Notes under the pieces: generated by a model
Told to the model about the DNA's origin: nothing
The model's database searches: none
What the model saw: only the letters and a program-made list of their open reading frames with translations
Position numbers and translations under genes: made by a program
Part shown: in pieces, positions 1 through 64,000 of the stretch
How the letters are laid out: every line of letters begins with the position of its first letter
Numbering within the stretch: the stretch's first letter is position 1
Origin: Trueperaceae bacterium
GTDB lineage: Bacteria; Deinococcota; Deinococci; Deinococcales; Trueperaceae
Assembly (NCBI GenBank): GCA_034520945.1
Contig: JAXHNB010000008.1
Coordinates: 143,125 to 207,124 of the forward strand
DNA: 64,000 nt
Direction: 5' to 3'

Positions 1-500
1 TCCTGATCGGCCTGTTGCTACCGCCGCAGACGGTGATCATCCCGCTGTTCTCGCTACTGCGCGACCTGGGGCTCCTCAACACCTACTGGGCGCTGATCCT
101 GCCCTACGCCAGTTGGCCGTTGGCGCTGACCATTTTCATGCTGCGCTCGTTCTACCGCACCCTTCCCGGCGAGCTCGAGGACGCCGCCCGCATCGACGGC
201 GCCGGACTGTGGACCACCTTCTGGCACGTGATGCTGCCGCTGGTGCGACCGGCGCTGGTGACCATGGTGATCCTCAACGCCGTGAACCTGTGGAACGAAC
301 TCCTCTTCGCCCTGCTGTTCATCCAGGAGGAGACGATGCGCACGCTACCCGCGGGCCTGATGGCCTTCTACGGCTACCACAGCGTCGACTACAAACTGGT
401 GTTCGCCGCCCTCAGCATCGCCACCGTGCCGGTGCTGATCTTCTACTTCATCTTTCAGCGCCAGATCATCGCCGGCCTCACCGTCGGCTCCCTGGACTGA
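1..500 (+). CDS. Carbohydrate ABC transporter permease (MalG-like), 5' partial
   Basis: EAA loop ELEDAARIDGA, hydrophobic helices, C-terminal FQRQIIAGL; frame open to window edge. Confidence 0.93.
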   Translation, partial: LIGLLLPPQTVIIPLFSLLRDLGLLNTYWALILPYASWPLALTIFMLRSFYRTLPGELEDAARIDGAGLWTTFWHVMLPLVRPALVTMVILNAVNLWNELLFALLFIQEETMRTLPAGLMAFYGYHSVDYKLVFAALSIATVPVLIFYFIFQRQIIAGLTVGSLD

Positions 501-517
501 CCCGAACGGAGGTGCCC

Positions 518-1819
518 GTGACCCTCGCCTACCGCGGCGTGATCGAAGGCTTCTACGGACGACCCTGGACCCCCACCCAGCGCCACGACCTGTTGGCCCG
601 CATGGGCGCGTGGGGCATGAACACGTACGTCTACGGCCCCAAGGACGATGTGAAGGTGCGCGCCGCCTGGCGCGAGCGCTACGACGCCGACGAGGCGCGC
701 GATCTGGGCGCGCTGGCCGACGCCGCCGCGCGGCACGGCGTGGCGCTGCACTACGCCATCGCCCCCGGCCTGGACGTGCGCTACGCGGACACGGACGACC
801 GGCGCGCGCTGCGCGCCAAGCTGGAGCAGGTGCTGGAGCTCGGCGTCGGCGCCGTGACGCTGCTGTTCGACGACATCCCCGCTGGGCTGACGGGTGCGGA
901 CCGCGCGGCGTTCGCGTCGTTCGGCGCGGCGCACGCCGACGTCGCCAACGAGGTCGCCGGCTTCCTCGCGCCCCGCGACGTGCCGCTGCTCCTCTGTCCC
1001 ACCGAGTACTGCGACCGCTTCGCCGACCCGTCGGTGGAGGCGAGCCCCTACCTCCACGACCTGGGGGCGGCGCTGGACGCGCGCGTCGACGTGTACTGGA
1101 CGGGCCCCGAAATCGTCTCCGAGACCGTCCCGAGCGACGCCACGCGGCGCATCGCCCGGGTGCTGGGGCGCGCGCCCGTACTGTGGGACAACCTCCACGC
1201 CAACGACTACGACCACCGCCGCGTCTACCTGGGGCCCTACCTGGGCCGCGGCCCCGCGCTACGCGGAGAACTGCGCGGCGTGATCACCAACCCCAACGTG
1301 GAGGCCGAGGCGAACGCCGTGCCGTTGCACACCACCGCCGCTTGGCTGCGCGGCGAGGACGATATCGAGGCGGCGCTGGCGCGCGCGATCGACGCCTGGT
1401 TGCCGCGCTTCGCGACGCACGGCGGGCACGCCGACCGCGAGGAGGTGGGGCTGCTCGTGGACTACCTGCACCTGCCGTTCCGGCACGGCCCGGCCGCCCA
1501 AGCCCACCTCGCCGCCGCCGCCCGCGTGGCGGCGGACGGCGGCGGCGCGGAGGATCGCGACCTCCTGGCCGAGCGCGCCCGTCAGCTGGTCGCCGTCCAC
1601 CGCCGCGTCACCGAGCTCCGCGATCGCGACCTCGCCTACGCCCTGTACAGCTACGTGTGGGACCTCAAGGAGGAGGCCGAGGTGTTGGCGAGCTACGCGC
1701 GCCACCCGGGCGGGCCCTTCTGCCGGCCCGACGCCCTCCCGAACACCTACCGCACCGGCATCGTGGATGCCCTACAGGGGATCCTGCCGCTGGACGCCGA
1801 CGGGTGCGTGCGGCGGTGA
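518..1819 (+). CDS. GH84 beta-N-acetylglucosaminidase (O-GlcNAcase-like)
   Basis: GVIEGFYGRPW, YGPKDD, LLFDD catalytic pair, CPTEY, WDNLHANDYD; GGAGG RBS before GTG 518. Confidence 0.92.
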   Translation: MTLAYRGVIEGFYGRPWTPTQRHDLLARMGAWGMNTYVYGPKDDVKVRAAWRERYDADEARDLGALADAAARHGVALHYAIAPGLDVRYADTDDRRALRAKLEQVLELGVGAVTLLFDDIPAGLTGADRAAFASFGAAHADVANEVAGFLAPRDVPLLLCPTEYCDRFADPSVEASPYLHDLGAALDARVDVYWTGPEIVSETVPSDATRRIARVLGRAPVLWDNLHANDYDHRRVYLGPYLGRGPALRGELRGVITNPNVEAEANAVPLHTTAAWLRGEDDIEAALARAIDAWLPRFATHGGHADREEVGLLVDYLHLPFRHGPAAQAHLAAAARVAADGGGAEDRDLLAERARQLVAVHRRVTELRDRDLAYALYSYVWDLKEEAEVLASYARHPGGPFCRPDALPNTYRTGIVDALQGILPLDADGCVRR

Positions 1820-2409
1820 GGATCGACCGCGTCGACCCCGCCGACCTTCCCGGCGCCTACCGGGTGTGCCTCGCCACCGGCGACGCCGGCGAGGACGCCA
1901 CCGGCCTGCACGCCGACCCGAATCTGCTGGGGCACGTGTTCGTGGGGCCCTACCTGGGCCTGGAGGCGCGGCACGCCTTCGTGCTTCGCGACGGCGACGC
2001 CGTCCTTGGCTACGCCCTGGGCGCCCGCGACACGGCGGACTTCGAGCGGCGCTGCGAAGCGCGCTGGTGGCCGCCGCTTCGCGCCATGTACCCGCCCGAC
2101 GCGCCGCGGCCCGAGCGGGACGCGGAGCTGGTGCGGCTGCTATACGCGCCCGAGCGCACGCCCACGGACCGCCTCGCCTCTCACCCGTCGCACCTGCACG
2201 TCGACCTGTTGCCGCCCGCGCGGGGACGCGGCCTGGGGCGCGCCATGATCGAGGCCGTCCTCGCCTCGCTGGTAGAGGCCGACAGTCCCGGCGTGCACCT
2301 GGGGGTGGCGCGCCGCAACACGCGCGCCGTGGGCTTCTACCAGCACCTCGGCTGGCGCTGGCTGGCCGACGAGGGCGACGCCGCCATCCTGGGATGGAGG
2401 CCGTCTTGA
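1816..2409 (+). CDS. GNAT-family acetyltransferase
   Basis: HPSHLHVDLLPPARGRGLG acetyl-CoA motif, N..AVGFY..LG; GTGA overlap with GH84 stop. Confidence 0.88.
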   Translation: MRIDRVDPADLPGAYRVCLATGDAGEDATGLHADPNLLGHVFVGPYLGLEARHAFVLRDGDAVLGYALGARDTADFERRCEARWWPPLRAMYPPDAPRPERDAELVRLLYAPERTPTDRLASHPSHLHVDLLPPARGRGLGRAMIEAVLASLVEADSPGVHLGVARRNTRAVGFYQHLGWRWLADEGDAAILGWRPS

Positions 2410-3143
2410 ACGCGCTCGACGCCTACCACACCGCCGTGGTTGAGCGCCTCGACGGCGCGCTCCGCGAGCGCCGCGACACCCTGGAACGGTTCGCGGACTG
2501 CATCGCCGACGCGGTCGAAGCGGGGGGCCTCCTCTATCTCACCGGCAGCGGCCACGCGCACATGATGGCGGAGGAACCCTTCTACCGCGCCGGCGGGCTC
2601 GCCGCCGTGCACCCCGTGTTGGTGCCCGCGCTGATGCTGCACGAGGGGGCGGTGCGCAGCACCCGGCTGGAGCGGTTGGCCGGCCTTGCCCGCGCCGCGC
2701 TGGCCGACCTGCCCCTCGGTGAACGCGACGTGTTCGTCGTGGCCTCCAACTCCGGGCGCAACGCCTTCCCGGTCGAGGCCGCCCAGGCCGCACGCGAGGC
2801 CGGGGCCTTCGTGGTAGCCCTCACCAGCGTCGAGCACGGCCGCCGCGTCGCCTCGCGCCACCCCAGCGGCGAGAAGCTGAGCGACGTCGCCGACCTGGTC
2901 GTGGACACCGGCGCCCCCTACGGCGACGCGGCCGTCCCGCTGGGCCCAGGGCTGCCCACCGTCGCGCCGGTCAGCACCGTCTTGGGTGCGTTCCTGTTGA
3001 ACGCGGTGACCGCCCGCGCCACGCAGCTGCTCTTCGAGCGGGGCGCCCGGCCCGACGTCTTCGCAAGTGCCAACCTCACGGACGGCGAGGCGATGCCCGC
3101 CGAGCGCCTGGCGGCGTGGCGCGCCCGGGTGAAGCCGCTGTGA
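2406..3143 (+). CDS. SIS-domain sugar isomerase
   Basis: GSGHAHM.AEE.FYRAGGL, SNSGRN, VALTS; TTGA overlap start. Confidence 0.88.
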   Translation: MNALDAYHTAVVERLDGALRERRDTLERFADCIADAVEAGGLLYLTGSGHAHMMAEEPFYRAGGLAAVHPVLVPALMLHEGAVRSTRLERLAGLARAALADLPLGERDVFVVASNSGRNAFPVEAAQAAREAGAFVVALTSVEHGRRVASRHPSGEKLSDVADLVVDTGAPYGDAAVPLGPGLPTVAPVSTVLGAFLLNAVTARATQLLFERGARPDVFASANLTDGEAMPAERLAAWRARVKPL

Positions 3144-4111
3144 CGGGCGTCGAGGCGGCGCCCCTGGTGCTGGGCCTCGACGCGGGCGGCACCCACACGC
3201 GCGGCGTGGCCATGACCCTGGACGGGCGGGTGTTGGCGCGTAGCCTGCGGCAGGGCGCCAACCCCCGCGCCGTCGGCGATGCGGAGGGACGCACCCGCCT
3301 GGAGGCCGCCGTCGCCGATCTGCGTGCTCAGGCGCCGGGTCCCGTCCTGCACGTCGCGATCGGCCTCGCCGGCCTCATGGATTCCGCCCCCGACGCCGTC
3401 GCCGCGGGGTGGGCCGAGCGCCTGGGGGTGCCGGCCGCCACCGTCGACACCGACGCGCGCGTCGCCCACGCCGCGGCCTTCGGGCTCGGTCCCGGCGCGA
3501 TCGTGGTGGCCGGCACCGGCAGCCAGTGCCTGGCCATCGACCCGGAGGGCAACCGCGTTCGCGTCGGCGGCTGGGGCTCCACCTTCGGCGACGAGGGCAG
3601 CGCCTATTGGATCGCCCGCACGGCCATCACCTCCGCGCTGCATGCCCTGGACGAGGGGTGCGACGATCCTTTCACGGACGACCTGGCGCGCGTCGCCGGA
3701 ACGTCCCTGGACGCGCCGGCCGCCGACCTGCACGACGCCCTGCTGCGCTACCTGTACGGCGAGGCGGCGACGCCGGACCGGCACGCCGCCTTCGCGCTGC
3801 GCGTCGCCGAGCGCGCCGAAGCCGGCGCGCCACAAGCGGAGGCGCTGCTGCGCGAGGCGGGCGCGCACTTGGCGCGGCTGGCGCGAACCGCCGCGACGCG
3901 CTCCCACCTCATGGAGGTCGCGTACTCCGGCAGCGTGCTGAGCAACAACGCCCACGTCCGTGACGCCTTCCTCGAGGCCTGCCGCGAGGCCGAGCTGACG
4001 GTAAGGCCAGGGCGCTGGGATCCCGCCCTCGGCGCGGCGCGGTTGGCGCGCGCCGCCGTCGACGTGGGCGGGCGTGCGGGCGCGGGGCCGTCCGGGGCTC
4101 GTGGGGGCTGA
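3140..4111 (+). CDS. BadF/BadG/BcrA/BcrD-type sugar (GlcNAc) kinase
   Basis: LGLDAGGTHT, VAGTGS, GGWG..FGDEGSAYWI. Confidence 0.9.
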   Translation: MTGVEAAPLVLGLDAGGTHTRGVAMTLDGRVLARSLRQGANPRAVGDAEGRTRLEAAVADLRAQAPGPVLHVAIGLAGLMDSAPDAVAAGWAERLGVPAATVDTDARVAHAAAFGLGPGAIVVAGTGSQCLAIDPEGNRVRVGGWGSTFGDEGSAYWIARTAITSALHALDEGCDDPFTDDLARVAGTSLDAPAADLHDALLRYLYGEAATPDRHAAFALRVAERAEAGAPQAEALLREAGAHLARLARTAATRSHLMEVAYSGSVLSNNAHVRDAFLEACREAELTVRPGRWDPALGAARLARAAVDVGGRAGAGPSGARGG

Positions 4112-4284
4112 TACGCATTAGCGCTCCAGGCCAGGGACGACCGTCAGGCCGCGTCCGTCGCCCCGCGCGGAGCGAGCGTGTCGGCCAGAGCAAGCATCGC
4201 GATACCGAATGTAAGCTGCTCCCGCCCCGCGCCTTCGCCGCACTAGCTTTTCTCGAAGCGGCCTCTACATAGAAGGGTCCAACG

Positions 4285-4545
4285 ATGGCGTTGTTTTCGG
4301 ACGCGTCGTACGAGGAGGTCATGCGGCAATTGACCAAGGGGTTGGCGTGATCGTCGTCGTGGGGGGAGTCATGGGAGGTGCCGGGGAAGGCGGCGATCGC
4401 GCGGGCGCGGCAGCGCCTGGGGGTGGAGCCGCTGGAGATGCTGTATCGGGCGGTGGCGGTGCCGCTGGCTATGTCGGAGACGGTGGGCACGTTCTATCGC
4501 GGTTGGCGGCTGGTGAGTTTGGATGGGTCGTGCTTGGATGTGGCG
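4285..4545 (+). mobile_element. IS4-family transposase fragment (pseudogene)
   Basis: ALFSDASYEEVMRQL...AIARARQRLGVEPL...YRGWRLVSLDGSCLDV (first DDE Asp region); in-frame TGA at 4348 and truncated after ~4545. Confidence 0.8.
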
Positions 4546-4602
4546 GCCTATTGGGTGGCCGCGCCCTTGACGCTACCCGTGAAACTAAAGCAAAATGTCG
4601 GC

Positions 4603-5262
4603 ATGTCGCACCGAGATGCCGACATATTGCGTCACGCGTCTTCCGCAGGCACGCCCGTGTCCGCCGCGCGCGATCCCGTGGCCGCCTTGCGGGACGTCGG
4701 CATCACCGCGTTCTTCCGTCCTTCGCAGCTCCCCGAGGCGGGCTTGACGCGCAACCAATTGCCGGCTCTGTTGCGATCCGGGCGGGTCGAGCGCGTCGCC
4801 CGCGGCCTGTACCGAATCGCCGACGCCGAAGCGACCGAGAACGACTCGCTCGCCATGGCCTGCGCGAGGGTGCCGAACAGCGTGGTTTGCCTGCTCACGG
4901 CGCTGCGCGTCTACGAGATCGGCACTCAATCTCCGGCCGACGTATGGCTCGCGATCCGACACAAGGCTCGCGTGCCCCGCCTCCCTGAACTCCGGCTCCG
5001 CACGGTGCGCTTCAGCGGGCCTGCCTGGACCTTCGGCGTTCGGGAAACGCGCTTCGAAGGCGTCGCGGCCCGGATCACCTCCCCCGCCCGCACCGTCGCC
5101 GACTGCTTCCGTTTCGAGCGTCTGGTGGGGGCCGAGGTCGCCCTGGAGGCCTTTCACGACGCGCTACGCCAGCGCAAGGTGACGATCGCGGAGCTGTCGC
5201 GCGTCGTGGAGGTCCTGCCTTCGCGACGTTTGAGCGCGGCGCTCGATGTGGTGGCGATGTGA
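4603..5262 (+). CDS. abiEi: Type IV TA antitoxin AbiEi-family
   Basis: wHTH with VERVARGLYR, VCLLTALRVYEIGTQSP, ITSPARTVADCFRF. Confidence 0.85.
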   Translation: MSHRDADILRHASSAGTPVSAARDPVAALRDVGITAFFRPSQLPEAGLTRNQLPALLRSGRVERVARGLYRIADAEATENDSLAMACARVPNSVVCLLTALRVYEIGTQSPADVWLAIRHKARVPRLPELRLRTVRFSGPAWTFGVRETRFEGVAARITSPARTVADCFRFERLVGAEVALEAFHDALRQRKVTIAELSRVVEVLPSRRLSAALDVVAM

Positions 5263-5409
5263 GCCCCGACGTCGCTGTCGGCGCTTCCGCCGCGGTACCT
5301 GCCCGCCTACCCGCGGACGGTGTCGAAGGCGAAGAAGTTCGACGCGATGGTCCGGCTCGGCACCCGCACAAGTTGGATGAAGTACTTCCACGACGTTCGC
5401 GGAGCTTGA
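5259..5409 (+). pseudogene. AbiEii toxin remnant (large internal deletion)
   Basis: GTGA overlap start (MSPDVA) then LPAYPRTVSKAKKFDAMVRLGTRTSWMKYFHDV, resembling the AbiEii AEK...SRMKDFYD motif; only ~150 bp left. Confidence 0.65.
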
Positions 5410-5509
5410 AGCCAGCGTAGCTTCATGCTTGCCGTGGTGATCGGTGGGCCACGCATCGAAACCGAAGCGGTCGCCTTGAACGTCTGTAGCCTATTGGTAG
5501 CCTACTTCA

Positions 5510-5674
5510 ATGTACACGGTCTTCCAGATGCGGGAGCTCACGGCCTGGCTGTCTGATCTCGACGATTGGCGCGGTCGAATGCGTATTGCGACTCGCCTTC
5601 GGCATGGAGAGGCGGGGAGTCTCGGTGATTGGCAGTCCAACGAAGGCGAGGCCGCCGCAGAAGCATCGAACTAG
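5510..5674 (+). pseudogene. Truncated RelE-like addiction module killer protein
   Basis: MYTVFQMRELTAWLSDLDDWRGRMRIATRLRHGEAGSLGDWQS matches N-half of HigB/RelE-type killers; TAGCCT-N6-ATG upstream; 54 aa only. Confidence 0.6.
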
Positions 5675-5870
5675 AGGTGAGGCATCCACCGCGCCGTGAT
5701 GGGAGCGAAAGGACTCTCGGTGTCAAATTCACCGCTCAGGCAGCGTAACCGAACGCGTCATGCCGTCTAACCCACCGGCCCAGCAAACGACGTCCGGCAT
5801 GATGGGCATTGACCTCATTCCACCCAACCCCTTCATTCGGCAGCACAGGACGTTCGATGAGAGGTTCCAC

Positions 5871-6095
5871 ATGAAAATCAAGGATCTGATCGATGAAGCA
5901 GGAGCCCTTCCTGTAGAAGAACGGGCGCTCATTGTCGATTCGCTCTTGCGGAGTCTCAATCCACCTGAATCCAGGATCGACGAGAAATGGGCGTTGGTGG
6001 CGCAGAAACGTTTGAACGAGGTTCGGTCTGGAACGGTCGAGACGGTCCCGGGCGAAAGCGTGTTTGCGAGGATTTGGAACGACCGAACCCAGTAA
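5871..6095 (+). CDS. Putative addiction module antitoxin (TIGR02574-like), no partner toxin
   Basis: A..LPVEERALIVDSLLRSL...W...AQKRL.EVRSG.V..VPGE.VF pattern. Confidence 0.8.
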   Translation: MKIKDLIDEAGALPVEERALIVDSLLRSLNPPESRIDEKWALVAQKRLNEVRSGTVETVPGESVFARIWNDRTQ

Positions 6096-6144
6096 GGTTC
6101 CGCCTGAGTGGGTGCGGGCCATGTGCACGAACGGGCCGAAAACG

Positions 6145-6453
6145 ATGGACCTCGAGATTGAAGTTGGCAAGAAGGTGCGTGACGCTCTCGCCCGCCTGGT
6201 AGTGCTGATGCACCGGGGTGGCGCCGACGATTCGGCCGCAGGCAGGGCGCTGTTGTGTGACACGCAGCGCGTTCGGATCGTCTTGCACCTGGAGCGGCCT
6301 GCCCTCCGGTCGAGGCTCCGCCCTGACTTGCCGAAATCCATGACGCCGCATGATGCGCTGCGGCGAGAGCTCACGTTCGTCGACGACCAGGCACGACACA
6401 CGTGTCGTGGGACGGGGAACGTGCCATGGAGCGTGTCGCGCGCGCGTCGGTGA
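6145..6453 (+). CDS. Hypothetical protein or fragment
   Basis: Open frame with plausible codon usage; no motif recognised. Confidence 0.25.
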   Translation: MDLEIEVGKKVRDALARLVVLMHRGGADDSAAGRALLCDTQRVRIVLHLERPALRSRLRPDLPKSMTPHDALRRELTFVDDQARHTCRGTGNVPWSVSRARR

Positions 6454-6647
6454 CGGCAACGTAGCTCGCGTGGACAGAGATCACGTCCCGGTGGTTCACC
6501 GAGGAGGGGCCACGCAGCGCCCGCCGAGACGAATTGCTTATGGAAGTGCGGTTCGTGGTGCTTGCAGATAGGCCGGCGCTTGAACCCACATCCTGACGGG
6601 ATCGGCGGCCATCGTCACGTCACTTGCTGTGGTACGCAGAACCCAAT

Positions 6648-9488
6648 ATGGAAACCAAACAGCATCGAGCCCTCGCAAAGCCGTTCGATCGCGTGTTCGC
6701 CACGGAGGACATGGCGATGAAGGTTCGCCCGATCGTGACGGCTCTCCTGGAGGAGATCGGGATTCGGGGCCCGCACGATCCTAGGTTGGCGACGACGGTC
6801 TTTCGGGACAAGCTGCACGTCAACGTAGGCAACTGGCTGGTCGTAAGTCTGCTCAGTGACCGGCAAGGCCCGAGCGAGATCGGTCTTCTCTTCCGGCAGG
6901 ACCACGGCCTTGCAGACTGGAGGGCTTCGAATCCCTTCGCCAACGACACCACTGAGCCGCCGGTCGTTCTGGCGTACGTGCCGTACGAGGATCTCGAGGA
7001 CCTTCGCGAGACGCGGAGCGAGGAGCTGTTCGGCGCTCTGCAGCAGGCCGCGCACGTGGCACGCCGTCGCTTCAGCGGTTGGTCCGGCAGTCCGTATAGA
7101 CGTGCCCACGTTCCTTGGATGGCGGAGGGCTACTACGACGAGGCTCTCCTCGCAAGCCTGCTGCGTGAGGGCCTTCCAGATCAGGAGTCGGCACGGCTAC
7201 ACGTGACGCCGTCCGACACCTCTTGGGGACAGGAACGCGAGTCGCGCCAGCATCGGCTCGTTCCGACGTCGGTGGCGGACGACTCGTTCAATGCCACAGT
7301 GGCTCCGGCGATTCGCCGGGGGGACGTTCTCCTGCAGTTGGACGGTCGCAAGGCCCTCTCCGCGGCGCTGGTGCTTGGTGCGACCACGGCTGGTGATGCA
7401 TGGGAACCGGGCCGTGAGCCCGGACAGACTGCGTCGCATGCCTTCGATGTGCGCGTACGAGGATTCCCGACGAGCATCGATGTGGATCCGGCCGCTGTGC
7501 CGCTACCTTCGGAGGCGGGTGGCCGAGTCGCGTCAGGGTCCCACGAAGCGAACTCGACCTACGTCGTGCCTGACGGCCTCGCGGGGGCACTCCTCACGGA
7601 GGTTCTCGAAGGCGTACCCGAGCACCTACAGGACCTCGTAGCTTGGGTGAAGCAGGGCGTCGAGGCCCGCACGGACGAGGTGGACGAGGCGCGGAGGGTG
7701 CTTCCCCCCGGGCCGATCACCGATCGCTTGCGCAGCGGCGACGTCCGTGTCGTCAAGATCGCCCCAGGTCGCGGAGGGGTCCTGTGGCAGGAGTTCGTCG
7801 AGGCGGGCATCGCCGCCGTGGGCTGGGACGATGTCGGGGATCTCCGCGCCTACGCGGACTTCGACGCATTCCGGACGGCGTTCCGGGAGCGCTACCCGTA
7901 TGGCGGAAGCCTACCGGCTTCGACGAAGAAGGCTCGCGAGGTCTGGACGCTGCGGGAGCTGAAACCTGGCGATCTGGTGGTCGCGAACCGAGGAATCGGC
8001 GAGGTCCTGGGTATCGGCGAGGTGATCCAGCCGGCCTACGGGTGGCGCGACGATCGGGGCGAGTACCGTCACACAGTTCGGGTCCGATGGGACGAGCGCT
8101 ACCAGACGAAAATTCCTCCCCAACGGTACTGGGCGGTCGTCACGGTCCTGGACCTCGAGCCCGACGCGCTCCTTCGGCTTCTTCAGGCCGACCCCGAAGG
8201 CATCGGCGATTCGCCGGCGCAGCGCGTCCGGCTCTTGAAGGTCCCATCGAGCAAGGCGCGCCTTCGCGAGTTCGTCGGCGACGGTGCTACCGGCGACCGG
8301 GTCTCGTTGCCCGTCGGAGAACACGAAGGCAATGCCGATCTGGAGAAGGGCGACGTGCTGGTGCTCTGGCAATCGGGGGACGACGACGGCCTGCATGGGT
8401 TGGGCGAGGTGCTCTCCTCCCCGCAAGAGGATCCAGACGACCCGGAGGGTTCCCGCACGGTCGACGTTCGGATCACGGGCGCGTTGGCCGAGCCGATTCC
8501 GAGCCGAGACGTCGCCGAGGACCATGCGCTGTCGGGCCTCGAGGTCCTGCAAGCACCGAGTCGCTCCGTATTCGTCGTCGAGGCACCCGAGTGGGAAGCC
8601 CTGGGGTTTCTCCTGTCAGGTGACGTTCCCCCAAGCGAGGATCGTCAGCCCGGCTACGACGTTCAAGACGTGGTCGAGGCGACCGGCCTGCCGAACGACA
8701 TGCTCGAACGCTGGATTCGTTCGATCCATCGCAAAGGCCAGGCGATCCTCTATGGGCCTCCCGGGACCGGCAAGACGTACGTAGCCAAGGAGCTCGCCAA
8801 GCACTTGGTGGCCGGTACGGACGGCTTCGTTCAGGTCTTGCAGTTCCACGCCGCCACCGCCTACGAGGACTTCATCCAGGGCCTCCGGCCCGAGATCGAC
8901 GCAAGCGGGAACCTTTCCTACGTGCTGGCGCCGGGAGGCTTCCTGCGATTCGTTCGGGAAGCGCGGGGGCGCCGTGGCGTGAGTGTTCTGATCCTGGACG
9001 AGATCAACCGCGCCGATCTGGCCCGCGTCTTCGGTGAGCTGATGTATCTGCTCGAATACCGTGACGAGACCGTCGCGTTGGCGGCTGGCGGCAAGAAGCT
9101 GTCCGTGCCGAAGAACGTCCGCATCCTGGGCACCATGAACACGGCGGATCGTTCCGTAGCCCTCGTCGACCACGCGCTCCGGCGGCGTTTCGCCTTCCTG
9201 CGGCTACAGCCCGATTTGGAACTCCTGCGGAACTGGCATCGTGGCAAGGCCGGAGAACGGTTGGCCGACCGGCTTACCGACGAGCTGGCGCGCCTGCATA
9301 GGCGCATCGACGATCCGCACCTCGCCCTTGGGATCAGCTACTTCCTCGTGGAGGATCTGCCCATGCATCTCCCGGACATCTGGCGCATGGAGATCGAGCC
9401 CTACCTCGAGGAGCTCTTCTTCGATGAGGCGGATCCGCTCGGCGAGTTCGTTTGGGAGGCGCTGGCCGTGCGTCTGGACCTCGCGTGA
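6648..9488 (+). CDS. mcrB: McrB-like AAA+ GTPase with extended N-terminal PUA/EVE-like reader domains
   Basis: GPPGTGKT, DEINRA, GTMNTADRS (McrB NxxD), ALRRRF; followed by McrC. Confidence 0.92.
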   Translation: METKQHRALAKPFDRVFATEDMAMKVRPIVTALLEEIGIRGPHDPRLATTVFRDKLHVNVGNWLVVSLLSDRQGPSEIGLLFRQDHGLADWRASNPFANDTTEPPVVLAYVPYEDLEDLRETRSEELFGALQQAAHVARRRFSGWSGSPYRRAHVPWMAEGYYDEALLASLLREGLPDQESARLHVTPSDTSWGQERESRQHRLVPTSVADDSFNATVAPAIRRGDVLLQLDGRKALSAALVLGATTAGDAWEPGREPGQTASHAFDVRVRGFPTSIDVDPAAVPLPSEAGGRVASGSHEANSTYVVPDGLAGALLTEVLEGVPEHLQDLVAWVKQGVEARTDEVDEARRVLPPGPITDRLRSGDVRVVKIAPGRGGVLWQEFVEAGIAAVGWDDVGDLRAYADFDAFRTAFRERYPYGGSLPASTKKAREVWTLRELKPGDLVVANRGIGEVLGIGEVIQPAYGWRDDRGEYRHTVRVRWDERYQTKIPPQRYWAVVTVLDLEPDALLRLLQADPEGIGDSPAQRVRLLKVPSSKARLREFVGDGATGDRVSLPVGEHEGNADLEKGDVLVLWQSGDDDGLHGLGEVLSSPQEDPDDPEGSRTVDVRITGALAEPIPSRDVAEDHALSGLEVLQAPSRSVFVVEAPEWEALGFLLSGDVPPSEDRQPGYDVQDVVEATGLPNDMLERWIRSIHRKGQAILYGPPGTGKTYVAKELAKHLVAGTDGFVQVLQFHAATAYEDFIQGLRPEIDASGNLSYVLAPGGFLRFVREARGRRGVSVLILDEINRADLARVFGELMYLLEYRDETVALAAGGKKLSVPKNVRILGTMNTADRSVALVDHALRRRFAFLRLQPDLELLRNWHRGKAGERLADRLTDELARLHRRIDDPHLALGISYFLVEDLPMHLPDIWRMEIEPYLEELFFDEADPLGEFVWEALAVRLDLA

Positions 9489-10741
9489 CCAACGGTTGGT
9501 TGCAGCTCGCTGAGCACGAGACGCTCGACATCCCGGAGTTCCCACTCGGTGCTGGCGAGGAGTTGTGGAATCGCTACGCCCGTACGGGGGCGGGTCTGGA
9601 CATCGAGTTCCCGTCGCCCCGAACGGGTGGGGCGTGGCGGATCACCAGTCGTGGCGTCGTGGGTGCGTTTCCACTTCGAGATGGAGGCGGCGTACGCGTC
9701 GTGCCGAAAGTGCCGATCGCCAACCTGCTTAGGATGATCGAGGTGGCCCAAGACGTATCCGTGCGAGAGCTCGCCGGGCAGGTCTCGGTCGCGTCGGTCG
9801 ATGATCTCTTCGACCGGCTCATCGCTGCGCTCGCCACAGGCGTCCGGCGACGCCTACGTCGGGGCCTTTTGAAGGCGTACGTCTCACGCGACGACCGCCT
9901 CCCGTACCTGCGGGGAAGGCTCGACGTTCGGCGGCATGTCCGTAGCGGCGCACATACCGTCTTTGACGTGAGCTTCCAAGAGCCGTCCGTCGACCACCAT
10001 GACAATCAGGTTCTCTTGGCGACGCTCGCGCGCGTCGTCCGGTCGCCACTCCTACGCAGCGAAACGCGAGCGTCGGTTCGGAAGGCGCTGCGCGCCCTCT
10101 CGACCGATGTGTCGCTGGTTCCCGTGGCAGCCCAAGACGCCGTCCGCGGGCCGTACCATCGCCTTCGCAGGGACTACCTGCGGTTGCACAGATTGTGCCG
10201 GTTCCTCCTCGGGCACAGCGGACCGATGGTCCAGGAGGGGACCTACGTGACGACCCCGTTCCTGGTGGACATGCCGAGCCTCTTCGAGACGTGCGTGGCG
10301 CGCGGCCTGGAGGAGGCGCTCCCGCGCGGCTTGCGTGTCGCGCGGCATGTCCGCGAGCGTCTCGATCCTGCTGGGCGTGTCGTCTTCGATGTCGACCTCG
10401 TGCTGCAGGAAGCGTGGTCGGGGCGGCCGCTCATCGTGCTGGACACCAAGTACAAGGATCACGACGCGCCCAGTGCTGCCGATGTTCAACAGGTCGTCGC
10501 CTATGCTGCGGCACTAGGCTGCGAGGAAGCCGCACTGGTGTACCCGACCGAGCATACGTTCGCGCCGGCGCGGGCAGGGGAGATCGTCGTTCGCCGGCTG
10601 GGGGTGCCGCTCGACGGTGATGTGGGCGTGGCCTTTCGTGAGCTTGCCGCAACGCTCGTCATGTACGCCGGAGCTGAGCACGTAGACATCCGCGCCGAGG
10701 ATGGGACCCGCCGCTACGGCGTGGGCCATGCGTCAACGTAG
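9485..10741 (+). CDS. mcrC: McrC-family PD-(D/E)xK restriction subunit
   Basis: VVPKVPIANLLRMI, LRGRLDV, DMPSLFE, DTKYK, DVQQVVAYA; GTGA overlap with mcrB. Confidence 0.9.
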   Translation: MTNGWLQLAEHETLDIPEFPLGAGEELWNRYARTGAGLDIEFPSPRTGGAWRITSRGVVGAFPLRDGGGVRVVPKVPIANLLRMIEVAQDVSVRELAGQVSVASVDDLFDRLIAALATGVRRRLRRGLLKAYVSRDDRLPYLRGRLDVRRHVRSGAHTVFDVSFQEPSVDHHDNQVLLATLARVVRSPLLRSETRASVRKALRALSTDVSLVPVAAQDAVRGPYHRLRRDYLRLHRLCRFLLGHSGPMVQEGTYVTTPFLVDMPSLFETCVARGLEEALPRGLRVARHVRERLDPAGRVVFDVDLVLQEAWSGRPLIVLDTKYKDHDAPSAADVQQVVAYAAALGCEEAALVYPTEHTFAPARAGEIVVRRLGVPLDGDVGVAFRELAATLVMYAGAEHVDIRAEDGTRRYGVGHAST

Positions 10742-11004
10742 GTGACCGTCCCGATCGCCGCGTCGTCGTGCAAGGTGATCTCCACGGTCGTGTCGAAGTC
10801 GCTCCCTTCGAAGCTTTGGAGCGACGCAGCGCCATGGTTGTCGACGGGTCCGACGAAGACCGCGGCCTGCTGCCGGTCGTAGAGGCGGTCGATGATCTCG
10901 TCCTGATCGGCGGGAATATCGACCTCGGACGCGAACGCGATCCCGATCGCGCGACCGTCGTCGATCTCGGCCACGGACGCGCTCTCCGCGAGCTCGCGCC
11001 GCAA
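10714..11004 (-). CDS. Hypothetical acidic protein (possibly fragment)
   Basis: Coding-like GC3 bias; no motif. Confidence 0.35.
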   Translation of the reverse strand: MRRELAESASVAEIDDGRAIGIAFASEVDIPADQDEIIDRLYDRQQAAVFVGPVDNHGAASLQSFEGSDFDTTVEITLHDDAAIGTVTYVDAWPTP

Positions 11005-11242
11005 TCGCGAACGCCCCCGCGGAGTTCGGCATCGGCGTCACGCAAGGCCTGAGAATGGCCCGACCTGCCGTGCATGAGTTCTCGTTCGTGCAAACGCGGC
11101 GTAGCACAAGTTTGTAAGCGCGGCACGGCGGGCACGCGCACGCCTATCTCGAACGATCAGGCGTTCGTGTGCGCGTTGCTGGGGGTGACGTCGGATTGTG
11201 GGGAGTGGCGTACGGGCGTCCTGAACGAAGCGGTGGCCGATC

Positions 11243-11368
11243 GGCAACATCGTGCCGGTGGACGGCGAACCGTTGGCCGAGTCGATGATCGCGTACGGCT
11301 CGGGCGTTACCCCGCTGCACAGGTACGAACTGAAGCGCATCGATCAGGACGATTTCGAGGAGCTGTAG
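11243..11368 (+). pseudogene. mrr: Mrr restriction endonuclease C-terminal remnant
   Basis: NIVPVDGEPLAESMIAYGSGVTPLHRYELKRIDQDDFEEL* resembles the Mrr C-terminus; no upstream body. Confidence 0.65.
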
Positions 11369-11589
11369 AACGCCGCCTCGTCGTGCCGGCTATTGCGGCC
11401 GGGGCCCACGGCAACGACGCTCCGCGCATTGTCCCCGCTCAGCGTGCGAAGCGCCGTTCAACCTGCCCGAGTGGGCATCACAAGCATTGCAGAATGCCGA
11501 ACCACTGGCGTCACGCGTTCGGCAGCAGCCTAGGGGAAGCGAGACGAAAGCCGTGAGGGGCGAGGTCGCGGTAGGGCGAAAGACGTTGG

Positions 11590-11827
11590 CAGGGAGCGTG
11601 CCCGTTGGGTCGAAGTCGCTTGGTTCGATTCTGGAGATCCGGAAGGGGGAGAGGAAGAGCCGTTCGGCCAGACCGGCCTGGTCGAGGCCCTAGCGCCTGC
11701 GAATCTCGGCGAGCCGGTGTGCGCGGACCCTGGCGAGGGCGTCCTTCTTGTACTGCTGTATGCGGCGTTCGCTGAGGCCCTGGCTCTGTACGGTTTCGCC
11801 GCGGACGTCCTTCCACCTGTGTGGCAT
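11590..11827 (-). pseudogene. XRE-family HTH antitoxin pseudogene
   Basis: MPHRWKDVR...RAHRLAEIRRR*GLDQAGLAERL...ISRIE; in-frame TAG at 11690-11692. Confidence 0.65.
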
Positions 11828-11928
11828 GGTTCGCTCCGTTCCCTGGAGTACTCGCCGTCCCGTCGTTCCGCGTGCGGGTGAACCGCTCGGAGTCGTGCGC
11901 CGTGAAGCGGCAGTCAGGCACGCGTGGC

Positions 11929-12282
11929 TCAGTGGGCGCCCTTCGCATCGTCGGCGCGTAGGTTGGCCTGGCCGGCGCCCAGCGGGATGCCGCGTTCGAT
12001 TTCTTCGCCTGCTGCGTCCTTGGCGAGGGTCAGGTCGTAGTGGTTCTGGAGGTTGAGCCAGAACTCGGGGCTGGTGCCGAAGAAGCGGCCGAGCCTGAGG
12101 GCGCTGTCGGCAGAGATGCGTCGCTTGCCGAGGACGATGGCGTTGACGCGTGGGGCGGGCACGCCGATCCGCTTGGCGAGTTCGTACTGGGAGAGACCGT
12201 ACTCGTCGAGGAACTCGTCCTTGAGGATTTCGCCGGGATGGACGGGTGGGATGTCTCGTGGGGTCGTGCGATTTGGGCTCAT
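11929..12282 (-). CDS. higA: HigA antitoxin
   Basis: HPGEILKDEFL, ISADSALRLGRFFGTSPEFWLNLQ. Confidence 0.93.
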   Translation of the reverse strand: MSPNRTTPRDIPPVHPGEILKDEFLDEYGLSQYELAKRIGVPAPRVNAIVLGKRRISADSALRLGRFFGTSPEFWLNLQNHYDLTLAKDAAGEEIERGIPLGAGQANLRADDAKGAH

Positions 12283-12310
12283 GGTTCCTCCTGGACATAG
12301 GCAAGGAAGG

Positions 12311-12592
12311 TCAATGGTAGTCGTTGATCGTCACGTCGTGCGCATTGCCGTCGTCCCAGCGAAAGCAGACACGCCATTGGTCGTTGATGCGAATACTGTG
12401 CTGGCCCTGCCTCTTGCCCCTGAGTGCTTCGAGTCGGTTGCTAGGTGGGCTACGAAGGTCATCGAGGTTGGTGGCGGCGTGCAACAGTAGCAGCTTCTTG
12501 TGGGCGCGTCGTTGAATGTCGGTGGGGAGGCGCCGAGAGTGAATGCCGTGAAAGAGGCGTTCGGTTTCGGCGTCGGCGAACGACGCGATCAC
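12311..12592 (-). CDS. higB: HigB (plasmid maintenance killer-type) toxin
   Basis: DLRSPPSNRLEALRG.RQGQHSIRINDQWRVCF.W...DYH. Confidence 0.93.
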   Translation of the reverse strand: MIASFADAETERLFHGIHSRRLPTDIQRRAHKKLLLLHAATNLDDLRSPPSNRLEALRGKRQGQHSIRINDQWRVCFRWDDGNAHDVTINDYH

Positions 12593-12635
12593 GTCCCAAG
12601 CATAACGCGTCGCGTTTATAATGTCCAGCGTTATG
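12593..12635 (-). promoter_or_regulatory. higBA leaderless promoter with operator-like inverted repeats
   Basis: TATGCT-N6-GTG on minus strand; CATAACGC (12601) / GCGTTATG (12628) inverted repeat with internal AACGCG-T-CGCGTT. Confidence 0.6.
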
Positions 12636-13264
12636 AATCGTTGTCGGTGCCTACATGGACTCTCTGGGTTCTACGAACCTGCCGTCGTAGCATGAGCGGC
12701 CGAAGCGGTCGTTCCTGGCGTGGCACAACGAAAACGGGTTCGAGGCGGGCGGGTGTGCTCGGGCCGGCCGTCGCGTCGGCGTCACGCCGGGGCCCAGAGT
12801 CGTCCGGTGCGAGGCATGTTGCGCACGCCATTTGGCGTGTCTGGAGCGACGATTCGTACGCCGAGAGCGACCGCGGCGGTAGGCCCGTTCGCATCGTCAA
12901 GGACACGATGCGCAGGCGCTCGATGCGCTCTGGCTGGGCACCCACCCAAAACCGTCCGGCCAGCGCCCCGCATACCCATCCAGGTGCGACGCGCCGGTCG
13001 GCCGGGGCTCGGAGGGTGGCGGCACGGTCCCCGCATGAATGCGCGTGCCTTTTCATCCGAGCGGTGCCTCGTCAGGCAGGGTCAGCATGTCGCACGCGGC
13101 GGCGGCTGACATCCGGTACTGCGACGCCTCCCAAGATGGTGCCGGCAATGGCCGAGGGCACGGGGGCATCGGACGGGGTGGTCACGCCCGGCGCCGGAAC
13201 ATCGGCGGCAGGGGACGCGCCCGCGTACGGGAAGACCAACCGAGACCGGGCGGTACCATGCCCC

Positions 13265-13627
13265 ATGCCCGACCCCGGCGATGCCTCGATCCACGACCTG
13301 ACCGCCCAAATCCTCGCCTTCCGTGAGGCCCGCGACTGGGCGCAGTTCCACGGCCTCAAGGACGAGGTGCTGTCGCTCCTGAGCGAGGCGGGCGAGCTGG
13401 CGGAGCATTTCCGCTGGTACGAGGGCGAGCGGCTCCAGGTCCACGTGCAGGGCCGCAAGGAGGACGTCGGCGACGAACTCGCGGACGTACTGTACTGGAC
13501 CCTCCTCCTCGCACATGACGTGGGCGTGGATCTGGCCGATGCGTTCGAGCGCAAGATGGTGAAGAACGAGCGGAAGTACCCCGTGGGGGCGGCACGGGGC
13601 CGTGCGGACAAGTACACGGACCTCTGA
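13265..13627 (+). CDS. MazG-like nucleotide pyrophosphohydrolase
   Basis: FREARDWAQFH, EAGELAEHF, DELADVLY, KM.KN.RKYP. Confidence 0.9.
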   Translation: MPDPGDASIHDLTAQILAFREARDWAQFHGLKDEVLSLLSEAGELAEHFRWYEGERLQVHVQGRKEDVGDELADVLYWTLLLAHDVGVDLADAFERKMVKNERKYPVGAARGRADKYTDL

Positions 13628-13666
13628 TCCGTGGGCATGTCAGGCTGAGTGTGGAGGTCCGCATCA

Positions 13667-13750
13667 GTGCAGCTCTACGTCGGTAGCTCGACCCAATTCA
13701 TGGAGGACGCGTTTCTCGGGTCGATCAGCCAGAAGCTCAAACGTGCCCCA
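13667..13750 (+). pseudogene. N-terminal stub of probable DUF2075-type helicase/ATPase
   Basis: GGAGG RBS then MQLYVGSSTQFMEDAFLGSISQKLKRA; resembles N-termini of DUF2075 proteins that follow MazG-like genes. Confidence 0.5.
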
Positions 13751-13873
13751 TTAGCCAAACTGGTGTTGACCCAATGTTGTGACCCGACGGTGCCGCCGCG
13801 TGGACCGCTTTGCCGGTCACTCCCTTCTCTGGGTACGCGCGGTGCGGATGGCCGGCCATATGCGCTTTCGAAT

Positions 13874-14533
13874 CTACCGTTGAGGTTCTAGTTCGCGGAG
13901 GAGGCCCCTGAAGCAACGCCTGCTCGCAATACGACGAAACTGCCGTAACCGCGCGTTGAAGCGGCACGCGCCGAGGCGTTGGCCACAGCCGCATGGGCAA
14001 GGGAGCTTGTTTGCTCTGCGCTTCTTCATGCCGAGGTACTTGAGAGCCCTCCACGCTTGCTCGCCGTCGTCCAGTCCCATCATGTCTGCATAGTCGTTGA
14101 GGGCGCCCGCTGTCCCATGAGGCAGCTCACCGAATGCGAATGGGCCACCATTCTTCAGTTTCACCGAGGTAGCGAACAGGTACGGAACGAGGCAGTTCGC
14201 CGCGTAGCCTGACAGAGTCGGCTGTCGGTCCAGTTCGCACAGTAGGCGAAGGGGCGAGCCAAGGCACAGCGAGCCATCGCTGTTGACGTGGTACTCACCC
14301 GTTGCGGGAATCCTTCCGCCCGTCTCGAAGGTGATGGGTAGGTCACGGGGGAAGTTGTCAGGTACTCGAATCTTGAGCCGGAACGTCTCGGACATTCGCG
14401 CGCCGTCGTCCGCGAGCGCCACGAAGTCGAAGTGGCCTACCAGCGTGAGCCCAGGTCGGTGTACTGGCCTGATTGCCATACGTGGGTACGTACGGAGGAA
14501 GCGACTGAGGCCAATGTCGTTGGCTTCGGTCAC
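13874..14533 (-). CDS. CBASS-associated E2/UBC-like protein with C-terminal SEC-C-like Zn motif
   Basis: FPRDLP..FE, HVNSDGSLCLG (E2 active Cys), LVPYL, GELPHG..G...DY, CPCGCG....C; GTGA overlap with CD-NTase stop. Confidence 0.8.
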   Translation of the reverse strand: MTEANDIGLSRFLRTYPRMAIRPVHRPGLTLVGHFDFVALADDGARMSETFRLKIRVPDNFPRDLPITFETGGRIPATGEYHVNSDGSLCLGSPLRLLCELDRQPTLSGYAANCLVPYLFATSVKLKNGGPFAFGELPHGTAGALNDYADMMGLDDGEQAWRALKYLGMKKRRANKLPCPCGCGQRLGACRFNARLRQFRRIASRRCFRGLLRELEPQR

Positions 14534-15738
14534 CTGCGCCAAGGTTTGGGCGAGCTGCTGCCGCGAATATGGTGAACTGCGCTGGCTTGTTGGTGCGTGG
14601 CCGCCGAGCCACCAGCATTCCCAAAAATCTGTTTATCGATCTTCACTCCAAACTTCGCTTCGGCCTGCTCGACCATGGCATCAACGGTCGGGGCGTATGT
14701 GAACAGATCGAAGTCGGTCCTGGCCTGATGAAGCCACAGTCGAAACTTCCGCTCCAGTTCGAGTCTGCGTCCTTCCCGTGTACTCCACCTGTCAGCGAAG
14801 TCTTCCTCTGGGTTTACGGGGTTCGGCACGCGCGGAGGGACCGTGGCCACATGCTCCTCGATCTTGGATAGGATGTTCGCCATCGCTTGGTGCAGGTTCG
14901 CCTCGCCTGCGTACGCTCGTGCCGCCAACGTGGTGATGATGATGGAGGCCGGCTGTGTGTCCGAGTTGCGCTCGAACATGACGTCTCGGTGCCGCTTTAG
15001 GATCTGAACGACGCGCTGGAGCGGCGTCTTCCACAGGTGGGTGGGAAGCTTGTCCACGCTTTTCACCTGTTCTCTCAGCGCCTTCCACTGGAGGTACGTT
15101 TCGGCCTGTCGCATGCGCGCCTCGAACCACCGCGCGTAACCTTCCGGGTTGCTTGTGAACCAATCATCACAAACTGAGTGGTAGTGGGGGTGCCGGTCGT
15201 CGGTAATCACGACAGTCAGACGCGCCACGTCCTGAGCGAGTGGCTCGGGCGCGCCAGCCGTCACCATCAAGTTCTGGAGGTGGGATCGTACGGGTTGGGC
15301 TTGCGGAATGGCGGGCACGACGTCCATGTGAAACGCCAGGTCGTCCTGGTAGATCAGCCGCCAGCAGCGGTGCTTCTCTTTGAGTTGCTCGCTGATCCTC
15401 CGCTCGCGCCGGTAGGCGTCCAGGTCGGCGCCGACCATCTCCTTCACTTGTTCTTGGGTCCAGCTGCTATGGTCAATGTCGCCGTGGAGTACGCAGGTGA
15501 GGTCAAGGTCGTAGTCATCGCGCTTCCAGGGTCGCGTCACTGTTCCAAGCCGAAACGAGCCCTGCGGGGAAACGTCAGGATGGTAGCGAGAGCTGGTAGA
15601 GCGTATTGGCTCCTGTAGCCACGTGCCGAGATCTCGGTAGCGGGAGGAGGCGCTCTCGTATGCGGTGTTCGGAATGTCCAGTAAGTCGGCCAAGGCATCG
15701 AGCGGGGTCCTGGGCATGGAAAATTCACCTGCGCTCAC
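14530..15738 (-). CDS. CD-NTase (cGAS/DncV-like nucleotidyltransferase)
   Basis: PQGSFRLGT...DYDLD, HMDVVPA, SNPEGYA.WF, QILKRHRD, NPVNPEEDFADRW; AAGGAGG RBS before GTG 15738. Confidence 0.92.
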   Translation of the reverse strand: MSAGEFSMPRTPLDALADLLDIPNTAYESASSRYRDLGTWLQEPIRSTSSRYHPDVSPQGSFRLGTVTRPWKRDDYDLDLTCVLHGDIDHSSWTQEQVKEMVGADLDAYRRERRISEQLKEKHRCWRLIYQDDLAFHMDVVPAIPQAQPVRSHLQNLMVTAGAPEPLAQDVARLTVVITDDRHPHYHSVCDDWFTSNPEGYARWFEARMRQAETYLQWKALREQVKSVDKLPTHLWKTPLQRVVQILKRHRDVMFERNSDTQPASIIITTLAARAYAGEANLHQAMANILSKIEEHVATVPPRVPNPVNPEEDFADRWSTREGRRLELERKFRLWLHQARTDFDLFTYAPTVDAMVEQAEAKFGVKIDKQIFGNAGGSAATHQQASAVHHIRGSSSPKPWRR

Positions 15739-15968
15739 TTGGCACCTCCTTCGGGAAGGGCATCGGAAGTACGGCGGGTGCGCATTTGAAGTGGCGCCCA
15801 CAAGAAGGCAAGGGACTTGCTTTCGATATGCTCAGGGGATCGTATGTCACTCTCATTCGCTCCTCGGTACGGCCTTCGCTTGCGCGAGCACTGTTTCGTG
15901 CATGAGGGGTCTGGCCAGCGGCCCCACGGCAGCAAGCGACGCCAAGGCTTCGCGCGTAGCGTCCTCAC
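15735..15968 (-). CDS. Small hypothetical protein within CBASS operon (77 aa)
   Basis: GGAGG RBS and GTGA overlap with patatin stop; its stop overlaps the CD-NTase start. Confidence 0.45.
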   Translation of the reverse strand: MRTLRAKPWRRLLPWGRWPDPSCTKQCSRKRRPYRGANESDIRSPEHIESKSLAFLWAPLQMRTRRTSDALPEGGAK

Positions 15969-16918
15969 GCTGGTACCTCCCCGTTACGCGGGTAGATTGG
16001 CTCATACGATTCAGCCTTGTGTTTGAAGAGGTCGGCGGCTTCTCGCATTAGCGGCCTACTTTCCAAGCGCCCACGCGCGATCAATTTCTTCGTCGACACG
16101 CTGTCGAGCTCGAACTCGTTGTCCCGAACAACAGGGTCTAAGCGCAGGATGGCGCCCGTTGGCAGGAGGTGGCGCGCAATCTCGGTCGCGCTCTGACTTT
16201 GCGCCTTCATGATTAGGTCGGTGGCGTGTCCAGCCCACCTGAGACGCCCTCCAGCATCAAGGGAACTCGGCCGATGTCCCACGGGTGTCGTTGTCCCAAC
16301 GGTGAGAATCCGTATGCGGTCGAGGGGCGCACCACAGAATGCAACCGCTTCGGCGAGTCCCACTAGAATCGGGTTGTTGGCCCACAGTCCTCCGTCCACG
16401 TGGCGTATGCCGTCCACGTGGGTGCTAGCAGGGAAGTAAGTGGGGGCTGCGCTCGTGGCAAGGCCTACCTGCCACATCGGAACGTGCCAATCGCGGCGGA
16501 GGGTGGGGTGGTGTGGAGTCTTAAAGAGGTAGACCTGGTCGTTGTCGAGGTTGAATGCCGGTACTACGAGGCGCTTGTCGCTGTCACCCAGGAGGGCGTT
16601 GCCAAGCGCAATTCCTAGCGCCCTTCGGAGGTTGCCTTGATCGTACTTCGCTCGAAGGCAATGACGAACGGTCTTCGTTCGACGCCCACCGTTCTCGAAG
16701 ATTCTCGGTCCCTCCTCGACAAAGAAGTCCACAAGCTCACGAGGTCGCATACCGTTGCCCAAGGCGAGCGCGATGATTCCGCCGGTCGACGTGCCCGCAA
16801 TCAGGTCGAAATGGTCCGTGAGCCGAGTCTGAACGTCCTCTTCGAGCGCGGCAAGAACCGCAGCCGAGAAGAGCCCTTTGAACCCACCCCCGTCAAGCGC
16901 AAGGACATGGAAATCCAT
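15965..16918 (-). CDS. CBASS patatin-like phospholipase effector (CapV-like)
   Basis: DGGGFKG, GTSTG nucleophile, SAAPTYF, DGGLWANNP; alternative start at 16969. Confidence 0.9.
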   Translation of the reverse strand: MDFHVLALDGGGFKGLFSAAVLAALEEDVQTRLTDHFDLIAGTSTGGIIALALGNGMRPRELVDFFVEEGPRIFENGGRRTKTVRHCLRAKYDQGNLRRALGIALGNALLGDSDKRLVVPAFNLDNDQVYLFKTPHHPTLRRDWHVPMWQVGLATSAAPTYFPASTHVDGIRHVDGGLWANNPILVGLAEAVAFCGAPLDRIRILTVGTTTPVGHRPSSLDAGGRLRWAGHATDLIMKAQSQSATEIARHLLPTGAILRLDPVVRDNEFELDSVSTKKLIARGRLESRPLMREAADLFKHKAESYEPIYPRNGEVPA

Positions 16919-17048
16919 GTCATCTGTCTGCGCATCGTCTTGGGCTAATTGTAGGCTATATATGGACATACGGAGACGGTAGCATACAAGATAGGGTATC
17001 TGCAATTATTAAGGCACTCGGAGCGAGTGGGGCCGCGCCCCGCTTACC

Positions 17049-19088
17049 ATGAACCTCCTCGCCGTGAAAGCCTCCGCCTGGGATGAGTTGATGGAGCTAC
17101 CCCCCAGCGACCAGCCGCGCGTGTTCGCGGACCTGGACCGGTTGGCCAAGAACCCGGCGCGGTCGGACCTGAACATCGAGCCGGTGAAGGGGTGGAAGGG
17201 GGTATGGCGTTTGCGGGTGCGCGATTGGCGCATCCTGTTCCGAAAGGGCGAGCCGGTGGAGGTGCTACGCGTCGCGCGGCGCACCGATACCACCTACTCG
17301 CCGACCAAGGTGGCCTCGGCGGACGGGTCCGGGACGTACTGGACGTTGGTGCCGCGGGCGCATCTCGCGGCGGAGGCGGCGCGGGAGGCGGAAGCGGCGG
17401 CGGATGAGGCGGACGCGTGGGACGAGGCGTTCGCGGCCGGCGCGACGGTGGAGGAGGGCGAGCGGCTCCCGCTGGAGCTCACGCCGGGGGTGTTGCGCCG
17501 CTGGCACATCCCCGCGCAGCATCACGAGGTCCTGTCGGCCTGCCGCACGACGGAGGATCTGTTGGACGTGCAGGTGCCGCCTTGCGTGGCGGCGCGGGTG
17601 GTGGAGAAGCTGTACCCGCGCGACGTGGGGCAGTTGAGCGACGACGCCAACTACCTGGTGCAGGGCGAGGAGGAGCTGCACCGCTACGCCAAGGGCGACC
17701 TCACGCACCTGCTGCTGCAGTTGGACCCCGAACAGGAGGCGTTGGTGCAGCGGGACTCGAACGGCCCGATGCTGGTGCGGGGCGGTCCCGGGACGGGCAA
17801 GACGATCGTGGCGTTGCACCGCGTGCTGCGCGCGGCGCGCGAGCGGTCGGGCGCACGGATCCTGTTCGCGACCTTTACCCGGACGCTGGCGGCGTACGCC
17901 GACGAGATGTTGCGTCGCGTGCTGAGGGAACGCGGCGTGGACGACGCCAAGCTCGAGGTCGCCACCGTCGATCACCTGGCCCGCACGCGCGCGCCCGATC
18001 AGCGGACCGCCGTGAGCACGGCCGAGGCGCGACGCCGGAGCGACGGTCTTTTGCAGGGGTAGCCGAGCGCGTTGCTGCAGGAGTTGGGCGCCCGGTACCT
18101 GCACGAGGAGTTCGAGCAGGTGATCGGCGCCTGGGGCATCGAGACGCTCGATGACTACCTGCGCGCCGACCGGCGGGGGCGGCGCTTCCCGTTGGCGGCC
18201 GAGGAACGAGCCTTGGTGTGGCGGGTCTACACCGCGTTCCGGGAGGGCCTGCACCGGGACGGGCACGTCACCTGGCACGAAGCCCGCAAGCGTGCGCTGG
18301 ACCGTGCCGACCCCGCGTTCGACGTGGTGGTCGCGGATGAGGTGCAGGACCTGACGCCGGTCTCGCTTCGGTTCCTGGCCGCACTGGCGAAGGACCCGGC
18401 GCAGATCTATCTGACCGCCGACGCGGGGCAGAGCATCTACGCCAGCGGCTTCACCTGACAGGCGGTCGACGACGCGTTGGAGATCCGCGGGCGGTCCGTA
18501 CGGTTGACGCGCGACTACCGCATGACGCGGCAGGTGAACCGCGGCGTCCGCGACCTGGCGTCCAACCTTGGGCTGGACGTGCAGGACTTCCCGACGCCGG
18601 GCCGGCGGGAGGGGCCGGCGCCGCGCGTGGTCGAGACGCGGATGGGTGAGCCGGACGCGGCATATGGGGACCTGATCGACGTCCTGCGGAGCATCTGCCG
18701 CGAGCGACGCATGCCGTTGGGGATGGCGGCGGTGCTGACGCCGCGCAAGCGCTTGGAGGACGAGGTGCTGTTCGAGCTGAACGAGCGTGGCATTCCGGCC
18801 GAGCCCGGCCGCGACGGCGAGGCGGGCCTGGACCACCCGGCGGTGAAGGTGCTGACGCTTCAGTCCGCGAAGGGCCTGGAGTTTCCCATCGTGGTGGCGT
18901 TCGGCATCGACGAGGGCGTGCTGCCGCGCGAAGTGGAGGGCGTGCCGGACGAGGAACGGCCCGAGCACCGGCAACGCGACGCCCGCACGCTGTTCGTGGC
19001 TTGCAGTCGTGGCATGCGGGCGTTGGTGGTGATGCACGGCCAGGAGGCGCCGAGTCCGTTCTTGGAGGGGTTGTCGTGGGGGAAGTGA
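17049..19088 (+). pseudogene. RelE/ParE-UvrD-like SF1 helicase fusion interrupted by two in-frame stops
   Basis: N-terminal GVWRLRVRDWRILF; GGPGTGKT, DEVQD, SAKGLEF, LFVACSR in one frame; TAG 18060-18062 and TGA 18456-18458. Confidence 0.85.
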
Positions 19089-19302
19089 AGGTGGCGCCGA
19101 ACCACCGGTTGCCACCGTCGTCAATGAATGCTATCGGAGCAAGTCTCAACGACTGCATGCAAGTTGCGCTCCTCGGCACCCGTGTAACAATGTGCGCGGA
19201 TCTGCCGACGAATCGCGCACATTCCGTCGGAAGCTGGCGGAATAGACTGCCCGGCACCTGGTCAGCCACCTCGAGCCGAACACTGCAGGAAGGGCGCCGT
19301 AC

Positions 19303-21420
19303 ATGCGAATCGACGAGCTGATCAACGACATCCGAACCAGCAATCTCGTTCTCCCCGAGTTTCAGCGCGAGTACGTTTGGACACGGGAGCAAGCGAAGCA
19401 ACTGATGGCCTCGCTGATCAAGCGCTACCCGGTCGGTGGCCTCCTGTTCTGGAAGACGACGGATCCTCCCGAGCTCAAGAACATGACCGAACTGCCCGAG
19501 CACCTCGGCACCATCCGGGTGATACTCGACGGCCAGCAGCGCCTCACCACGCTCTTCATGCTGGTCACGGGCGACATCCCGCCGTACTACCGCCAGCACG
19601 ACATACATAGCAACCCACGCGATCTCTACTACAACGTGGAGACGCAGGAGTTCCACTACTACCAATCGTCGCGGATGCGGGACAACCCTCGCTGGCAACG
19701 GGTGGTCGATTGCTTCGATGGGAAAGGGTCGCAAAGCTTGGCGTTCGAGATCGCCAAGACACTCGCCGAGGACCCCGAGCGCGCCTTCGACCTCGCCAGC
19801 TCGCTAAGCCATAACCTCGAGCGACTACGGGGCATCGTGCAACACGATCTCCCGATCCAGACGGTGCCTGTGACGGCCTCGCTGACCGAGGCGATCGACA
19901 TCTTCGACCTGGTGAATAGCCAGGGTACGAAGCTCAGCGATGCGGAGTTGGCCCTTACGCACGTGACCGGGAAGTGGGCGCAGGCTCGTCGGGTCATAAA
20001 GGAAAAGAGCCGCGAGCTGGCCGATCGGCACTTCGACTTCGACCTGACATTCATGACGCGCGCCCTCACGGCCAGCGTCAAGCGGCGGGGCCTGTTCGAG
20101 ACCATTCACACCGCCAGCGAGGAGGAACTCAAGGCGGGATGGAAGCGCCTGTCGAAGATCCTCGACTACCTCGTGAACTTCCTGCCCCACAAGGCGTTCA
20201 TCCACTCGACCGAGGACCTCAGTACCTCGAACGCGCTGGTTCCGTTGATCGTTTACCTGACGGTTCACGATGGCAAGTTTCCGAGCCTCAAGGCCGAACG
20301 GAATGCAATCCACTGGTTGTACGCCGCGCTAATCAAGGCGCGCTATACGGCGCAGACCGACCAGCGGCTGGAGAAGGACATCGCCATCATCGTGCGCGAA
20401 GACGATCCTTGGGACAGCCTGCGCGAGCAAATCGTCGATCAGCGCGGACGCATCGACGTAATGCCGAGCGATTTCGAGGGCCGGGGCGTGAGTCACCCGC
20501 TCTTCAAGGCCGCGCACATCGTCGCCAAGGCGAGGGGCGCTGTGGATTGGTTCAACGGTATTCCACTCGGGAAGCCGCATGGCTCGAGCTACAGAATCCA
20601 TCGTCACCACATTTTTCCCAAGGACGTTCTTCATAAGCACGGTTACGAAGCCGAGAATCACATGCACGGCAAGATGGTGAACGAGATCGCCAACCGCGCA
20701 TTCCTGACCGCCGACACGAACCTTGACCTGTCCAACAAACCTCCGGCCGAGTATCTGCCGAAGATCGAGCAGGCCTACCCGGGCGCGCTCGCGAGTCAGT
20801 ACGTGCCGAAAGCGCAGGAGCTCTGGAGCTTGGACCGATTCGAGGACTTTCTCGCTGAGCGGCGCCGCCTGATGGCGGAGGCGATCAACGCCTACATGAA
20901 GGGGCTCGTTTCGGAGGGCCTGCCACAGGGTCCCGTCCCTCTGAGCACCATCATCGAACAGGGCGAAAGTGCACAGGTCGAGTTCAAGACGACGTTCCAG
21001 TGGGACGTGCGGCAGTCGCAGGTCAACAAGGCCCTTCACCAGTCTGTCGTCAAGTCCGTCGCAGCCTTCCTGAACACGGAGGGTGGAACGCTGGTCATCG
21101 GTGTAGAGGACGACGGCTCGATCTACGGCATCGACAAAGACGTGGCCTCGTTGGGTGGCACGCGGGATCGCTTCGAGCAGCGACTCGTCACGCTGCTGGT
21201 GGAGGCTCTCGGGACCGAGTACGCCCATCTCGTCAAGGTGTGGTTCGAAAGCGCCGAGGGGCGCGAAGTCTGCATCCTAGACGTGGAGCGGGCGCCAGAA
21301 CCCGTCTTCGCCAAGATGCCCGGAAAGGACACCATGTTCTACGCTCGATCCGGAAACGCTACGCGCGCGCTGGACTCCCAGGAGACGGTCGCCTACATCG
21401 GCATGCATTGGGACCAGTGA
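19303..21420 (+). CDS. GmrSD-like (DUF262 + HNH/DUF1524) type IV restriction protein fused to Schlafen AlbA_2 domain
   Basis: [32 protein letters not shown]...NEIANR; C-terminal GES.QVEFK...[18 protein letters not shown]. Confidence 0.88.
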
Positions 21421-21559
21421 GCTTGTCGCCCGGCAGAAATCCGAGAGCAGCGTGGACCTTTCTCCTCCTAGCCGCGCACCGGTCGCGGCTGCTGGACTTC
21501 TGTGCGAGCGCGAGTACTCTGTTTCGGCGCAGCAAGCGGCTCGACCCGCCAGTCGTGCC

Positions 21560-21680
21560 CGCCGTCAGGATCGGGGTGGACGACTTCGTCTTCCGGCGTG
21601 GACACGATTACGGCACGATCATCATTGACCTGGCGTCGCACCGACCGATCGAGGTGCTACCGAATCGGGATGCGGTCGGG
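21560..21680 (+). mobile_element. ISL3-family transposase fragment
   Basis: [34 protein letters not shown], typical ISL3 catalytic start; isolated fragment. Confidence 0.8.
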
Positions 21681-21829
21681 TTGTCGGAGGTTGCTAAGAA
21701 CGCGGTACGAGATGTGAAGGTGCTTGATTGAATTCGGTGCGGTGATTGAACGCCCTGATCGTGATCCGCATCAACAATAATCGAGCACAGTCATTCCTCA
21801 GTGACATGCCCACGGTACACTTGTGGTGC

Positions 21830-22462
21830 ATGCCGACTTCGCAGCACCCGCCGGTTCGCGACGATTACGCGGCCTACACCAATCAGGGCTTCCTCGGGCG
21901 AGAGACGTCTGAAACCGCACACTTGCTTGGAGATGGAGTGAGCGAGCAGGACGTGCGCCGTCGAGCAACCGACGAGAATCTCTTCCAGCTAACATCCGAG
22001 TCGAGCCGCAGGAGCACAGTCAATGCTGTCCTCGCCAGGCTCGACGGCGCGTCGGGACAGTTGTTAGACGTTCTTGCTTCGTCAGACCCTGATACGCGGC
22101 GCCAAGCGACGCTCTACGTCATCCTGCTGCAACACCGCCTACTTCGTGAATTCATCGCCGATGTCATCGTGCCCAAGGCGCGCCTTGCTGACGACGTCGT
22201 GACGGAAACCGACGTTGCAGTGTTCATGCAACGCGTGGCCTCACAGCAACCGGATGTACATGCATGGTCCACAAGCACCAAGCAGAAGGCAGTCTCGAAC
22301 ATGTTGCGCGTCTTGACAGACGCGGGGTTGTTGGAGCGCAAGGCGCGAGATCGCCATGTCATACGCACTTCCTGGGTTTCGCCGGAACTGCGCAACGAGC
22401 TTGATGCCGCCGGCCGCGCGAGCTACCTGACGCTGCTGCTTGACCAAGGAGGGGCGGCATGA
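21830..22462 (+). CDS. brxA: BREX BrxA (DUF1819)
   Basis: ENLFQ..S.S, LLREF, W+.ST..K, L.DAGLL; first gene of canonical BREX-1 order; start approximate. Confidence 0.85.
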   Translation: MPTSQHPPVRDDYAAYTNQGFLGRETSETAHLLGDGVSEQDVRRRATDENLFQLTSESSRRSTVNAVLARLDGASGQLLDVLASSDPDTRRQATLYVILLQHRLLREFIADVIVPKARLADDVVTETDVAVFMQRVASQQPDVHAWSTSTKQKAVSNMLRVLTDAGLLERKARDRHVIRTSWVSPELRNELDAAGRASYLTLLLDQGGAA

Positions 22463-23040
22463 GCGTGGCGGAGTTGGGTGCACGTCTGGAGCGGCTGCCC
22501 GACGTGCTTGCGCGCCACGACTTGTATGAGAGCAAGGGCATCGGGAACGAGGTCAACTTCCACGTCTTTGCCTATCCACCGGAGGCAGCGTCGGTGGTCG
22601 AGGGGTACGTTCCTAGACTTGTCCAGAGGCTTGCAGACAAGGGGTTGCAGGCGTTCGTCTTCGATGTCTTCCAGGAGATGATCGCGATCCTTCGTGAATC
22701 GGGTCACCTCGAACAAGCGTTGGATTTGGAGAGGGACAAGGGCACGCCAGCACTCGCGAAGGCCGTGCGCAAGATGCTTCATGCCCAGGCCTTGGCCGCG
22801 CGCCTGCAGGAACGACGCCGAGAGCAGCCGCACGATGTGATTCTCATCTCGGGCGTGGGCGGAGCCTACCCCCTTGTCCGGGCACATCAACTTCTGAACA
22901 ATCTCCACTCCGACGTCGAGGACGTACCCCTGGTGCTTCTCTACCCGGGTTCGTACGATGGCACGGCGTTTCGGCTCTTTGAGCGTTTGGATGACGAGAA
23001 TCACTACCGCGCATTCGTCCTTGTGGAACAGGTGGACTAG
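22459..23040 (+). CDS. brxB: BREX BrxB (DUF1788)
   Basis: GIGNEVNFHVFAYPP, GVG.AYPLVRAH.LLNNL, LYPG.YDG..F.LF, HYRAF. Confidence 0.92.
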   Translation: MSVAELGARLERLPDVLARHDLYESKGIGNEVNFHVFAYPPEAASVVEGYVPRLVQRLADKGLQAFVFDVFQEMIAILRESGHLEQALDLERDKGTPALAKAVRKMLHAQALAARLQERRREQPHDVILISGVGGAYPLVRAHQLLNNLHSDVEDVPLVLLYPGSYDGTAFRLFERLDDENHYRAFVLVEQVD

Positions 23041-23045
23041 CAACA

Positions 23046-26000
23046 ATGATGAACCTCTACAAGAAGGACATCGAAAGGCCGATCAACGGCGTGATCAAAG
23101 TTGGTCAGCTTGACGACGCGGCGATCGAGCACGAACTGAGCGAGTACGTCATCACCGAAGAGGTCAATGGGTACCTGGACAAGTTCTTTGACTTCTATAA
23201 GGACGCCCTCCAGAACCCGACGGACGCGATCGGCGTGTGGATTAGCGGTTTCTTTGGCTCGGGCAAGTCGCACCTACTGAAGATGTTTGCTTACCTCCTT
23301 GGGAACCGGAAGGTGCCGTCAGGGTCAGCGCTTGAGATCTTCCTACCGAAGATCGACGATCCATCGCTTCGGGGGGCCATCGAGCGTGCGGCCGGAGCGC
23401 CCAAGGACGTGATCCTGTTCAACATTGATGCGAAGGCCATGGCGACGGATGCGGGTACCCCCGAGCCGATCGTCGCTACGTTGCAACGCGTGGTCGATGA
23501 GCACCGCGGGTACTTCGCCTACGGGCCCTCGGTCGCTAATTTCGAGCGACAACTGGACCAACAAGGCGTCTACGACGGATTTAAGAAGGCCTACGAGCAG
23601 CACACGGGGAATCGCTGGATCGACGACCGGCAGTACTGGGACTTCCACCAATCCGAAATCGTTGCAGCGTTGCAGCAGGCCATGGGGATCGACCAATCTG
23701 CTGCCCAGGCCGCCGTTGATCGGGCCGACGGATCGTCGTTCGTGAGCAACGAGGCCTTCGCCAAAGGCCTACGCACCTGGCTCGATGAGCAGGGACCGAA
23801 CCACCAAGCGATTTTCATGATTGACGAGATCGGGCAGTACATCGGCACGAACGGGCAGCTCATGCTGAATCTGCAAACCGTTGCCGAGGAGCTGGGCATC
23901 CACTGCGCCGGTCGTGCATGGCTCATGGTTACGTCTCAGGAAGATATTGACGCCGTCACGCAACAACGCGTGCGGGGTGACGACTTCTCGAAGATCCAAG
24001 GCCGCTTCAAGACAAGGATCTCCTTGTCGAGCGCGAATACTGACGAGGTCATTAAGCTTCGCCTGCTCGAGAAGCGCGAGGAGGTCATCACGCCCCTTGA
24101 GGCCTTGTACGAGCAGCATGCGCAGGCGCTGAAGACACAGATCCGGTTCAGCAAGGACAAGACCGCGCATATGCCGTCCTACAGTGGCCCCGCCAGCTTT
24201 GTGGCTGCCTACCCGTTCGTGCCGTATCAGTTCGGGTTGCTCCAGAATGTGTTTACGCAGATCCGGCTGTTCGGGGCAACGGGTAAGAACCTTGCGCAGG
24301 GTGAGCGGTCCATGCTCGATGCGTTCCAGAGCGCGGCCCGGACGTTGCAGACAACGGAGCTCGGTTCGCTTGCGCCGTTCCACCTGTTCTACTCCTCGGT
24401 CGAAGGAGTCCTCGACGGCAACATCCGGTTGATCATTCGTAATGCCACGAAGAACCCGGAACTGGAGCCCTTCGACGCAGAGCTGCTCAAGACGCTCTTC
24501 ATGATCAAGTACGTAAAAGAAATGCCGGGCACGGTCGACAACCTGGTCACGCTCGAGATTGACCACATTGAGCGCGACCGGGTCGCTCTTACGGACAAGG
24601 TCAAGGCAGCGCTCGCTCGGCTCGAGAAGCAAACGTTGGTTCAGCGCACAGGCGACACCTACGAGTTCTTGACGAACGAAGAGCAGGACGTCACGCGCGA
24701 GATTAAGGCGTTCTCCGTCCCCGCGGGTAGCGTCGAAAGCGAGTTGCAGACGTTGGTCTGGGAGGAGCTTTTTGACGTCAAGAAGGTGCGCTACGACGCG
24801 CAACACGACTACCCGTATACGCGGATCCTGGACGGCCAGGTCGTAGGTCAACAGAACGACGACCTGAGGCTCCACATCGTCACGCCGCTCGGCGGCGAGG
24901 AATACACCTCCGTCTTCGACGACTCGGCCGCGATGATGCAGTCGGGTGGGAACACCGTTCTGGTGCGGCTTCCCGACGAGGGCAGCCGCGAGGCGTTCGA
25001 TGAGCTGCAGCTCTATGTGCGCACCAAGCACTACCTGAACCAGAAGCTAGGAAAGGCCAGCAAGACCAGCCTTCTCAACATTCTTCATACGCACCAACGG
25101 CAGAACCGCGAGCGGCAAGTCCGTGTACGCTCTGCCATCGACGGGCTGCTCAGAGAAGCCGACGTGTTCGCCTACGGTCAGAGGCTCGAGAAGCTGGGCT
25201 CGAACACAAAGGACCGCCTGACGTCTGCACTGAAGAAGCTGGTTGAGGCGATCTATACCAACCGACACTACGTCACCCACCCGTACCCCAACAGCGAGGC
25301 CATCCACAAGGTGCTGCAAGGTGGCGTCTCAGACGTGCAGCCAGACGCCCAAGGCAAGGTGCCGAACGAGCTCGCCCAGGGGGCGATGTACACCTGGCTC
25401 AAGGCACGCACCGACGCTCATTCGCTTCCGACAGGCAAGGACCTTGTCACGGAGTTCACGGGGCGTCCCTACGGATGGTCGGCCTACGACGTACTGGGCG
25501 TGCTGGCCGAGCTCTTGGTGCAGCGCAAGGCAGAACTCCTACGGTACGACGCCGTCGTCGACCCGAAGGAAGACAAACTGGTCGATTCGCTGATCTCGAC
25601 CCAACAGCGGGCCAACCTGCGGGTCCGCGTTCCGCATGCCATCGATCCGGAAGCGAAGGCAACGGCCACACGGTTCCTCATTCACGCCCTCGACAATCCA
25701 ATGCCTAGTGCCGACGAGAAGAAGCTTGCGGACGACATCCGGCACCGCCTCGAAGTGATCCGCGAGGATGTTGGGAAGGATCTTGCGGTGGCGCGGCAGG
25801 GGGGCTACCCCTACGAAGAGCAGTTGTCCAAGGCGTCGGAGGTGCTGCAGGACGTTTTGAAACCACGCGACTTGGCGTCTTTCTTCGACAAGCTCCACGA
25901 ATCTGCGGACGTTCTTGAGTCTGTCGTTGCTGAGGCGCACCGGATTCACAACTTCTTCGACTCGGCACAACAGCGGAAGGTGTTTGAGGACGCGCGGCGA

Positions 26001-26606
26001 CTGCTCCGCGAGCGTGAGCACGATCTCGCCACCCTAAGCGACGAAGATGCGGTCGCGGCCCGGGACACATTGCGGTCAATCGTGGATTCGCCCGACCCTG
26101 CCAGGGAGATCCCTAAGGCAGTTCCCCTGGTCGTGACCCTCGAGCAGGCCCTTGCATCCTTGGTGGATGCCCAGCGTTCAAAGGTCAAGACCGACCTTGA
26201 CGAGAAGGTGGCTTCGCTCCGAAGCCTCGCGACAGCAGCAGGAGTTCCTGACGATGCGGCAGCTGAAATGCTGCGGCCTCTCGAGTTGCACGCTGAACAA
26301 CTGAAGGGCGCGAAGACCGTCGAAGCTGTGCTTGCGCTAAGCGCGCAACTGTCGAACAAGGCGCAGGCCGCGGAGCAGGCGATCTACGCCTACCAACCGC
26401 CGATGCCTGACGATGACGAGGCTGATCCGGTGGGCGAGGCTGTGGAACCTGCACCGAAACCGCGCCCACTGGAGCCCTTCCATCCAGCCAAGATAGCGAC
26501 GAATGAAATCCTCACATCGACAGAAGACGTCGAGGCCTACGTGGATACGCTCCGCGAGGCGATGCTGAAGGTTCTCGAGGCGGGAAAGCGGATTCATGTT
26601 CGATAG
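23046..26606 (+). CDS. brxC: BREX BrxC P-loop ATPase
   Basis: KDIERPINGVIKV, WISGFFGSGKSH, DEIGQYI, VTSQE, FSKIQGRF, YPFVPYQF. Confidence 0.95.
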   Translation: MMNLYKKDIERPINGVIKVGQLDDAAIEHELSEYVITEEVNGYLDKFFDFYKDALQNPTDAIGVWISGFFGSGKSHLLKMFAYLLGNRKVPSGSALEIFLPKIDDPSLRGAIERAAGAPKDVILFNIDAKAMATDAGTPEPIVATLQRVVDEHRGYFAYGPSVANFERQLDQQGVYDGFKKAYEQHTGNRWIDDRQYWDFHQSEIVAALQQAMGIDQSAAQAAVDRADGSSFVSNEAFAKGLRTWLDEQGPNHQAIFMIDEIGQYIGTNGQLMLNLQTVAEELGIHCAGRAWLMVTSQEDIDAVTQQRVRGDDFSKIQGRFKTRISLSSANTDEVIKLRLLEKREEVITPLEALYEQHAQALKTQIRFSKDKTAHMPSYSGPASFVAAYPFVPYQFGLLQNVFTQIRLFGATGKNLAQGERSMLDAFQSAARTLQTTELGSLAPFHLFYSSVEGVLDGNIRLIIRNATKNPELEPFDAELLKTLFMIKYVKEMPGTVDNLVTLEIDHIERDRVALTDKVKAALARLEKQTLVQRTGDTYEFLTNEEQDVTREIKAFSVPAGSVESELQTLVWEELFDVKKVRYDAQHDYPYTRILDGQVVGQQNDDLRLHIVTPLGGEEYTSVFDDSAAMMQSGGNTVLVRLPDEGSREAFDELQLYVRTKHYLNQKLGKASKTSLLNILHTHQRQNRERQVRVRSAIDGLLREADVFAYGQRLEKLGSNTKDRLTSALKKLVEAIYTNRHYVTHPYPNSEAIHKVLQGGVSDVQPDAQGKVPNELAQGAMYTWLKARTDAHSLPTGKDLVTEFTGRPYGWSAYDVLGVLAELLVQRKAELLRYDAVVDPKEDKLVDSLISTQQRANLRVRVPHAIDPEAKATATRFLIHALDNPMPSADEKKLADDIRHRLEVIREDVGKDLAVARQGGYPYEEQLSKASEVLQDVLKPRDLASFFDKLHESADVLESVVAEAHRIHNFFDSAQQRKVFEDARRLLREREHDLATLSDEDAVAARDTLRSIVDSPDPAREIPKAVPLVVTLEQALASLVDAQRSKVKTDLDEKVASLRSLATAAGVPDDAAAEMLRPLELHAEQLKGAKTVEAVLALSAQLSNKAQAAEQAIYAYQPPMPDDDEADPVGEAVEPAPKPRPLEPFHPAKIATNEILTSTEDVEAYVDTLREAMLKVLEAGKRIHVR

Positions 26607-26690
26607 GTACGTCAGTGGCGATGCACGCCCGGTTGTTGCGGTTTCGTTGCGGGAGTCGCCCTCAGTTCAAGAACGTCCAGGAGGCGTAGT

Positions 26691-29600
26691 TTGATGGATC
26701 GGGGTGCGTTGAAGCGGTTTGCCTCGTGGGCGCGGCTTTGGTTGCGGGAGCAGATGCGCGTGAAGGCTCGCGCTTTGGGGCTTGGCGCGAAGGAGCTTGA
26801 GGAGCCCTCGTTCGTGTCGGGCGGGATGAGTGTCGCGGGGTTCACGTTCGGTGCGCACCAGGCTGGTCTCTACCGGCAGGTTCGGGCCGAGCTTGATGAG
26901 CGCATGCGGGCGGGCGCCACATACGCCGACGCGTTGGACGCGATATTGGACGAGATGGCGTTCACGTGGTTCAACCGCTTCACGGCCCTGCGCTACTTGG
27001 AAGTGAACGAGTACGGTGTGCGCGCCTTGAGTCACCCACAAGAAGGCGTGACTGAACCTGCGTTGCTACAAGGCGCAAACAGTCTTGCATCGGCTGGGCA
27101 ACTACCGGGCGTGACGATCGACATGCTGCAAGCGTGGCAGCGTCAGGGTCAGGACGCAACGTACCAAGGCGTGTTGAATGCGTACTGCCGGTCCCTCGGG
27201 TCGTGGCTGCCGTTCCTGTTCAACCCCCGGCAGGACATCGCGGAGTTGTTCCTCCCGGATCGGTTGTTGATGCCGGGCACGATCGTGCGGCGAATCGTGA
27301 CGGACGTTCCGGAGGAGGACTGGCGCCAAATTGAGGTGATCGGTTGGCTGTACCAGTTCTACATTGCTGACCGGAAGGACGAGGTGTTTGCGAAGAAGGG
27401 CACCTACACGCCTCGTGACATTCCTCCCGCCACGCAGTTGTTCACGCCCCACTGGATTGTTCGCTACATGGTGGAGAACAGTGTAGGTCGCTTGTGGCTC
27501 GAGTCGCACCCCAACTCCAGCCTGCGTGAGCACATGCCGTACTACCTCGACCCCAACGACGCGCCCAGCGACGGCCAGGGCGAGGGTGAGGAGGAGGCGC
27601 AGGGTCTAGCGTCCATGCCCGATCGACCCGCGGGCGCGCCTCTGCAACCGCAGGACATTACTGTGATGGATCCGGCGTGCGGGAGTGGCCACATTCTCGT
27701 GTACGCGTTCGACCTGCTTTTCCGCATTTACCAAGAGGCCGGCTACGCCACTCACGACATTCCGGGCTTGATTCTCGAGCACAATCTGCACGGCTTGGAC
27801 ATCGACTTGCGAGCAGCGCAACTCGCGAACTTCGCGGTCACCATGAAAGCTCGCGAACATACCAAGAGCGTTCAGACCGAGCCGCAACCCCTGCACGTTC
27901 ACGCGATCGAGCACACCCGCGGCATCACGCTTCCCGACACGAACCACCTCACCAAGGCCAAGTGGGAGCCCCTCGTCGACGCGTTTAGGCATGCCGACGA
28001 GCTGGGCAGCCTCATCGCGCCATCCGACAATGTGGACCTCGACGACCTACAAGGCGAACTGGACGCCTACACCCAAGCAGGCCACCTGGAAACCAGCAGC
28101 CTCGCCCCCGGACTCCAGCACCTCCTCCAGCAGGCCAGGCTCCTCGCAAGCAAGTACCATGCCGTCATTACGAACCCGCCCTATATGGGCAGCAAGGCCT
28201 TCAGCAGGACCCTCAAGGACTACACCAGAACCCACTACCCGATGTCCAAGGCCGACCTCTTCGCCGTGTTCATCGAGCGCAATCGCGAGCTGGCAAATGC
28301 CTATGGGCTGGTCAGTATGGTCACGATGCATGCTTGGATGTTCTTGAGTGGTTTTGAGGCGCTTCGGCGAGATCTTCTGTCAGAAAGCCCGCTGTTGTCC
28401 ATGGTGCATATGGGCAACATGGTTATGCGAATTGCTTTCGGCACGTGTGCCTTCATATTTCGTCCCGGCGGACCACCTTCGCAACTAGCGTCCTTCACCT
28501 GGATTCGCAGTCAGGACCTTGATCAGGAAGCGGATGGACCAATAAGCTTCCCCGTTCGCAACGTTCGAAATGCAGGGGCGATCGAGCTAGCTTACTGGCG
28601 CAGGAACTCAGATTTCAGCCTTGTGCCTGGTGCCGCGCTGGCGTACTGGCTTACACCTACCGGATTGGATGCGTTCTCGCTGGGAAGGCTAGATGACATC
28701 GCAGAAATGCGAGAGGGTGTGGGGACCCGGCAGGATGATCGGTTCATTCGCTTCATCTGGGAGCCGGATCTGAATTCTGTGGGTGTCGGCCCGAACTTCG
28801 ATGCAACGTGGCTATTGACGGACAAGGCGGGAGGCTATCGTAAGTGGCGTGCGGAACCACGTTACGTCATGAAGTGGCAAAACAATGGCCAGGAAATCAG
28901 GAACCTAAGGAATCCCAATGGATCATTGAAATCGCGCCCCCAGAACACGCAGTACTTCTATCGAGCCGCAGTTTCCTGGGGAAAGGTTACTTCTGGAGTC
29001 AACTCCTTCCGTCATCGCCCGCCTGGGTGGGGGTTCAATGATGCCGCTCCATCCGCATTCGGTCGAGATGGGCAGCTTCGCGCCATGCTCGCCTTCTTGA
29101 ACAGCGTTGTTGCACGCTACTTCATCGAAGCTCAAGGGCCGACAATCAACCTCACAGTTGGTGTTGTGGGAGCCTTACCGGCCGCTCGGGAAGTCGTGCT
29201 GGCGCACGAGCTTGCGGTGGACCTCCAACGCCAGTGCGAGGATCTTGTCGCCTCGGACGATGGGCTGAGCGAGGTATCGCATGATTTTCAGGAACACCCT
29301 ATTGTACGACAGGGCAAGATGCGCGTCGCGGATGCGTTCGAAGCGTGGCGAGTGGAGGCGGACAAGGCGTTCTGCGAGTTGAAGCGGCTTGAGGAGGAGA
29401 ACAACCGGTACTGGATTGACGCGTACGGCCTGCAAGACGAGTTGAGTCCCGAAGTGGACGAGGATGAGGTCACCATCCGTCGTGCGGATTGGGATGGGGA
29501 CGTGCGGAGCCTCATCAGTTACGCCGTTGGTTGCATGATGGGCCGCTACACCCTGAGTGGCCCCGGCCTCCAGTTCGCAGGTGGGGTATTCAATTTGAGC

Positions 29601-30284
29601 GACTTCGAGGGTTCTTACCTGCCCGACGCCAACGGCATATTGCCAATGACGGACGAGCCGTACTTCGAGGACGACATCGTCACCCGCTTCACTTCATGGC
29701 TTGAAGCGGCGTTCGGTCCGGAGCACGTGCAGGAGAACCTCCGCTGGATTGCGGACGCCTTGACGATGCGCGCCAGTGAAACGCCGCACGAGCGGATGCG
29801 TCGCTACTTCCTGACCGAGTTCATCAAGGACCACAACCGCCAGTACAGCAAGCGACCCATCTACTGGTTGTTCACCAGTGGGAAGCACGGCGGCTTCCAT
29901 GCGCTCGTGTACTTGCACCGCTACACGCCCGACACGCTCGCGCGGCTTAGGAGCGATTACGCCCTCCCGCTCGACGCGAAACTGCAGGCCGCCATTCGGG
30001 ATGCCGAGTACCAAGCGGAACACGCGACGAGTGCGAGTGCGAAGAATCGTGCCGAGAAGCTCGTCGCCAGGCTGCGCGCGCAGCATGAGGAACTCCAGGC
30101 GTACCAAGAAGCCCTGCAGCACCACGCCGACCAACGCATTTCCCTCGACCTGGATGACGGTGTCGCCTACAACTACACCCTCCTCGCTGACCTCCTCTAC
30201 CAAGGCAGCGACCTACCCCTGAAACAACTTCTGAAGGCCAGCCAATGGAAGCGAGACCTCTTGAAGCAAGAGTCCACAACATGA
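26691..30284 (+). CDS. pglX: BREX PglX adenine methyltransferase
   Basis: TWFNRF.ALRYLE, ATQLFTPHWIVRYMVENS, DPACGSGH, NPPY, KRPIYW, DLDDGV..NY. Confidence 0.95.
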   Translation: MMDRGALKRFASWARLWLREQMRVKARALGLGAKELEEPSFVSGGMSVAGFTFGAHQAGLYRQVRAELDERMRAGATYADALDAILDEMAFTWFNRFTALRYLEVNEYGVRALSHPQEGVTEPALLQGANSLASAGQLPGVTIDMLQAWQRQGQDATYQGVLNAYCRSLGSWLPFLFNPRQDIAELFLPDRLLMPGTIVRRIVTDVPEEDWRQIEVIGWLYQFYIADRKDEVFAKKGTYTPRDIPPATQLFTPHWIVRYMVENSVGRLWLESHPNSSLREHMPYYLDPNDAPSDGQGEGEEEAQGLASMPDRPAGAPLQPQDITVMDPACGSGHILVYAFDLLFRIYQEAGYATHDIPGLILEHNLHGLDIDLRAAQLANFAVTMKAREHTKSVQTEPQPLHVHAIEHTRGITLPDTNHLTKAKWEPLVDAFRHADELGSLIAPSDNVDLDDLQGELDAYTQAGHLETSSLAPGLQHLLQQARLLASKYHAVITNPPYMGSKAFSRTLKDYTRTHYPMSKADLFAVFIERNRELANAYGLVSMVTMHAWMFLSGFEALRRDLLSESPLLSMVHMGNMVMRIAFGTCAFIFRPGGPPSQLASFTWIRSQDLDQEADGPISFPVRNVRNAGAIELAYWRRNSDFSLVPGAALAYWLTPTGLDAFSLGRLDDIAEMREGVGTRQDDRFIRFIWEPDLNSVGVGPNFDATWLLTDKAGGYRKWRAEPRYVMKWQNNGQEIRNLRNPNGSLKSRPQNTQYFYRAAVSWGKVTSGVNSFRHRPPGWGFNDAAPSAFGRDGQLRAMLAFLNSVVARYFIEAQGPTINLTVGVVGALPAAREVVLAHELAVDLQRQCEDLVASDDGLSEVSHDFQEHPIVRQGKMRVADAFEAWRVEADKAFCELKRLEEENNRYWIDAYGLQDELSPEVDEDEVTIRRADWDGDVRSLISYAVGCMMGRYTLSGPGLQFAGGVFNLSDFEGSYLPDANGILPMTDEPYFEDDIVTRFTSWLEAAFGPEHVQENLRWIADALTMRASETPHERMRRYFLTEFIKDHNRQYSKRPIYWLFTSGKHGGFHALVYLHRYTPDTLARLRSDYALPLDAKLQAAIRDAEYQAEHATSASAKNRAEKLVARLRAQHEELQAYQEALQHHADQRISLDLDDGVAYNYTLLADLLYQGSDLPLKQLLKASQWKRDLLKQESTT

Positions 30285-30309
30285 TCGGTAGCGGCCACAG
30301 GAGGCAGCC

Positions 30310-32871
30310 GTGAGCTCCATGGACGTCGAACAGCTGCAGGCCAACCTGCACGCTGTCGTCGAGGACCACCGGCATCGATTCCCCAACCAGCGCGTCCTTG
30401 TGTTCTGGCGCGATCCTGACGGCGAGTTCAGCGAGGCCGTACACGAGTTGGCACTACCGGAGGGTATGGGCCTGCTCAAGGTGAACGACGCGCTGTTCGG
30501 AACGAAGGTCCTGCTGCTTGAAGAGGCACCCGAGGCCTCGTTCCTTGTCTACCTCCAACAACCACGACCTCGTGACGAGCAGAACTGGCTCCTCGATCTG
30601 GAAGTCCAGGCCGAAGCGTTCACGGCAGATCGTGCCGCGATGCTGGTTCGTCAGTTCGGCTTCACAGACCGAAGCCTGGTCGACTTCGTTCGGGAGGCGC
30701 TTCCCTTTTTCGGCAACAAGAAGCGCGTTCAGGCTCTGCACAACGTGGGGTTGGACGCGTCCGCCACGCGCGCCGATCTCGCCGTTGGAATGTGTTGCGT
30801 CCTTGCTGGCGTGGCGCCCGTGGACACGGCGAGGCTCCTACGCGCGGTCCTTGCTGAGAGCCTCGACGAAGACGAGAATACGACCTTCCAAGAGATCGTG
30901 AAGTACGTCGGAGCCGAACGTTTCTGGACCATCATCCGAGAAGCTGTCGGATATCGTGCTGATAGCCCTTCGCTTCGCGATCTCTGGATCTCGCTTGCAT
31001 TCACCCACCTGGCGGAATCGATGGGTGACGCGACGCCGAAGGCCGTGGCGAAGAAGGTGATTCGCCCCTCGGCCAAGGCGTTCGTGTTCGTGCAGAACTG
31101 GCTGCAGAACGCAAACGAAGGCGCCGCCTGGGACACGATCAGTCGCGAGATGGAGGCACAGCTCGACGTTGCGGACCATATCGCGGGGGTGGACACCGAC
31201 GCCATCCAGCACGCGGACACGTTCCCCATCTTTGACAGACTCGTCATCCAAGCAGCGGCCGACGCGCTCGTCACGGGCGGGCGCCCTGTCACGGACGTTC
31301 GCCAGTGGATCAACTCCCGCAGGGTTCGGCACTGGCACGGCCGCTTCGCCAATCACTACGACGCCCTGGAGGCGGGTGCCGATCTTGCAGACTTCGTGTC
31401 GCAGCCGCTTCCGCCACTGTCGTCGGTGGACGACGCATGGTCGTGGTACGCGAACACTGGGTATCGTGCTGATCGCGCCTATCGACGCTTCGTCGTGGCT
31501 TCGGATCAGGTGGGCGAGTCCCTCAACGTCCTTGGGGACCATGTCGATAAGCACTATCACGGAGCTTTCCTGGAACCCTTGAGCGCGAAGTGGGCTGCAG
31601 TGCTGGGCGCACACAGCGCATGGCCCGCGGGTGGCGTTTCGTCGCAGCGCTGGTTCTTCCACAATCGTGTCCAGCCTATGCTTGACCGGAACGACCGCGA
31701 CCGCGTATTCGTCCTCATCAGCGACGCGCTCCGCTACGAAGTGGCACACGACCTTGTCACGAGGATGCGCGAGAGCCTCCGTGGCGAGCCTACGCTGAAC
31801 ACGCAATCGGCGCTCTTGCCCAGCGTGACCAAGCTAGGCATGGCGGCTCTCCTGCCCGGCGCCAAGCTGTCCTGGGAGTCCGACAACTCGGTACGGATCG
31901 ACGGCATGTCCACCCAGGGTCGCGCGCAGCGCGCGGACGTTCTCGCGGCATCGGGCTACTCGTCGACCCTCCTCGACATTGACGCTTTGCTGGCGATGTC
32001 GCGAGAAGAGGCGAGGGCAGCCATACGCGACGCTCGGCTCGTCTACATCTACCAGAACGAGATCGATGCAGCCGGGGACAAGTACGCAAGCGAGAGGCAA
32101 ACCTTCGCGGCGTGCGAACGGGCGGTGACCACGCTGGACCGGGCCATTCGGACCATCGTCAATCAACTCAACGGCACCCACGTCCTGGTGACCAGCGACC
32201 ACGGCTTCCTGTACCAGCGCCGCGAGCTTGCCGAACACGAAAAGGTTCCCAAGCCGGTCGGGGACGTGCAGGAACTGAATCGTCGGTACGCGATCGGGGC
32301 GGACATCCAAGACCGCGAAGGCACCCTGCGCTTCAAAGCCCCCTACCTCGGCAAGGGCAATCTCGAGGTAGTCGTGCCACGTGGTGCGCAACGCTTCGCG
32401 ATCCAAGGGCCCGGTGCGCAGTACGTGCACGGTGGCGCAAGCTTGCAAGAGGTCTGCCTACCGATCATCACGTACCGGCACAAGCGGTCCGAGAAGGGCG
32501 GCGCTGCCCCCAGCAGCAAAGTGGGGGTTCAGGTCAACGCAACGGCGAAGCGGATTACCAACAACGCGTTCACCATCCGTCTGGTGCAGCAGGCCCCCGT
32601 GGGTGCCCGCGTGAAACCCCGCGCCATCAGTGTGCAGATCGTCGATGACGACGATGAACCCGTGACGAACCTTGTACCGCTGCTACTGGACAAGGACGCG
32701 CCCCAGGCGACCGAGCGCGAGTTCAGCGCCCGTCTGAAGATCGGTGTGACCGATACTTCCCCCGAGCGCCCGTACTATCTGGTCATAACGGATACCGACG
32801 ATGACGTCGAAATCCACCGCGAGCAGTGGGTTATCGACATCGCCATTTCCGACGACTTCGGAGACTTCTGA
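30310..32871 (+). CDS. pglZ: BREX PglZ alkaline-phosphatase-fold protein
   Basis: ISDALRYE, LPSVTKLGMAALLP, TSDHGF, YVHGGASLQE. Confidence 0.95.
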   Translation: MSSMDVEQLQANLHAVVEDHRHRFPNQRVLVFWRDPDGEFSEAVHELALPEGMGLLKVNDALFGTKVLLLEEAPEASFLVYLQQPRPRDEQNWLLDLEVQAEAFTADRAAMLVRQFGFTDRSLVDFVREALPFFGNKKRVQALHNVGLDASATRADLAVGMCCVLAGVAPVDTARLLRAVLAESLDEDENTTFQEIVKYVGAERFWTIIREAVGYRADSPSLRDLWISLAFTHLAESMGDATPKAVAKKVIRPSAKAFVFVQNWLQNANEGAAWDTISREMEAQLDVADHIAGVDTDAIQHADTFPIFDRLVIQAAADALVTGGRPVTDVRQWINSRRVRHWHGRFANHYDALEAGADLADFVSQPLPPLSSVDDAWSWYANTGYRADRAYRRFVVASDQVGESLNVLGDHVDKHYHGAFLEPLSAKWAAVLGAHSAWPAGGVSSQRWFFHNRVQPMLDRNDRDRVFVLISDALRYEVAHDLVTRMRESLRGEPTLNTQSALLPSVTKLGMAALLPGAKLSWESDNSVRIDGMSTQGRAQRADVLAASGYSSTLLDIDALLAMSREEARAAIRDARLVYIYQNEIDAAGDKYASERQTFAACERAVTTLDRAIRTIVNQLNGTHVLVTSDHGFLYQRRELAEHEKVPKPVGDVQELNRRYAIGADIQDREGTLRFKAPYLGKGNLEVVVPRGAQRFAIQGPGAQYVHGGASLQEVCLPIITYRHKRSEKGGAAPSSKVGVQVNATAKRITNNAFTIRLVQQAPVGARVKPRAISVQIVDDDDEPVTNLVPLLLDKDAPQATEREFSARLKIGVTDTSPERPYYLVITDTDDDVEIHREQWVIDIAISDDFGDF

Positions 32872-34907
32872 TGGACGCCACGCCGACGCCTGCAGACCTC
32901 GACACCAAGCTCAACGACCACTTCCCAGGGCGTGTGGTGCGCAAGGACCTCACGACACGCCTTAAGGAAGGCGCAAACGTGCCGGTCTATGTGCTCGAGT
33001 ACCTGCTGGGCACGTATTGCGCCACGGATGACCCCGAGGCGATCGAGGAAGGCGTCAAGCGCGTCAAGGCGATCCTGTCCGAGAACTACGTCCGACCTGA
33101 CGAGTCCGAGAAGGTGAAGAGCCGCATCAGGGAAAAGGGCCGATTCCGCATCATCGACCGCGTCACGGTCACACTGAATGACAAGCGCGATGAGTACGAA
33201 GCCTCACTGCTCAATCTGGGGATCCAGGGCGTCACGGTCGCATCTGAGTACGTCAAGGAGTTCGAGAAGCTCCTTGGCGGCGGAATCTGGTGCATTATTA
33301 CCCTCGAGTACGACGCCAGTCACAAGCCCAGCCCTTTCGTGCTCGAGACCCTGAAGCCTGTCCAAATGCCTCATCTGAACATGGACGAGGTGTTCCTGGG
33401 CCGCAAGTGGTTTACCAAGGACGAGTGGATCGACCTGCTCCTCCGATCCACCGGCCTAGAACCGACGACGCTGGACGAGGAGGCGAAGTGGCACCTCCTG
33501 GCCCGGATCGTGCCACTTGTCGAGAACAACTACAACTGCGTTGAGCTTGGGCCCCGAAGCACTGGCAAGAGCCACCTCTACAAGGAAATCAGTCCCAACA
33601 CGGTTCTCGTGTCCGGCGGGCAGACAACGGTCGCCAATCTCTTCTACAACATGACGCGCCGTCAGGTGGGCCTCGTGGGTATGTGGGACGTGGTTGCTTT
33701 CGACGAGGTCGCCGGAATCAACTTCAAGGACAACGATGGCGTTCAGATCATGAAGGACTACATGTCCAGCGGGTCCTTCTCGCGCGGCAAGGCGCAGATC
33801 ACAGCCCAGGCAAGCATGGTCTTCGTGGGGAACATCAACCAGAGCGTGGAGAGCCTAGTCAAGACGAGTCACCTCTTCGCACCGTTTCCCGAGGCGATGA
33901 TCGACACGGCATTCATTGATCGCTTCCACGCCTACATTCCCGGCTGGGAGATCCCGAAGCTCGGGCCGGAGAACTTCACGACTCGCTTTGGCTTCATCGT
34001 CGACTTCCTAGCTGAATGGCTGCGAGAAATGCGGAAGCACAGCTACGCTGACGCGATCGACAAGCATTTTCAGCTGGGCAACAACCTCAAGCAGCGCGAC
34101 GTTCAAGGTGTCCGGCGTACGGCGAGCGGTCTACTGAAGCTGCTATACCCCAACGGCGAGTATGGCAAGGACGAGGTTGAGGAGGTCCTCCGCTATGCGC
34201 TCCAGGCGCGCCGTCGCGTCAAGGAACAACTGAAGAAGCTAGGCGGTATGGAGTTCTACGACGTCCACTTCTCCTACATTGACCGCGAGACCCTCCAGGA
34301 GGAGTTCGTGTCGATCAAGGAGCAGAGCTCCGGCAAATTGATCGACAATGACCCCCTGCCCGCGGGCCATGGCTACGCCATCAGCCACGGCGATCACGAC
34401 ATGATCGGGCTCTACCGGATCGAGCTACAGGCCGTCGCTGGCAACGGCAAACTACAAAGGATGGGCGGTGCGGCAGAAAGCGCCGTCCGCGACCCCATCA
34501 ATGTTGCCTTCAATTACTTCAAGGCCAACAGTGGTCGGATCAGTGGCAGCATCAGCACGGGCAGCCACGACTACCTGCTCTCGCTAACCGACGTCCAAGG
34601 CTCGGGCAACCCGGACCAGATCGCCTTGCCGGTTTTGATCGCCTTGGCCGGCGCCTCCATGGGGAGAGCAACGCAGAGCCAGATGGCGGTCCTCGGCGAC
34701 ATGACGATCGGGGGAACCATCACACCGGTCGAAAATCTCGCCAGCGCATTGCAGGTTGCCTTCGACTGCGGGGCAAAGCGCGTTCTGCTGCCTACAGCCA
34801 ACGCAGGCGATATCCACACGATTCCTGGCGAGTTGTTCGCGAAGTTCCAGACGAGCTTCTACAGCGATCCGGTGGATGCGGTGTTTAAGGCGCTTGGTGT
34901 CGGCTAA
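32871..34907 (+). CDS. brxL: BREX BrxL (MCM-like AAA+ plus Lon-like domain)
   Basis: GRVVRKDLT, VYVLEYLLG.YC, ELGPRSTGKSH, AFDEVAG, DRFH.YIPGWEIPK, GAKRVLLP. Confidence 0.95.
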   Translation: MDATPTPADLDTKLNDHFPGRVVRKDLTTRLKEGANVPVYVLEYLLGTYCATDDPEAIEEGVKRVKAILSENYVRPDESEKVKSRIREKGRFRIIDRVTVTLNDKRDEYEASLLNLGIQGVTVASEYVKEFEKLLGGGIWCIITLEYDASHKPSPFVLETLKPVQMPHLNMDEVFLGRKWFTKDEWIDLLLRSTGLEPTTLDEEAKWHLLARIVPLVENNYNCVELGPRSTGKSHLYKEISPNTVLVSGGQTTVANLFYNMTRRQVGLVGMWDVVAFDEVAGINFKDNDGVQIMKDYMSSGSFSRGKAQITAQASMVFVGNINQSVESLVKTSHLFAPFPEAMIDTAFIDRFHAYIPGWEIPKLGPENFTTRFGFIVDFLAEWLREMRKHSYADAIDKHFQLGNNLKQRDVQGVRRTASGLLKLLYPNGEYGKDEVEEVLRYALQARRRVKEQLKKLGGMEFYDVHFSYIDRETLQEEFVSIKEQSSGKLIDNDPLPAGHGYAISHGDHDMIGLYRIELQAVAGNGKLQRMGGAAESAVRDPINVAFNYFKANSGRISGSISTGSHDYLLSLTDVQGSGNPDQIALPVLIALAGASMGRATQSQMAVLGDMTIGGTITPVENLASALQVAFDCGAKRVLLPTANAGDIHTIPGELFAKFQTSFYSDPVDAVFKALGVG

Positions 34908-34950
34908 TGGAAGGTATGGAAGGGGTCCCTAAGAGAGTCTTCTCATCGGT

Positions 34951-36495
34951 GTGGCGATGACAGTGCCGACGCCACGCCGGCACTGGCTCGAGACCCGCCG
35001 ATTGGCCAAGGCGTTGCCGGCTAAGGAAGTCTTCGAGTGGCTTGTAACACAGGGCTACTACCCTGAGCCGTACGTTCTCCCGCCCACGTTCGTGGTCAAG
35101 AAGGCGCCGGATTTTCATTCGGGTGGCTATTACCGCTATGACGAGTACCATAGACGCCTTATCGGAGGTGTCGAACAACCCCAGTCTATTCACTTCCCAA
35201 AAACGGATCACACGGATCGAACGTTTGGGTTCGTGCACCCTGAGCTCCATGCAGACATGGCACGGGTGGTGGCCAACTACTGGTCATCGATCGTAGCGCA
35301 TCTCTTTCCGAACTTTTCACTCGTGTATTCATACAGCTTTCCGATTCCTGTAGACGGCAAGCAGAAGGGTGCGCTTGGGCGGCTGCGGAGTGGCCGAATG
35401 ATCTACGAATGGATTGAGATGGCCGAGAAAGACCTTGCTGCTGAGGCGTATCGGTACGGGTGGTTGGTGAACGCCGATGTGGCCAACTTCTACTCCTCGA
35501 TCTATACGCATTCAATTGCATGGGCCGTGCACGGAAAGAAGAGGGCAAGAGCGAATAGGAAGAACCTGACGTTGTATGGCAATCTTCTTGACCAGCTCGT
35601 GCAGAAGGCGAATGACGATTGCACCAACGGCATCCCAACTGGGCCCGCGATCAGCGATCTAGTAGCCGAGATCGTGTTGGCTGGAGTTGACAGGTACCTT
35701 ACTAGCAGTATGCGGGCCGAAGGCCTTGGATCGACTCAAGTCCTCGCAGTGCGCTTCAAGGACGACTATAGAATTCTCTGCCGTACGCGTGAAGTGGCCA
35801 TGAAGGTCACCAAACTCCTTCAGGCTGCTCTGCGAGAGTTCCGGCTGCAGCTTAACGATGGCAAGACGCGGATTTCTGCACTGCCCGATGGCTTATTTCG
35901 TGTGTGGCGGACACGGTACGACCAGCTTAATCCGCACCCCAAGTCTTGGTACGACATCAAGCGCTTTGAGGCTGTCTTCAAGGGCGTGCTTGAGATTGAC
36001 CGGCACGTTCCAGGTACAGGCGTAGTAGATCGTTTTCTTGCGGATCTCGTTCGTCGAGACGGAACGCTCCGACTACGGCTAAATCGGCGAGACGTTCAGC
36101 GCGTCGTCAGCCTTCTGCTTTTGCTTGCGAAGCTTCGACCAAAGGCCTACCCTAAAGCACTTGCTATCGTGGAGGCCCTCATCAAATCGCCTGTCGGCAG
36201 GGCGCGACGCGATGCGGTTGTCAGCTACCTCAAGGGCGAGTTCGAAGCTTTGAGGCAGAACGAGGGCGAGGCGACGTACCGACTAGTATGGCTTGCTTAC
36301 TTCCTAGCCTCGAACAAGTACGTGTCAGAGGAGTACAAGCGTAGCAATGCGGTCCGTGATCCTGTGCTGCGCGTTATCTGGACAAGCCAGCCGCGGGCTA
36401 TTTGGGCTCATCGGGACTTCAAGATCGCTATTGGGGCAATCGCCGCAGCAAGGGAGACGTCGCTACTCTGGCATCTCGAGGTATTCAGTGCGTAA
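34951..36495 (+). CDS. Reverse transcriptase, Abi/UG (defence-associated) class
   Basis: DVANFYSSIYTHSIAWA, NGIPTGPAISDLVAE, RFKDDYRI, LQLNDGKT; GYYPE..LPP.F N-terminus; helical C-terminus; ATG 34957 alternative start. Confidence 0.9.
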   Translation: MAMTVPTPRRHWLETRRLAKALPAKEVFEWLVTQGYYPEPYVLPPTFVVKKAPDFHSGGYYRYDEYHRRLIGGVEQPQSIHFPKTDHTDRTFGFVHPELHADMARVVANYWSSIVAHLFPNFSLVYSYSFPIPVDGKQKGALGRLRSGRMIYEWIEMAEKDLAAEAYRYGWLVNADVANFYSSIYTHSIAWAVHGKKRARANRKNLTLYGNLLDQLVQKANDDCTNGIPTGPAISDLVAEIVLAGVDRYLTSSMRAEGLGSTQVLAVRFKDDYRILCRTREVAMKVTKLLQAALREFRLQLNDGKTRISALPDGLFRVWRTRYDQLNPHPKSWYDIKRFEAVFKGVLEIDRHVPGTGVVDRFLADLVRRDGTLRLRLNRRDVQRVVSLLLLLAKLRPKAYPKALAIVEALIKSPVGRARRDAVVSYLKGEFEALRQNEGEATYRLVWLAYFLASNKYVSEEYKRSNAVRDPVLRVIWTSQPRAIWAHRDFKIAIGAIAAARETSLLWHLEVFSA

Positions 36496-36529
36496 CCTGT
36501 CTAGGACCTTGATTGGATGTGCGCGGTCC

Positions 36530-36568
36530 GTGGATTGTGGTGCGGCGCATGTCGCTGGTGGATTGTGG
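36530..36568 (+). repeat. Direct repeat GTGGATTGTGG x2 (28 bp apart)
   Basis: Exact copies at 36530-36540 and 36558-36568; degenerate third copy near 36588. Confidence 0.7.
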
Positions 36569-36629
36569 ATCGAGCTTGATGCCGACGGTGGGATTGCTTG
36601 GCGGGATGAGGAGTCCCGACCTCCAGCGG

Positions 36630-36818
36630 CAAGGTAACGCCGTACTCCCGACGCAGGCGGTCCATGTCGGCGTCGAGGTCGCGGTCGTGCTTGCCCGCGG
36701 TGCCGGGCCCCTTGCGACCCGGGGCAAGCGTGAAACCGACGCGCCCCTTGAGGGGTAGCTCGCTGGAGGGGACGAAGTGGACCTCGATGGGGCTGGTGCG
36801 GGAGTCGAGCTGGGGCAT
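36630..36818 (-). pseudogene. Truncated CDKN3-like phosphatase paralogue
   Basis: SRTSPIEVHFVP...GRVGFTLAPGRKG...DRDLDADMDRLR.EYGV aligns with adjacent phosphatase; similarity ends ~36635 before the CX5R loop; AAGGAG RBS. Confidence 0.75.
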
Positions 36819-36882
36819 GTGACACTCCTTTCGGGAGGTGATGGGAACGCGCGCGTGCTGGCGGGTCCAGGACGCGGGTGCG

Positions 36883-37470
36883 TCAGGTTTCCGGGGTCGC
36901 GCCGGGGGCCGTCGTCAGCCAGTCGGCGTACGCCCCCACGTACGCCTCCTGCCCGCGCGTTTCGATCGCGCCGGGCCGGTGCTTGCGGACGCGGCGGACG
37001 GCGGTGGCGGCGTCGAGGCCGGCCCGCACCAGCAGGCAGGCGGCGACCAGGCCGCTGCGCCCCAGCCCGCCGCGACAGTGCACGGTGAGCGTGCGGCCGG
37101 CTTCGAGCTCGGCGTGCAGCTCGTCGATCAGCTGGCCGAACGCGTCGGCGGACCGGGCGTCGGGCACGGAGACGTCGTCGATGGGGAAGGGGCGGACGCG
37201 CATGCTGTGCGCTTCGGCGCGGGGGAACAGGTCGGGGATCTCCAGCAGGTCGTGCTCGTAGGGGCGCATCAGGGAGACCAGCACGTCGGTGCCGAAGCGC
37301 TGGCGCAGGTCCTGCAGGTCGGTGTCCAGGTCGCGGTCCCAGCGGACGCGTGACACGCTGCTGGTGGCCTTCTTGCCCGGCGCCAGGGTCAGGCCCAGGC
37401 GCCCGGGCAGGGGGTCCGTGGGCACGAAGTCGACCCGGATGGGGTGCGTGTGGGAGGTGGCGTGGATCAT
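36883..37470 (-). CDS. CDKN3/dual-specificity protein-tyrosine phosphatase-like protein
   Basis: P-loop HCRGGLGRSG, FPIDD..VP, RPGAIET..QE. Confidence 0.9.
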   Translation of the reverse strand: MIHATSHTHPIRVDFVPTDPLPGRLGLTLAPGKKATSSVSRVRWDRDLDTDLQDLRQRFGTDVLVSLMRPYEHDLLEIPDLFPRAEAHSMRVRPFPIDDVSVPDARSADAFGQLIDELHAELEAGRTLTVHCRGGLGRSGLVAACLLVRAGLDAATAVRRVRKHRPGAIETRGQEAYVGAYADWLTTAPGATPET

Positions 37471-37501
37471 CGCGGGTCCTCTCGTGCCAGGGAAGACGGG
37501 G

Positions 37502-37783
37502 TCACTCGTCGTCGGGCGGGGCGTACTCGTACTCGCCGGTGTGGACGTTGTATTGCAGGGTCCAGTCGTCCTTCGAGCGCTGGTAGGAGCCTCCGTGCAG
37601 GTCGTAGCGGGGCTTCGTGCCGTCTGGTTGGAGCTCGTAGCTGCCGGTGTGCATGTTGTAGGACGGGCTGGCGCCGGGCGGGGCGTACGCGTACTGGCCG
37701 GTGTGGACGTTGTATTGCAGGGTCCAGTGGTCCTCCGCCATCTCATAGCGGCCGGTGTGGAGGTTGTAGCGGGGCTTGGCCAT
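37502..37783 (-). CDS. 93-aa Tyr/His-rich protein of five ~18-aa Y[ND]xH[TG]GxY repeats
   Basis: GAAGGGAG RBS; five repeats; exact 32-nt DNA repeat at 37535-37566 and 37697-37728. Confidence 0.8.
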   Translation of the reverse strand: MAKPRYNLHTGRYEMAEDHWTLQYNVHTGQYAYAPPGASPSYNMHTGSYELQPDGTKPRYDLHGGSYQRSKDDWTLQYNVHTGEYEYAPPDDE

Positions 37784-37911
37784 GTCGTCGTCTCCCTTCA
37801 CTGCATCGATCGTCCGCGATGGTTGCGACCGCGTTCGTCGCACCGTAGCGGTGTGGCACTCACGAAACGCGCACGGGGCCTCGGCCCCTCGAACTGGCTA
37901 GTATGTTGGTA

Positions 37912-37946
37912 TTGACAAGATCTCCTGTCAAGACTATGATCGTGCC
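37912..37946 (+). promoter_or_regulatory. sigma70-type leaderless promoter with overlapping palindromic operator
   Basis: TTGACA-17bp-TATGAT-N6-ATG(37947); TTGACA-N8-TGTCAA inverted repeat 37912-37931. Confidence 0.8.
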
Positions 37947-38675
37947 ATGCCCACCCTCGACGCCCTCCTGCAACGGCGGCCCAGCTTCGACCTCGACGAA
38001 CTGGCCGACGTTGCCAACGATCACCTGCCTGCGCTGATCCCTGACGACCCGGTCGATGCACGGGTGAAACCGGAGGTGAACCCCCGCCTGATTCGCCACT
38101 ACGTATCCGAAGGCCTGCTGGACCCCGCCCTCAAGGACGGCCGTCACGCGGTCTACACCGTCGACCACCTCCTGCAACTGCTGGCCCTGCGGCGCCTGCT
38201 GGCCGACGGCGTGTCGTCCACCTACGTCGGCGACACCCTGCGCGCCAAGAACCGCGACGAACTGCGTGCCATCGCCGAAGGCCACCTCGACCCCTTTGCC
38301 GGCGCGTCCACCGAACCCGCCCCGCCCGGAGAGGACGCCCCGTCCCGGGCCCGGGCCGCCCTCGCCGCGATCCGCAGGCGCGCCTCGCTCGGCGGCGAAG
38401 CTACGCCGCGCACGCCGGCCGGCCGGGCCTTTCGAACCGCTGGGACCGCCGGTTCGTCGAACGTCGGCGCCGCGCAGCATCGCGCGGCGCCCGACCCCGC
38501 CTCGGCGCCCGACGCCGGCACCGTCGAAGGCTGGGAGCGCGTGCAGCTCCTCGACGGCGTCGAGCTGCACGTCCGCGACGACGTGCGCCTGCCCACGTCC
38601 CTCGACGCCCGCCAACGCCTGCTGGACCACGTCGTCCGCGAGATCGTCCGTTACGCCCAAGGGAGGGAACGATGA
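37947..38675 (+). CDS. MerR-type HTH regulator
   Basis: RLIRHYVSEGLLDP...GRHAVY..DHLLQL..LRRL; C-terminal WERVQLLDGVELHV. Confidence 0.85.
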   Translation: MPTLDALLQRRPSFDLDELADVANDHLPALIPDDPVDARVKPEVNPRLIRHYVSEGLLDPALKDGRHAVYTVDHLLQLLALRRLLADGVSSTYVGDTLRAKNRDELRAIAEGHLDPFAGASTEPAPPGEDAPSRARAALAAIRRRASLGGEATPRTPAGRAFRTAGTAGSSNVGAAQHRAAPDPASAPDAGTVEGWERVQLLDGVELHVRDDVRLPTSLDARQRLLDHVVREIVRYAQGRER

Positions 38676-40690
38676 GCCACACCGCAGACCCCCGCAGCGA
38701 CGCCACCGTCCACATCGACGCACGACTCCTGGCCGGGGCCGTCCCCGCCGATGGCGGCCGCGTGCCCGCCCTGCTCCGCGTCCGGGCCGACGCGACCCAG
38801 CACGATCGCCCCCGGACCCCCATCGACCTGGCGCTCGTCCTCGATCGTTCCGGTTCCATGAGGGGTGATTCGCTGGCGGCGGCGCGCCGCGCCGCCCACG
38901 ACGCCGTCGACCTGCTGGAGGACGGCGACCGCGTGGCGATCGTCGCGTACGAGTCCGAGGTCGAGGTGGTGCAGCCCCTCGCCGCCGTCGATCGCCGCGA
39001 GCAGCTCCATGCCGCCATCGACCGCATCGACACGCGCGGCACGACCGCCCTGCACGCCGGCTGGGTGGAGGGCGCCGAGCAGCTGGCCGACCACGTCGAT
39101 CCCGCCCGCGCCGCCCGCGTGGTGCTGTTGACCGACGGGCTCGCCAACGTCGGCGTCACCGATCCTGCCGCGATCATGCGGGACGTGGCCCAGCTGCAAG
39201 CGCACGGCATCGTCACCAGCACCGTCGGCTTGGGCCGCAGCTTCGCCGAGGACCTGCTGAGCGGCATTGCCGAGGCGGGCGGCGGCCGCTTCGCCTACGC
39301 CGAGACGCCCGCCGACCTCGAAGGGATCATGGCCGCCGAACTGATCGGCATCGACGCCACCCTCGCCCGCGGCGTGCGTGCCACCTTCGAGGGACGCCAC
39401 GCCGACGTCGCCGACGTGCTCAACGACTTCGTGCGGGACGGCGACGCCCTGGTGCTGCCCGACCTGGTCGACGGCCTGCCGTTGACCATGGTGGCGCAGC
39501 TCGACGTCGCCGCGGCCGAACCCGGGACCGAGACCGACCTCGGCCAGCTCCGGCTCACCTGGCACGACGCGGAGGGCGCCCGCCAAAGCGCCGACGTGCC
39601 CGTCCGCGTCCCCGTCGTCACCCGCGCCGACTACGATGCGCGCCAGGCCGACCCCGAGGTCGCCGCCGCGGTAGCGGCCCTCACCGCCGCCCGCCGCCGC
39701 CAACGCGCCATGGAGGCCCTCACCCAAGGCGACGAGGCCACCGCCCGCGCCGAGGTCGACGCGATCGAACGCGACCTGGCCGCCGCCCCGGACACGCCGG
39801 AGATCCAGCGTGAACGCGCGGCATTGCGACGCGTCCACGAAGCGCTCGAGGCGCGCGACACCGCCGTTGCACGCAAGCGCATGTCGCACGACCGCGAAGT
39901 GCGGCGCAAGGGCTTCGACCGCGAGGCGTTCGAAGCGACACCGCACTTCGCCACCAAGGTCGAGGGCCTGGCGTTCCGCCGCGCCCAGCGCGAAGGGCGC
40001 GAGGCGCCCAGCCGGGACACCTCAGCGCAGGGTGCGGAGGCGCATCGGTCCTCCACGCCGGCGGATTCGCCCAAGACGTCGCGCCGCGCGAAGCCGGCCT
40101 CGGCCACCGCCTGGCGACGGATCGAACTGCAGCGCTCCGACGGCACCACCGGCGTGCTTCGCCTCCGCACCGGCGACATCACCGAATGGGCCGGCGACGC
40201 CATCGTGAACCCCACCAACCCCAAGCTGCACGGCACCGGCGCCTCCGTCGACGGCGCGGTCCACCGCCGCGGCGGCATGGAACTCACCCGCGAGTGCCGC
40301 GCCATCGGCCACGTCGACCTCGGCCACGCCGTCGTCACCAAAGGCTGGAACCTGCCCGCCTCCTACGTGCTGCACACCGCCGTGCCCACCTACGACGGCA
40401 GCGACCGCGCCCTGAACACCCTTCGCGACTGCCACCGTGCGGCCCTGCACCTCGCCGGCCAGATGCGCTTCGAGCGGGTGGCGTTCCCCGCCATCGGTAC
40501 CGGTACCAACGGCTACCCCGTCGCCTCGGCCGCCCAGGTCGCGCTCAGCGAACTCCTGGACGCCCTGGCGCAGGACGGCGGCCCCAAGCGCATCGAAGTG
40601 GTGCTGTACGACGACGCGACGCGACAGGCCTACGGCCGTGCGCTGCGGGAACAGGCGGAGAAGCGGGGGTTGACGTCGCGGGCGGCGTAA
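38672..40690 (+). CDS. vWA domain - Macro (ADP-ribose-binding/hydrolase) fusion protein
   Basis: MIDAS DRSGSM, LLTDG; Macro GDIT..DAIVN..N, VDGAVHRRGG, AFPAIGTG.NGYP; ATGA overlap. Confidence 0.9.
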   Translation: MSHTADPRSDATVHIDARLLAGAVPADGGRVPALLRVRADATQHDRPRTPIDLALVLDRSGSMRGDSLAAARRAAHDAVDLLEDGDRVAIVAYESEVEVVQPLAAVDRREQLHAAIDRIDTRGTTALHAGWVEGAEQLADHVDPARAARVVLLTDGLANVGVTDPAAIMRDVAQLQAHGIVTSTVGLGRSFAEDLLSGIAEAGGGRFAYAETPADLEGIMAAELIGIDATLARGVRATFEGRHADVADVLNDFVRDGDALVLPDLVDGLPLTMVAQLDVAAAEPGTETDLGQLRLTWHDAEGARQSADVPVRVPVVTRADYDARQADPEVAAAVAALTAARRRQRAMEALTQGDEATARAEVDAIERDLAAAPDTPEIQRERAALRRVHEALEARDTAVARKRMSHDREVRRKGFDREAFEATPHFATKVEGLAFRRAQREGREAPSRDTSAQGAEAHRSSTPADSPKTSRRAKPASATAWRRIELQRSDGTTGVLRLRTGDITEWAGDAIVNPTNPKLHGTGASVDGAVHRRGGMELTRECRAIGHVDLGHAVVTKGWNLPASYVLHTAVPTYDGSDRALNTLRDCHRAALHLAGQMRFERVAFPAIGTGTNGYPVASAAQVALSELLDALAQDGGPKRIEVVLYDDATRQAYGRALREQAEKRGLTSRAA

Positions 40691-40727
40691 GGCCGGTTCG
40701 CCTGCGCGCGCGGTTCCTTGCGGGCAC

Positions 40728-41351
40728 TCACGCGGCGGACTTCCCGAGCACCTCACGTGCCCCTGGTCCCACCAAGGTGATGGCGTCGCGCCGGAGTTCG
40801 GTCGCAACGTGGCGTCGTTCCCGCGCGAGGCGTGGCAGGTCGCCTTCGGGCACCTCGGCGATGCTCGCGTGGTTGCCGGTCCAGTCCTCGATGCGGGCGG
40901 GGAGGGCGTCCACCTGCTGCCGCCACCGCAGATGCTCTTCGTCGACATCGTCGGGGCGCACGACGAGAATGTCGATGTCGCTGCGGGTGTCACCGTCGCC
41001 TCGGGCAGCGGAACCGAACAAGGAGGCGTGGCGCGCAGGAGGATCCCAGCTTTGGAGCTCGGCGACGAGCCGTTCCACGAGGTGGCCACGGAGCCGTACC
41101 AACGCGAGGATCGATTCAGCGATCAGGTGTTCACGGTTCAGGGAATAGAGCCGCGCCGCGCCGGCCTGGTCGGCCCGCACGACGCCGTGCTCGGCGAGCC
41201 TTCCAAGGATACGCGCCACCGTGCTGCGCGCGCTGTCCGCGCGCCGCGCAACCTCGCGCCCGGTCAATGACGCGTTCGTTCCGGCCAGAGCGCTGAGTAC
41301 GGCGCCCTCGTCCTTCGAAAGAATGGCGCGATACGGGGCCGACAGATCCAT
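40728..41351 (-). CDS. HTH + minimal nucleotidyltransferase (MNT antitoxin-like), no adjacent HEPN gene
   Basis: LTGREVARRA HTH; LFGSAARGD...SDIDILVV; TATGCT-N6-ATG. Confidence 0.85.
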   Translation of the reverse strand: MDLSAPYRAILSKDEGAVLSALAGTNASLTGREVARRADSARSTVARILGRLAEHGVVRADQAGAARLYSLNREHLIAESILALVRLRGHLVERLVAELQSWDPPARHASLFGSAARGDGDTRSDIDILVVRPDDVDEEHLRWRQQVDALPARIEDWTGNHASIAEVPEGDLPRLARERRHVATELRRDAITLVGPGAREVLGKSAA

Positions 41352-41492
41352 GTCTCGAGCATACCACACGCGTCCCATAGATGAGACACTCGTCCCATAT
41401 ATGGGTCACGTAAAGACCGTGGCGCTGATTCTGGGTTTGGGCCGCTCCGTGCACGGCGCAACCGCCCTTGCAACCGTCCATCTGGCCGCACA

Positions 41493-41622
41493 CGGAAGCG
41501 TCCGGTTCAGAGCACGACGCGTTCGCGCTTCAGTACCTCGAAGCCTCCAAGCGCAACCCGCAACTCGAAGGGTACGCGTTGCATCACGAGGCCGACCTGC
41601 AACGTGCCCTGGCCGAATTGAA
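41493..41622 (+). pseudogene. Fragment paralogous to the 5' part of the DUF697-like gene
   Basis: EASGSEHDAFALQYLEASKRNPQLEGYAL..EADL.RALAEL vs EASGPEHDAFVRQYLDACKRNPRLEGYAL..EADL.RALAEL at ~43993-44120. Confidence 0.8.
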
Positions 41623-41732
41623 CTTCGACCTAGACGTACAGGGCGCGCTCTGGATCGTGAACTACAAAGGCGTGCTCGACGGGCGAGCAGGAGTGCGCGG
41701 GCTTAGCAACTGACGCGAACGATGGTTCGCGC

Positions 41733-42431
41733 TCAAGGGTCGCCTCTCACGAAGCCGGCGCCAGACCGCGCGTTGGACGCGCCGTCCGCGTCCTCGTAGA
41801 GGATCTCGTACTCGTACGACATTTCGTCGTCGTCGAATTCGATGCTGGCTTTCACCGTGCACGACGCAAGTGGTTGGTTGGGTGCGTGGGCGGCGAATCC
41901 GGATCCCGGGTTGTAGCCGGCGGTGCAGTCGCTCGCCGGTTCGGAGCGGGTTCGCTGGATGTGCCTTTGGACGGCGTCGCCGACCGCTTGGGCGTAGGCG
42001 AACGGCTCGACGTGCGCGACGGGGGCGAAGCGGTCTGCGACCACTGCGACAAGGTCACGGCCGAGTTGACTGCCGACGGCGACCGCCCGGTAGTTCGTCG
42101 GTGGGTCGGTTGCGGGGTCCTGCCAGGTGCCGGTCAGGAGGTCGTCTTCCGAGGTCTCGGCCGTCCAGCCGGGAAGCTCGGAAACGAGGCCGCGCCAGCG
42201 GGTGTCCTGGCTCGTGGAGAGGCAGACGAGCATGCGCTCACCGGGCTCGCTCTCCTCGTACAGATACGCGACCACGTCCTCTCCGACGTTCTCCACCGCC
42301 TCCAGGCAGGTCGAGAAGGCCGTGATGCGGACGTCGGACGCGACGCGGGCGAGGGCGTTCTCCTGCGCAGACGCAACACCGACCGTAGCGACGAGGGTGG
42401 CGGCGAGGAAGGCGAAGAGGAAGTGACGCAT
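41733..42431 (-). CDS. Secreted hypothetical protein
   Basis: Signal peptide MRHFLFAFLAATLVATVGVASA|Q; paired cysteines. Confidence 0.75.
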   Translation of the reverse strand: MRHFLFAFLAATLVATVGVASAQENALARVASDVRITAFSTCLEAVENVGEDVVAYLYEESEPGERMLVCLSTSQDTRWRGLVSELPGWTAETSEDDLLTGTWQDPATDPPTNYRAVAVGSQLGRDLVAVVADRFAPVAHVEPFAYAQAVGDAVQRHIQRTRSEPASDCTAGYNPGSGFAAHAPNQPLASCTVKASIEFDDDEMSYEYEILYEDADGASNARSGAGFVRGDP

Positions 42432-43050
42432 GACGAATCCATTCCACGAGGTCGGAGCGGCAGCACACAAGATGCTTCTTTAGGCTAGCAGCGGCCGCGG
42501 GCGCTACCAAGTGACCGAACGGCGGTCCAAGACGACGTTCTGGCCGGCATGGCGCGGCGTGGCGTGGTGTCAGGACGCCTCGCGCATCGCGCGACCCACG
42601 GCCGCCCCCGCGTAGAATTCGAGGGGTTCGAAACGCGGTAATCCCGTCGGCTCGCCTAGGCCCGGCATGGTGATCTCGGTGCATACCTCGGCCGCGCTCA
42701 CGGCGCCGCGAGCGGTGGGTGGGACGGACTCCTCGATCGCCCAATGGAATGCGTAATGATGGCCGCGACGGCCTCGTCCACGGCAGTGCCCACAGCGGCC
42801 TCGCCGGTGCCCGCGAACTCGCCACTCCGCTCCAAAGGCTGCACTGGAAGATGCAAGCCGAGGTGTTGGATGACTTCTCGCGGCAGCGAGCCCAGCGTCG
42901 AGGTCTCGTCGGCCGGGAGCGGCATGCGGATGGCGAGGGTTGCGTCACCAGCAAGAAAGAATCTACCGGCGTTCATCACGTACTTGCTTGGCACCGGTGC
43001 CTGGATCGTCCGATGGGCGGTAGCGATTCCAGTCGCCCTCTGGCGCGAAG

Positions 43051-43467
43051 TTAGCCTTCTCGTCCGGGCTTAGCGCCCGCGCCCCCATACGTGAAGAACG
43101 CAAAAAGAGCCAGGCCTCCCAAGGCCAGCTCGATAATCATCCCCTGGATGGCGCCCGCGCCCGGAAAGCCGTCGAGGACAAGCCCCAATACACGTGCCAG
43201 CCCCAACGACAAGAAGACCACAGCCGCGAGCACGATGGAGGTGCGGGACCAAGCATGTCGGAATGCTCCCAAAGCAACGACGAGCCCGGAGACCATGATG
43301 ATCCCGCCAGCCCCCCTCACCTCACTCAACGGTCCAGCGTCATTGGACAACTCCAGGCCGCTGAAAGCGTAGAAACCAATAGGGTCCAACAGGCGCCAGC
43401 CACCAAAGATCACCAGCGTTAGCGCCAGGACGATAAGGATTACCTTGAAACGCCACGCTTCCTTCAC
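43051..43467 (-). CDS. DUF4345-like small membrane protein
   Basis: Four hydrophobic segments, SEVRGAGG and GLARVLGLVLDG.P motifs. Confidence 0.7.
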   Translation of the reverse strand: MKEAWRFKVILIVLALTLVIFGGWRLLDPIGFYAFSGLELSNDAGPLSEVRGAGGIIMVSGLVVALGAFRHAWSRTSIVLAAVVFLSLGLARVLGLVLDGFPGAGAIQGMIIELALGGLALFAFFTYGGAGAKPGREG

Positions 43468-43768
43468 CCCTCGACCACCACCCGTCACCAGCGTCACGCT
43501 GCTTGCATCTGCAATCCCGTTCGCCCGGTGCCGCTGTTGCACCATCATGGCACATTGGGCGTGCCGTGGCTGCCCCATTTGGTCTGGAGGGGTAGCCCTG
43601 GGTCGTTGAGCGTAGCCAGTCCAAGGGGTTGGGGGATCTCCATTGGCGAGCGCTTCGACGGACACACCCTAGCGGGACTGCCGCCCCGAGGGAGCGCACG
43701 ATCGAGGTTCACCTGCCGTGGTTCCCCCGTCGTATGATCGTAGCGACGCAATCGATAGGAGGAACCAC

Positions 43769-44986
43769 GTGGCACTCCCGTACCGGCCGATCCGTTTCGC
43801 CGTCCTGGCCATCACGCTCTTGTTCGCGGTCTTCGTCCTCGCCCAGGTCGGCCAGCTCGCCAGCCTGGCGGGCGCGATCCACCCTTGGTTCGGCGCCGCA
43901 CTAGGTGTGGTCCTGCTAGGCCTGCTCGCGTGGTTCGTGGCGGTTCCGGCGCTGGCGTACGCACGCCTGGAGCCGCCCCTCAAACCGCCGGCGGAGGCGT
44001 CCGGTCCCGAGCACGACGCGTTCGTGCGGCAGTACCTCGACGCCTGCAAGCGCAACCCGCGGCTCGAGGGGTACGCGTTGCAAGGCGAGGCCGACCTGAA
44101 CCGCGCCCTCGCCGAGCTGCAGCGCCAGGCCGAAATCGAGGCGAAGAAGACCGCCACGCGCGTGTTCCTGGGCACCGCGGTGTCGCAGTACGGCTCGTTG
44201 GACACGCTGATCGTCGCGGCGACGCAGGCGCGCATGGTGTGGCGCATCGCCCACGTGTTTCAGCGGCGGCCCTCCTGGCGGCACGTGGGCTACCTCTACG
44301 CCAACGTCCTCGCCACCGCCTTCGTGGCCTCGCGCCTGGAGGACGTGGACCTCACCGACCACCTCAAGCCCGTCTTGGCCAGCACCTTCGGGCAGACCAT
44401 CACTTCGACGCCCGGCGTGGCGGCGGTGTCCGGGCAGATATCCAACGCGATCTTCCAGGGTTCCCTGAACGCGTTCCTCACGTTGCGCGTGGCGATGGTG
44501 GCCATCGCCTACTCGCGCGCCACCTCCCAGCCGGACCGCCAATCGGTGTGGAAGAGTGCCGTGGCGCGGGCCAGCAGCCTGGTGTTGCGCACCGTCACCG
44601 GCGGTTCCGCGCGCATCGCACGGGCGTTCGGTAGCGCTGCCGTGCGCTCGGCGGGTGACGCCGCGGTCGGTGTCGGCGGGGCCGTCGCCAGCGGGGGGCG
44701 TAGCGTGGGCAGGGGCGCACGCCACGCCGGCCGTTTCGCCACCGTCACCGCGGTGCACGCGACCAGCTCGGTACGCACGGCGACGGGTTCCACGGGTCGG
44801 GCCGTCAGTGGCTTCGGTGCACGCATCGCCGGAAGCGCGCGCGGCGCAGCCGCGGGCGTCGACCGGCGCGTGAGGTCCGTGCGGACGAGCTTCAGCGGAC
44901 GGAAGGCCGCGATGGCCGGCGCCGGGGCGCTGAGCGACGAGGACGATGGGGGCGAGGACGGCGGGGGATCGCCGATGGATGGGTAA
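43769..44986 (+). CDS. DUF697/YcjF-like membrane protein
   Basis: AGGAGG RBS; two N-terminal TM helices, TAVSQYGSLDTLIV, RMVWRIAHVF.RRP, QGSLNAFLTLRV. Confidence 0.75.
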   Translation: MALPYRPIRFAVLAITLLFAVFVLAQVGQLASLAGAIHPWFGAALGVVLLGLLAWFVAVPALAYARLEPPLKPPAEASGPEHDAFVRQYLDACKRNPRLEGYALQGEADLNRALAELQRQAEIEAKKTATRVFLGTAVSQYGSLDTLIVAATQARMVWRIAHVFQRRPSWRHVGYLYANVLATAFVASRLEDVDLTDHLKPVLASTFGQTITSTPGVAAVSGQISNAIFQGSLNAFLTLRVAMVAIAYSRATSQPDRQSVWKSAVARASSLVLRTVTGGSARIARAFGSAAVRSAGDAAVGVGGAVASGGRSVGRGARHAGRFATVTAVHATSSVRTATGSTGRAVSGFGARIAGSARGAAAGVDRRVRSVRTSFSGRKAAMAGAGALSDEDDGGEDGGGSPMDG

Positions 44987-45028
44987 GCACTGCGCCTCGA
45001 GCACCGGGCTCCTCGGAGCGCCCAGGTG

Positions 45029-45379
45029 TCAGCAAGCGACACCTTCACCGTCGTCCTGGCCGCGGTAGACGTCGAGCGCCTCGTTCACCACCTGGTTCAG
45101 GGACTTGTCGTGGGTGAGCGCGTAGACGGATGCTCGACGATGACGCTCTTGGCCGGTTCGAACGTTGAACGTCCCCTTGAACGGCGTTTCCGGTTCCTTT
45201 CCAAGCTCGTGGCATGTCTCGAGGTAGTCGTCAACCGCCTCGACGAACGCCTTCTCGAGGGACGCGACGTCGGTTCCCTCGAAGGTGATCAGGCTCCGCA
45301 CGTACGCGACCTTGCCGTAGAACACGTGGTCCTCCGCGCTGTAGTGCACCGAGCCGAGGTACCCCTTGTGCTCCATCAT
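45029..45379 (-). CDS. hicB: HicB antitoxin
   Basis: HKGYLGSV.YS.ED..FYGK...ITFEG...AVDDYL..C...G.EP..PFKG.FNVR; RHH C-terminus. Confidence 0.92.
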   Translation of the reverse strand: MMEHKGYLGSVHYSAEDHVFYGKVAYVRSLITFEGTDVASLEKAFVEAVDDYLETCHELGKEPETPFKGTFNVRTGQERHRRASVYALTHDKSLNQVVNEALDVYRGQDDGEGVAC

Positions 45380-45388
45380 GTCCTTACA

Positions 45389-45520
45389 TGTCAGGCCCTC
45401 CTGCGTCAGCGTGTCGAGCACCAGCTCGACCTGATAACGCTTCAGGTCGTTCCCCGGGTATGGCACGTGGAGGCTGATGGTCGCGGCGGTCTCGTGCACG
45501 ATACGCCTCCGGTCGAGCAC
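45389..45520 (-). pseudogene. HicA toxin C-terminal remnant
   Basis: RRRIVHET...ISLHVPYPGNDLKRYQVELV...L..EGL; N-terminus absent. Confidence 0.7.
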
Positions 45521-45646
45521 ACCTGCATCCACCGCGATGCCAGGGGCCCCAACGGCCACGCCGCCAGGGCCGCTTGGTACGGTTAGGCACCTACGCAGGG
45601 TTCCGCCGTGCCCCTTGCTTCCGCAGCGGAGGAGAGGAGTATTGCC

Positions 45647-47200
45647 ATGATCATGCAGCGCACCGGGTTCGCCATCTTCGTGATCCTGCCGGTCCTGCTG
45701 GCGGTCGGTTGCGGCCCGTCCGGGCCGTCCGGGCCGTCCGGCGTGTCGGCCGTGATCGTGGAGCCGGACGAGGTAGAGCTCGTCGTCGGCGAGCACCACC
45801 AGCTCGACGCGACCGTCGACGCGGCCGGCAACGCCTCTGAAGAGGTGACGTGGAGCAGCGACGACGCCTCCGTCGCGACGGTCAACGAGGCGGGGCACGT
45901 GTCGGCGGTTGCGGAGGGCTCCGCCACCGTGACCGCCACCAGCGTCGCCGACCCCAGCATCGCCGACGACGTCCGTGTCGAGGTGTTCGTCGAGGGAGCG
46001 TTGCGCTGGACGAAGCTCGTCGAAACGCACATGGTCGACGAGATTGGCGCGATCGCGGTGGATGGTGCGGATGACGTTCTCGTGGGGGGTGCCACGGCGG
46101 GCGATATGGGGGACGCCACGGCGGGCGCGCTCGGAGGCGGGGGAGGGGGCGAGGCCGCCCTCGACGCGTACGTGCGCAAGCTCGACGCCGGTGGCGACGA
46201 GGTGTGGACGCACCAGTTTGGTACGTCCCACGAGGACGAGGTCGCCCGAGCCGGTCTCGCCACCGACGGAGAGAACGCGGTGCTGGTCGGGGCCACGGTC
46301 GGGGGGCCCGTGGGCACGCACGTGGGCGGCCAAGATGCGCTGCTACGCAAGCTCGACGCGACGGGCGAGGTCGTCTGGACCCGCCAGTTCGGAACCTCGG
46401 ACGCCGACAACGTGCGGAGCGTGGCCGTGGGCCGTGAGGACGCGGTCGTGGTGGCCGGTGAGACACGTGGTGACGTGGCGGCCGTGAACGCCGGCCAGAC
46501 CGACGTCTACGTCCGAAAGTTCGACGCGGACGGCACGACGCTGTGGACCCGGCAGTTCGGCAGTGGGACCTTCGACGGCGTTTGGGGTGTGGCCGTGGAC
46601 GCGACAGGGCACGTTTTCGTCGCTGGCGACACCAACGGCGCCCTCGCGGGGCCGAGTGCCGGCGGCTGGGACTTGTGGGTGCGAAGGCTCGACCCGGACG
46701 GCACGACGTTGTGGACCCGCCAGTTCGGCACCCCCGCCAACGAGTACGTGAGCGGAATTGCCGTGGACCCGAACGGGCACGTTCTGCTCACAGGCAGCAC
46801 GGAAGGGACGTTGGGCGCGTCCCATGCGGGGGGCAGCGACGTGTTCGTTCGCAGGCTGCATCCGGAGGGGACGCACCTTTGGACGCGGCAGTTCGGCACG
46901 GCGGCATCCGAGGTCGCCGGGGGCGTCGCGACGGACTCCGAGGAGCACGTGATCGTCGTGGGCGGCACCCAAGGCGACCTCGCCGGCCACGCGGGCGGCG
47001 AGGACGGGTTCGTCCGCAAGATGGACGCCGAGGGTGAGGAGGTCTGGCGTCGCCAGTTCGGCAGCGAGGTCGAGGAGGTGGCCACGGGGGTGGCCGTGGA
47101 CGGCAAGGACTGGATCCTCGTGGCCACCCAGGTCTCCGGCACCTTGGCCTCCCCTCTCTCCGGGCAAGGGCACGGGGTCGTGAGCGCGTACATGCGCTGA
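45647..47200 (+). CDS. Lipoprotein with Ig-like (Big_2) domain and SBBP-type beta-propeller repeats
   Basis: Lipobox LAVGC; VTWSSDDASVATV; repeated D.FVRKLD.DG..LWTRQFG. Confidence 0.85.
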   Translation: MIMQRTGFAIFVILPVLLAVGCGPSGPSGPSGVSAVIVEPDEVELVVGEHHQLDATVDAAGNASEEVTWSSDDASVATVNEAGHVSAVAEGSATVTATSVADPSIADDVRVEVFVEGALRWTKLVETHMVDEIGAIAVDGADDVLVGGATAGDMGDATAGALGGGGGGEAALDAYVRKLDAGGDEVWTHQFGTSHEDEVARAGLATDGENAVLVGATVGGPVGTHVGGQDALLRKLDATGEVVWTRQFGTSDADNVRSVAVGREDAVVVAGETRGDVAAVNAGQTDVYVRKFDADGTTLWTRQFGSGTFDGVWGVAVDATGHVFVAGDTNGALAGPSAGGWDLWVRRLDPDGTTLWTRQFGTPANEYVSGIAVDPNGHVLLTGSTEGTLGASHAGGSDVFVRRLHPEGTHLWTRQFGTAASEVAGGVATDSEEHVIVVGGTQGDLAGHAGGEDGFVRKMDAEGEEVWRRQFGSEVEEVATGVAVDGKDWILVATQVSGTLASPLSGQGHGVVSAYMR

Positions 47201-47354
47201 CGTCGGGAGCGGACCGCGTACGCCGCGCCGGCCCGTGAGGACCAGCATGCGGGCGACCTCGTCCAGCTCGCGGACGAGGGGTCAAACCGAGCACCTCGCC
47301 CTGAGCTTTGGCGCGCCTCCGGGACGCTGGCCTGCTTACGTCTCAGGCGGCACG

Positions 47355-48440
47355 TCAGCGCCGTCGCGTCGGGGCGGCGCCGCCGCCGGTCGGCCACCGC
47401 AGCACGGCTTCCAAGGGACCCCGCTGCCACCGGCGGCGCCACGCGCTGGCGACGGTCGCCGCGAGCACCGTCAGCGCGACCAGGGAGGCCGCGCCACCTG
47501 CCACGGTGTCGGCGCGTAGCATGTCGCTCCAAACGTGCAGCGCCAGAAGGTGGCCGACGTACACGGTGAGCGCCACCTGGCCTGTCGCAGCAAGGGACCA
47601 CGTCGCTCGAGGCCAGGCGCGCGCCGCCAGCAGCGAGGCGCCCAGCACGAACGCCGCGGAGCCGGCCGCCGTCCACAACCAGGCGGGCGTCTGAGCGTGC
47701 GGCGTCGCGTCCAGAACCCGCCCCCACCCCTGCAGCGCGTCGGCGCCGAAGGCGACCCGCGCCCCCCTGGGCAGAAGCCAAGCGCCCACGGCCACGACCG
47801 CACCGGACGCGACCAGCGCGAGCTGCGTGGCACGCGTACCGAGGTCGCGGCGACCCAGCCACATCCCGAACAGCAGGGGCGCCACCCACACCACCAACGG
47901 GTAGGCGCCGGAGAGCACGATCCCGTGCGCGATTTCGGCCACGCCGTCCGTCAGGCGCACGGCGGCGCGATCGTACCTGGCCGGCGCGAGGGCGTGCCCC
48001 GCCACGAACAGCGCCGGCCCCGCGAGGCTCATGGCGGCCGCCGCAACCAGAAGTGCGACGTCGGACCAACCCACCGCGAAGGCGCCGACCAGGAACAGCG
48101 GCGCATACGTCTGCAGGATGACCAGAACCCCGTGATCCAGTGACTGCAAGGCCAAACCGGCGGCCAGAAGCACGGCGGACCGCCACGCCAGCTCCCGGCG
48201 GACATCGCTGAGTGCGCGCCGCCGCGACGACGCCAGCAGCGTCACGCCGACCCCCGCGACCACCACGAACAACACGGACGCACGCCCGTGCGGAAGAGCG
48301 TAGAGGCGTCCCAGCACGCCCTGGGCGTCGGTGGGTCCCACGTGCACCGCCAGCATGCCGACGATGGCGAGCGCGCGGGCGACGTCGATGCCGAGGATGC
48401 GGCCCTGCAGGCGAGCGGACGCCGGCGATGGCGTCGACAT
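47355..48440 (-). CDS. DUF418/DUF1624-type multi-pass membrane protein
   Basis: RILGIDVARALAIVGM, GRASVLF, GQVALTVYVGH, RGPLE; TAGCAT-N6-ATG. Confidence 0.8.
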   Translation of the reverse strand: MSTPSPASARLQGRILGIDVARALAIVGMLAVHVGPTDAQGVLGRLYALPHGRASVLFVVVAGVGVTLLASSRRRALSDVRRELAWRSAVLLAAGLALQSLDHGVLVILQTYAPLFLVGAFAVGWSDVALLVAAAAMSLAGPALFVAGHALAPARYDRAAVRLTDGVAEIAHGIVLSGAYPLVVWVAPLLFGMWLGRRDLGTRATQLALVASGAVVAVGAWLLPRGARVAFGADALQGWGRVLDATPHAQTPAWLWTAAGSAAFVLGASLLAARAWPRATWSLAATGQVALTVYVGHLLALHVWSDMLRADTVAGGAASLVALTVLAATVASAWRRRWQRGPLEAVLRWPTGGGAAPTRRR

Positions 48441-48645
48441 CCGGACATGCTACGCGCACGCGGTTCGCGCGTGCGCGGCGCAGGACGACACCGCGTGATG
48501 GCGACGCCTGCACGGTCGTGAGCCAAGGCGCCGGACCGGCGTGGGGACGCGTGGTACGGTGCGCCCGATATTCGCATGAACCGAAGCAGTTCGCACCGCT
48601 TCCGCATCGTAGGAGAGGAGCGTTCGAACGGTCTTTCGGCGCACC

Positions 48646-49968
48646 GTGCCCATGGCCCTCTTGGGCGCAATGATGACGATTCTGGCCAGCTGCGGCCCGT
48701 CCGGTGGCGCCACCGTGACGATCTCCCCGGACGCTTTCGTGCTCGTGGTGGGCGAAGAACGCGCGCTCACGGCGACGGTCGACGCGTCCGGCGGTGTGTC
48801 CGACGAGGTCACGTGGCGTAGCGACGACGCGTCCGTGGCGACGGTCAACGAGGATGGGCGGGTGACCGCGGTGGCCGAGGGCGTCGCCACCGTGACCGCC
48901 ACGAGCGTGGACGAGCCCACGGCCAGCGACGCCGTCACCGTCGAGGTGCTGCCCGAAGGGGCGGTACGGTGGACGCGCCGGGTCGGTACGGACGCGTACG
49001 ACGAGGCCGTAGCGGTCGCGGCCGACAGCGAGAACGCCGCCCTGGTCGCGGGAACCACGGCGGGGCCGATGGGCGGCGCCCCGGCGAACGGGGCGGACGT
49101 GTACGTCCGCAAGCTGAACAGCCAAGGGGACGCGCTGTGGACGCACCAGTTCGGGAGCCCCGGCGAGGACCGCGTCTCGCGGGGCGGAGTGGCCGTCGAT
49201 GGGAGCGACGCCGTTCTCGTGGGCGGTCAGGTCGAGGGCGACGTGGAGGGTCATGTCGGCCAAACCGACGCGCTGGTCCGCAAGCTCGACGCGACGGGCG
49301 AGGTCGTCTGGACCCGCCAGTTCGGCACGACCGATACGGACGAGGTGGTCAGCGTCGCGGTGGATGCCGGCAACGCCATTGTTGCGGCTGGCGAGACGCG
49401 CGGCGCCCTGGCCGGGCCGAACACCGGCAAGGACGACGCCTTCGTTCGGAAGCTGGACGCGGACGGCGCGACGCTCTGGACGCGGCAGTTCGGGAGCGGC
49501 ACCTCCGACTATGGCGGCGGAGTGGCGGTCGATGAAGACGGGTACGTGCTGGTGTCCGGTGCGACCGACGGGATGGTCGGTGCCAGCGACCCGGGGGGCC
49601 GCGACGCGTTCGTCCGCAAGTTGGATCCGGACGGTGCGACGCTCTGGACGCGGCAGTTCGGGACCGATGCGTTCGACTCACCCGGCCAGGTGGCGGCCGA
49701 CAGCGCCGGACGCGTGATCGTCGTCGGCGTCACCGAGGGCGGCCTTGGAGGGACCCACGCGGGCGACAGGGACGTCTTCGTCCGCAAGCTCGACGGGGAC
49801 GGTCAGGAGGTCTGGACCCGGCAGTTCGGCACGGCGGCCGAGGAGGGGGCCGTGGGTGTGGCCGTCGACGGCACGGATCAGATCCTCGTGGCCGGCGCCT
49901 CTGGCGGGGACCTCGCGGGACCGGTCGCTGGCGGTTCGGACGGGATCGTGCGCAAGTACGGGCGTTGA
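48646..49968 (+). CDS. Second Ig-like + SBBP beta-propeller lipoprotein (paralogue)
   Basis: Lipobox LASC; same repeats; one repeat unit or more shorter than first copy; start uncertain (ACG 48628). Confidence 0.85.
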   Translation: MPMALLGAMMTILASCGPSGGATVTISPDAFVLVVGEERALTATVDASGGVSDEVTWRSDDASVATVNEDGRVTAVAEGVATVTATSVDEPTASDAVTVEVLPEGAVRWTRRVGTDAYDEAVAVAADSENAALVAGTTAGPMGGAPANGADVYVRKLNSQGDALWTHQFGSPGEDRVSRGGVAVDGSDAVLVGGQVEGDVEGHVGQTDALVRKLDATGEVVWTRQFGTTDTDEVVSVAVDAGNAIVAAGETRGALAGPNTGKDDAFVRKLDADGATLWTRQFGSGTSDYGGGVAVDEDGYVLVSGATDGMVGASDPGGRDAFVRKLDPDGATLWTRQFGTDAFDSPGQVAADSAGRVIVVGVTEGGLGGTHAGDRDVFVRKLDGDGQEVWTRQFGTAAEEGAVGVAVDGTDQILVAGASGGDLAGPVAGGSDGIVRKYGR

Positions 49969-50134
49969 GTTCTCGGCGCCCTGTTGGGCGACGCCGCGGA
50001 GCAGGTACGGTCGTTCATTCACACGTACGGACCCGTTGCGCGGCGTACCCCGTCTGGTTACGGGCGTGGTGAGTCAAGCACGGGCCGTGCGCGTTGTCGT
50101 ACCAGCCAGCGCGACCCCGCTCCAGGGAGGCATA

Positions 50135-50263
50135 GCAGCCGCTGCGGGCGTCGACCGGCGCGTGCGATCGGTGGTGTGGACGAGCTTCAGCGGTCGGAGG
50201 GCCGCGATGGCGGGCGCCGGGGCGCTGAGCGACGAGGACGATGGGGGCGAGGACGGCGGGTGA
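50135..50263 (+). repeat. Diverged copy of 3' end of DUF697-like gene (44846-44966)
   Basis: Near-identical DNA ending GGCGCTGAGCGACGAGGACGATGGGGGCGAGGACGGCGGG. Confidence 0.85.
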
Positions 50264-50541
50264 CTGCCGCTACCGAGCATTAATTCCTTCGCCGCTGCGC
50301 CGTAGATGTTGGCTGCGATCCAGGCGAACCGGGCGAGCCGCTCTAATACGTAGGGAATGTGAGGTTCGAATCCATGGCCAGGCGTCTACTCGAGGCGTCA
50401 CGAGGTGCGGCAGAGCCTACAAGGCCGGGTCGAACATTGCGGCAATCCCCTGTGAAGCGTGATCTCAGGCCGTGACGAAGCCATCTTCGTGCTGGCAACC
50501 TCAGCGACGCGCGACACAAAGAACGTACTCTTCGAGCCGCA

Positions 50542-50880
50542 ATGGATGGGAGTCCACCATGCGACCACGAATACGTGTTTGTCATTGGACACGGACTTCG
50601 GATTCGCGTGCAACTATGGTTTGCAAACCACCGGACCGAGACGTTCTCGATTGCGCTGGAACTCGAGTGGGCGCACGACGACTGGCGAAGGGTCGCCAGC
50701 ATCGACAACTTCGGCGGCTTCGTGCACCGCGATCGATACCGGCCAGACGGCAAACACCATGCACGACACGAGCCCATCTTCCACTCTGACGACCCGGACC
50801 AAGCTGTCGCCTGGGCGACGACGCACTTCATGGAGCACGTGACGAGATACGTGACGGAGTTCCGCCTACGAGATGCGTGA
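50542..50880 (+). CDS. Small hypothetical protein, toxin-like (D..G..H.D/H motif)
   Basis: WRRVASIDNFGGFVHRDRY..DG; upstream partner of a DUF5647-like gene. Confidence 0.6.
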   Translation: MDGSPPCDHEYVFVIGHGLRIRVQLWFANHRTETFSIALELEWAHDDWRRVASIDNFGGFVHRDRYRPDGKHHARHEPIFHSDDPDQAVAWATTHFMEHVTRYVTEFRLRDA

Positions 50881-50967
50881 AGCGCCTACGCTCCTACCGA
50901 AAGGGTAGGGCCGATTTCACGTTCCCTGAAGCGCCTTGCTATAACCTCATCTTGAGGAGGCGACCCC

Positions 50968-51276
50968 ATGCACGGCCGTTCCCGCCCGACGCTGCCCGAT
51001 GGCCGCGGAGACGTCACGCAGCGGAACATCTGGTGGACGATGCTCTTCACGCGTCTGCTGATGAAGAACGAAGAACTCCGGCGTGAGTTTCCGAACGGCA
51101 CCGATGTCATCCTCCTCCCCGAAGGAGACGACGAACTCTTCCGTCACAACCTGAGCCTCTACCGCTCGAGGCGGACCGAGCAACCCGTCGTCCTCGTCAA
51201 CATTGCGGTCCACGATTCGATCGTAGACATCCAGCCCTTAAACGCTAAGCCGCGTCGGGAGTACGCGATCGGCTGA
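50968..51276 (+). CDS. DUF5647-like small protein
   Basis: F.R.L..N.E.....P.G..VILLPE.D.EL...NL pattern; start uncertain. Confidence 0.55.
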   Translation: MHGRSRPTLPDGRGDVTQRNIWWTMLFTRLLMKNEELRREFPNGTDVILLPEGDDELFRHNLSLYRSRRTEQPVVLVNIAVHDSIVDIQPLNAKPRREYAIG

Positions 51277-51356
51277 GCCGTCGGGACTGTCTGGACGGCC
51301 CCGGCAGCTGAAGAGTCGGGCATTCGGGGCGCGTGAAGCGATGCTCCCCCGCCGCG

Positions 51357-52316
51357 TCACGGCAGCGTCGCGAAGAACGCGCGGATCGCCGCGGCCGTGC
51401 CGTCGGGCCAGGTGTGCGGGTAGTGACGTCCGCCCGGCCCGGTGGCGTCGTCGTGCGGACACCAGGTCACGGGGTTCTCGGCGTCGTGCTCGCCGAATCG
51501 GACGCAACGCAACGCGGCCAGCGCCGGATGCCGGGTCGGCACGGCCGGTGTGGCGTGGAGGCCGTTGGCGGCACGAAAGGCGTCGCGCACGCGCTCGCCG
51601 ACGCTGAAGGGCACCAGGCGATCGTCGGGATGATGGAGGATCATCGCGGCGGCCCCGCCGACGCAGTCGCGTCCCTGGAGCCCGCCCGCCACCGACGCGA
51701 CGGCCCGGATGCGCTGGCCGAGGCGGCAGGCGACGTCGTTGGCGAACGAGGCGCCGAGGGAGTGGCCGACGACGAACACGCGCTCCAGGTCGATGCAGGT
51801 GGCGCCGCCGAAGGTCTCGACGATCGCCTCCACCAGCGCGAAGTCGCGCAGGCGCCCCGGCGGATCGCCTGGATTGCGCCACGCAAACGTACCTGCACGG
51901 GCCGGCAGGGCGCGCGGGTAGACGATCACCGCTTCCGGCAGCGCCCGATCGAGGTCCACGTAGCGCCGCACGCGTGCAGCGTCGTTGGTGCGCCCGTGGA
52001 ACACGATCACCAGGTCCCGCGGAGGGCCGTCCCCGCCGGTCGGCACGCGCGCCAGGACCGGGCGTTCGCGGCCGTCCACCACCACCTGCTCGGGGGGCCA
52101 GGCCGGCCGGGACAGCGAACAGCCGGGCGAGGACCGGATCGCTTGGGGTTCGCGTCGCGCGGCCGCCGGGTCGGTGCCGGCGCCGGTGTCGTTCGGGCTG
52201 ACGGATGGAGCGCAGGCGACCAGGAGCAGGACGCTGGCCGTGAAGGCCACGAGCACGGCGAGGAGCAGTCGCGGATCGCGGCAGCGCCGTGGTGGGCGAT
52301 GTCGTCGAAACGGCAC
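51357..52316 (-). CDS. Lipoprotein alpha/beta-hydrolase esterase (LpqP/PHB depolymerase-like)
   Basis: LVAC lipobox, VFHG, GHSLG, D..VP, HTWP; TACGAT-N6-GTG. Confidence 0.85.
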   Translation of the reverse strand: MPFRRHRPPRRCRDPRLLLAVLVAFTASVLLLVACAPSVSPNDTGAGTDPAAARREPQAIRSSPGCSLSRPAWPPEQVVVDGRERPVLARVPTGGDGPPRDLVIVFHGRTNDAARVRRYVDLDRALPEAVIVYPRALPARAGTFAWRNPGDPPGRLRDFALVEAIVETFGGATCIDLERVFVVGHSLGASFANDVACRLGQRIRAVASVAGGLQGRDCVGGAAAMILHHPDDRLVPFSVGERVRDAFRAANGLHATPAVPTRHPALAALRCVRFGEHDAENPVTWCPHDDATGPGGRHYPHTWPDGTAAAIRAFFATLP

Positions 52317-52527
52317 GCCGCGATCGTACCGTTGAGATCGTGCCGTGCGCGCCCTCGCAGGCGCCGACCCGACATCGACGGCGAGGGTGCGCCGCCAGGC
52401 GAGCATGCTTTATGCCCTACGGCGATGCATCTCCCGAACGGCCGACACGCACACGGCGTCCGCGTCAGACGCGCCGGCCCATGCCATGCTATTCTGAGGT
52501 AGCAACACTCTGGAATTGGAGGGCCAA

Positions 52528-52980
52528 GTGGCTTCAGCGACGTTCGTCCCGACGCACCGCCCCGACCCCTTGCCCGGCGCGCGGCTCCTCGGCCTCGAGG
52601 GGAAAGACGAGTTCGAGGTAGCGGAACGCATCCACGGCGGCCTGCCGACCGACAGCGTGACGCGCCTGGCGGAGGCGCTCGGTCTGGCCGAGGGGCGCAT
52701 CCTCGAGGTGCTCGACCTCACGGCCAGTACGCATCACGACCGCAAGCGTCGGGGCCGACCGCTCTCGCCCGAGGCGTCGAGCCGCGTCTACCGCGTCGCG
52801 AAGACCGTGGACGCGGCCAGGGACTTCTTCGAGGGCGATGAGGACGCCGGCCGCAGGTGGTTGCTCGGACCGAAGCTGGCCCTGGGTGGCGCGACACCGC
52901 TGGCGTTCGCCCGCACCCCCGAGGGCAGCGACTACGTCATCAAGCTCCTCGGTCGCATGGAGCACGGGATCGTGAGCTGA
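52528..52980 (+). CDS. Xre/MbcA-type antitoxin (DUF2384)
   Basis: LSPEASSRVYRVA, W...P..ALGG.TPL....TPEG...V..LL.R.EHG. Confidence 0.9.
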   Translation: MASATFVPTHRPDPLPGARLLGLEGKDEFEVAERIHGGLPTDSVTRLAEALGLAEGRILEVLDLTASTHHDRKRRGRPLSPEASSRVYRVAKTVDAARDFFEGDEDAGRRWLLGPKLALGGATPLAFARTPEGSDYVIKLLGRMEHGIVS

Positions 52981-53471
52981 GCCGCCTCACGACCTATCGC
53001 ATCAGCAAGGCGAAATACAAGGCCACGACGATGAGCGGAACTGGTGCGTTCAAGGTCGGTGGTCGCTGGAACAGTCCTGGGCGTCCGGTCGCATACGTGG
53101 CCGGCAACCTCACGTTGGCCATGCTGGAGCTACTGGTGCACGCCGATGCGGAGAGCCTGCTCGCGCTCCGCTATATCTACCACCGGGTGCGCGTTCCCGA
53201 AGAGGCTTTGGCCGTCCTGGACCCGGATAGTCTGCCAGACGATTGGAATGCGCGACCAGAGCCGCGCTCGACCCAGCTGATCGGCGACGAGTGGCTGGAG
53301 CGGGCGGAGACGCCGGTGCTGGCCGTTCCCAGCGTAGTGGTGCCGCCCGCGGAGCGGTTCGAGCTCACATACATGAATCTTCTCGTCAACCCGCAGCACG
53401 AGACGTATAAAACGCAGGTCGACGTCGGTCAGGTGCACGATCTTGTGTGGGACCCGAGGTTGATGGCCTAG
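52977..53471 (+). CDS. RES-domain toxin (NAD+ phosphorylase/ART-like)
   Basis: YRI...SG.GA..VGGRWNSPG...Y....LAMLE..VH, LAVPSVVVP, N.LVNP.H; CTGA overlap start. Confidence 0.9.
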   Translation: MSRLTTYRISKAKYKATTMSGTGAFKVGGRWNSPGRPVAYVAGNLTLAMLELLVHADAESLLALRYIYHRVRVPEEALAVLDPDSLPDDWNARPEPRSTQLIGDEWLERAETPVLAVPSVVVPPAERFELTYMNLLVNPQHETYKTQVDVGQVHDLVWDPRLMA

Positions 53472-53573
53472 TTTCTGCCCGTGGTGGCTCGCAACACGCA
53501 CTCATGTCGCACGCGAGCGCTCAGAACCGTTGCTTGTCGCGCATCCTGCGCAGTGTTGCGGCAGCTGTGGGGC

Positions 53574-56500
53574 TCAACCCGCCTCCACCGCAGCGTCGCC
53601 GTCATCCACCGGCCCGAGCTCCACCCGCGACATCGCCCCCGTGATCGGTTGGTGCAACCACGCCTCGGTGCAACGTGTATTCGTGGCGGCGGCGACCGCG
53701 CGGCGGTAGAGGTCGATCTGCGCGGCGAACGCCCGCAGCCGCACCTCCTCGCCCTCCAGCCACAGGGGCAGGCTCTTGTGGTCCACGATCGCGATCGCGT
53801 CGCCGGTGTCCACGACCAGGTCCAGGCGGCCGGACACCAACTGTCCGTCGACGCGGGCGAACACGGGCACCTCGTGCTGCAGGGACGCGTTCGGGTAGCG
53901 CTGGGCGAGGAACGCGCGCAACCGGTCCGAGGTGCCGACCAGGTCGCCGGGCGCGATGCTGGTGACGCTCCACGCGTCCAGCGTGGCGTGGGCGCGCGCC
54001 AGCCGCGCCTCGTGCGACCGGATCGCACGGTCCCAGGCGAAGAAGCGGTGACACGCCTCGCCGAGCGCCTGCATGTCGGGCCTGCCGGCAAGAGGGATGC
54101 GGTCGCCGAGGCGCACCGTCTCCACGATCGTGGGCGCGTGCGGGGCCTGCACCGCGCTCGGCGTGAGGGATTTGGGCCGGTGCACCTCCCGTGGCGACGG
54201 GGGAGGACCGAACTCGTCGCTCGGCCCCGCAGGTTCGGTCCGTTCCTCCTCGGCCTGAGGCTCGGGTCGCGTCGCGAAGCGCTGCCCGCCGACAATGAGC
54301 GCGTCATCGTCGATGCGGACGAGCGGTTCGCCGTCCGCATCCTGCAGTTCGTCCAGCCAGGTCTGCTTCTTGCGCTCGTCGCGTGCCAACACCAGGTAGT
54401 CCTGCGCGCGCGTCATCCCCACGTACAGCAGCCGGCGGCGTTCGAGCAGCTCGTCGTGGGTCGCGCGTTGGCCCTGGGGCGACGCGGCTGCGGCCTGGTC
54501 GAGGCCAACGTCCTTCTTCTGCGGGCCGTACGGCCACGGCCAGAAGCGCACCACGCGGTCCGCCAGGGGATCGGTCGGGTCCGGCTCCGCCGGGCCCTCG
54601 GCATCGACGCCGAACGGGTTCGCCTTCGGTTTGGCCTCCAGGTCGGTGAGCACCACGATCGGCCATTGCAGGCCCTTGGCGCCGTGGTACGTGAGAAGGT
54701 GGACGGCGTCCGGATGGGCGTTCTTCGGCTGGGACGCGTCGCCGGCGTCCATAAGCCAGTTGCAGAGGCCCTGGAGCGTCACCGCGCGGCGCATGGCGTG
54801 TTCCGTCGACTGGTACTCCTCGGCCACGGCGCGGAGCGCTTCGAGGTTCGCGAGGCGCGCCTCGGCGTCGTGCCAAGCGCGTACGACCGCGAGCAGCCCC
54901 TCGACGTTCAATACCGCGTCCAACGCCTCGGCGGGGGTGAGGGAGGGCGTCCGGGCGCGCAGCTCCTCCAACGCCTCTGCGAAGTCCACGCACGCGCCGA
55001 GCGCCAACGGCACGTCCTCCGCGAAGGCGACCTCGAGCCAGGCGCCGTCCTCGCCGGCCAGGCGGGCCAGCTCGGCGGCGGCGAGCGTGTCCGCGCGGTC
55101 CGCCACCCAGCGGAGCGCCGCGAGGGCCAGCTCGACCTCGGGCTGGTGCATCAGCCCGCCCCGCTCGACCGATACGCGCACGCCGCGCGCCGCCAGCGCC
55201 GACGCCAGGGCGCCGACCGCGGTGTTCGTGCGGCACAGCACGGCCACGTCCCCGCCCCGCGCCGCTCGGCCGCCGCCCGCTTCGATCGGCCAGGCCCCCG
55301 CATGGCGCACGACCTCCGCCACGTGGGCGGCGAGGTGCGCCGTCCGCAGCTCGGCGTTGCGCCCGCCCACCTCCCAGCAGGCGAAGGCGGGCGCGGCCCC
55401 CTCGGGCTCGGGGCGGTGACAGGCGTCGAACGCCACCTCCTCGCGGGCGAAGCCGGCGGTGGCGAAGCTCGGCCCGAACGCCGCGTTCACGAACTCCGTC
55501 AGGGGCGGGCGCGCGCGGTAGCTCACGGCGAGGAACGCCCGCTGGCCCCCGCTTCGCTCGGTAATGCCGCGGGCCGCACGCAGCGTGAGTTCCGGGGCGG
55601 CATCGCGGAAGGCGTAGATCGACTGCTTGGGGTCGCCCACCCAGACGCTCTGCCTCGCCACGCGGGCCAGCGCCGCGAACAGCGCGAGCTGGATGGGGCT
55701 GGAGTCCTGGAACTCGTCGACGAACACCGCATGAATCGCTTCGCGCAGCCGGGCGTGGTTGGCGGGGTCGTTCACGACCTGCAGCGCGAGCGCCTCCTGG
55801 TCGACGAAGTCGAGGAGCCCTCGCTCCGTCTTGTGGTCGTGGAACGCCGCCATGCAGTCGCGGGCGCAGGCGAACACGGCCCGCACGTACGCCTCGAGGT
55901 CGCGGCGCAGGCGCGGGTGGCGCGGGTGCTGCCCCGCGACGCGGGTCACCTCGTCGAACCATTCGGCGTCGGATCTTGGCCGGGTCGATCTTCGCGAGGC
56001 GCGCCCAGTGGCGATCCAGCGTGAGGGGGCGCGGCGATCGAGGCGCGCCATGCACATTCGTCGACCAGGTCGGTACGCCGGTCTTCGTGCCCTTGCGGCA
56101 ACCGCAGCGCGAACCTCGGGCGTGAGCCTGCGATGGCAGTCGCGGACGGCCTGCTCGAGTTCGGTGTCGAGATCACCGTGGGCGGGCTCCGGCAGCGAGC
56201 GCCAGCAGCGTGCGTACCGAGTGCTCCGCCGACGCCGGCAGCTCGTCGGGGCCGATGCCGTTGGCGCGGGCGGTGTCCACGATGTCGTGCACCTGGTCGC
56301 GCCACCCCGGCGTGCCGCCCGCGAACGAAGCGTACGCCTGGTTGGGGATCTCGAATCGTTCCGCCAGCGGGGCGAGGGTCTCCGCATGGCGGTACATCAG
56401 CGGGCCGGTGGCCTCCGCGAAGGTGGGGCCCACGCGGTCCTCGGCGAGCACCTCGCTGCTGGGGGAGCGGCCGAGCTCGAGGGCGAACTCCGCCACCAAC

Positions 56501-56778
56501 GCGCCGGCGACGGCGTTGACGGTGCCGATGCGGGCCGTCAGCATCTGCGTCGCCAACTCCGGGTGGCCCGCTTCGATGAGCCGGGTGCGGATCCGTCCGG
56601 CCAGCTCGTCGGCGGCGCGGTTGGTGAAGGTGGTGGCGAGGACCGCGCCGGGGCGGACCCCCTCGTGAAGGATGGCCGCGCGGATGCGCTCGACCAGCGT
56701 GTGCGTCTTGCCGGTCCCGGCGGACGCAATGATCGTCGTCACCGGGTTCGGTGCTTGTGGGATCCCGGTGGCGCTCAC
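53574..56778 (-). CDS. AddA-like UvrD helicase-nuclease, frameshifted in this sequence
   Basis: ASAGTGKT, TFTNRAA, VDEFQD, VGDPKQSIY.FR, TYHGAKGLQW, LYVGMTRA, G.LDL...VDHK; indels at ~56200 and ~55980-56090. Confidence 0.85.
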
Positions 56779-59454
56779 GCACTGCCCCGCAGCCGGCAGA
56801 TGGTCGCGAAATCGCACCAGTCGCAGCGCGGCTCCAGCACCAGGGGCAGCCCTTCGAGCGGTGCCTGCTCCTCGTCGTCGACGCCGGTCGCATGCAGCTC
56901 GCCTCGCTCGGCCAGGGTCGTCCAGGTCCGCCACGTCGTCACCACGTGCTGCCACGTCTCGCGCAGGTCGTACGGCACCGGCACCTGCGTGCCGGCGAGG
57001 CCCTTGCCTCGGGGCGTGAGGAACTCGCCGTCGCGCAGCAGGAAGTACCCGCCGCGGGGCCTGTCAGGCGAGGTCATCACGCCGTAGACCGCCAGCTGCA
57101 CGGCGCGTCCCTCGCGCAGCTCGTCGCGGCGGTAGGTGCGGCTGCGCGTCCACTTCAGGTCCACCACCACGCGGTCCCCGGCGGGATCATGGGCCAACAG
57201 GTCGATGGCGCCCTGCAGCGGCGGGCCTTCGGCGGGTTGTGCTTGGTCGTACAGTTCGGTGGCGACGACCTCGAGGGCGTTCTCGCGCAGCAACCGCGCC
57301 AAGCTCCCCATGGCGCGCGGCAGGCGCAGCCGCGCGTCCATCAGGTCCACCGCGTGCGCCGGCTGCAGCAGCGGAACGGCGCGCTGCTCGATCAGCGATT
57401 CGAGGAGTTCGCTCGCCCGTGTCGCCGCCACTTCCGGCTCGGGCGGCGGGCCCGCTTCGAACAGCTCCTTCGACAGCGCGTGCGCGAGGGTACCCAGCAG
57501 CTGGTGGGTGTCGGGAATGGCCCGCCCACGCGCGGGACGCAGGCGCGCCAGGTCGTGCAGCGACCACTTGAGTTGGCACTGGAAGAGGCGGGTCAGCGAG
57601 GTCGCGGACTCGGTGCGCCCCGCGAGCTTCGCGGGCAGCGCACCTGGCGCCGGCCAGTGGCGGGTGGCCTGCGGCAGCGGCCGCCGCTCGATCGCTTCGC
57701 GCGGCAGGTCGGCCCCGCCGAGGCGGAGGCGCGGCCCGGAGAGCGCCCACTCAAGGGTGGTGCGGACCGCGAGGCGCTTCAGTGCCGGCGCGAGTCGGTG
57801 CGCGAGGGGGTGCGTCGCTTCCTCGCCGCCGGCTTCGAGGCCGACGGGGAGGAGGACCAGCCGCCCTCGGGCCTGCAGCACCGCGCGCTCCCAGGCCGCG
57901 CTGAGCGCGCGCGCGGCGCGGTCCTCGTCGTCGGGTTCGGCGCCCGCGGCGCGAAGCTCACGGCGCTCCGCCTCGCTCCAGGGCGTGCGTTCGGGGACGC
58001 TCGTCCATGTTCCGCCAGTCCCACCACACCACGGCGCCTGCAGGGCCCCAGATGGCGCCCGGATGCGTCACCGCGTGGGGGGAGCCGGCCTCCGCGAGCA
58101 CGTCGGGATCCCCTTCGCCCTCGGCCAGGGCCTGATCGATCACGCGGTCCAGGAGTCGCTTGGGGTAGTGCGTCCGGTCCAGCGCCCGCAGGGCCGCGCG
58201 GACGTCGGATGCGGCGCGCGCCGTTGCGGGGTAGAGCGCCTCGAATGTGGCGTGATGCCGCGCCCAGGCCCAGGCCTCGACGCGGTCGCAGATCGCGGTG
58301 GCGGCGCCCGCGGGCATGCCCTCGTCCGGGTCGGCGCTTTCCGGCTCGACCCATGCGCGCCACGCCTCGAGGCGGCTACGTGCCTGACGCGTATCGCCTT
58401 CGTGTTCGGCGCGCTCGAGCTCGCGCGCTTCCAGGCGCTGCCACGCTTCGTGCCACTCGAGGGACGCGACGCCCGGCGCCTGCTCGAGCGCGCCGGCCAG
58501 GCGGTGCGCGGCGCGCGGCGGCAACGGCCCGTCCTCCAGCACCAGCAGGTCCATCAACGCCCGCACGTCCAGGGGACGCCACGCGATCTGGAAGGCGAGC
58601 AGAAGGACCTGCAGGCTGCCGCGATAGGTGGAGCGACCGCCGGTACCGAGGCGGGGGCGCGCCCGCCGCAGCATGGCCCGGTCGAGCACACCTCCGGACC
58701 CGTCGGGCGTGAGAAGCACGGTGTCGTCGCGCGTGGGGGACGCCTGCAGCCACTGCGCCACCAGCTCGCCGCCCAGCAGTGCGCTGCTGGAGGTCGCGAT
58801 CTCGACCGTTCCGTCCGCCTCCCCGTCCAGCGCCGCCTCGTCGCCGTGCTGGAGCCACCGCTGCACGCGTCCCAGCGATGTGCCGGCGTCGGCGGCGGGC
58901 GCGGGTTCGATCGCATTGACGGGCACGCCGGCGGCTTCCAGGGCGGCCAGCACCCGCCGCCAGGAGGGCGGAAGGTCGCCGCGACGCTCGACGAGCCGCA
59001 CCTGCGCGATGGCGTCGGAGACGGGCGCCTCCTCCCGCAGGGCGCGTTCGACGTTCTGGAGGCGGTCTTGCGGGCCCGCGGGCAGTGTCGGTCCCGCGCG
59101 CTCGGCATCGGACAGGTGCGCCAGCCGTTGCTCCCGGTACTCCAGGCGGGCGTCCCAACCGGCCGCGACCAGTTCGTCGCGCCACTGCAGCAGCAGACGT
59201 GCGGTGGCCCACCCGTCGGCCTCGAGGGAACGCGACCAGAACCGACCGCCGTCGTCGCTCGCCTCGAGCTTCGCCTGCCAGGTGGCGGTGCGTTCGACGG
59301 CGGCGACGTGCGGCGCGCTCCGCCCCAGGACCGTCTCCAGCAGCTCGAGCAAGCCGGCCGGTCCCACCACGGGTTCGCCGAGCGAGCCGCTGCCGGCACC
59401 GCCGTGCGGAGGCCATGCGCCACCATCCGCCCACAAGCCGAAGGTGACGTTCAT
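56775..59454 (-). CDS. AddB-like PD-(D/E)xK nuclease with Fe-S cysteines, frameshifted
   Basis: GPAGLLELLE..LG N-terminus; C..W, GAIDL...VDLK, QLAVY, CDWCDFATIC; +1 indel in GGGG run at 57993-57996. Confidence 0.8.
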
Positions 59455-59961
59455 CGGGGCCGCTCGCGGCGCTTCATGCGGGGCCGACGTCGTTGCGGTT
59501 GCGCCTCATGTTCCCTCCCTAGTGTGGCCTCGATTGGGCCTGCAGTGACGAGTACGGCACACTACTGCGCGCCGTCTGACGAGACGAGCACGGCACCGGG
59601 GCGGATCGGCCACGGCGGGGCGACGGGCGATGCCGTAAGGCAACACGCCCAACGCTACCTTTTGCATGCGACAGGGGGCGACCTGCGTCCGTCGTCGCGT
59701 ATGCGGGGGCGGCAACGACCGCCGTCACCGTTGGCCGAAACCGCGGAATTCTTCGTCGAAAACGGCAGCTGACGCGCTTGACAATGGCCCGGACGATCGT
59801 GCAACAATACTTCATCTGCTCGCGTCGAATATGCACTGAGGTCCCTACGCCCGCGCATCCGAGGCCAGTGAGGAAGTCACCGTGAACCCATCACGAAGGC
59901 AGTACCGTTCGATTCGAAACGAGGCGGCAGCCAGCGCGCAGCGCCGCCGCCGGTGGAAACC

Positions 59962-60399
59962 ATGATCGCTGCGATGCGTACCAGCGAGACGTGGACGGAC
60001 CGCGCGATCGAGATCATCCGCGTGGTCATGCTGCTGCTCGTGCTCATCGGTTGGGTCATGTACCCCGTCGAGTTGTTCCTCCTCGACCATTGGACGGAGG
60101 CCTGGAGGTCCAGGATCCCGTTCCTCGTGTCCATCCCGGGCTTGCTGCTCACGCTGTACGTGTTGTTCGACCGGACCACGCCGATCGTGCGGTTCCTGTT
60201 CGTGCTCACCATGTGGGTGTCGATCGTCACGGGCCTGGTGGGCAGCTATTACCACATCATCTGGAACTTCGCCGGGGACATCGAATGGACGTTCGAGGAA
60301 ACGATGAAGGCCGTCGCGGGGTGGCGACCGACGATGGCCGCGATGGCGTACACGCACATGGGCGTGACCGGCCTGCTCGCCATTTGGAGGGCGCGATGA
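59962..60399 (+). CDS. Four-helix membrane protein with conserved His
   Basis: Hydrophobic helices; DHW, RIP, TGLVG..YH, RP.MA...THMG. Confidence 0.75.
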   Translation: MIAAMRTSETWTDRAIEIIRVVMLLLVLIGWVMYPVELFLLDHWTEAWRSRIPFLVSIPGLLLTLYVLFDRTTPIVRFLFVLTMWVSIVTGLVGSYYHIIWNFAGDIEWTFEETMKAVAGWRPTMAAMAYTHMGVTGLLAIWRAR

Positions 60400-60460
60400 C
60401 CCTTTCGCATCGGCCGCTGCACGCGTTCGTGGTTCCCACGGCGTCCGGTTCGGGGTCCTC

Positions 60461-61015
60461 ATGATCCGGGCGATCGTCGAGGCCGAGTCGCAGAAGCGGC
60501 GGTTCCTCGAGCTCCTCCGCGCCATCTTCCTGCTGATCGCCGCCGGCGGCTTCGTGTTCTATGGCGTCGACCACTGGGTGATCGAGCACTACGCGACCGA
60601 CGTACTGCACTGGAGCGCGCGAATCCCGCTGTGGGTTTCGGTCGTCGGCTTCCCGCTGACGATGCTGGCGTTCTTCACGCTGAGTCGCTGGGTGGTCTAT
60701 CCGTTGATCCTCTGGATGATCGTCAGCGTCCTCACCGGGCTCGTCGGCACCGTGTTGCACCTGTTCTACAACGCGGCGGGAGCGCAAGTCTCCGTGTTCA
60801 CGCTCAGCGGGTTCGCGGCGGCGATGGACGGCTACCGCCCCGTGATGGCGGCGCTCGCCCACACGCATGTCGGCTTCGTCGGGCTCATCCCCCTGCTGAC
60901 CCTGGAAGGGCTGCCATGGACGCCCAAGCCATCGAAGCGCGGAGAGGCTGAAACCGACGCGGAGGGCGGCACGCACGACAGCTCGTTCGCCAGGTACGAG
61001 AGGGGTAGACCGTGA
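60461..61015 (+). CDS. Paralogous four-helix membrane protein with conserved His
   Basis: DHW, RIP, TGLVG.VLH, RPVMA..AHTHVG; stop overlaps cytochrome start. Confidence 0.75.
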   Translation: MIRAIVEAESQKRRFLELLRAIFLLIAAGGFVFYGVDHWVIEHYATDVLHWSARIPLWVSVVGFPLTMLAFFTLSRWVVYPLILWMIVSVLTGLVGTVLHLFYNAAGAQVSVFTLSGFAAAMDGYRPVMAALAHTHVGFVGLIPLLTLEGLPWTPKPSKRGEAETDAEGGTHDSSFARYERGRP

Positions 61016-63280
61016 AACGCGCACCGAGAATCATCGTGACCTCGATCGTGGTGCTGGCCGCGGCGGGACTCGTCGCCTGGCAGGCACCCTCCTTCGACGC
61101 CGTTCTGGCGCAGGGCGCGCAGCAGGTCGAGAGCCCGCACGTCTTGGAGGTTCCGTTCCTGGAGGAATGGGACGCGTCGGGGCATGCCGCGTTCCTGTCC
61201 GAGTCGTTCCGCCATTGGGACGACGAAGGTGCGGTGCCGGAGAACTGCGCCGGCTGTCACACCAGTGAGGGCTATCGCGATCTCGTCGGCGCCGACGGCA
61301 GTGCCGTGGGCAGCGTCGAGTCCGACGCCACGCCGAGCGTGATCACGTGCGTGGCGTGCCACAACGATGCCACGGTGAACCTGGACGCGGTCACGATGCC
61401 CTCGGGCGTGGAGATCGGCGGCCTTGGCAACGAAGCGGTCTGCATGGGGTGCCACCAAGGGCGCGACAGCGGAGACGACGTGGCGGCAGCGATCGAGGAG
61501 GCTGGCGTCGACGACCCCGACGCCGTGAGCGAGGAGCTCGGGTTCATGCAACCCCACTACCTCGTCGCCGCAGCCACGCAGTACGGCGCCGAGGCAAGGG
61601 GCGGCGTCCACTACGAGGATCGCAGCTACGACGTGGCGTTCGAGCACGTGGACGGCTACGCGACCTGCACTGAATGCCACGACTCGCATTCGACCCGCAT
61701 CGACGTGTCGAGTTGTCAGGGCTGCCACGAAGACGTCAACGAGCCGGCCGACGTGCGAAGGATCCGCACGTTGGGTTCCGAGGTCGACTACGACGGCGAC
61801 GGCAACGTCAAGGAAGGGATCTATCACGAGGTCCAGGGCGTCAAGGCCCTGTTGCTCGACCAGATTCGGCGCTACGCCGGCGAGGTGGCCGGCACGCCGG
61901 TCGTGTACAGCGGCCAGGCCTACCCGTACTTCTTCACTGATCAGAACGAAAACGCCCAGCTCGACGAAGACGAGGCGAGCTATCCCAACCGGTATCAAGC
62001 CTGGACGCCGCGCCTGGTGCGGGCCGTGTTCAACTATCAACTCGTCGCCAAGGACCCCGGCGCCTACGCGCACAACGCCAAGTACGTGATCCAACTCATG
62101 CACGATTCCATCGTCGACCTCGGCGAGGCGCTGGATGGCACGCAACAGGAGGAGCAGGAGGAGACCGCGCGCGCCCCGGGCAGCGGCCTGCTGGCGAGCG
62201 CGCCCTCGAGCACCATTTTCGACGGCGATCGCGCGGCCCTGGCGCGCCTGGTGCAGGCGCAGCAGGATCCCTTCCAGGGGATTCAGCGCGACGACGCCCC
62301 CCACTTCCGGGGCAGCGACGACGCGTTCCGGCATTGGGACGAGGACGGTGCCGTACCCGGATCGTGCAGCAAGTGCCACAGCGGAGAAGGTCTGCCGTTC
62401 TTCCTCCGCGAGGGAGTCACCGCGTCACAGCCGCTCGCGAACGGCCTCCAGTGCAAGACCTGCCACACCGATCTCGACACGTTCAGCGTCTACGAGCCCG
62501 AAGAGGTCGCATTCCCGAGCGGCGCCGTGCACGCCTTCGAGGCCACCGACAGCAACCTCTGCGCCAGTTGCCACCAAGGCCGGGAATCGGGCCGGAGCAT
62601 CGTGGACGCCACCGAAGGCCTCGACGACGATCAGATCAGCGAGCAGCTCTCGTTCATCAACCCGCACTACTTCGCAGCCGCGGCCACGCGCTTCGGATCG
62701 GAAGCGCAGGGCATGTACGAGTACCCGGACGCGACCTACGCCGGGCTGTACGAGCACCGGCAAGGGCCCGACCGCGGCCCGACGCAGTGCACCGAGTGCC
62801 ACACCCCCCACACGCAAGAGATCCAAGCGGACGGCTGCAACGAGTGCCACGACGCCGGAACCGTCGGCGCGCTCGACACGATCCGGGAGCGTCAAGCGGA
62901 CTTCGACGGGGACGGAGACACGGGCGAAGGGATCGCGCACGAGATCCGCACCATGCAGGAGACCTTGTACGGCGCGCTGCTGGACTACGCCCGAGATACG
63001 GTCGGTACGCCCATCGTCTACGACGAGAGCTCCTACCCCTACTTCTTCGTGGACACGAACGGAAACGGCGAGGTGGACGCCGGCGAAGCCGCCTACCCGA
63101 ACCGCTACCAGGCAATGGACGCCCAAACTGCTTCGCGGCGCCTACAACTTCCAGTACGTCCAGAAGGACCCGGGCATCTACGTCCACAACCCGACCTACG
63201 CCCTCCAGGCCCTCTACGACACCCTGCAAGACTTCGGCGTGGACACGAGCGCGATGGTGCGGCCGGGCTCAGAGAACTGA
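61012..63280 (+). CDS. Decaheme c-type cytochrome (two tandem 5-heme modules), frameshift near 3' end
   Basis: Signal peptide; 10 CxxCH (CAGCH, CVACH, CMGCH, CTECH, CQGCH, CSKCH, CKTCH, CASCH, CTECH, CNECH); extra A at ~63115, after which WTPKLLRGAYNFQYVQKDPG matches module 1. Confidence 0.9.
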
Positions 63281-63413
63281 CGGCTCGACGCGGGTCCGCG
63301 CGTAACGGCCACGGGGCGGCTTTCGGGTCGCTCGTGTCCGCTCTGCGTCCTACGCGCCCCTGGCCGTGCCCACAGCCCGCCGTTCCCAGTTTCGTGGAAC
63401 ACTGGGATCGAGC

Positions 63414-64000
63414 ATGACGTGCCGCGAGGCGATCCATGACGTGTTTCCGGACGACGGCACGATCCTGACGACGAACGAAGTCGTGCAGCGGGTCTACGCA
63501 CACCACCCGGGTGCGACGTGGACACGTGGCACCATCGGGACCTACCTGATCGGCCTCAGCGTCAACCACTCGTCTGGGCATCACTATCCAAGCCTCCAAC
63601 GGCACGCGTTCCTGTACAGCCTCGGCAACGGACGCTACCGGCGCTGGGATCGCGCGCGGGACGGCGAATCGCCGCAACCCGCCGCCGCCAGACGGTCTGA
63701 GCAAGCGCCGGCCTTCCTCCGCAGGTCAAAGGGCGCCGCGCAAACCGGCGCCGTAGCGGAGCGCGCCCCCCGTACCCGCCCCGGACGCTCGCGGACGGAG
63801 GAGGACTGGCGACGCGCCCGTGCCGCGGTCGACGAAGAAGCGCGCGCCGAACTCGTCCGGCAGTTGGCGCACGACATCGAGGCGGAGCCGTTCCAGCCGC
63901 GCTACCGGCGCGAGCCGTACGGAAAGCCGGTCACCGGCTGGCGCGCGCGGTACCTGAGCTACTTCTGGCCGAGGCCATCCATGGACGTGAAAGCCACCGT
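63414..64000 (+). CDS. Hypothetical protein with N-terminal wHTH-like domain, 3' partial
   Basis: MTCREAIHDVF...TIGTYLIGLSVNHSS.HHYP....FLY.LGNGRYR; open to window end, so absent from ORF track. Confidence 0.65.
   Translation, partial: MTCREAIHDVFPDDGTILTTNEVVQRVYAHHPGATWTRGTIGTYLIGLSVNHSSGHHYPSLQRHAFLYSLGNGRYRRWDRARDGESPQPAAARRSEQAPAFLRRSKGAAQTGAVAERAPRTRPGRSRTEEDWRRARAAVDEEARAELVRQLAHDIEAEPFQPRYRREPYGKPVTGWRARYLSYFWPRPSMDVKAT

Follow-up and report, generated by a model that had tools for sequence, protein, structure and literature searches.

A UG14 reverse transcriptase directly behind a type 1 BREX operon is probably an independent second defence layer

In a 64,000-nucleotide stretch of Trueperaceae DNA (hereafter the window), a complete type 1 BREX operon is followed directly, on the same strand, by a gene for a reverse transcriptase (RT) that is an intact member of UG14, within the class 1 UG/Abi (DRT-type) group. 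We judge it probable (roughly 0.68) that this RT is an autonomous, single-protein, protein-primed defence gene, stacked on BREX as an independent second layer and neither a subunit of that system nor a dedicated guard of it.

Results

A complete BREX operon followed by a reverse transcriptase gene

All six core genes of type 1 BREX are present in the window at full length, in canonical order and on the + strand, as judged from Pfam and PADLOC profiles. They comprise brxA (21746..22462; Pfam BrxA, E 1.6e-38; PADLOC BrxA, E 1.8e-43), brxB (22459..23040; Pfam BrxB, E 6.3e-37; PADLOC BrxB, E 6e-56), brxC (23046..26606; PADLOC BrxC, E 0, profile positions 5-1189 of 1190), the methyltransferase gene pglX (26691..30284; PADLOC PglX, E 0, profile positions 1-1168 of 1174; Pfam Eco57I and N6_Mtase), pglZ (30310..32871; PADLOC PglZ, E 3.7e-231, profile positions 1-854 of 855) and the Lon-like brxL (32826..34907; PADLOC BrxL, E 0, profile positions 6-679 of 680; Pfam BrxL_N, BrxL_ATPase and Lon_C). 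The true start of brxL probably lies slightly 3' of 32826, since the alignments of its relatives begin at residues 20-24. Just 5' of brxA, the same strand encodes a 705-aa protein (19303..21420) that carries GmrSD_N (Pfam, E 2.8e-28) and Schlafen/AlbA_2 (SLFN_AlbA_2, E 1.6e-16) domains and matches PADLOC HEC-05 (E 2.3e-48); in this it resembles genes for type IV restriction or for backup nucleases.

The next open reading frame after brxL is that of the RT, which runs from a GTG at 34951 to 36495 on the + strand (514 aa, 43 bp behind brxL). Thirty aligned homologues start at the position of an ATG at 34957, which gives a protein of 512 aa and a gap of 49 bp; the database call, a TTG at 35002 (497 aa, gap of 94 bp), would remove conserved N-terminal residues. 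The intervening 43-49 bp (34908..34956) hold no terminator-like or promoter-like site on the + strand and no significant structure, their folding being no better than that of shuffled sequences (z -1.0). The flanks of the RT likewise folded no better than shuffles and an Rfam search of 34500-37200 returned no match, in keeping with the lack of an ncRNA template that characterizes UG14. An assembled contig from one sequencing run (33575-35866) spans the brxL-RT junction with zero differences, although this bridging is not independent support because the run probably derives from the source sample. Such an arrangement suggests that the RT is probably co-transcribed with BREX by read-through from the operon. 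It also counts against autonomy, as tight same-strand spacing and the lack of a terminator-like site are what one would expect of a true operon member.

Family, motifs and predicted fold of the RT

The best profile for the RT (34957..36495, + strand) is PADLOC RT_UG14 (PDLC03751; E 9.4e-173, 573 bits, profile positions 4-491 of 493), followed among PADLOC profiles by Drt6 with 226 bits; Pfam RVT_1 is matched at E 2e-9. Identity to any other UG14 member that we found is only ~50%. Asp176 of motif A and Asp271-Asp272 of motif C (in RFKDDY; 35761..35766, + strand, codons checked) are the same in all 30 aligned sequences, and the catalytic FKDD is intact. Equally invariant (30/30, codon checked) is Tyr152 (35404..35406, + strand) in the motif LRSGRMIYE, a candidate protein-priming residue of the DRT4/AbiK type. 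In a profile-versus-PDB HMM alignment with a posterior of ~0.6-0.7 in this stretch, it aligns with Tyr125 of DRT4, which is described as the priming residue of that enzyme (PMC12783706); the correspondence is one of sequence alignment.

An AlphaFold2 (AF2) model of the RT is confident over its whole length (pLDDT 86, pTM 0.87). It places an all-helical domain at residues ~336-508 (35956..36474, + strand), and whole-length Foldseek alignments to DRT4, Abi-P2 and DRT6 (474-502 columns) extend over this region, consistent with the C-terminal alpha-repeat (alphaRep) domain that is described as typical of class 1 UG/Abi RTs (PMC9226505). The top Foldseek matches, all whole-length, were DRT4 (9vdo), UG15 (9l9s), Abi-P2 (7r08), DRT6 (9wy8) and AbiK, and the RT profile matched DRT4 chains at E 3e-38. 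Two statements of the initial annotation are borne out: its anatomy of the locus (a complete six-gene BREX system and, after 43 bp without an evident terminator or room for an ncRNA, a same-strand RT of 514 aa), and its placement of the RT in the Abi/UG class, whose characterised relatives make untemplated DNA.

One may ask whether so divergent a protein is still functional. The window RT has the longest terminal branch of the tree (0.9-1.1) and deviates at more highly conserved columns than any other member (12 of 162, including K178A beside motif A, versus 9 in the next most divergent members); its GC3 lies below that of its neighbours and its gene sits at the very border of the island. Decay does occur in the UG14 family, as 8 of 160 homologous loci carry an internal stop in the RT and the C-terminus of a ninth, L005, looks frameshifted. 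These features would fit an inert or decaying passenger, recently acquired at the island edge and now without function. Yet the frame is unbroken over 512-514 aa, every invariant family residue is retained, the AF2 model shows no poorly predicted part, and the contig depth at the RT is the same as that at BREX. The count of 12 against 9 deviating columns points to a divergent RT and not a decayed one, and we consider loss of function quite improbable.

The RT is the last gene of a defence island

The RT gene closes a defence island of ~32 kb. On the opposite strand, a few bases past the RT, lies a truncated paralogue (36501..36818) of the adjacent DSP-type phosphatase (36883-37746, - strand), with 43% identity over 68 aa (BLASTP, E 3e-14) and a similarity that stops near residue 70. 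The right border of the inserted island lies at this gene, ~110-400 bp past the RT stop. GC content climbs across this border, from 0.575 in the 34001-36000 bin to 0.661 and then to 0.742 in the 38001-40000 bin, and contig depth rises from ~10 to ~21-30, with loose ends at 36918 and 37116. We found no tRNA in the window that could serve as an attachment site, and no convincing direct repeats flanking the island.

The RT does not travel with BREX

Related BREX systems lack the RT. It is carried by none of 22 related pglZ-brxL loci sampled from the same phylum, 20 of which have at least 500 bp of sequence beyond brxL. In the nearest BREX locus (BrxL 79% identical), brxL is the terminal gene and DNA homology to the window ends at 34911, that is, at the brxL stop. 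The composition of the RT also departs from that of BREX, its GC3 being 0.64 versus 0.70-0.79 across the six genes, and within the class a strong UG14 match was present in this genome only (1 of 364). An integral role as a seventh BREX subunit, with the protein or its DNA product needed for methylation or exclusion in this lineage, would agree with the position and spacing of the gene; but the six canonical genes are already complete, the closest BREX lineages have no RT, the RT is compositionally unlike the BREX genes, and its family lies overwhelmingly outside BREX. We regard this possibility as extremely improbable.

Adjacency to BREX is rare from the side of the RT as well. Among the 76 other non-redundant UG14 clusters with at least 2.2 kb of upstream sequence, two are next to BREX: in locus L005 brxL is directly 5' of the RT, the last 40-50 residues of which diverge as if frameshifted, and in locus L093 the order is brxL-AIPR-RT, with GC3 of 0.75 in the RT versus 0.96 in brxL. 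A single clade of BREX-adjacent RTs was rejected by an AU test (p 4e-9), and BREX adjacency of UG14 arose more than once. It is found in three BREX sublineages (PglZ profiles PDLC02564, 02566 and 02559) and at least two RT lineages, a recurrence that random genomic position would not yield and that therefore counts against autonomy.

Neighbourhoods of UG14 homologues

The surroundings of UG14 genes are varied. More than half of the non-redundant clusters with at least 500 bp of upstream sequence (53 of 97) lie more than 150 bp from the preceding gene, have a neighbour in divergent orientation or lack an open reading frame upstream, and many homologues stand alone among housekeeping genes, far from any restriction system. 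Others are found within, or close behind, restriction loci of type I, type III-like or type IIG, or closely follow helicases and other defence genes. The closest relatives of the window RT follow differing systems: an Iet...HNH system in L010, PDC-M30A and NERD-UvrD in L007, and BREX with the AIPR gene in L093. One UG14 clade, which does not include the window RT, lies in a trio of genes: a type III-like methyltransferase, the RT and a NERD/UvrD helicase. Carriage by phages gained little support, a collection of viral contigs yielding a single relative.

About a quarter of the clusters (26 of 113) lie in or beside restriction loci built on a methyltransferase, where the gap is often no wider than 60 bp; this is a raw count and not an enrichment, from an annotation in which 79 of 199 candidate open reading frames of at least 250 aa near unlabelled clusters were scanned (same strand, within ~3.2 kb upstream or 2.2 kb downstream). 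The figure could mean a functional link and not island clustering, which again counts against autonomy. One may postulate that UG14 RTs are no generic passengers of islands but a dedicated second-layer module, repeatedly captured by, and co-transcribed with, restriction systems that rely on methylation (BREX as well as type I, type III-like and type IIG), which would fire when the partner is inhibited or overwhelmed; the window RT would then be a working, BREX-dependent backup arm. We hold this to be rather improbable.

The initial annotation had proposed an abortive guard coupled to BREX, and had kept an independent passenger as a fallback. The model for a guard is PrrC, an anticodon nuclease whose gene lies within the EcoprrI type I restriction locus and which is both held physically by, and specific to, its restriction partner. 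By the same logic the RT would be silenced by working BREX, or would sense that BREX is inhibited (by Ocr-type DNA mimics or depletion of SAM, for example); abortive infection would follow. Like PrrC, the RT is appended to a restriction-type operon, on the same strand and with no terminator-like site before it; the brxL-RT adjacency in L005 and the brxL-AIPR-RT order in L093, the tight placement of other UG14 RTs at type I, type III-like and type IIG loci, and the argument of a 2026 BREX survey for recurrent backup effectors at BREX loci (PMC12839542) all speak for such a role. Against it stand the 22 related BREX loci without an RT, the scarcity of BREX adjacency among UG14 clusters, the frameshift-like divergence in the sole other direct brxL-RT case, and the many homologues far from restriction systems. 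DRT4 and DRT6 are moreover described as autonomous sensors of SSB-like phage proteins and of dNTP levels, and reverse transcriptases are absent from the main text of the same BREX survey. The initial annotation had named homologues in random defence contexts as the first of the outcomes that would speak against a guard, and such contexts are what we find: UG14 RTs sit behind many unrelated systems or alone, and directly behind brxL in only 1 of 76 other clusters, with a second one gene away. A BREX-coupled guard thus gets little comparative support and we consider it unlikely, while the fallback of an independent passenger is favoured.

Discussion

The reading that we prefer, an autonomous RT defence gene stacked on BREX, suggests a mechanism by analogy. 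The RT would most likely work as its relatives DRT4, DRT6, AbiK and Abi-P2 do: its own tyrosine, probably Tyr152, would serve as primer, the enzyme would make covalently attached, untemplated ssDNA with no need of an ncRNA, and a phage cue would trigger it, infection being halted by abortive infection. Expression would probably come by read-through from the BREX operon, and as the last gene of the island the RT would form a mechanistically independent second layer on BREX. This interpretation must be made cautiously, as the mechanism is extrapolated from relatives at ~20% identity because our literature search found no experimental work on UG14 and hence no tested member.

The locus is a clean natural example of a DRT4-like RT stacked with BREX in what is probably the same transcription unit. 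UG14 RTs recurrently lie tight behind restriction-type operons, although the 2022 survey leaves UG14 out of the groups that it lists with partner genes (PMC9226505). The BREX-RT and methyltransferase-RT-helicase loci are ready-made constructs both for the defence activity of UG14 and for distinguishing synergy between RT and restriction from mere co-location; should the RT work on its own, which the data favour, the locus is a case of ordinary defence-island stacking.

Comparison with known systems

UG14 itself is listed as a predicted defence gene that is strongly enriched in defence islands, in an account that makes no mention of BREX (Mestre et al. 2022, PMC9226505). The window RT likewise consists of an RT domain and C-terminal helical repeats, has no ncRNA and lies in a defence island, but differs in its position directly behind brxL and in its distance from every member found (~50% identity). 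The best matches in sequence and fold among solved structures are DRT4 (UG15) and DRT6 (UG12), which are also single polypeptides and in which the position of the priming tyrosine is kept (Tyr152 versus Tyr125); UG14 is nevertheless a separate group, with ~20% identity to either in structural alignments. DRT4 is reported to consist of a single gene and to synthesize random ssDNA from a protein primer, and DRT6 to be activated by the same phage protein (PMC12783706); in UG14, hexamers, ssDNA synthesis, the trigger and any RNase output are putative. AbiK and Abi-P2 belong to the same fold class as the RT (7r08, 7r06; TM ~0.5-0.6) and would have in common with it the idea of untemplated synthesis from a protein primer. 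In AbiK the priming residue is Tyr44, near the N-terminus (the PDB title of 7z0z names Y44F), and UG14 has an invariant Tyr41, but Tyr152 is the better-supported candidate.

UG35 systems are described as a methyltransferase-RT fusion with a UvrD-like helicase (Mestre et al. 2022, PMC9226505). The UG14 clade of methyltransferase, RT and helicase has the same three activities, but there the methyltransferase is a separate gene, and the only methyltransferase neighbour of the window RT is PglX of BREX. Like BREX loci with backup effectors (BrxU-type GmrSD and Schlafen nucleases; PMC12839542), the window has an extra defence gene tightly linked to the core, as well as the GmrSD-Schlafen gene 5' of brxA; the catalogued backups, however, are nucleases, and the main text of that survey names no reverse transcriptase. 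PrrC in EcoprrI, finally, offers the parallel of an abortive-infection gene within a restriction operon on which the guard idea was modelled, but the UG14 family mostly lives without a restriction partner.

A UG14 reverse transcriptase behind a complete BREX operon

The six BREX genes, brxA (21746-22462), brxB (22459-23040), brxC (23046-26606), pglX (26691-30284), pglZ (30310-32871), and brxL (32826-34907), all lie on the + strand and give full-length matches to Pfam and PADLOC profiles. They are followed on the same strand by a reverse transcriptase (RT) open reading frame at 34951-36495 (Pfam RVT_1, E 2e-9), which confirms the Abi/UG-class assignment of the initial annotation by matching the PADLOC RT_UG14 profile (E 9.4e-173) over positions 4-491 of 493. 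An alignment of 30 homologs identifies ATG 34957 as the likely start, 49 bp behind brxL; a start at GTG 34951 would give a spacer of 43 bp, while the database call of 497 aa from TTG 35002 would lose conserved residues. We found no terminator-like or promoter-like site on the + strand of the brxL-RT interval, the spacer folds no better than shuffled sequences (z -1.0), and an Rfam search of 34500-37200 returned no match; the spacer shows no sign of a separate transcription unit for the RT. The locus was described correctly in the initial annotation as a complete BREX system followed, after 43 bp without an evident terminator, by a same-strand RT.

The deposited assembly is not the only support for the brxL-RT junction: a contig assembled from a public run, which probably derives from the source sample, covers 33575-35866 without differences. 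At 34928, within the spacer, two contigs of run X1 abut exactly and a contig of run X2 crosses; this abutment could be a graph branch arising from strain variation, or simply reflect low coverage.

A lower-GC stretch packed with defense genes (~4.3-36.9 kb) interrupts the GC-rich window, and the RT is its final gene. The right edge of this island is marked by a truncated phosphatase paralog (36501-36818, - strand), which loses similarity after the first ~65 residues of the phosphatase domain and is 43% identical to an intact DSP-type phosphatase at 36883-37746 (- strand); GC rises across this junction. Contig depth is ~10-13 over BREX and the RT versus ~21-30, with many variant positions, beyond ~36.9 kb, and loose contig ends lie at 36918 and 37116; this shared depth places BREX and the RT on one strain-specific segment. 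In the junction region just past the RT stop, two copies of the 11-mer GTGGATTGTGG lie 28 bp apart (36530-36568, +). The higher-GC flank outside the island carries a MerR-family regulator followed by a 672-aa VWA and Macro fusion (37947-40690, +).

Elsewhere, the island encodes a McrBC-type system (6624-10741, +; a 954-aa McrB-like AAA_5 ATPase with an EVE domain, then McrC), a CBASS-like pair (13874-17005, -), an AbiEi-like regulator, an antitoxin, and a MazG-like protein. The CBASS-like pair consists of a DncV-like nucleotidyltransferase (CD-NTase; 14530-15801) and a patatin phospholipase effector (15965-17005; PADLOC Effector, E 5e-105), beside which lies an unannotated 222-aa ORF (13874-14542). 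Between 17049 and 19320, a 337-aa ORF with ParE_toxin and UvrD-helicase N-terminal matches precedes several short ORFs that overlap one another on the + strand, and a long opposite-strand ORF (17265-19124) gave no family match; this ParE-UvrD region probably represents a helicase gene disrupted by frameshift or degradation. A 705-aa GmrSD_N and Schlafen/AlbA_2 protein (19303-21420, +; PADLOC HEC-05), 325 bp upstream of brxA, is a candidate BrxU-like type IV restriction or backup-nuclease gene, and genes of this type are described as backup effectors in a 2026 BREX survey (PMC12839542).

The RT as an addition to the BREX locus

A BrxL-like match was present in 46 of 364 genomes sampled from the window's phylum, and the 22 other pglZ-brxL loci returned include BrxL proteins 66-79% identical to that of the window. 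None of these 22 carries a UG14 RT downstream of brxL (in 20, the sequence extends 500 bp or more past the gene), and the only strong UG14 match among the 364 genomes is in the window's own. Nucleotide similarity to the nearest related locus, in genome G260, runs through brxL and is lost four bases beyond its stop codon, at 34911 of the window; the G260 operon ends with brxL. In the G260 locus, an insertion of ~2.6 kb separates pglX from pglZ (L194:10740-13378), the position at which a second locus, L005, carries AbiEi-AbiEii, so the pglX-pglZ junction seems to be another place of insertion.

We also considered BREX from the side of the RT. A one-genome-per-species scan yielded 136 RT relatives and a metagenome scan 286, and BREX genes near the best 80 of each were sought by tblastn with the window's BREX proteins. 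Among these 160 loci (best 80 of 136 plus best 80 of 286), brxL lies near the RT in two. L005, an Aminicenantes MAG, has the order pglX-AbiEi-AbiEii-pglZ-brxL with the RT 64 bp after brxL; L093 has pglZ-brxL, a 590-aa AIPR/AbiU-like gene, the RT, and a 126-aa ORF, with 33 bp both between brxL and the AIPR gene and between that gene and the RT. After removal of 12 RT sequences (eight with internal stops, four cut short; three of the dropped loci had helicase or methyltransferase contexts), clustering at 90% identity gave 113 UG14 clusters including the window's, and the BREX cases amount to two of the 76 clusters, among the 112 others, with at least 2.2 kb upstream. Placement of homologs behind brxL is thus rare among UG14 loci, being direct in L005 and one gene away in L093. 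The L005 RT (9992-11380), the sole other one directly behind brxL, departs from its sisters in a frameshift-like manner over its last 40-50 residues, which points to gene decay or to an error in the MAG.

Trees were estimated with FastTree (113 rows) and with a mixture model in IQ-TREE (39 rows). In both, the window RT forms a group with those of L010, L007, and L093 (SH-like support 97-98). Each of these four rows is of unusual composition and the window branch is long; the L005 RT is placed outside this group. A single clade of the three BREX-adjacent RTs was rejected (AU p 4e-9). Upstream partners differ even within the window's clade: BREX in the window, BREX and AIPR in L093, PDC-M30A and a NERD-UvrD helicase in L007, and IetA-IetS...HNH in L010. 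GC3 of the window RT is 0.64 versus 0.70-0.79 across the six BREX genes, and in L093 it is 0.75 for the RT versus 0.96 for brxL.

Taken together, the 22 related BREX loci, the rarity of UG14-BREX adjacency, the end of homology, and GC3 identify the RT, on comparative sequence grounds, as an add-on to this BREX locus that falls outside any conserved seven-gene system. The initial annotation had presented it, from its place behind brxL, as an apparent seventh gene of the operon; its absence from all 22 related loci and its lower GC3 count against this, and we consider a true seventh BREX subunit extremely improbable.

Genomic contexts of UG14 RTs

Where 500 bp or more of upstream sequence was available (97 clusters), a same-strand ORF ends within 60 bp of the RT in 22 clusters and at 61-150 bp in a further 22; the remaining 53 show a wider gap, a divergent neighbor, or no upstream ORF. 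Many clusters are flanked by housekeeping genes (gyrase, tRNA synthetases, ABC transporter, methylmalonyl-CoA mutase), which argues that the UG14 gene functions autonomously.

Partners in tight linkage are diverse, with a lean toward restriction-type genes. A type III-like methyltransferase, the RT, and a NERD/UvrD helicase occur together in 10 of 113 clusters, mostly in one RT clade (members L035, L036, L038, L039, L054, L132, L147, L151, L153, L155, and L156). This conserved arrangement, exemplified by L035:7046-13638, runs from an N6_N4 methyltransferase of ~950 aa (PADLOC MTase_III, E 0) through the UG14 RT to a helicase of ~700 aa. Gaps are -32 to 15 bp in four measured loci (L035, L038, L039, L147), and the RT-to-helicase gap is larger, ~1.4-2.6 kb, in L036, L054, L132, and L153. 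Type I genes (HsdR then RT, HsdM then RT, or RT then HsdM) account for five clusters, a cyanobacterial UvrD helicase with an inserted DEDDh exonuclease (PADLOC 'RTasHel' profile, E 0) for four, and a PrimPol-DEDDh protein for one; the RT lies 32-101 bp behind the UvrD helicase with inserted RNase_T/DEDDh domain in L002 (7488-11509), L003, L013, L014, L095, and L106. A partial scan of clusters first labeled 'none' added eight methyltransferase or restriction loci within ~3 kb: upstream of the RT, a 1310-aa type IIG/DrmMI-like protein (L099, 81 bp), hsdM-hsdS-PDC-S14 (L037), an N6_N4 methyltransferase (L115), hsdS (L143), and hsdR (L044, ~1.8 kb); downstream, Eco57I-type methylases (L024, L028) and a D12 methylase with an AlwI-type endonuclease (L074). 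In all, ~26 of 113 clusters are linked to methylation-based systems, a figure that comes from incomplete annotation and may or may not exceed that for defense-island genes in general.

These recurrent restriction-linked contexts, together with the operon-like position of the window RT, fit the proposal of the initial annotation that the RT is a guard coupled to BREX and abortive when BREX is inhibited. Some evidence counts against this proposal and none is specific to it, and we regard it as unlikely.

Probable mechanism and relation to known systems

Mestre et al. (2022, PMC9226505) place UG14 among the class 1 UG/Abi groups, report its strong defense-island enrichment, and predict it to be a new defense gene, outside the groups they tested; BREX is not named anywhere in that paper. 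The window RT is a new, fairly divergent member of this known group, with closest relatives at only ~50% identity. It retains the motif A Asp176 and the Asp271-Asp272 pair in RFKDDY, together with every residue invariant across the 30-sequence alignment, and it departs from highly conserved columns at 12 of 162, the most among the 30 sequences (next highest, 9). We consider it improbable that the RT is an inert passenger, a reading that, like a seventh subunit, we rank below a BREX-coupled guard.

AlphaFold2 models the chain with confidence (pLDDT 86.2, pTM 0.87), and the best solved-structure matches of the model are DRT4 (9vdo), UG15 (9l9s), Abi-P2 (7r08), DRT6 (9wy8), and AbiK, with alignments spanning essentially the whole chain. 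The family profile matches DRT4 chains at E 3e-38, and in this alignment the invariant Tyr152 (motif LRSGRMIYE) pairs with Tyr125, the DRT4 priming residue (Wang et al. 2025, PMC12783706). DRT4 acts as a single gene whose product assembles into a hexamer, a dimer of trimers, and makes random, covalently attached ssDNA without a template. It is triggered by phage SSB-like proteins and by dNTP changes, and the phage protein that triggers it also activates DRT6 (PMC12783706). As class 1 DRTs are generally described as catalyzing untemplated synthesis, no upstream ncRNA would be needed.

The reading we favor, with a probability of roughly two in three, is that the RT is an autonomous, DRT4-like enzyme that polymerizes by protein priming independently of BREX, is probably transcribed by read-through from the BREX promoter, and would add an abortive-infection layer behind BREX. 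The analysis establishes the family, motifs, fold, and position of the RT and its lack of conservation with BREX, whereas its enzymology, an abortive outcome, co-transcription, and independence from BREX are inferred. Our literature search found no experimental work on UG14 and, in the text available, no description of a BREX-then-UG14-RT arrangement; the locus is of moderate interest, chiefly as an entry point for experiments on UG14. The three-gene methyltransferase-RT-helicase loci of its relatives resemble the UG35 methylase-RT and UvrD system (Mestre et al.) with methylase and RT split into separate genes.
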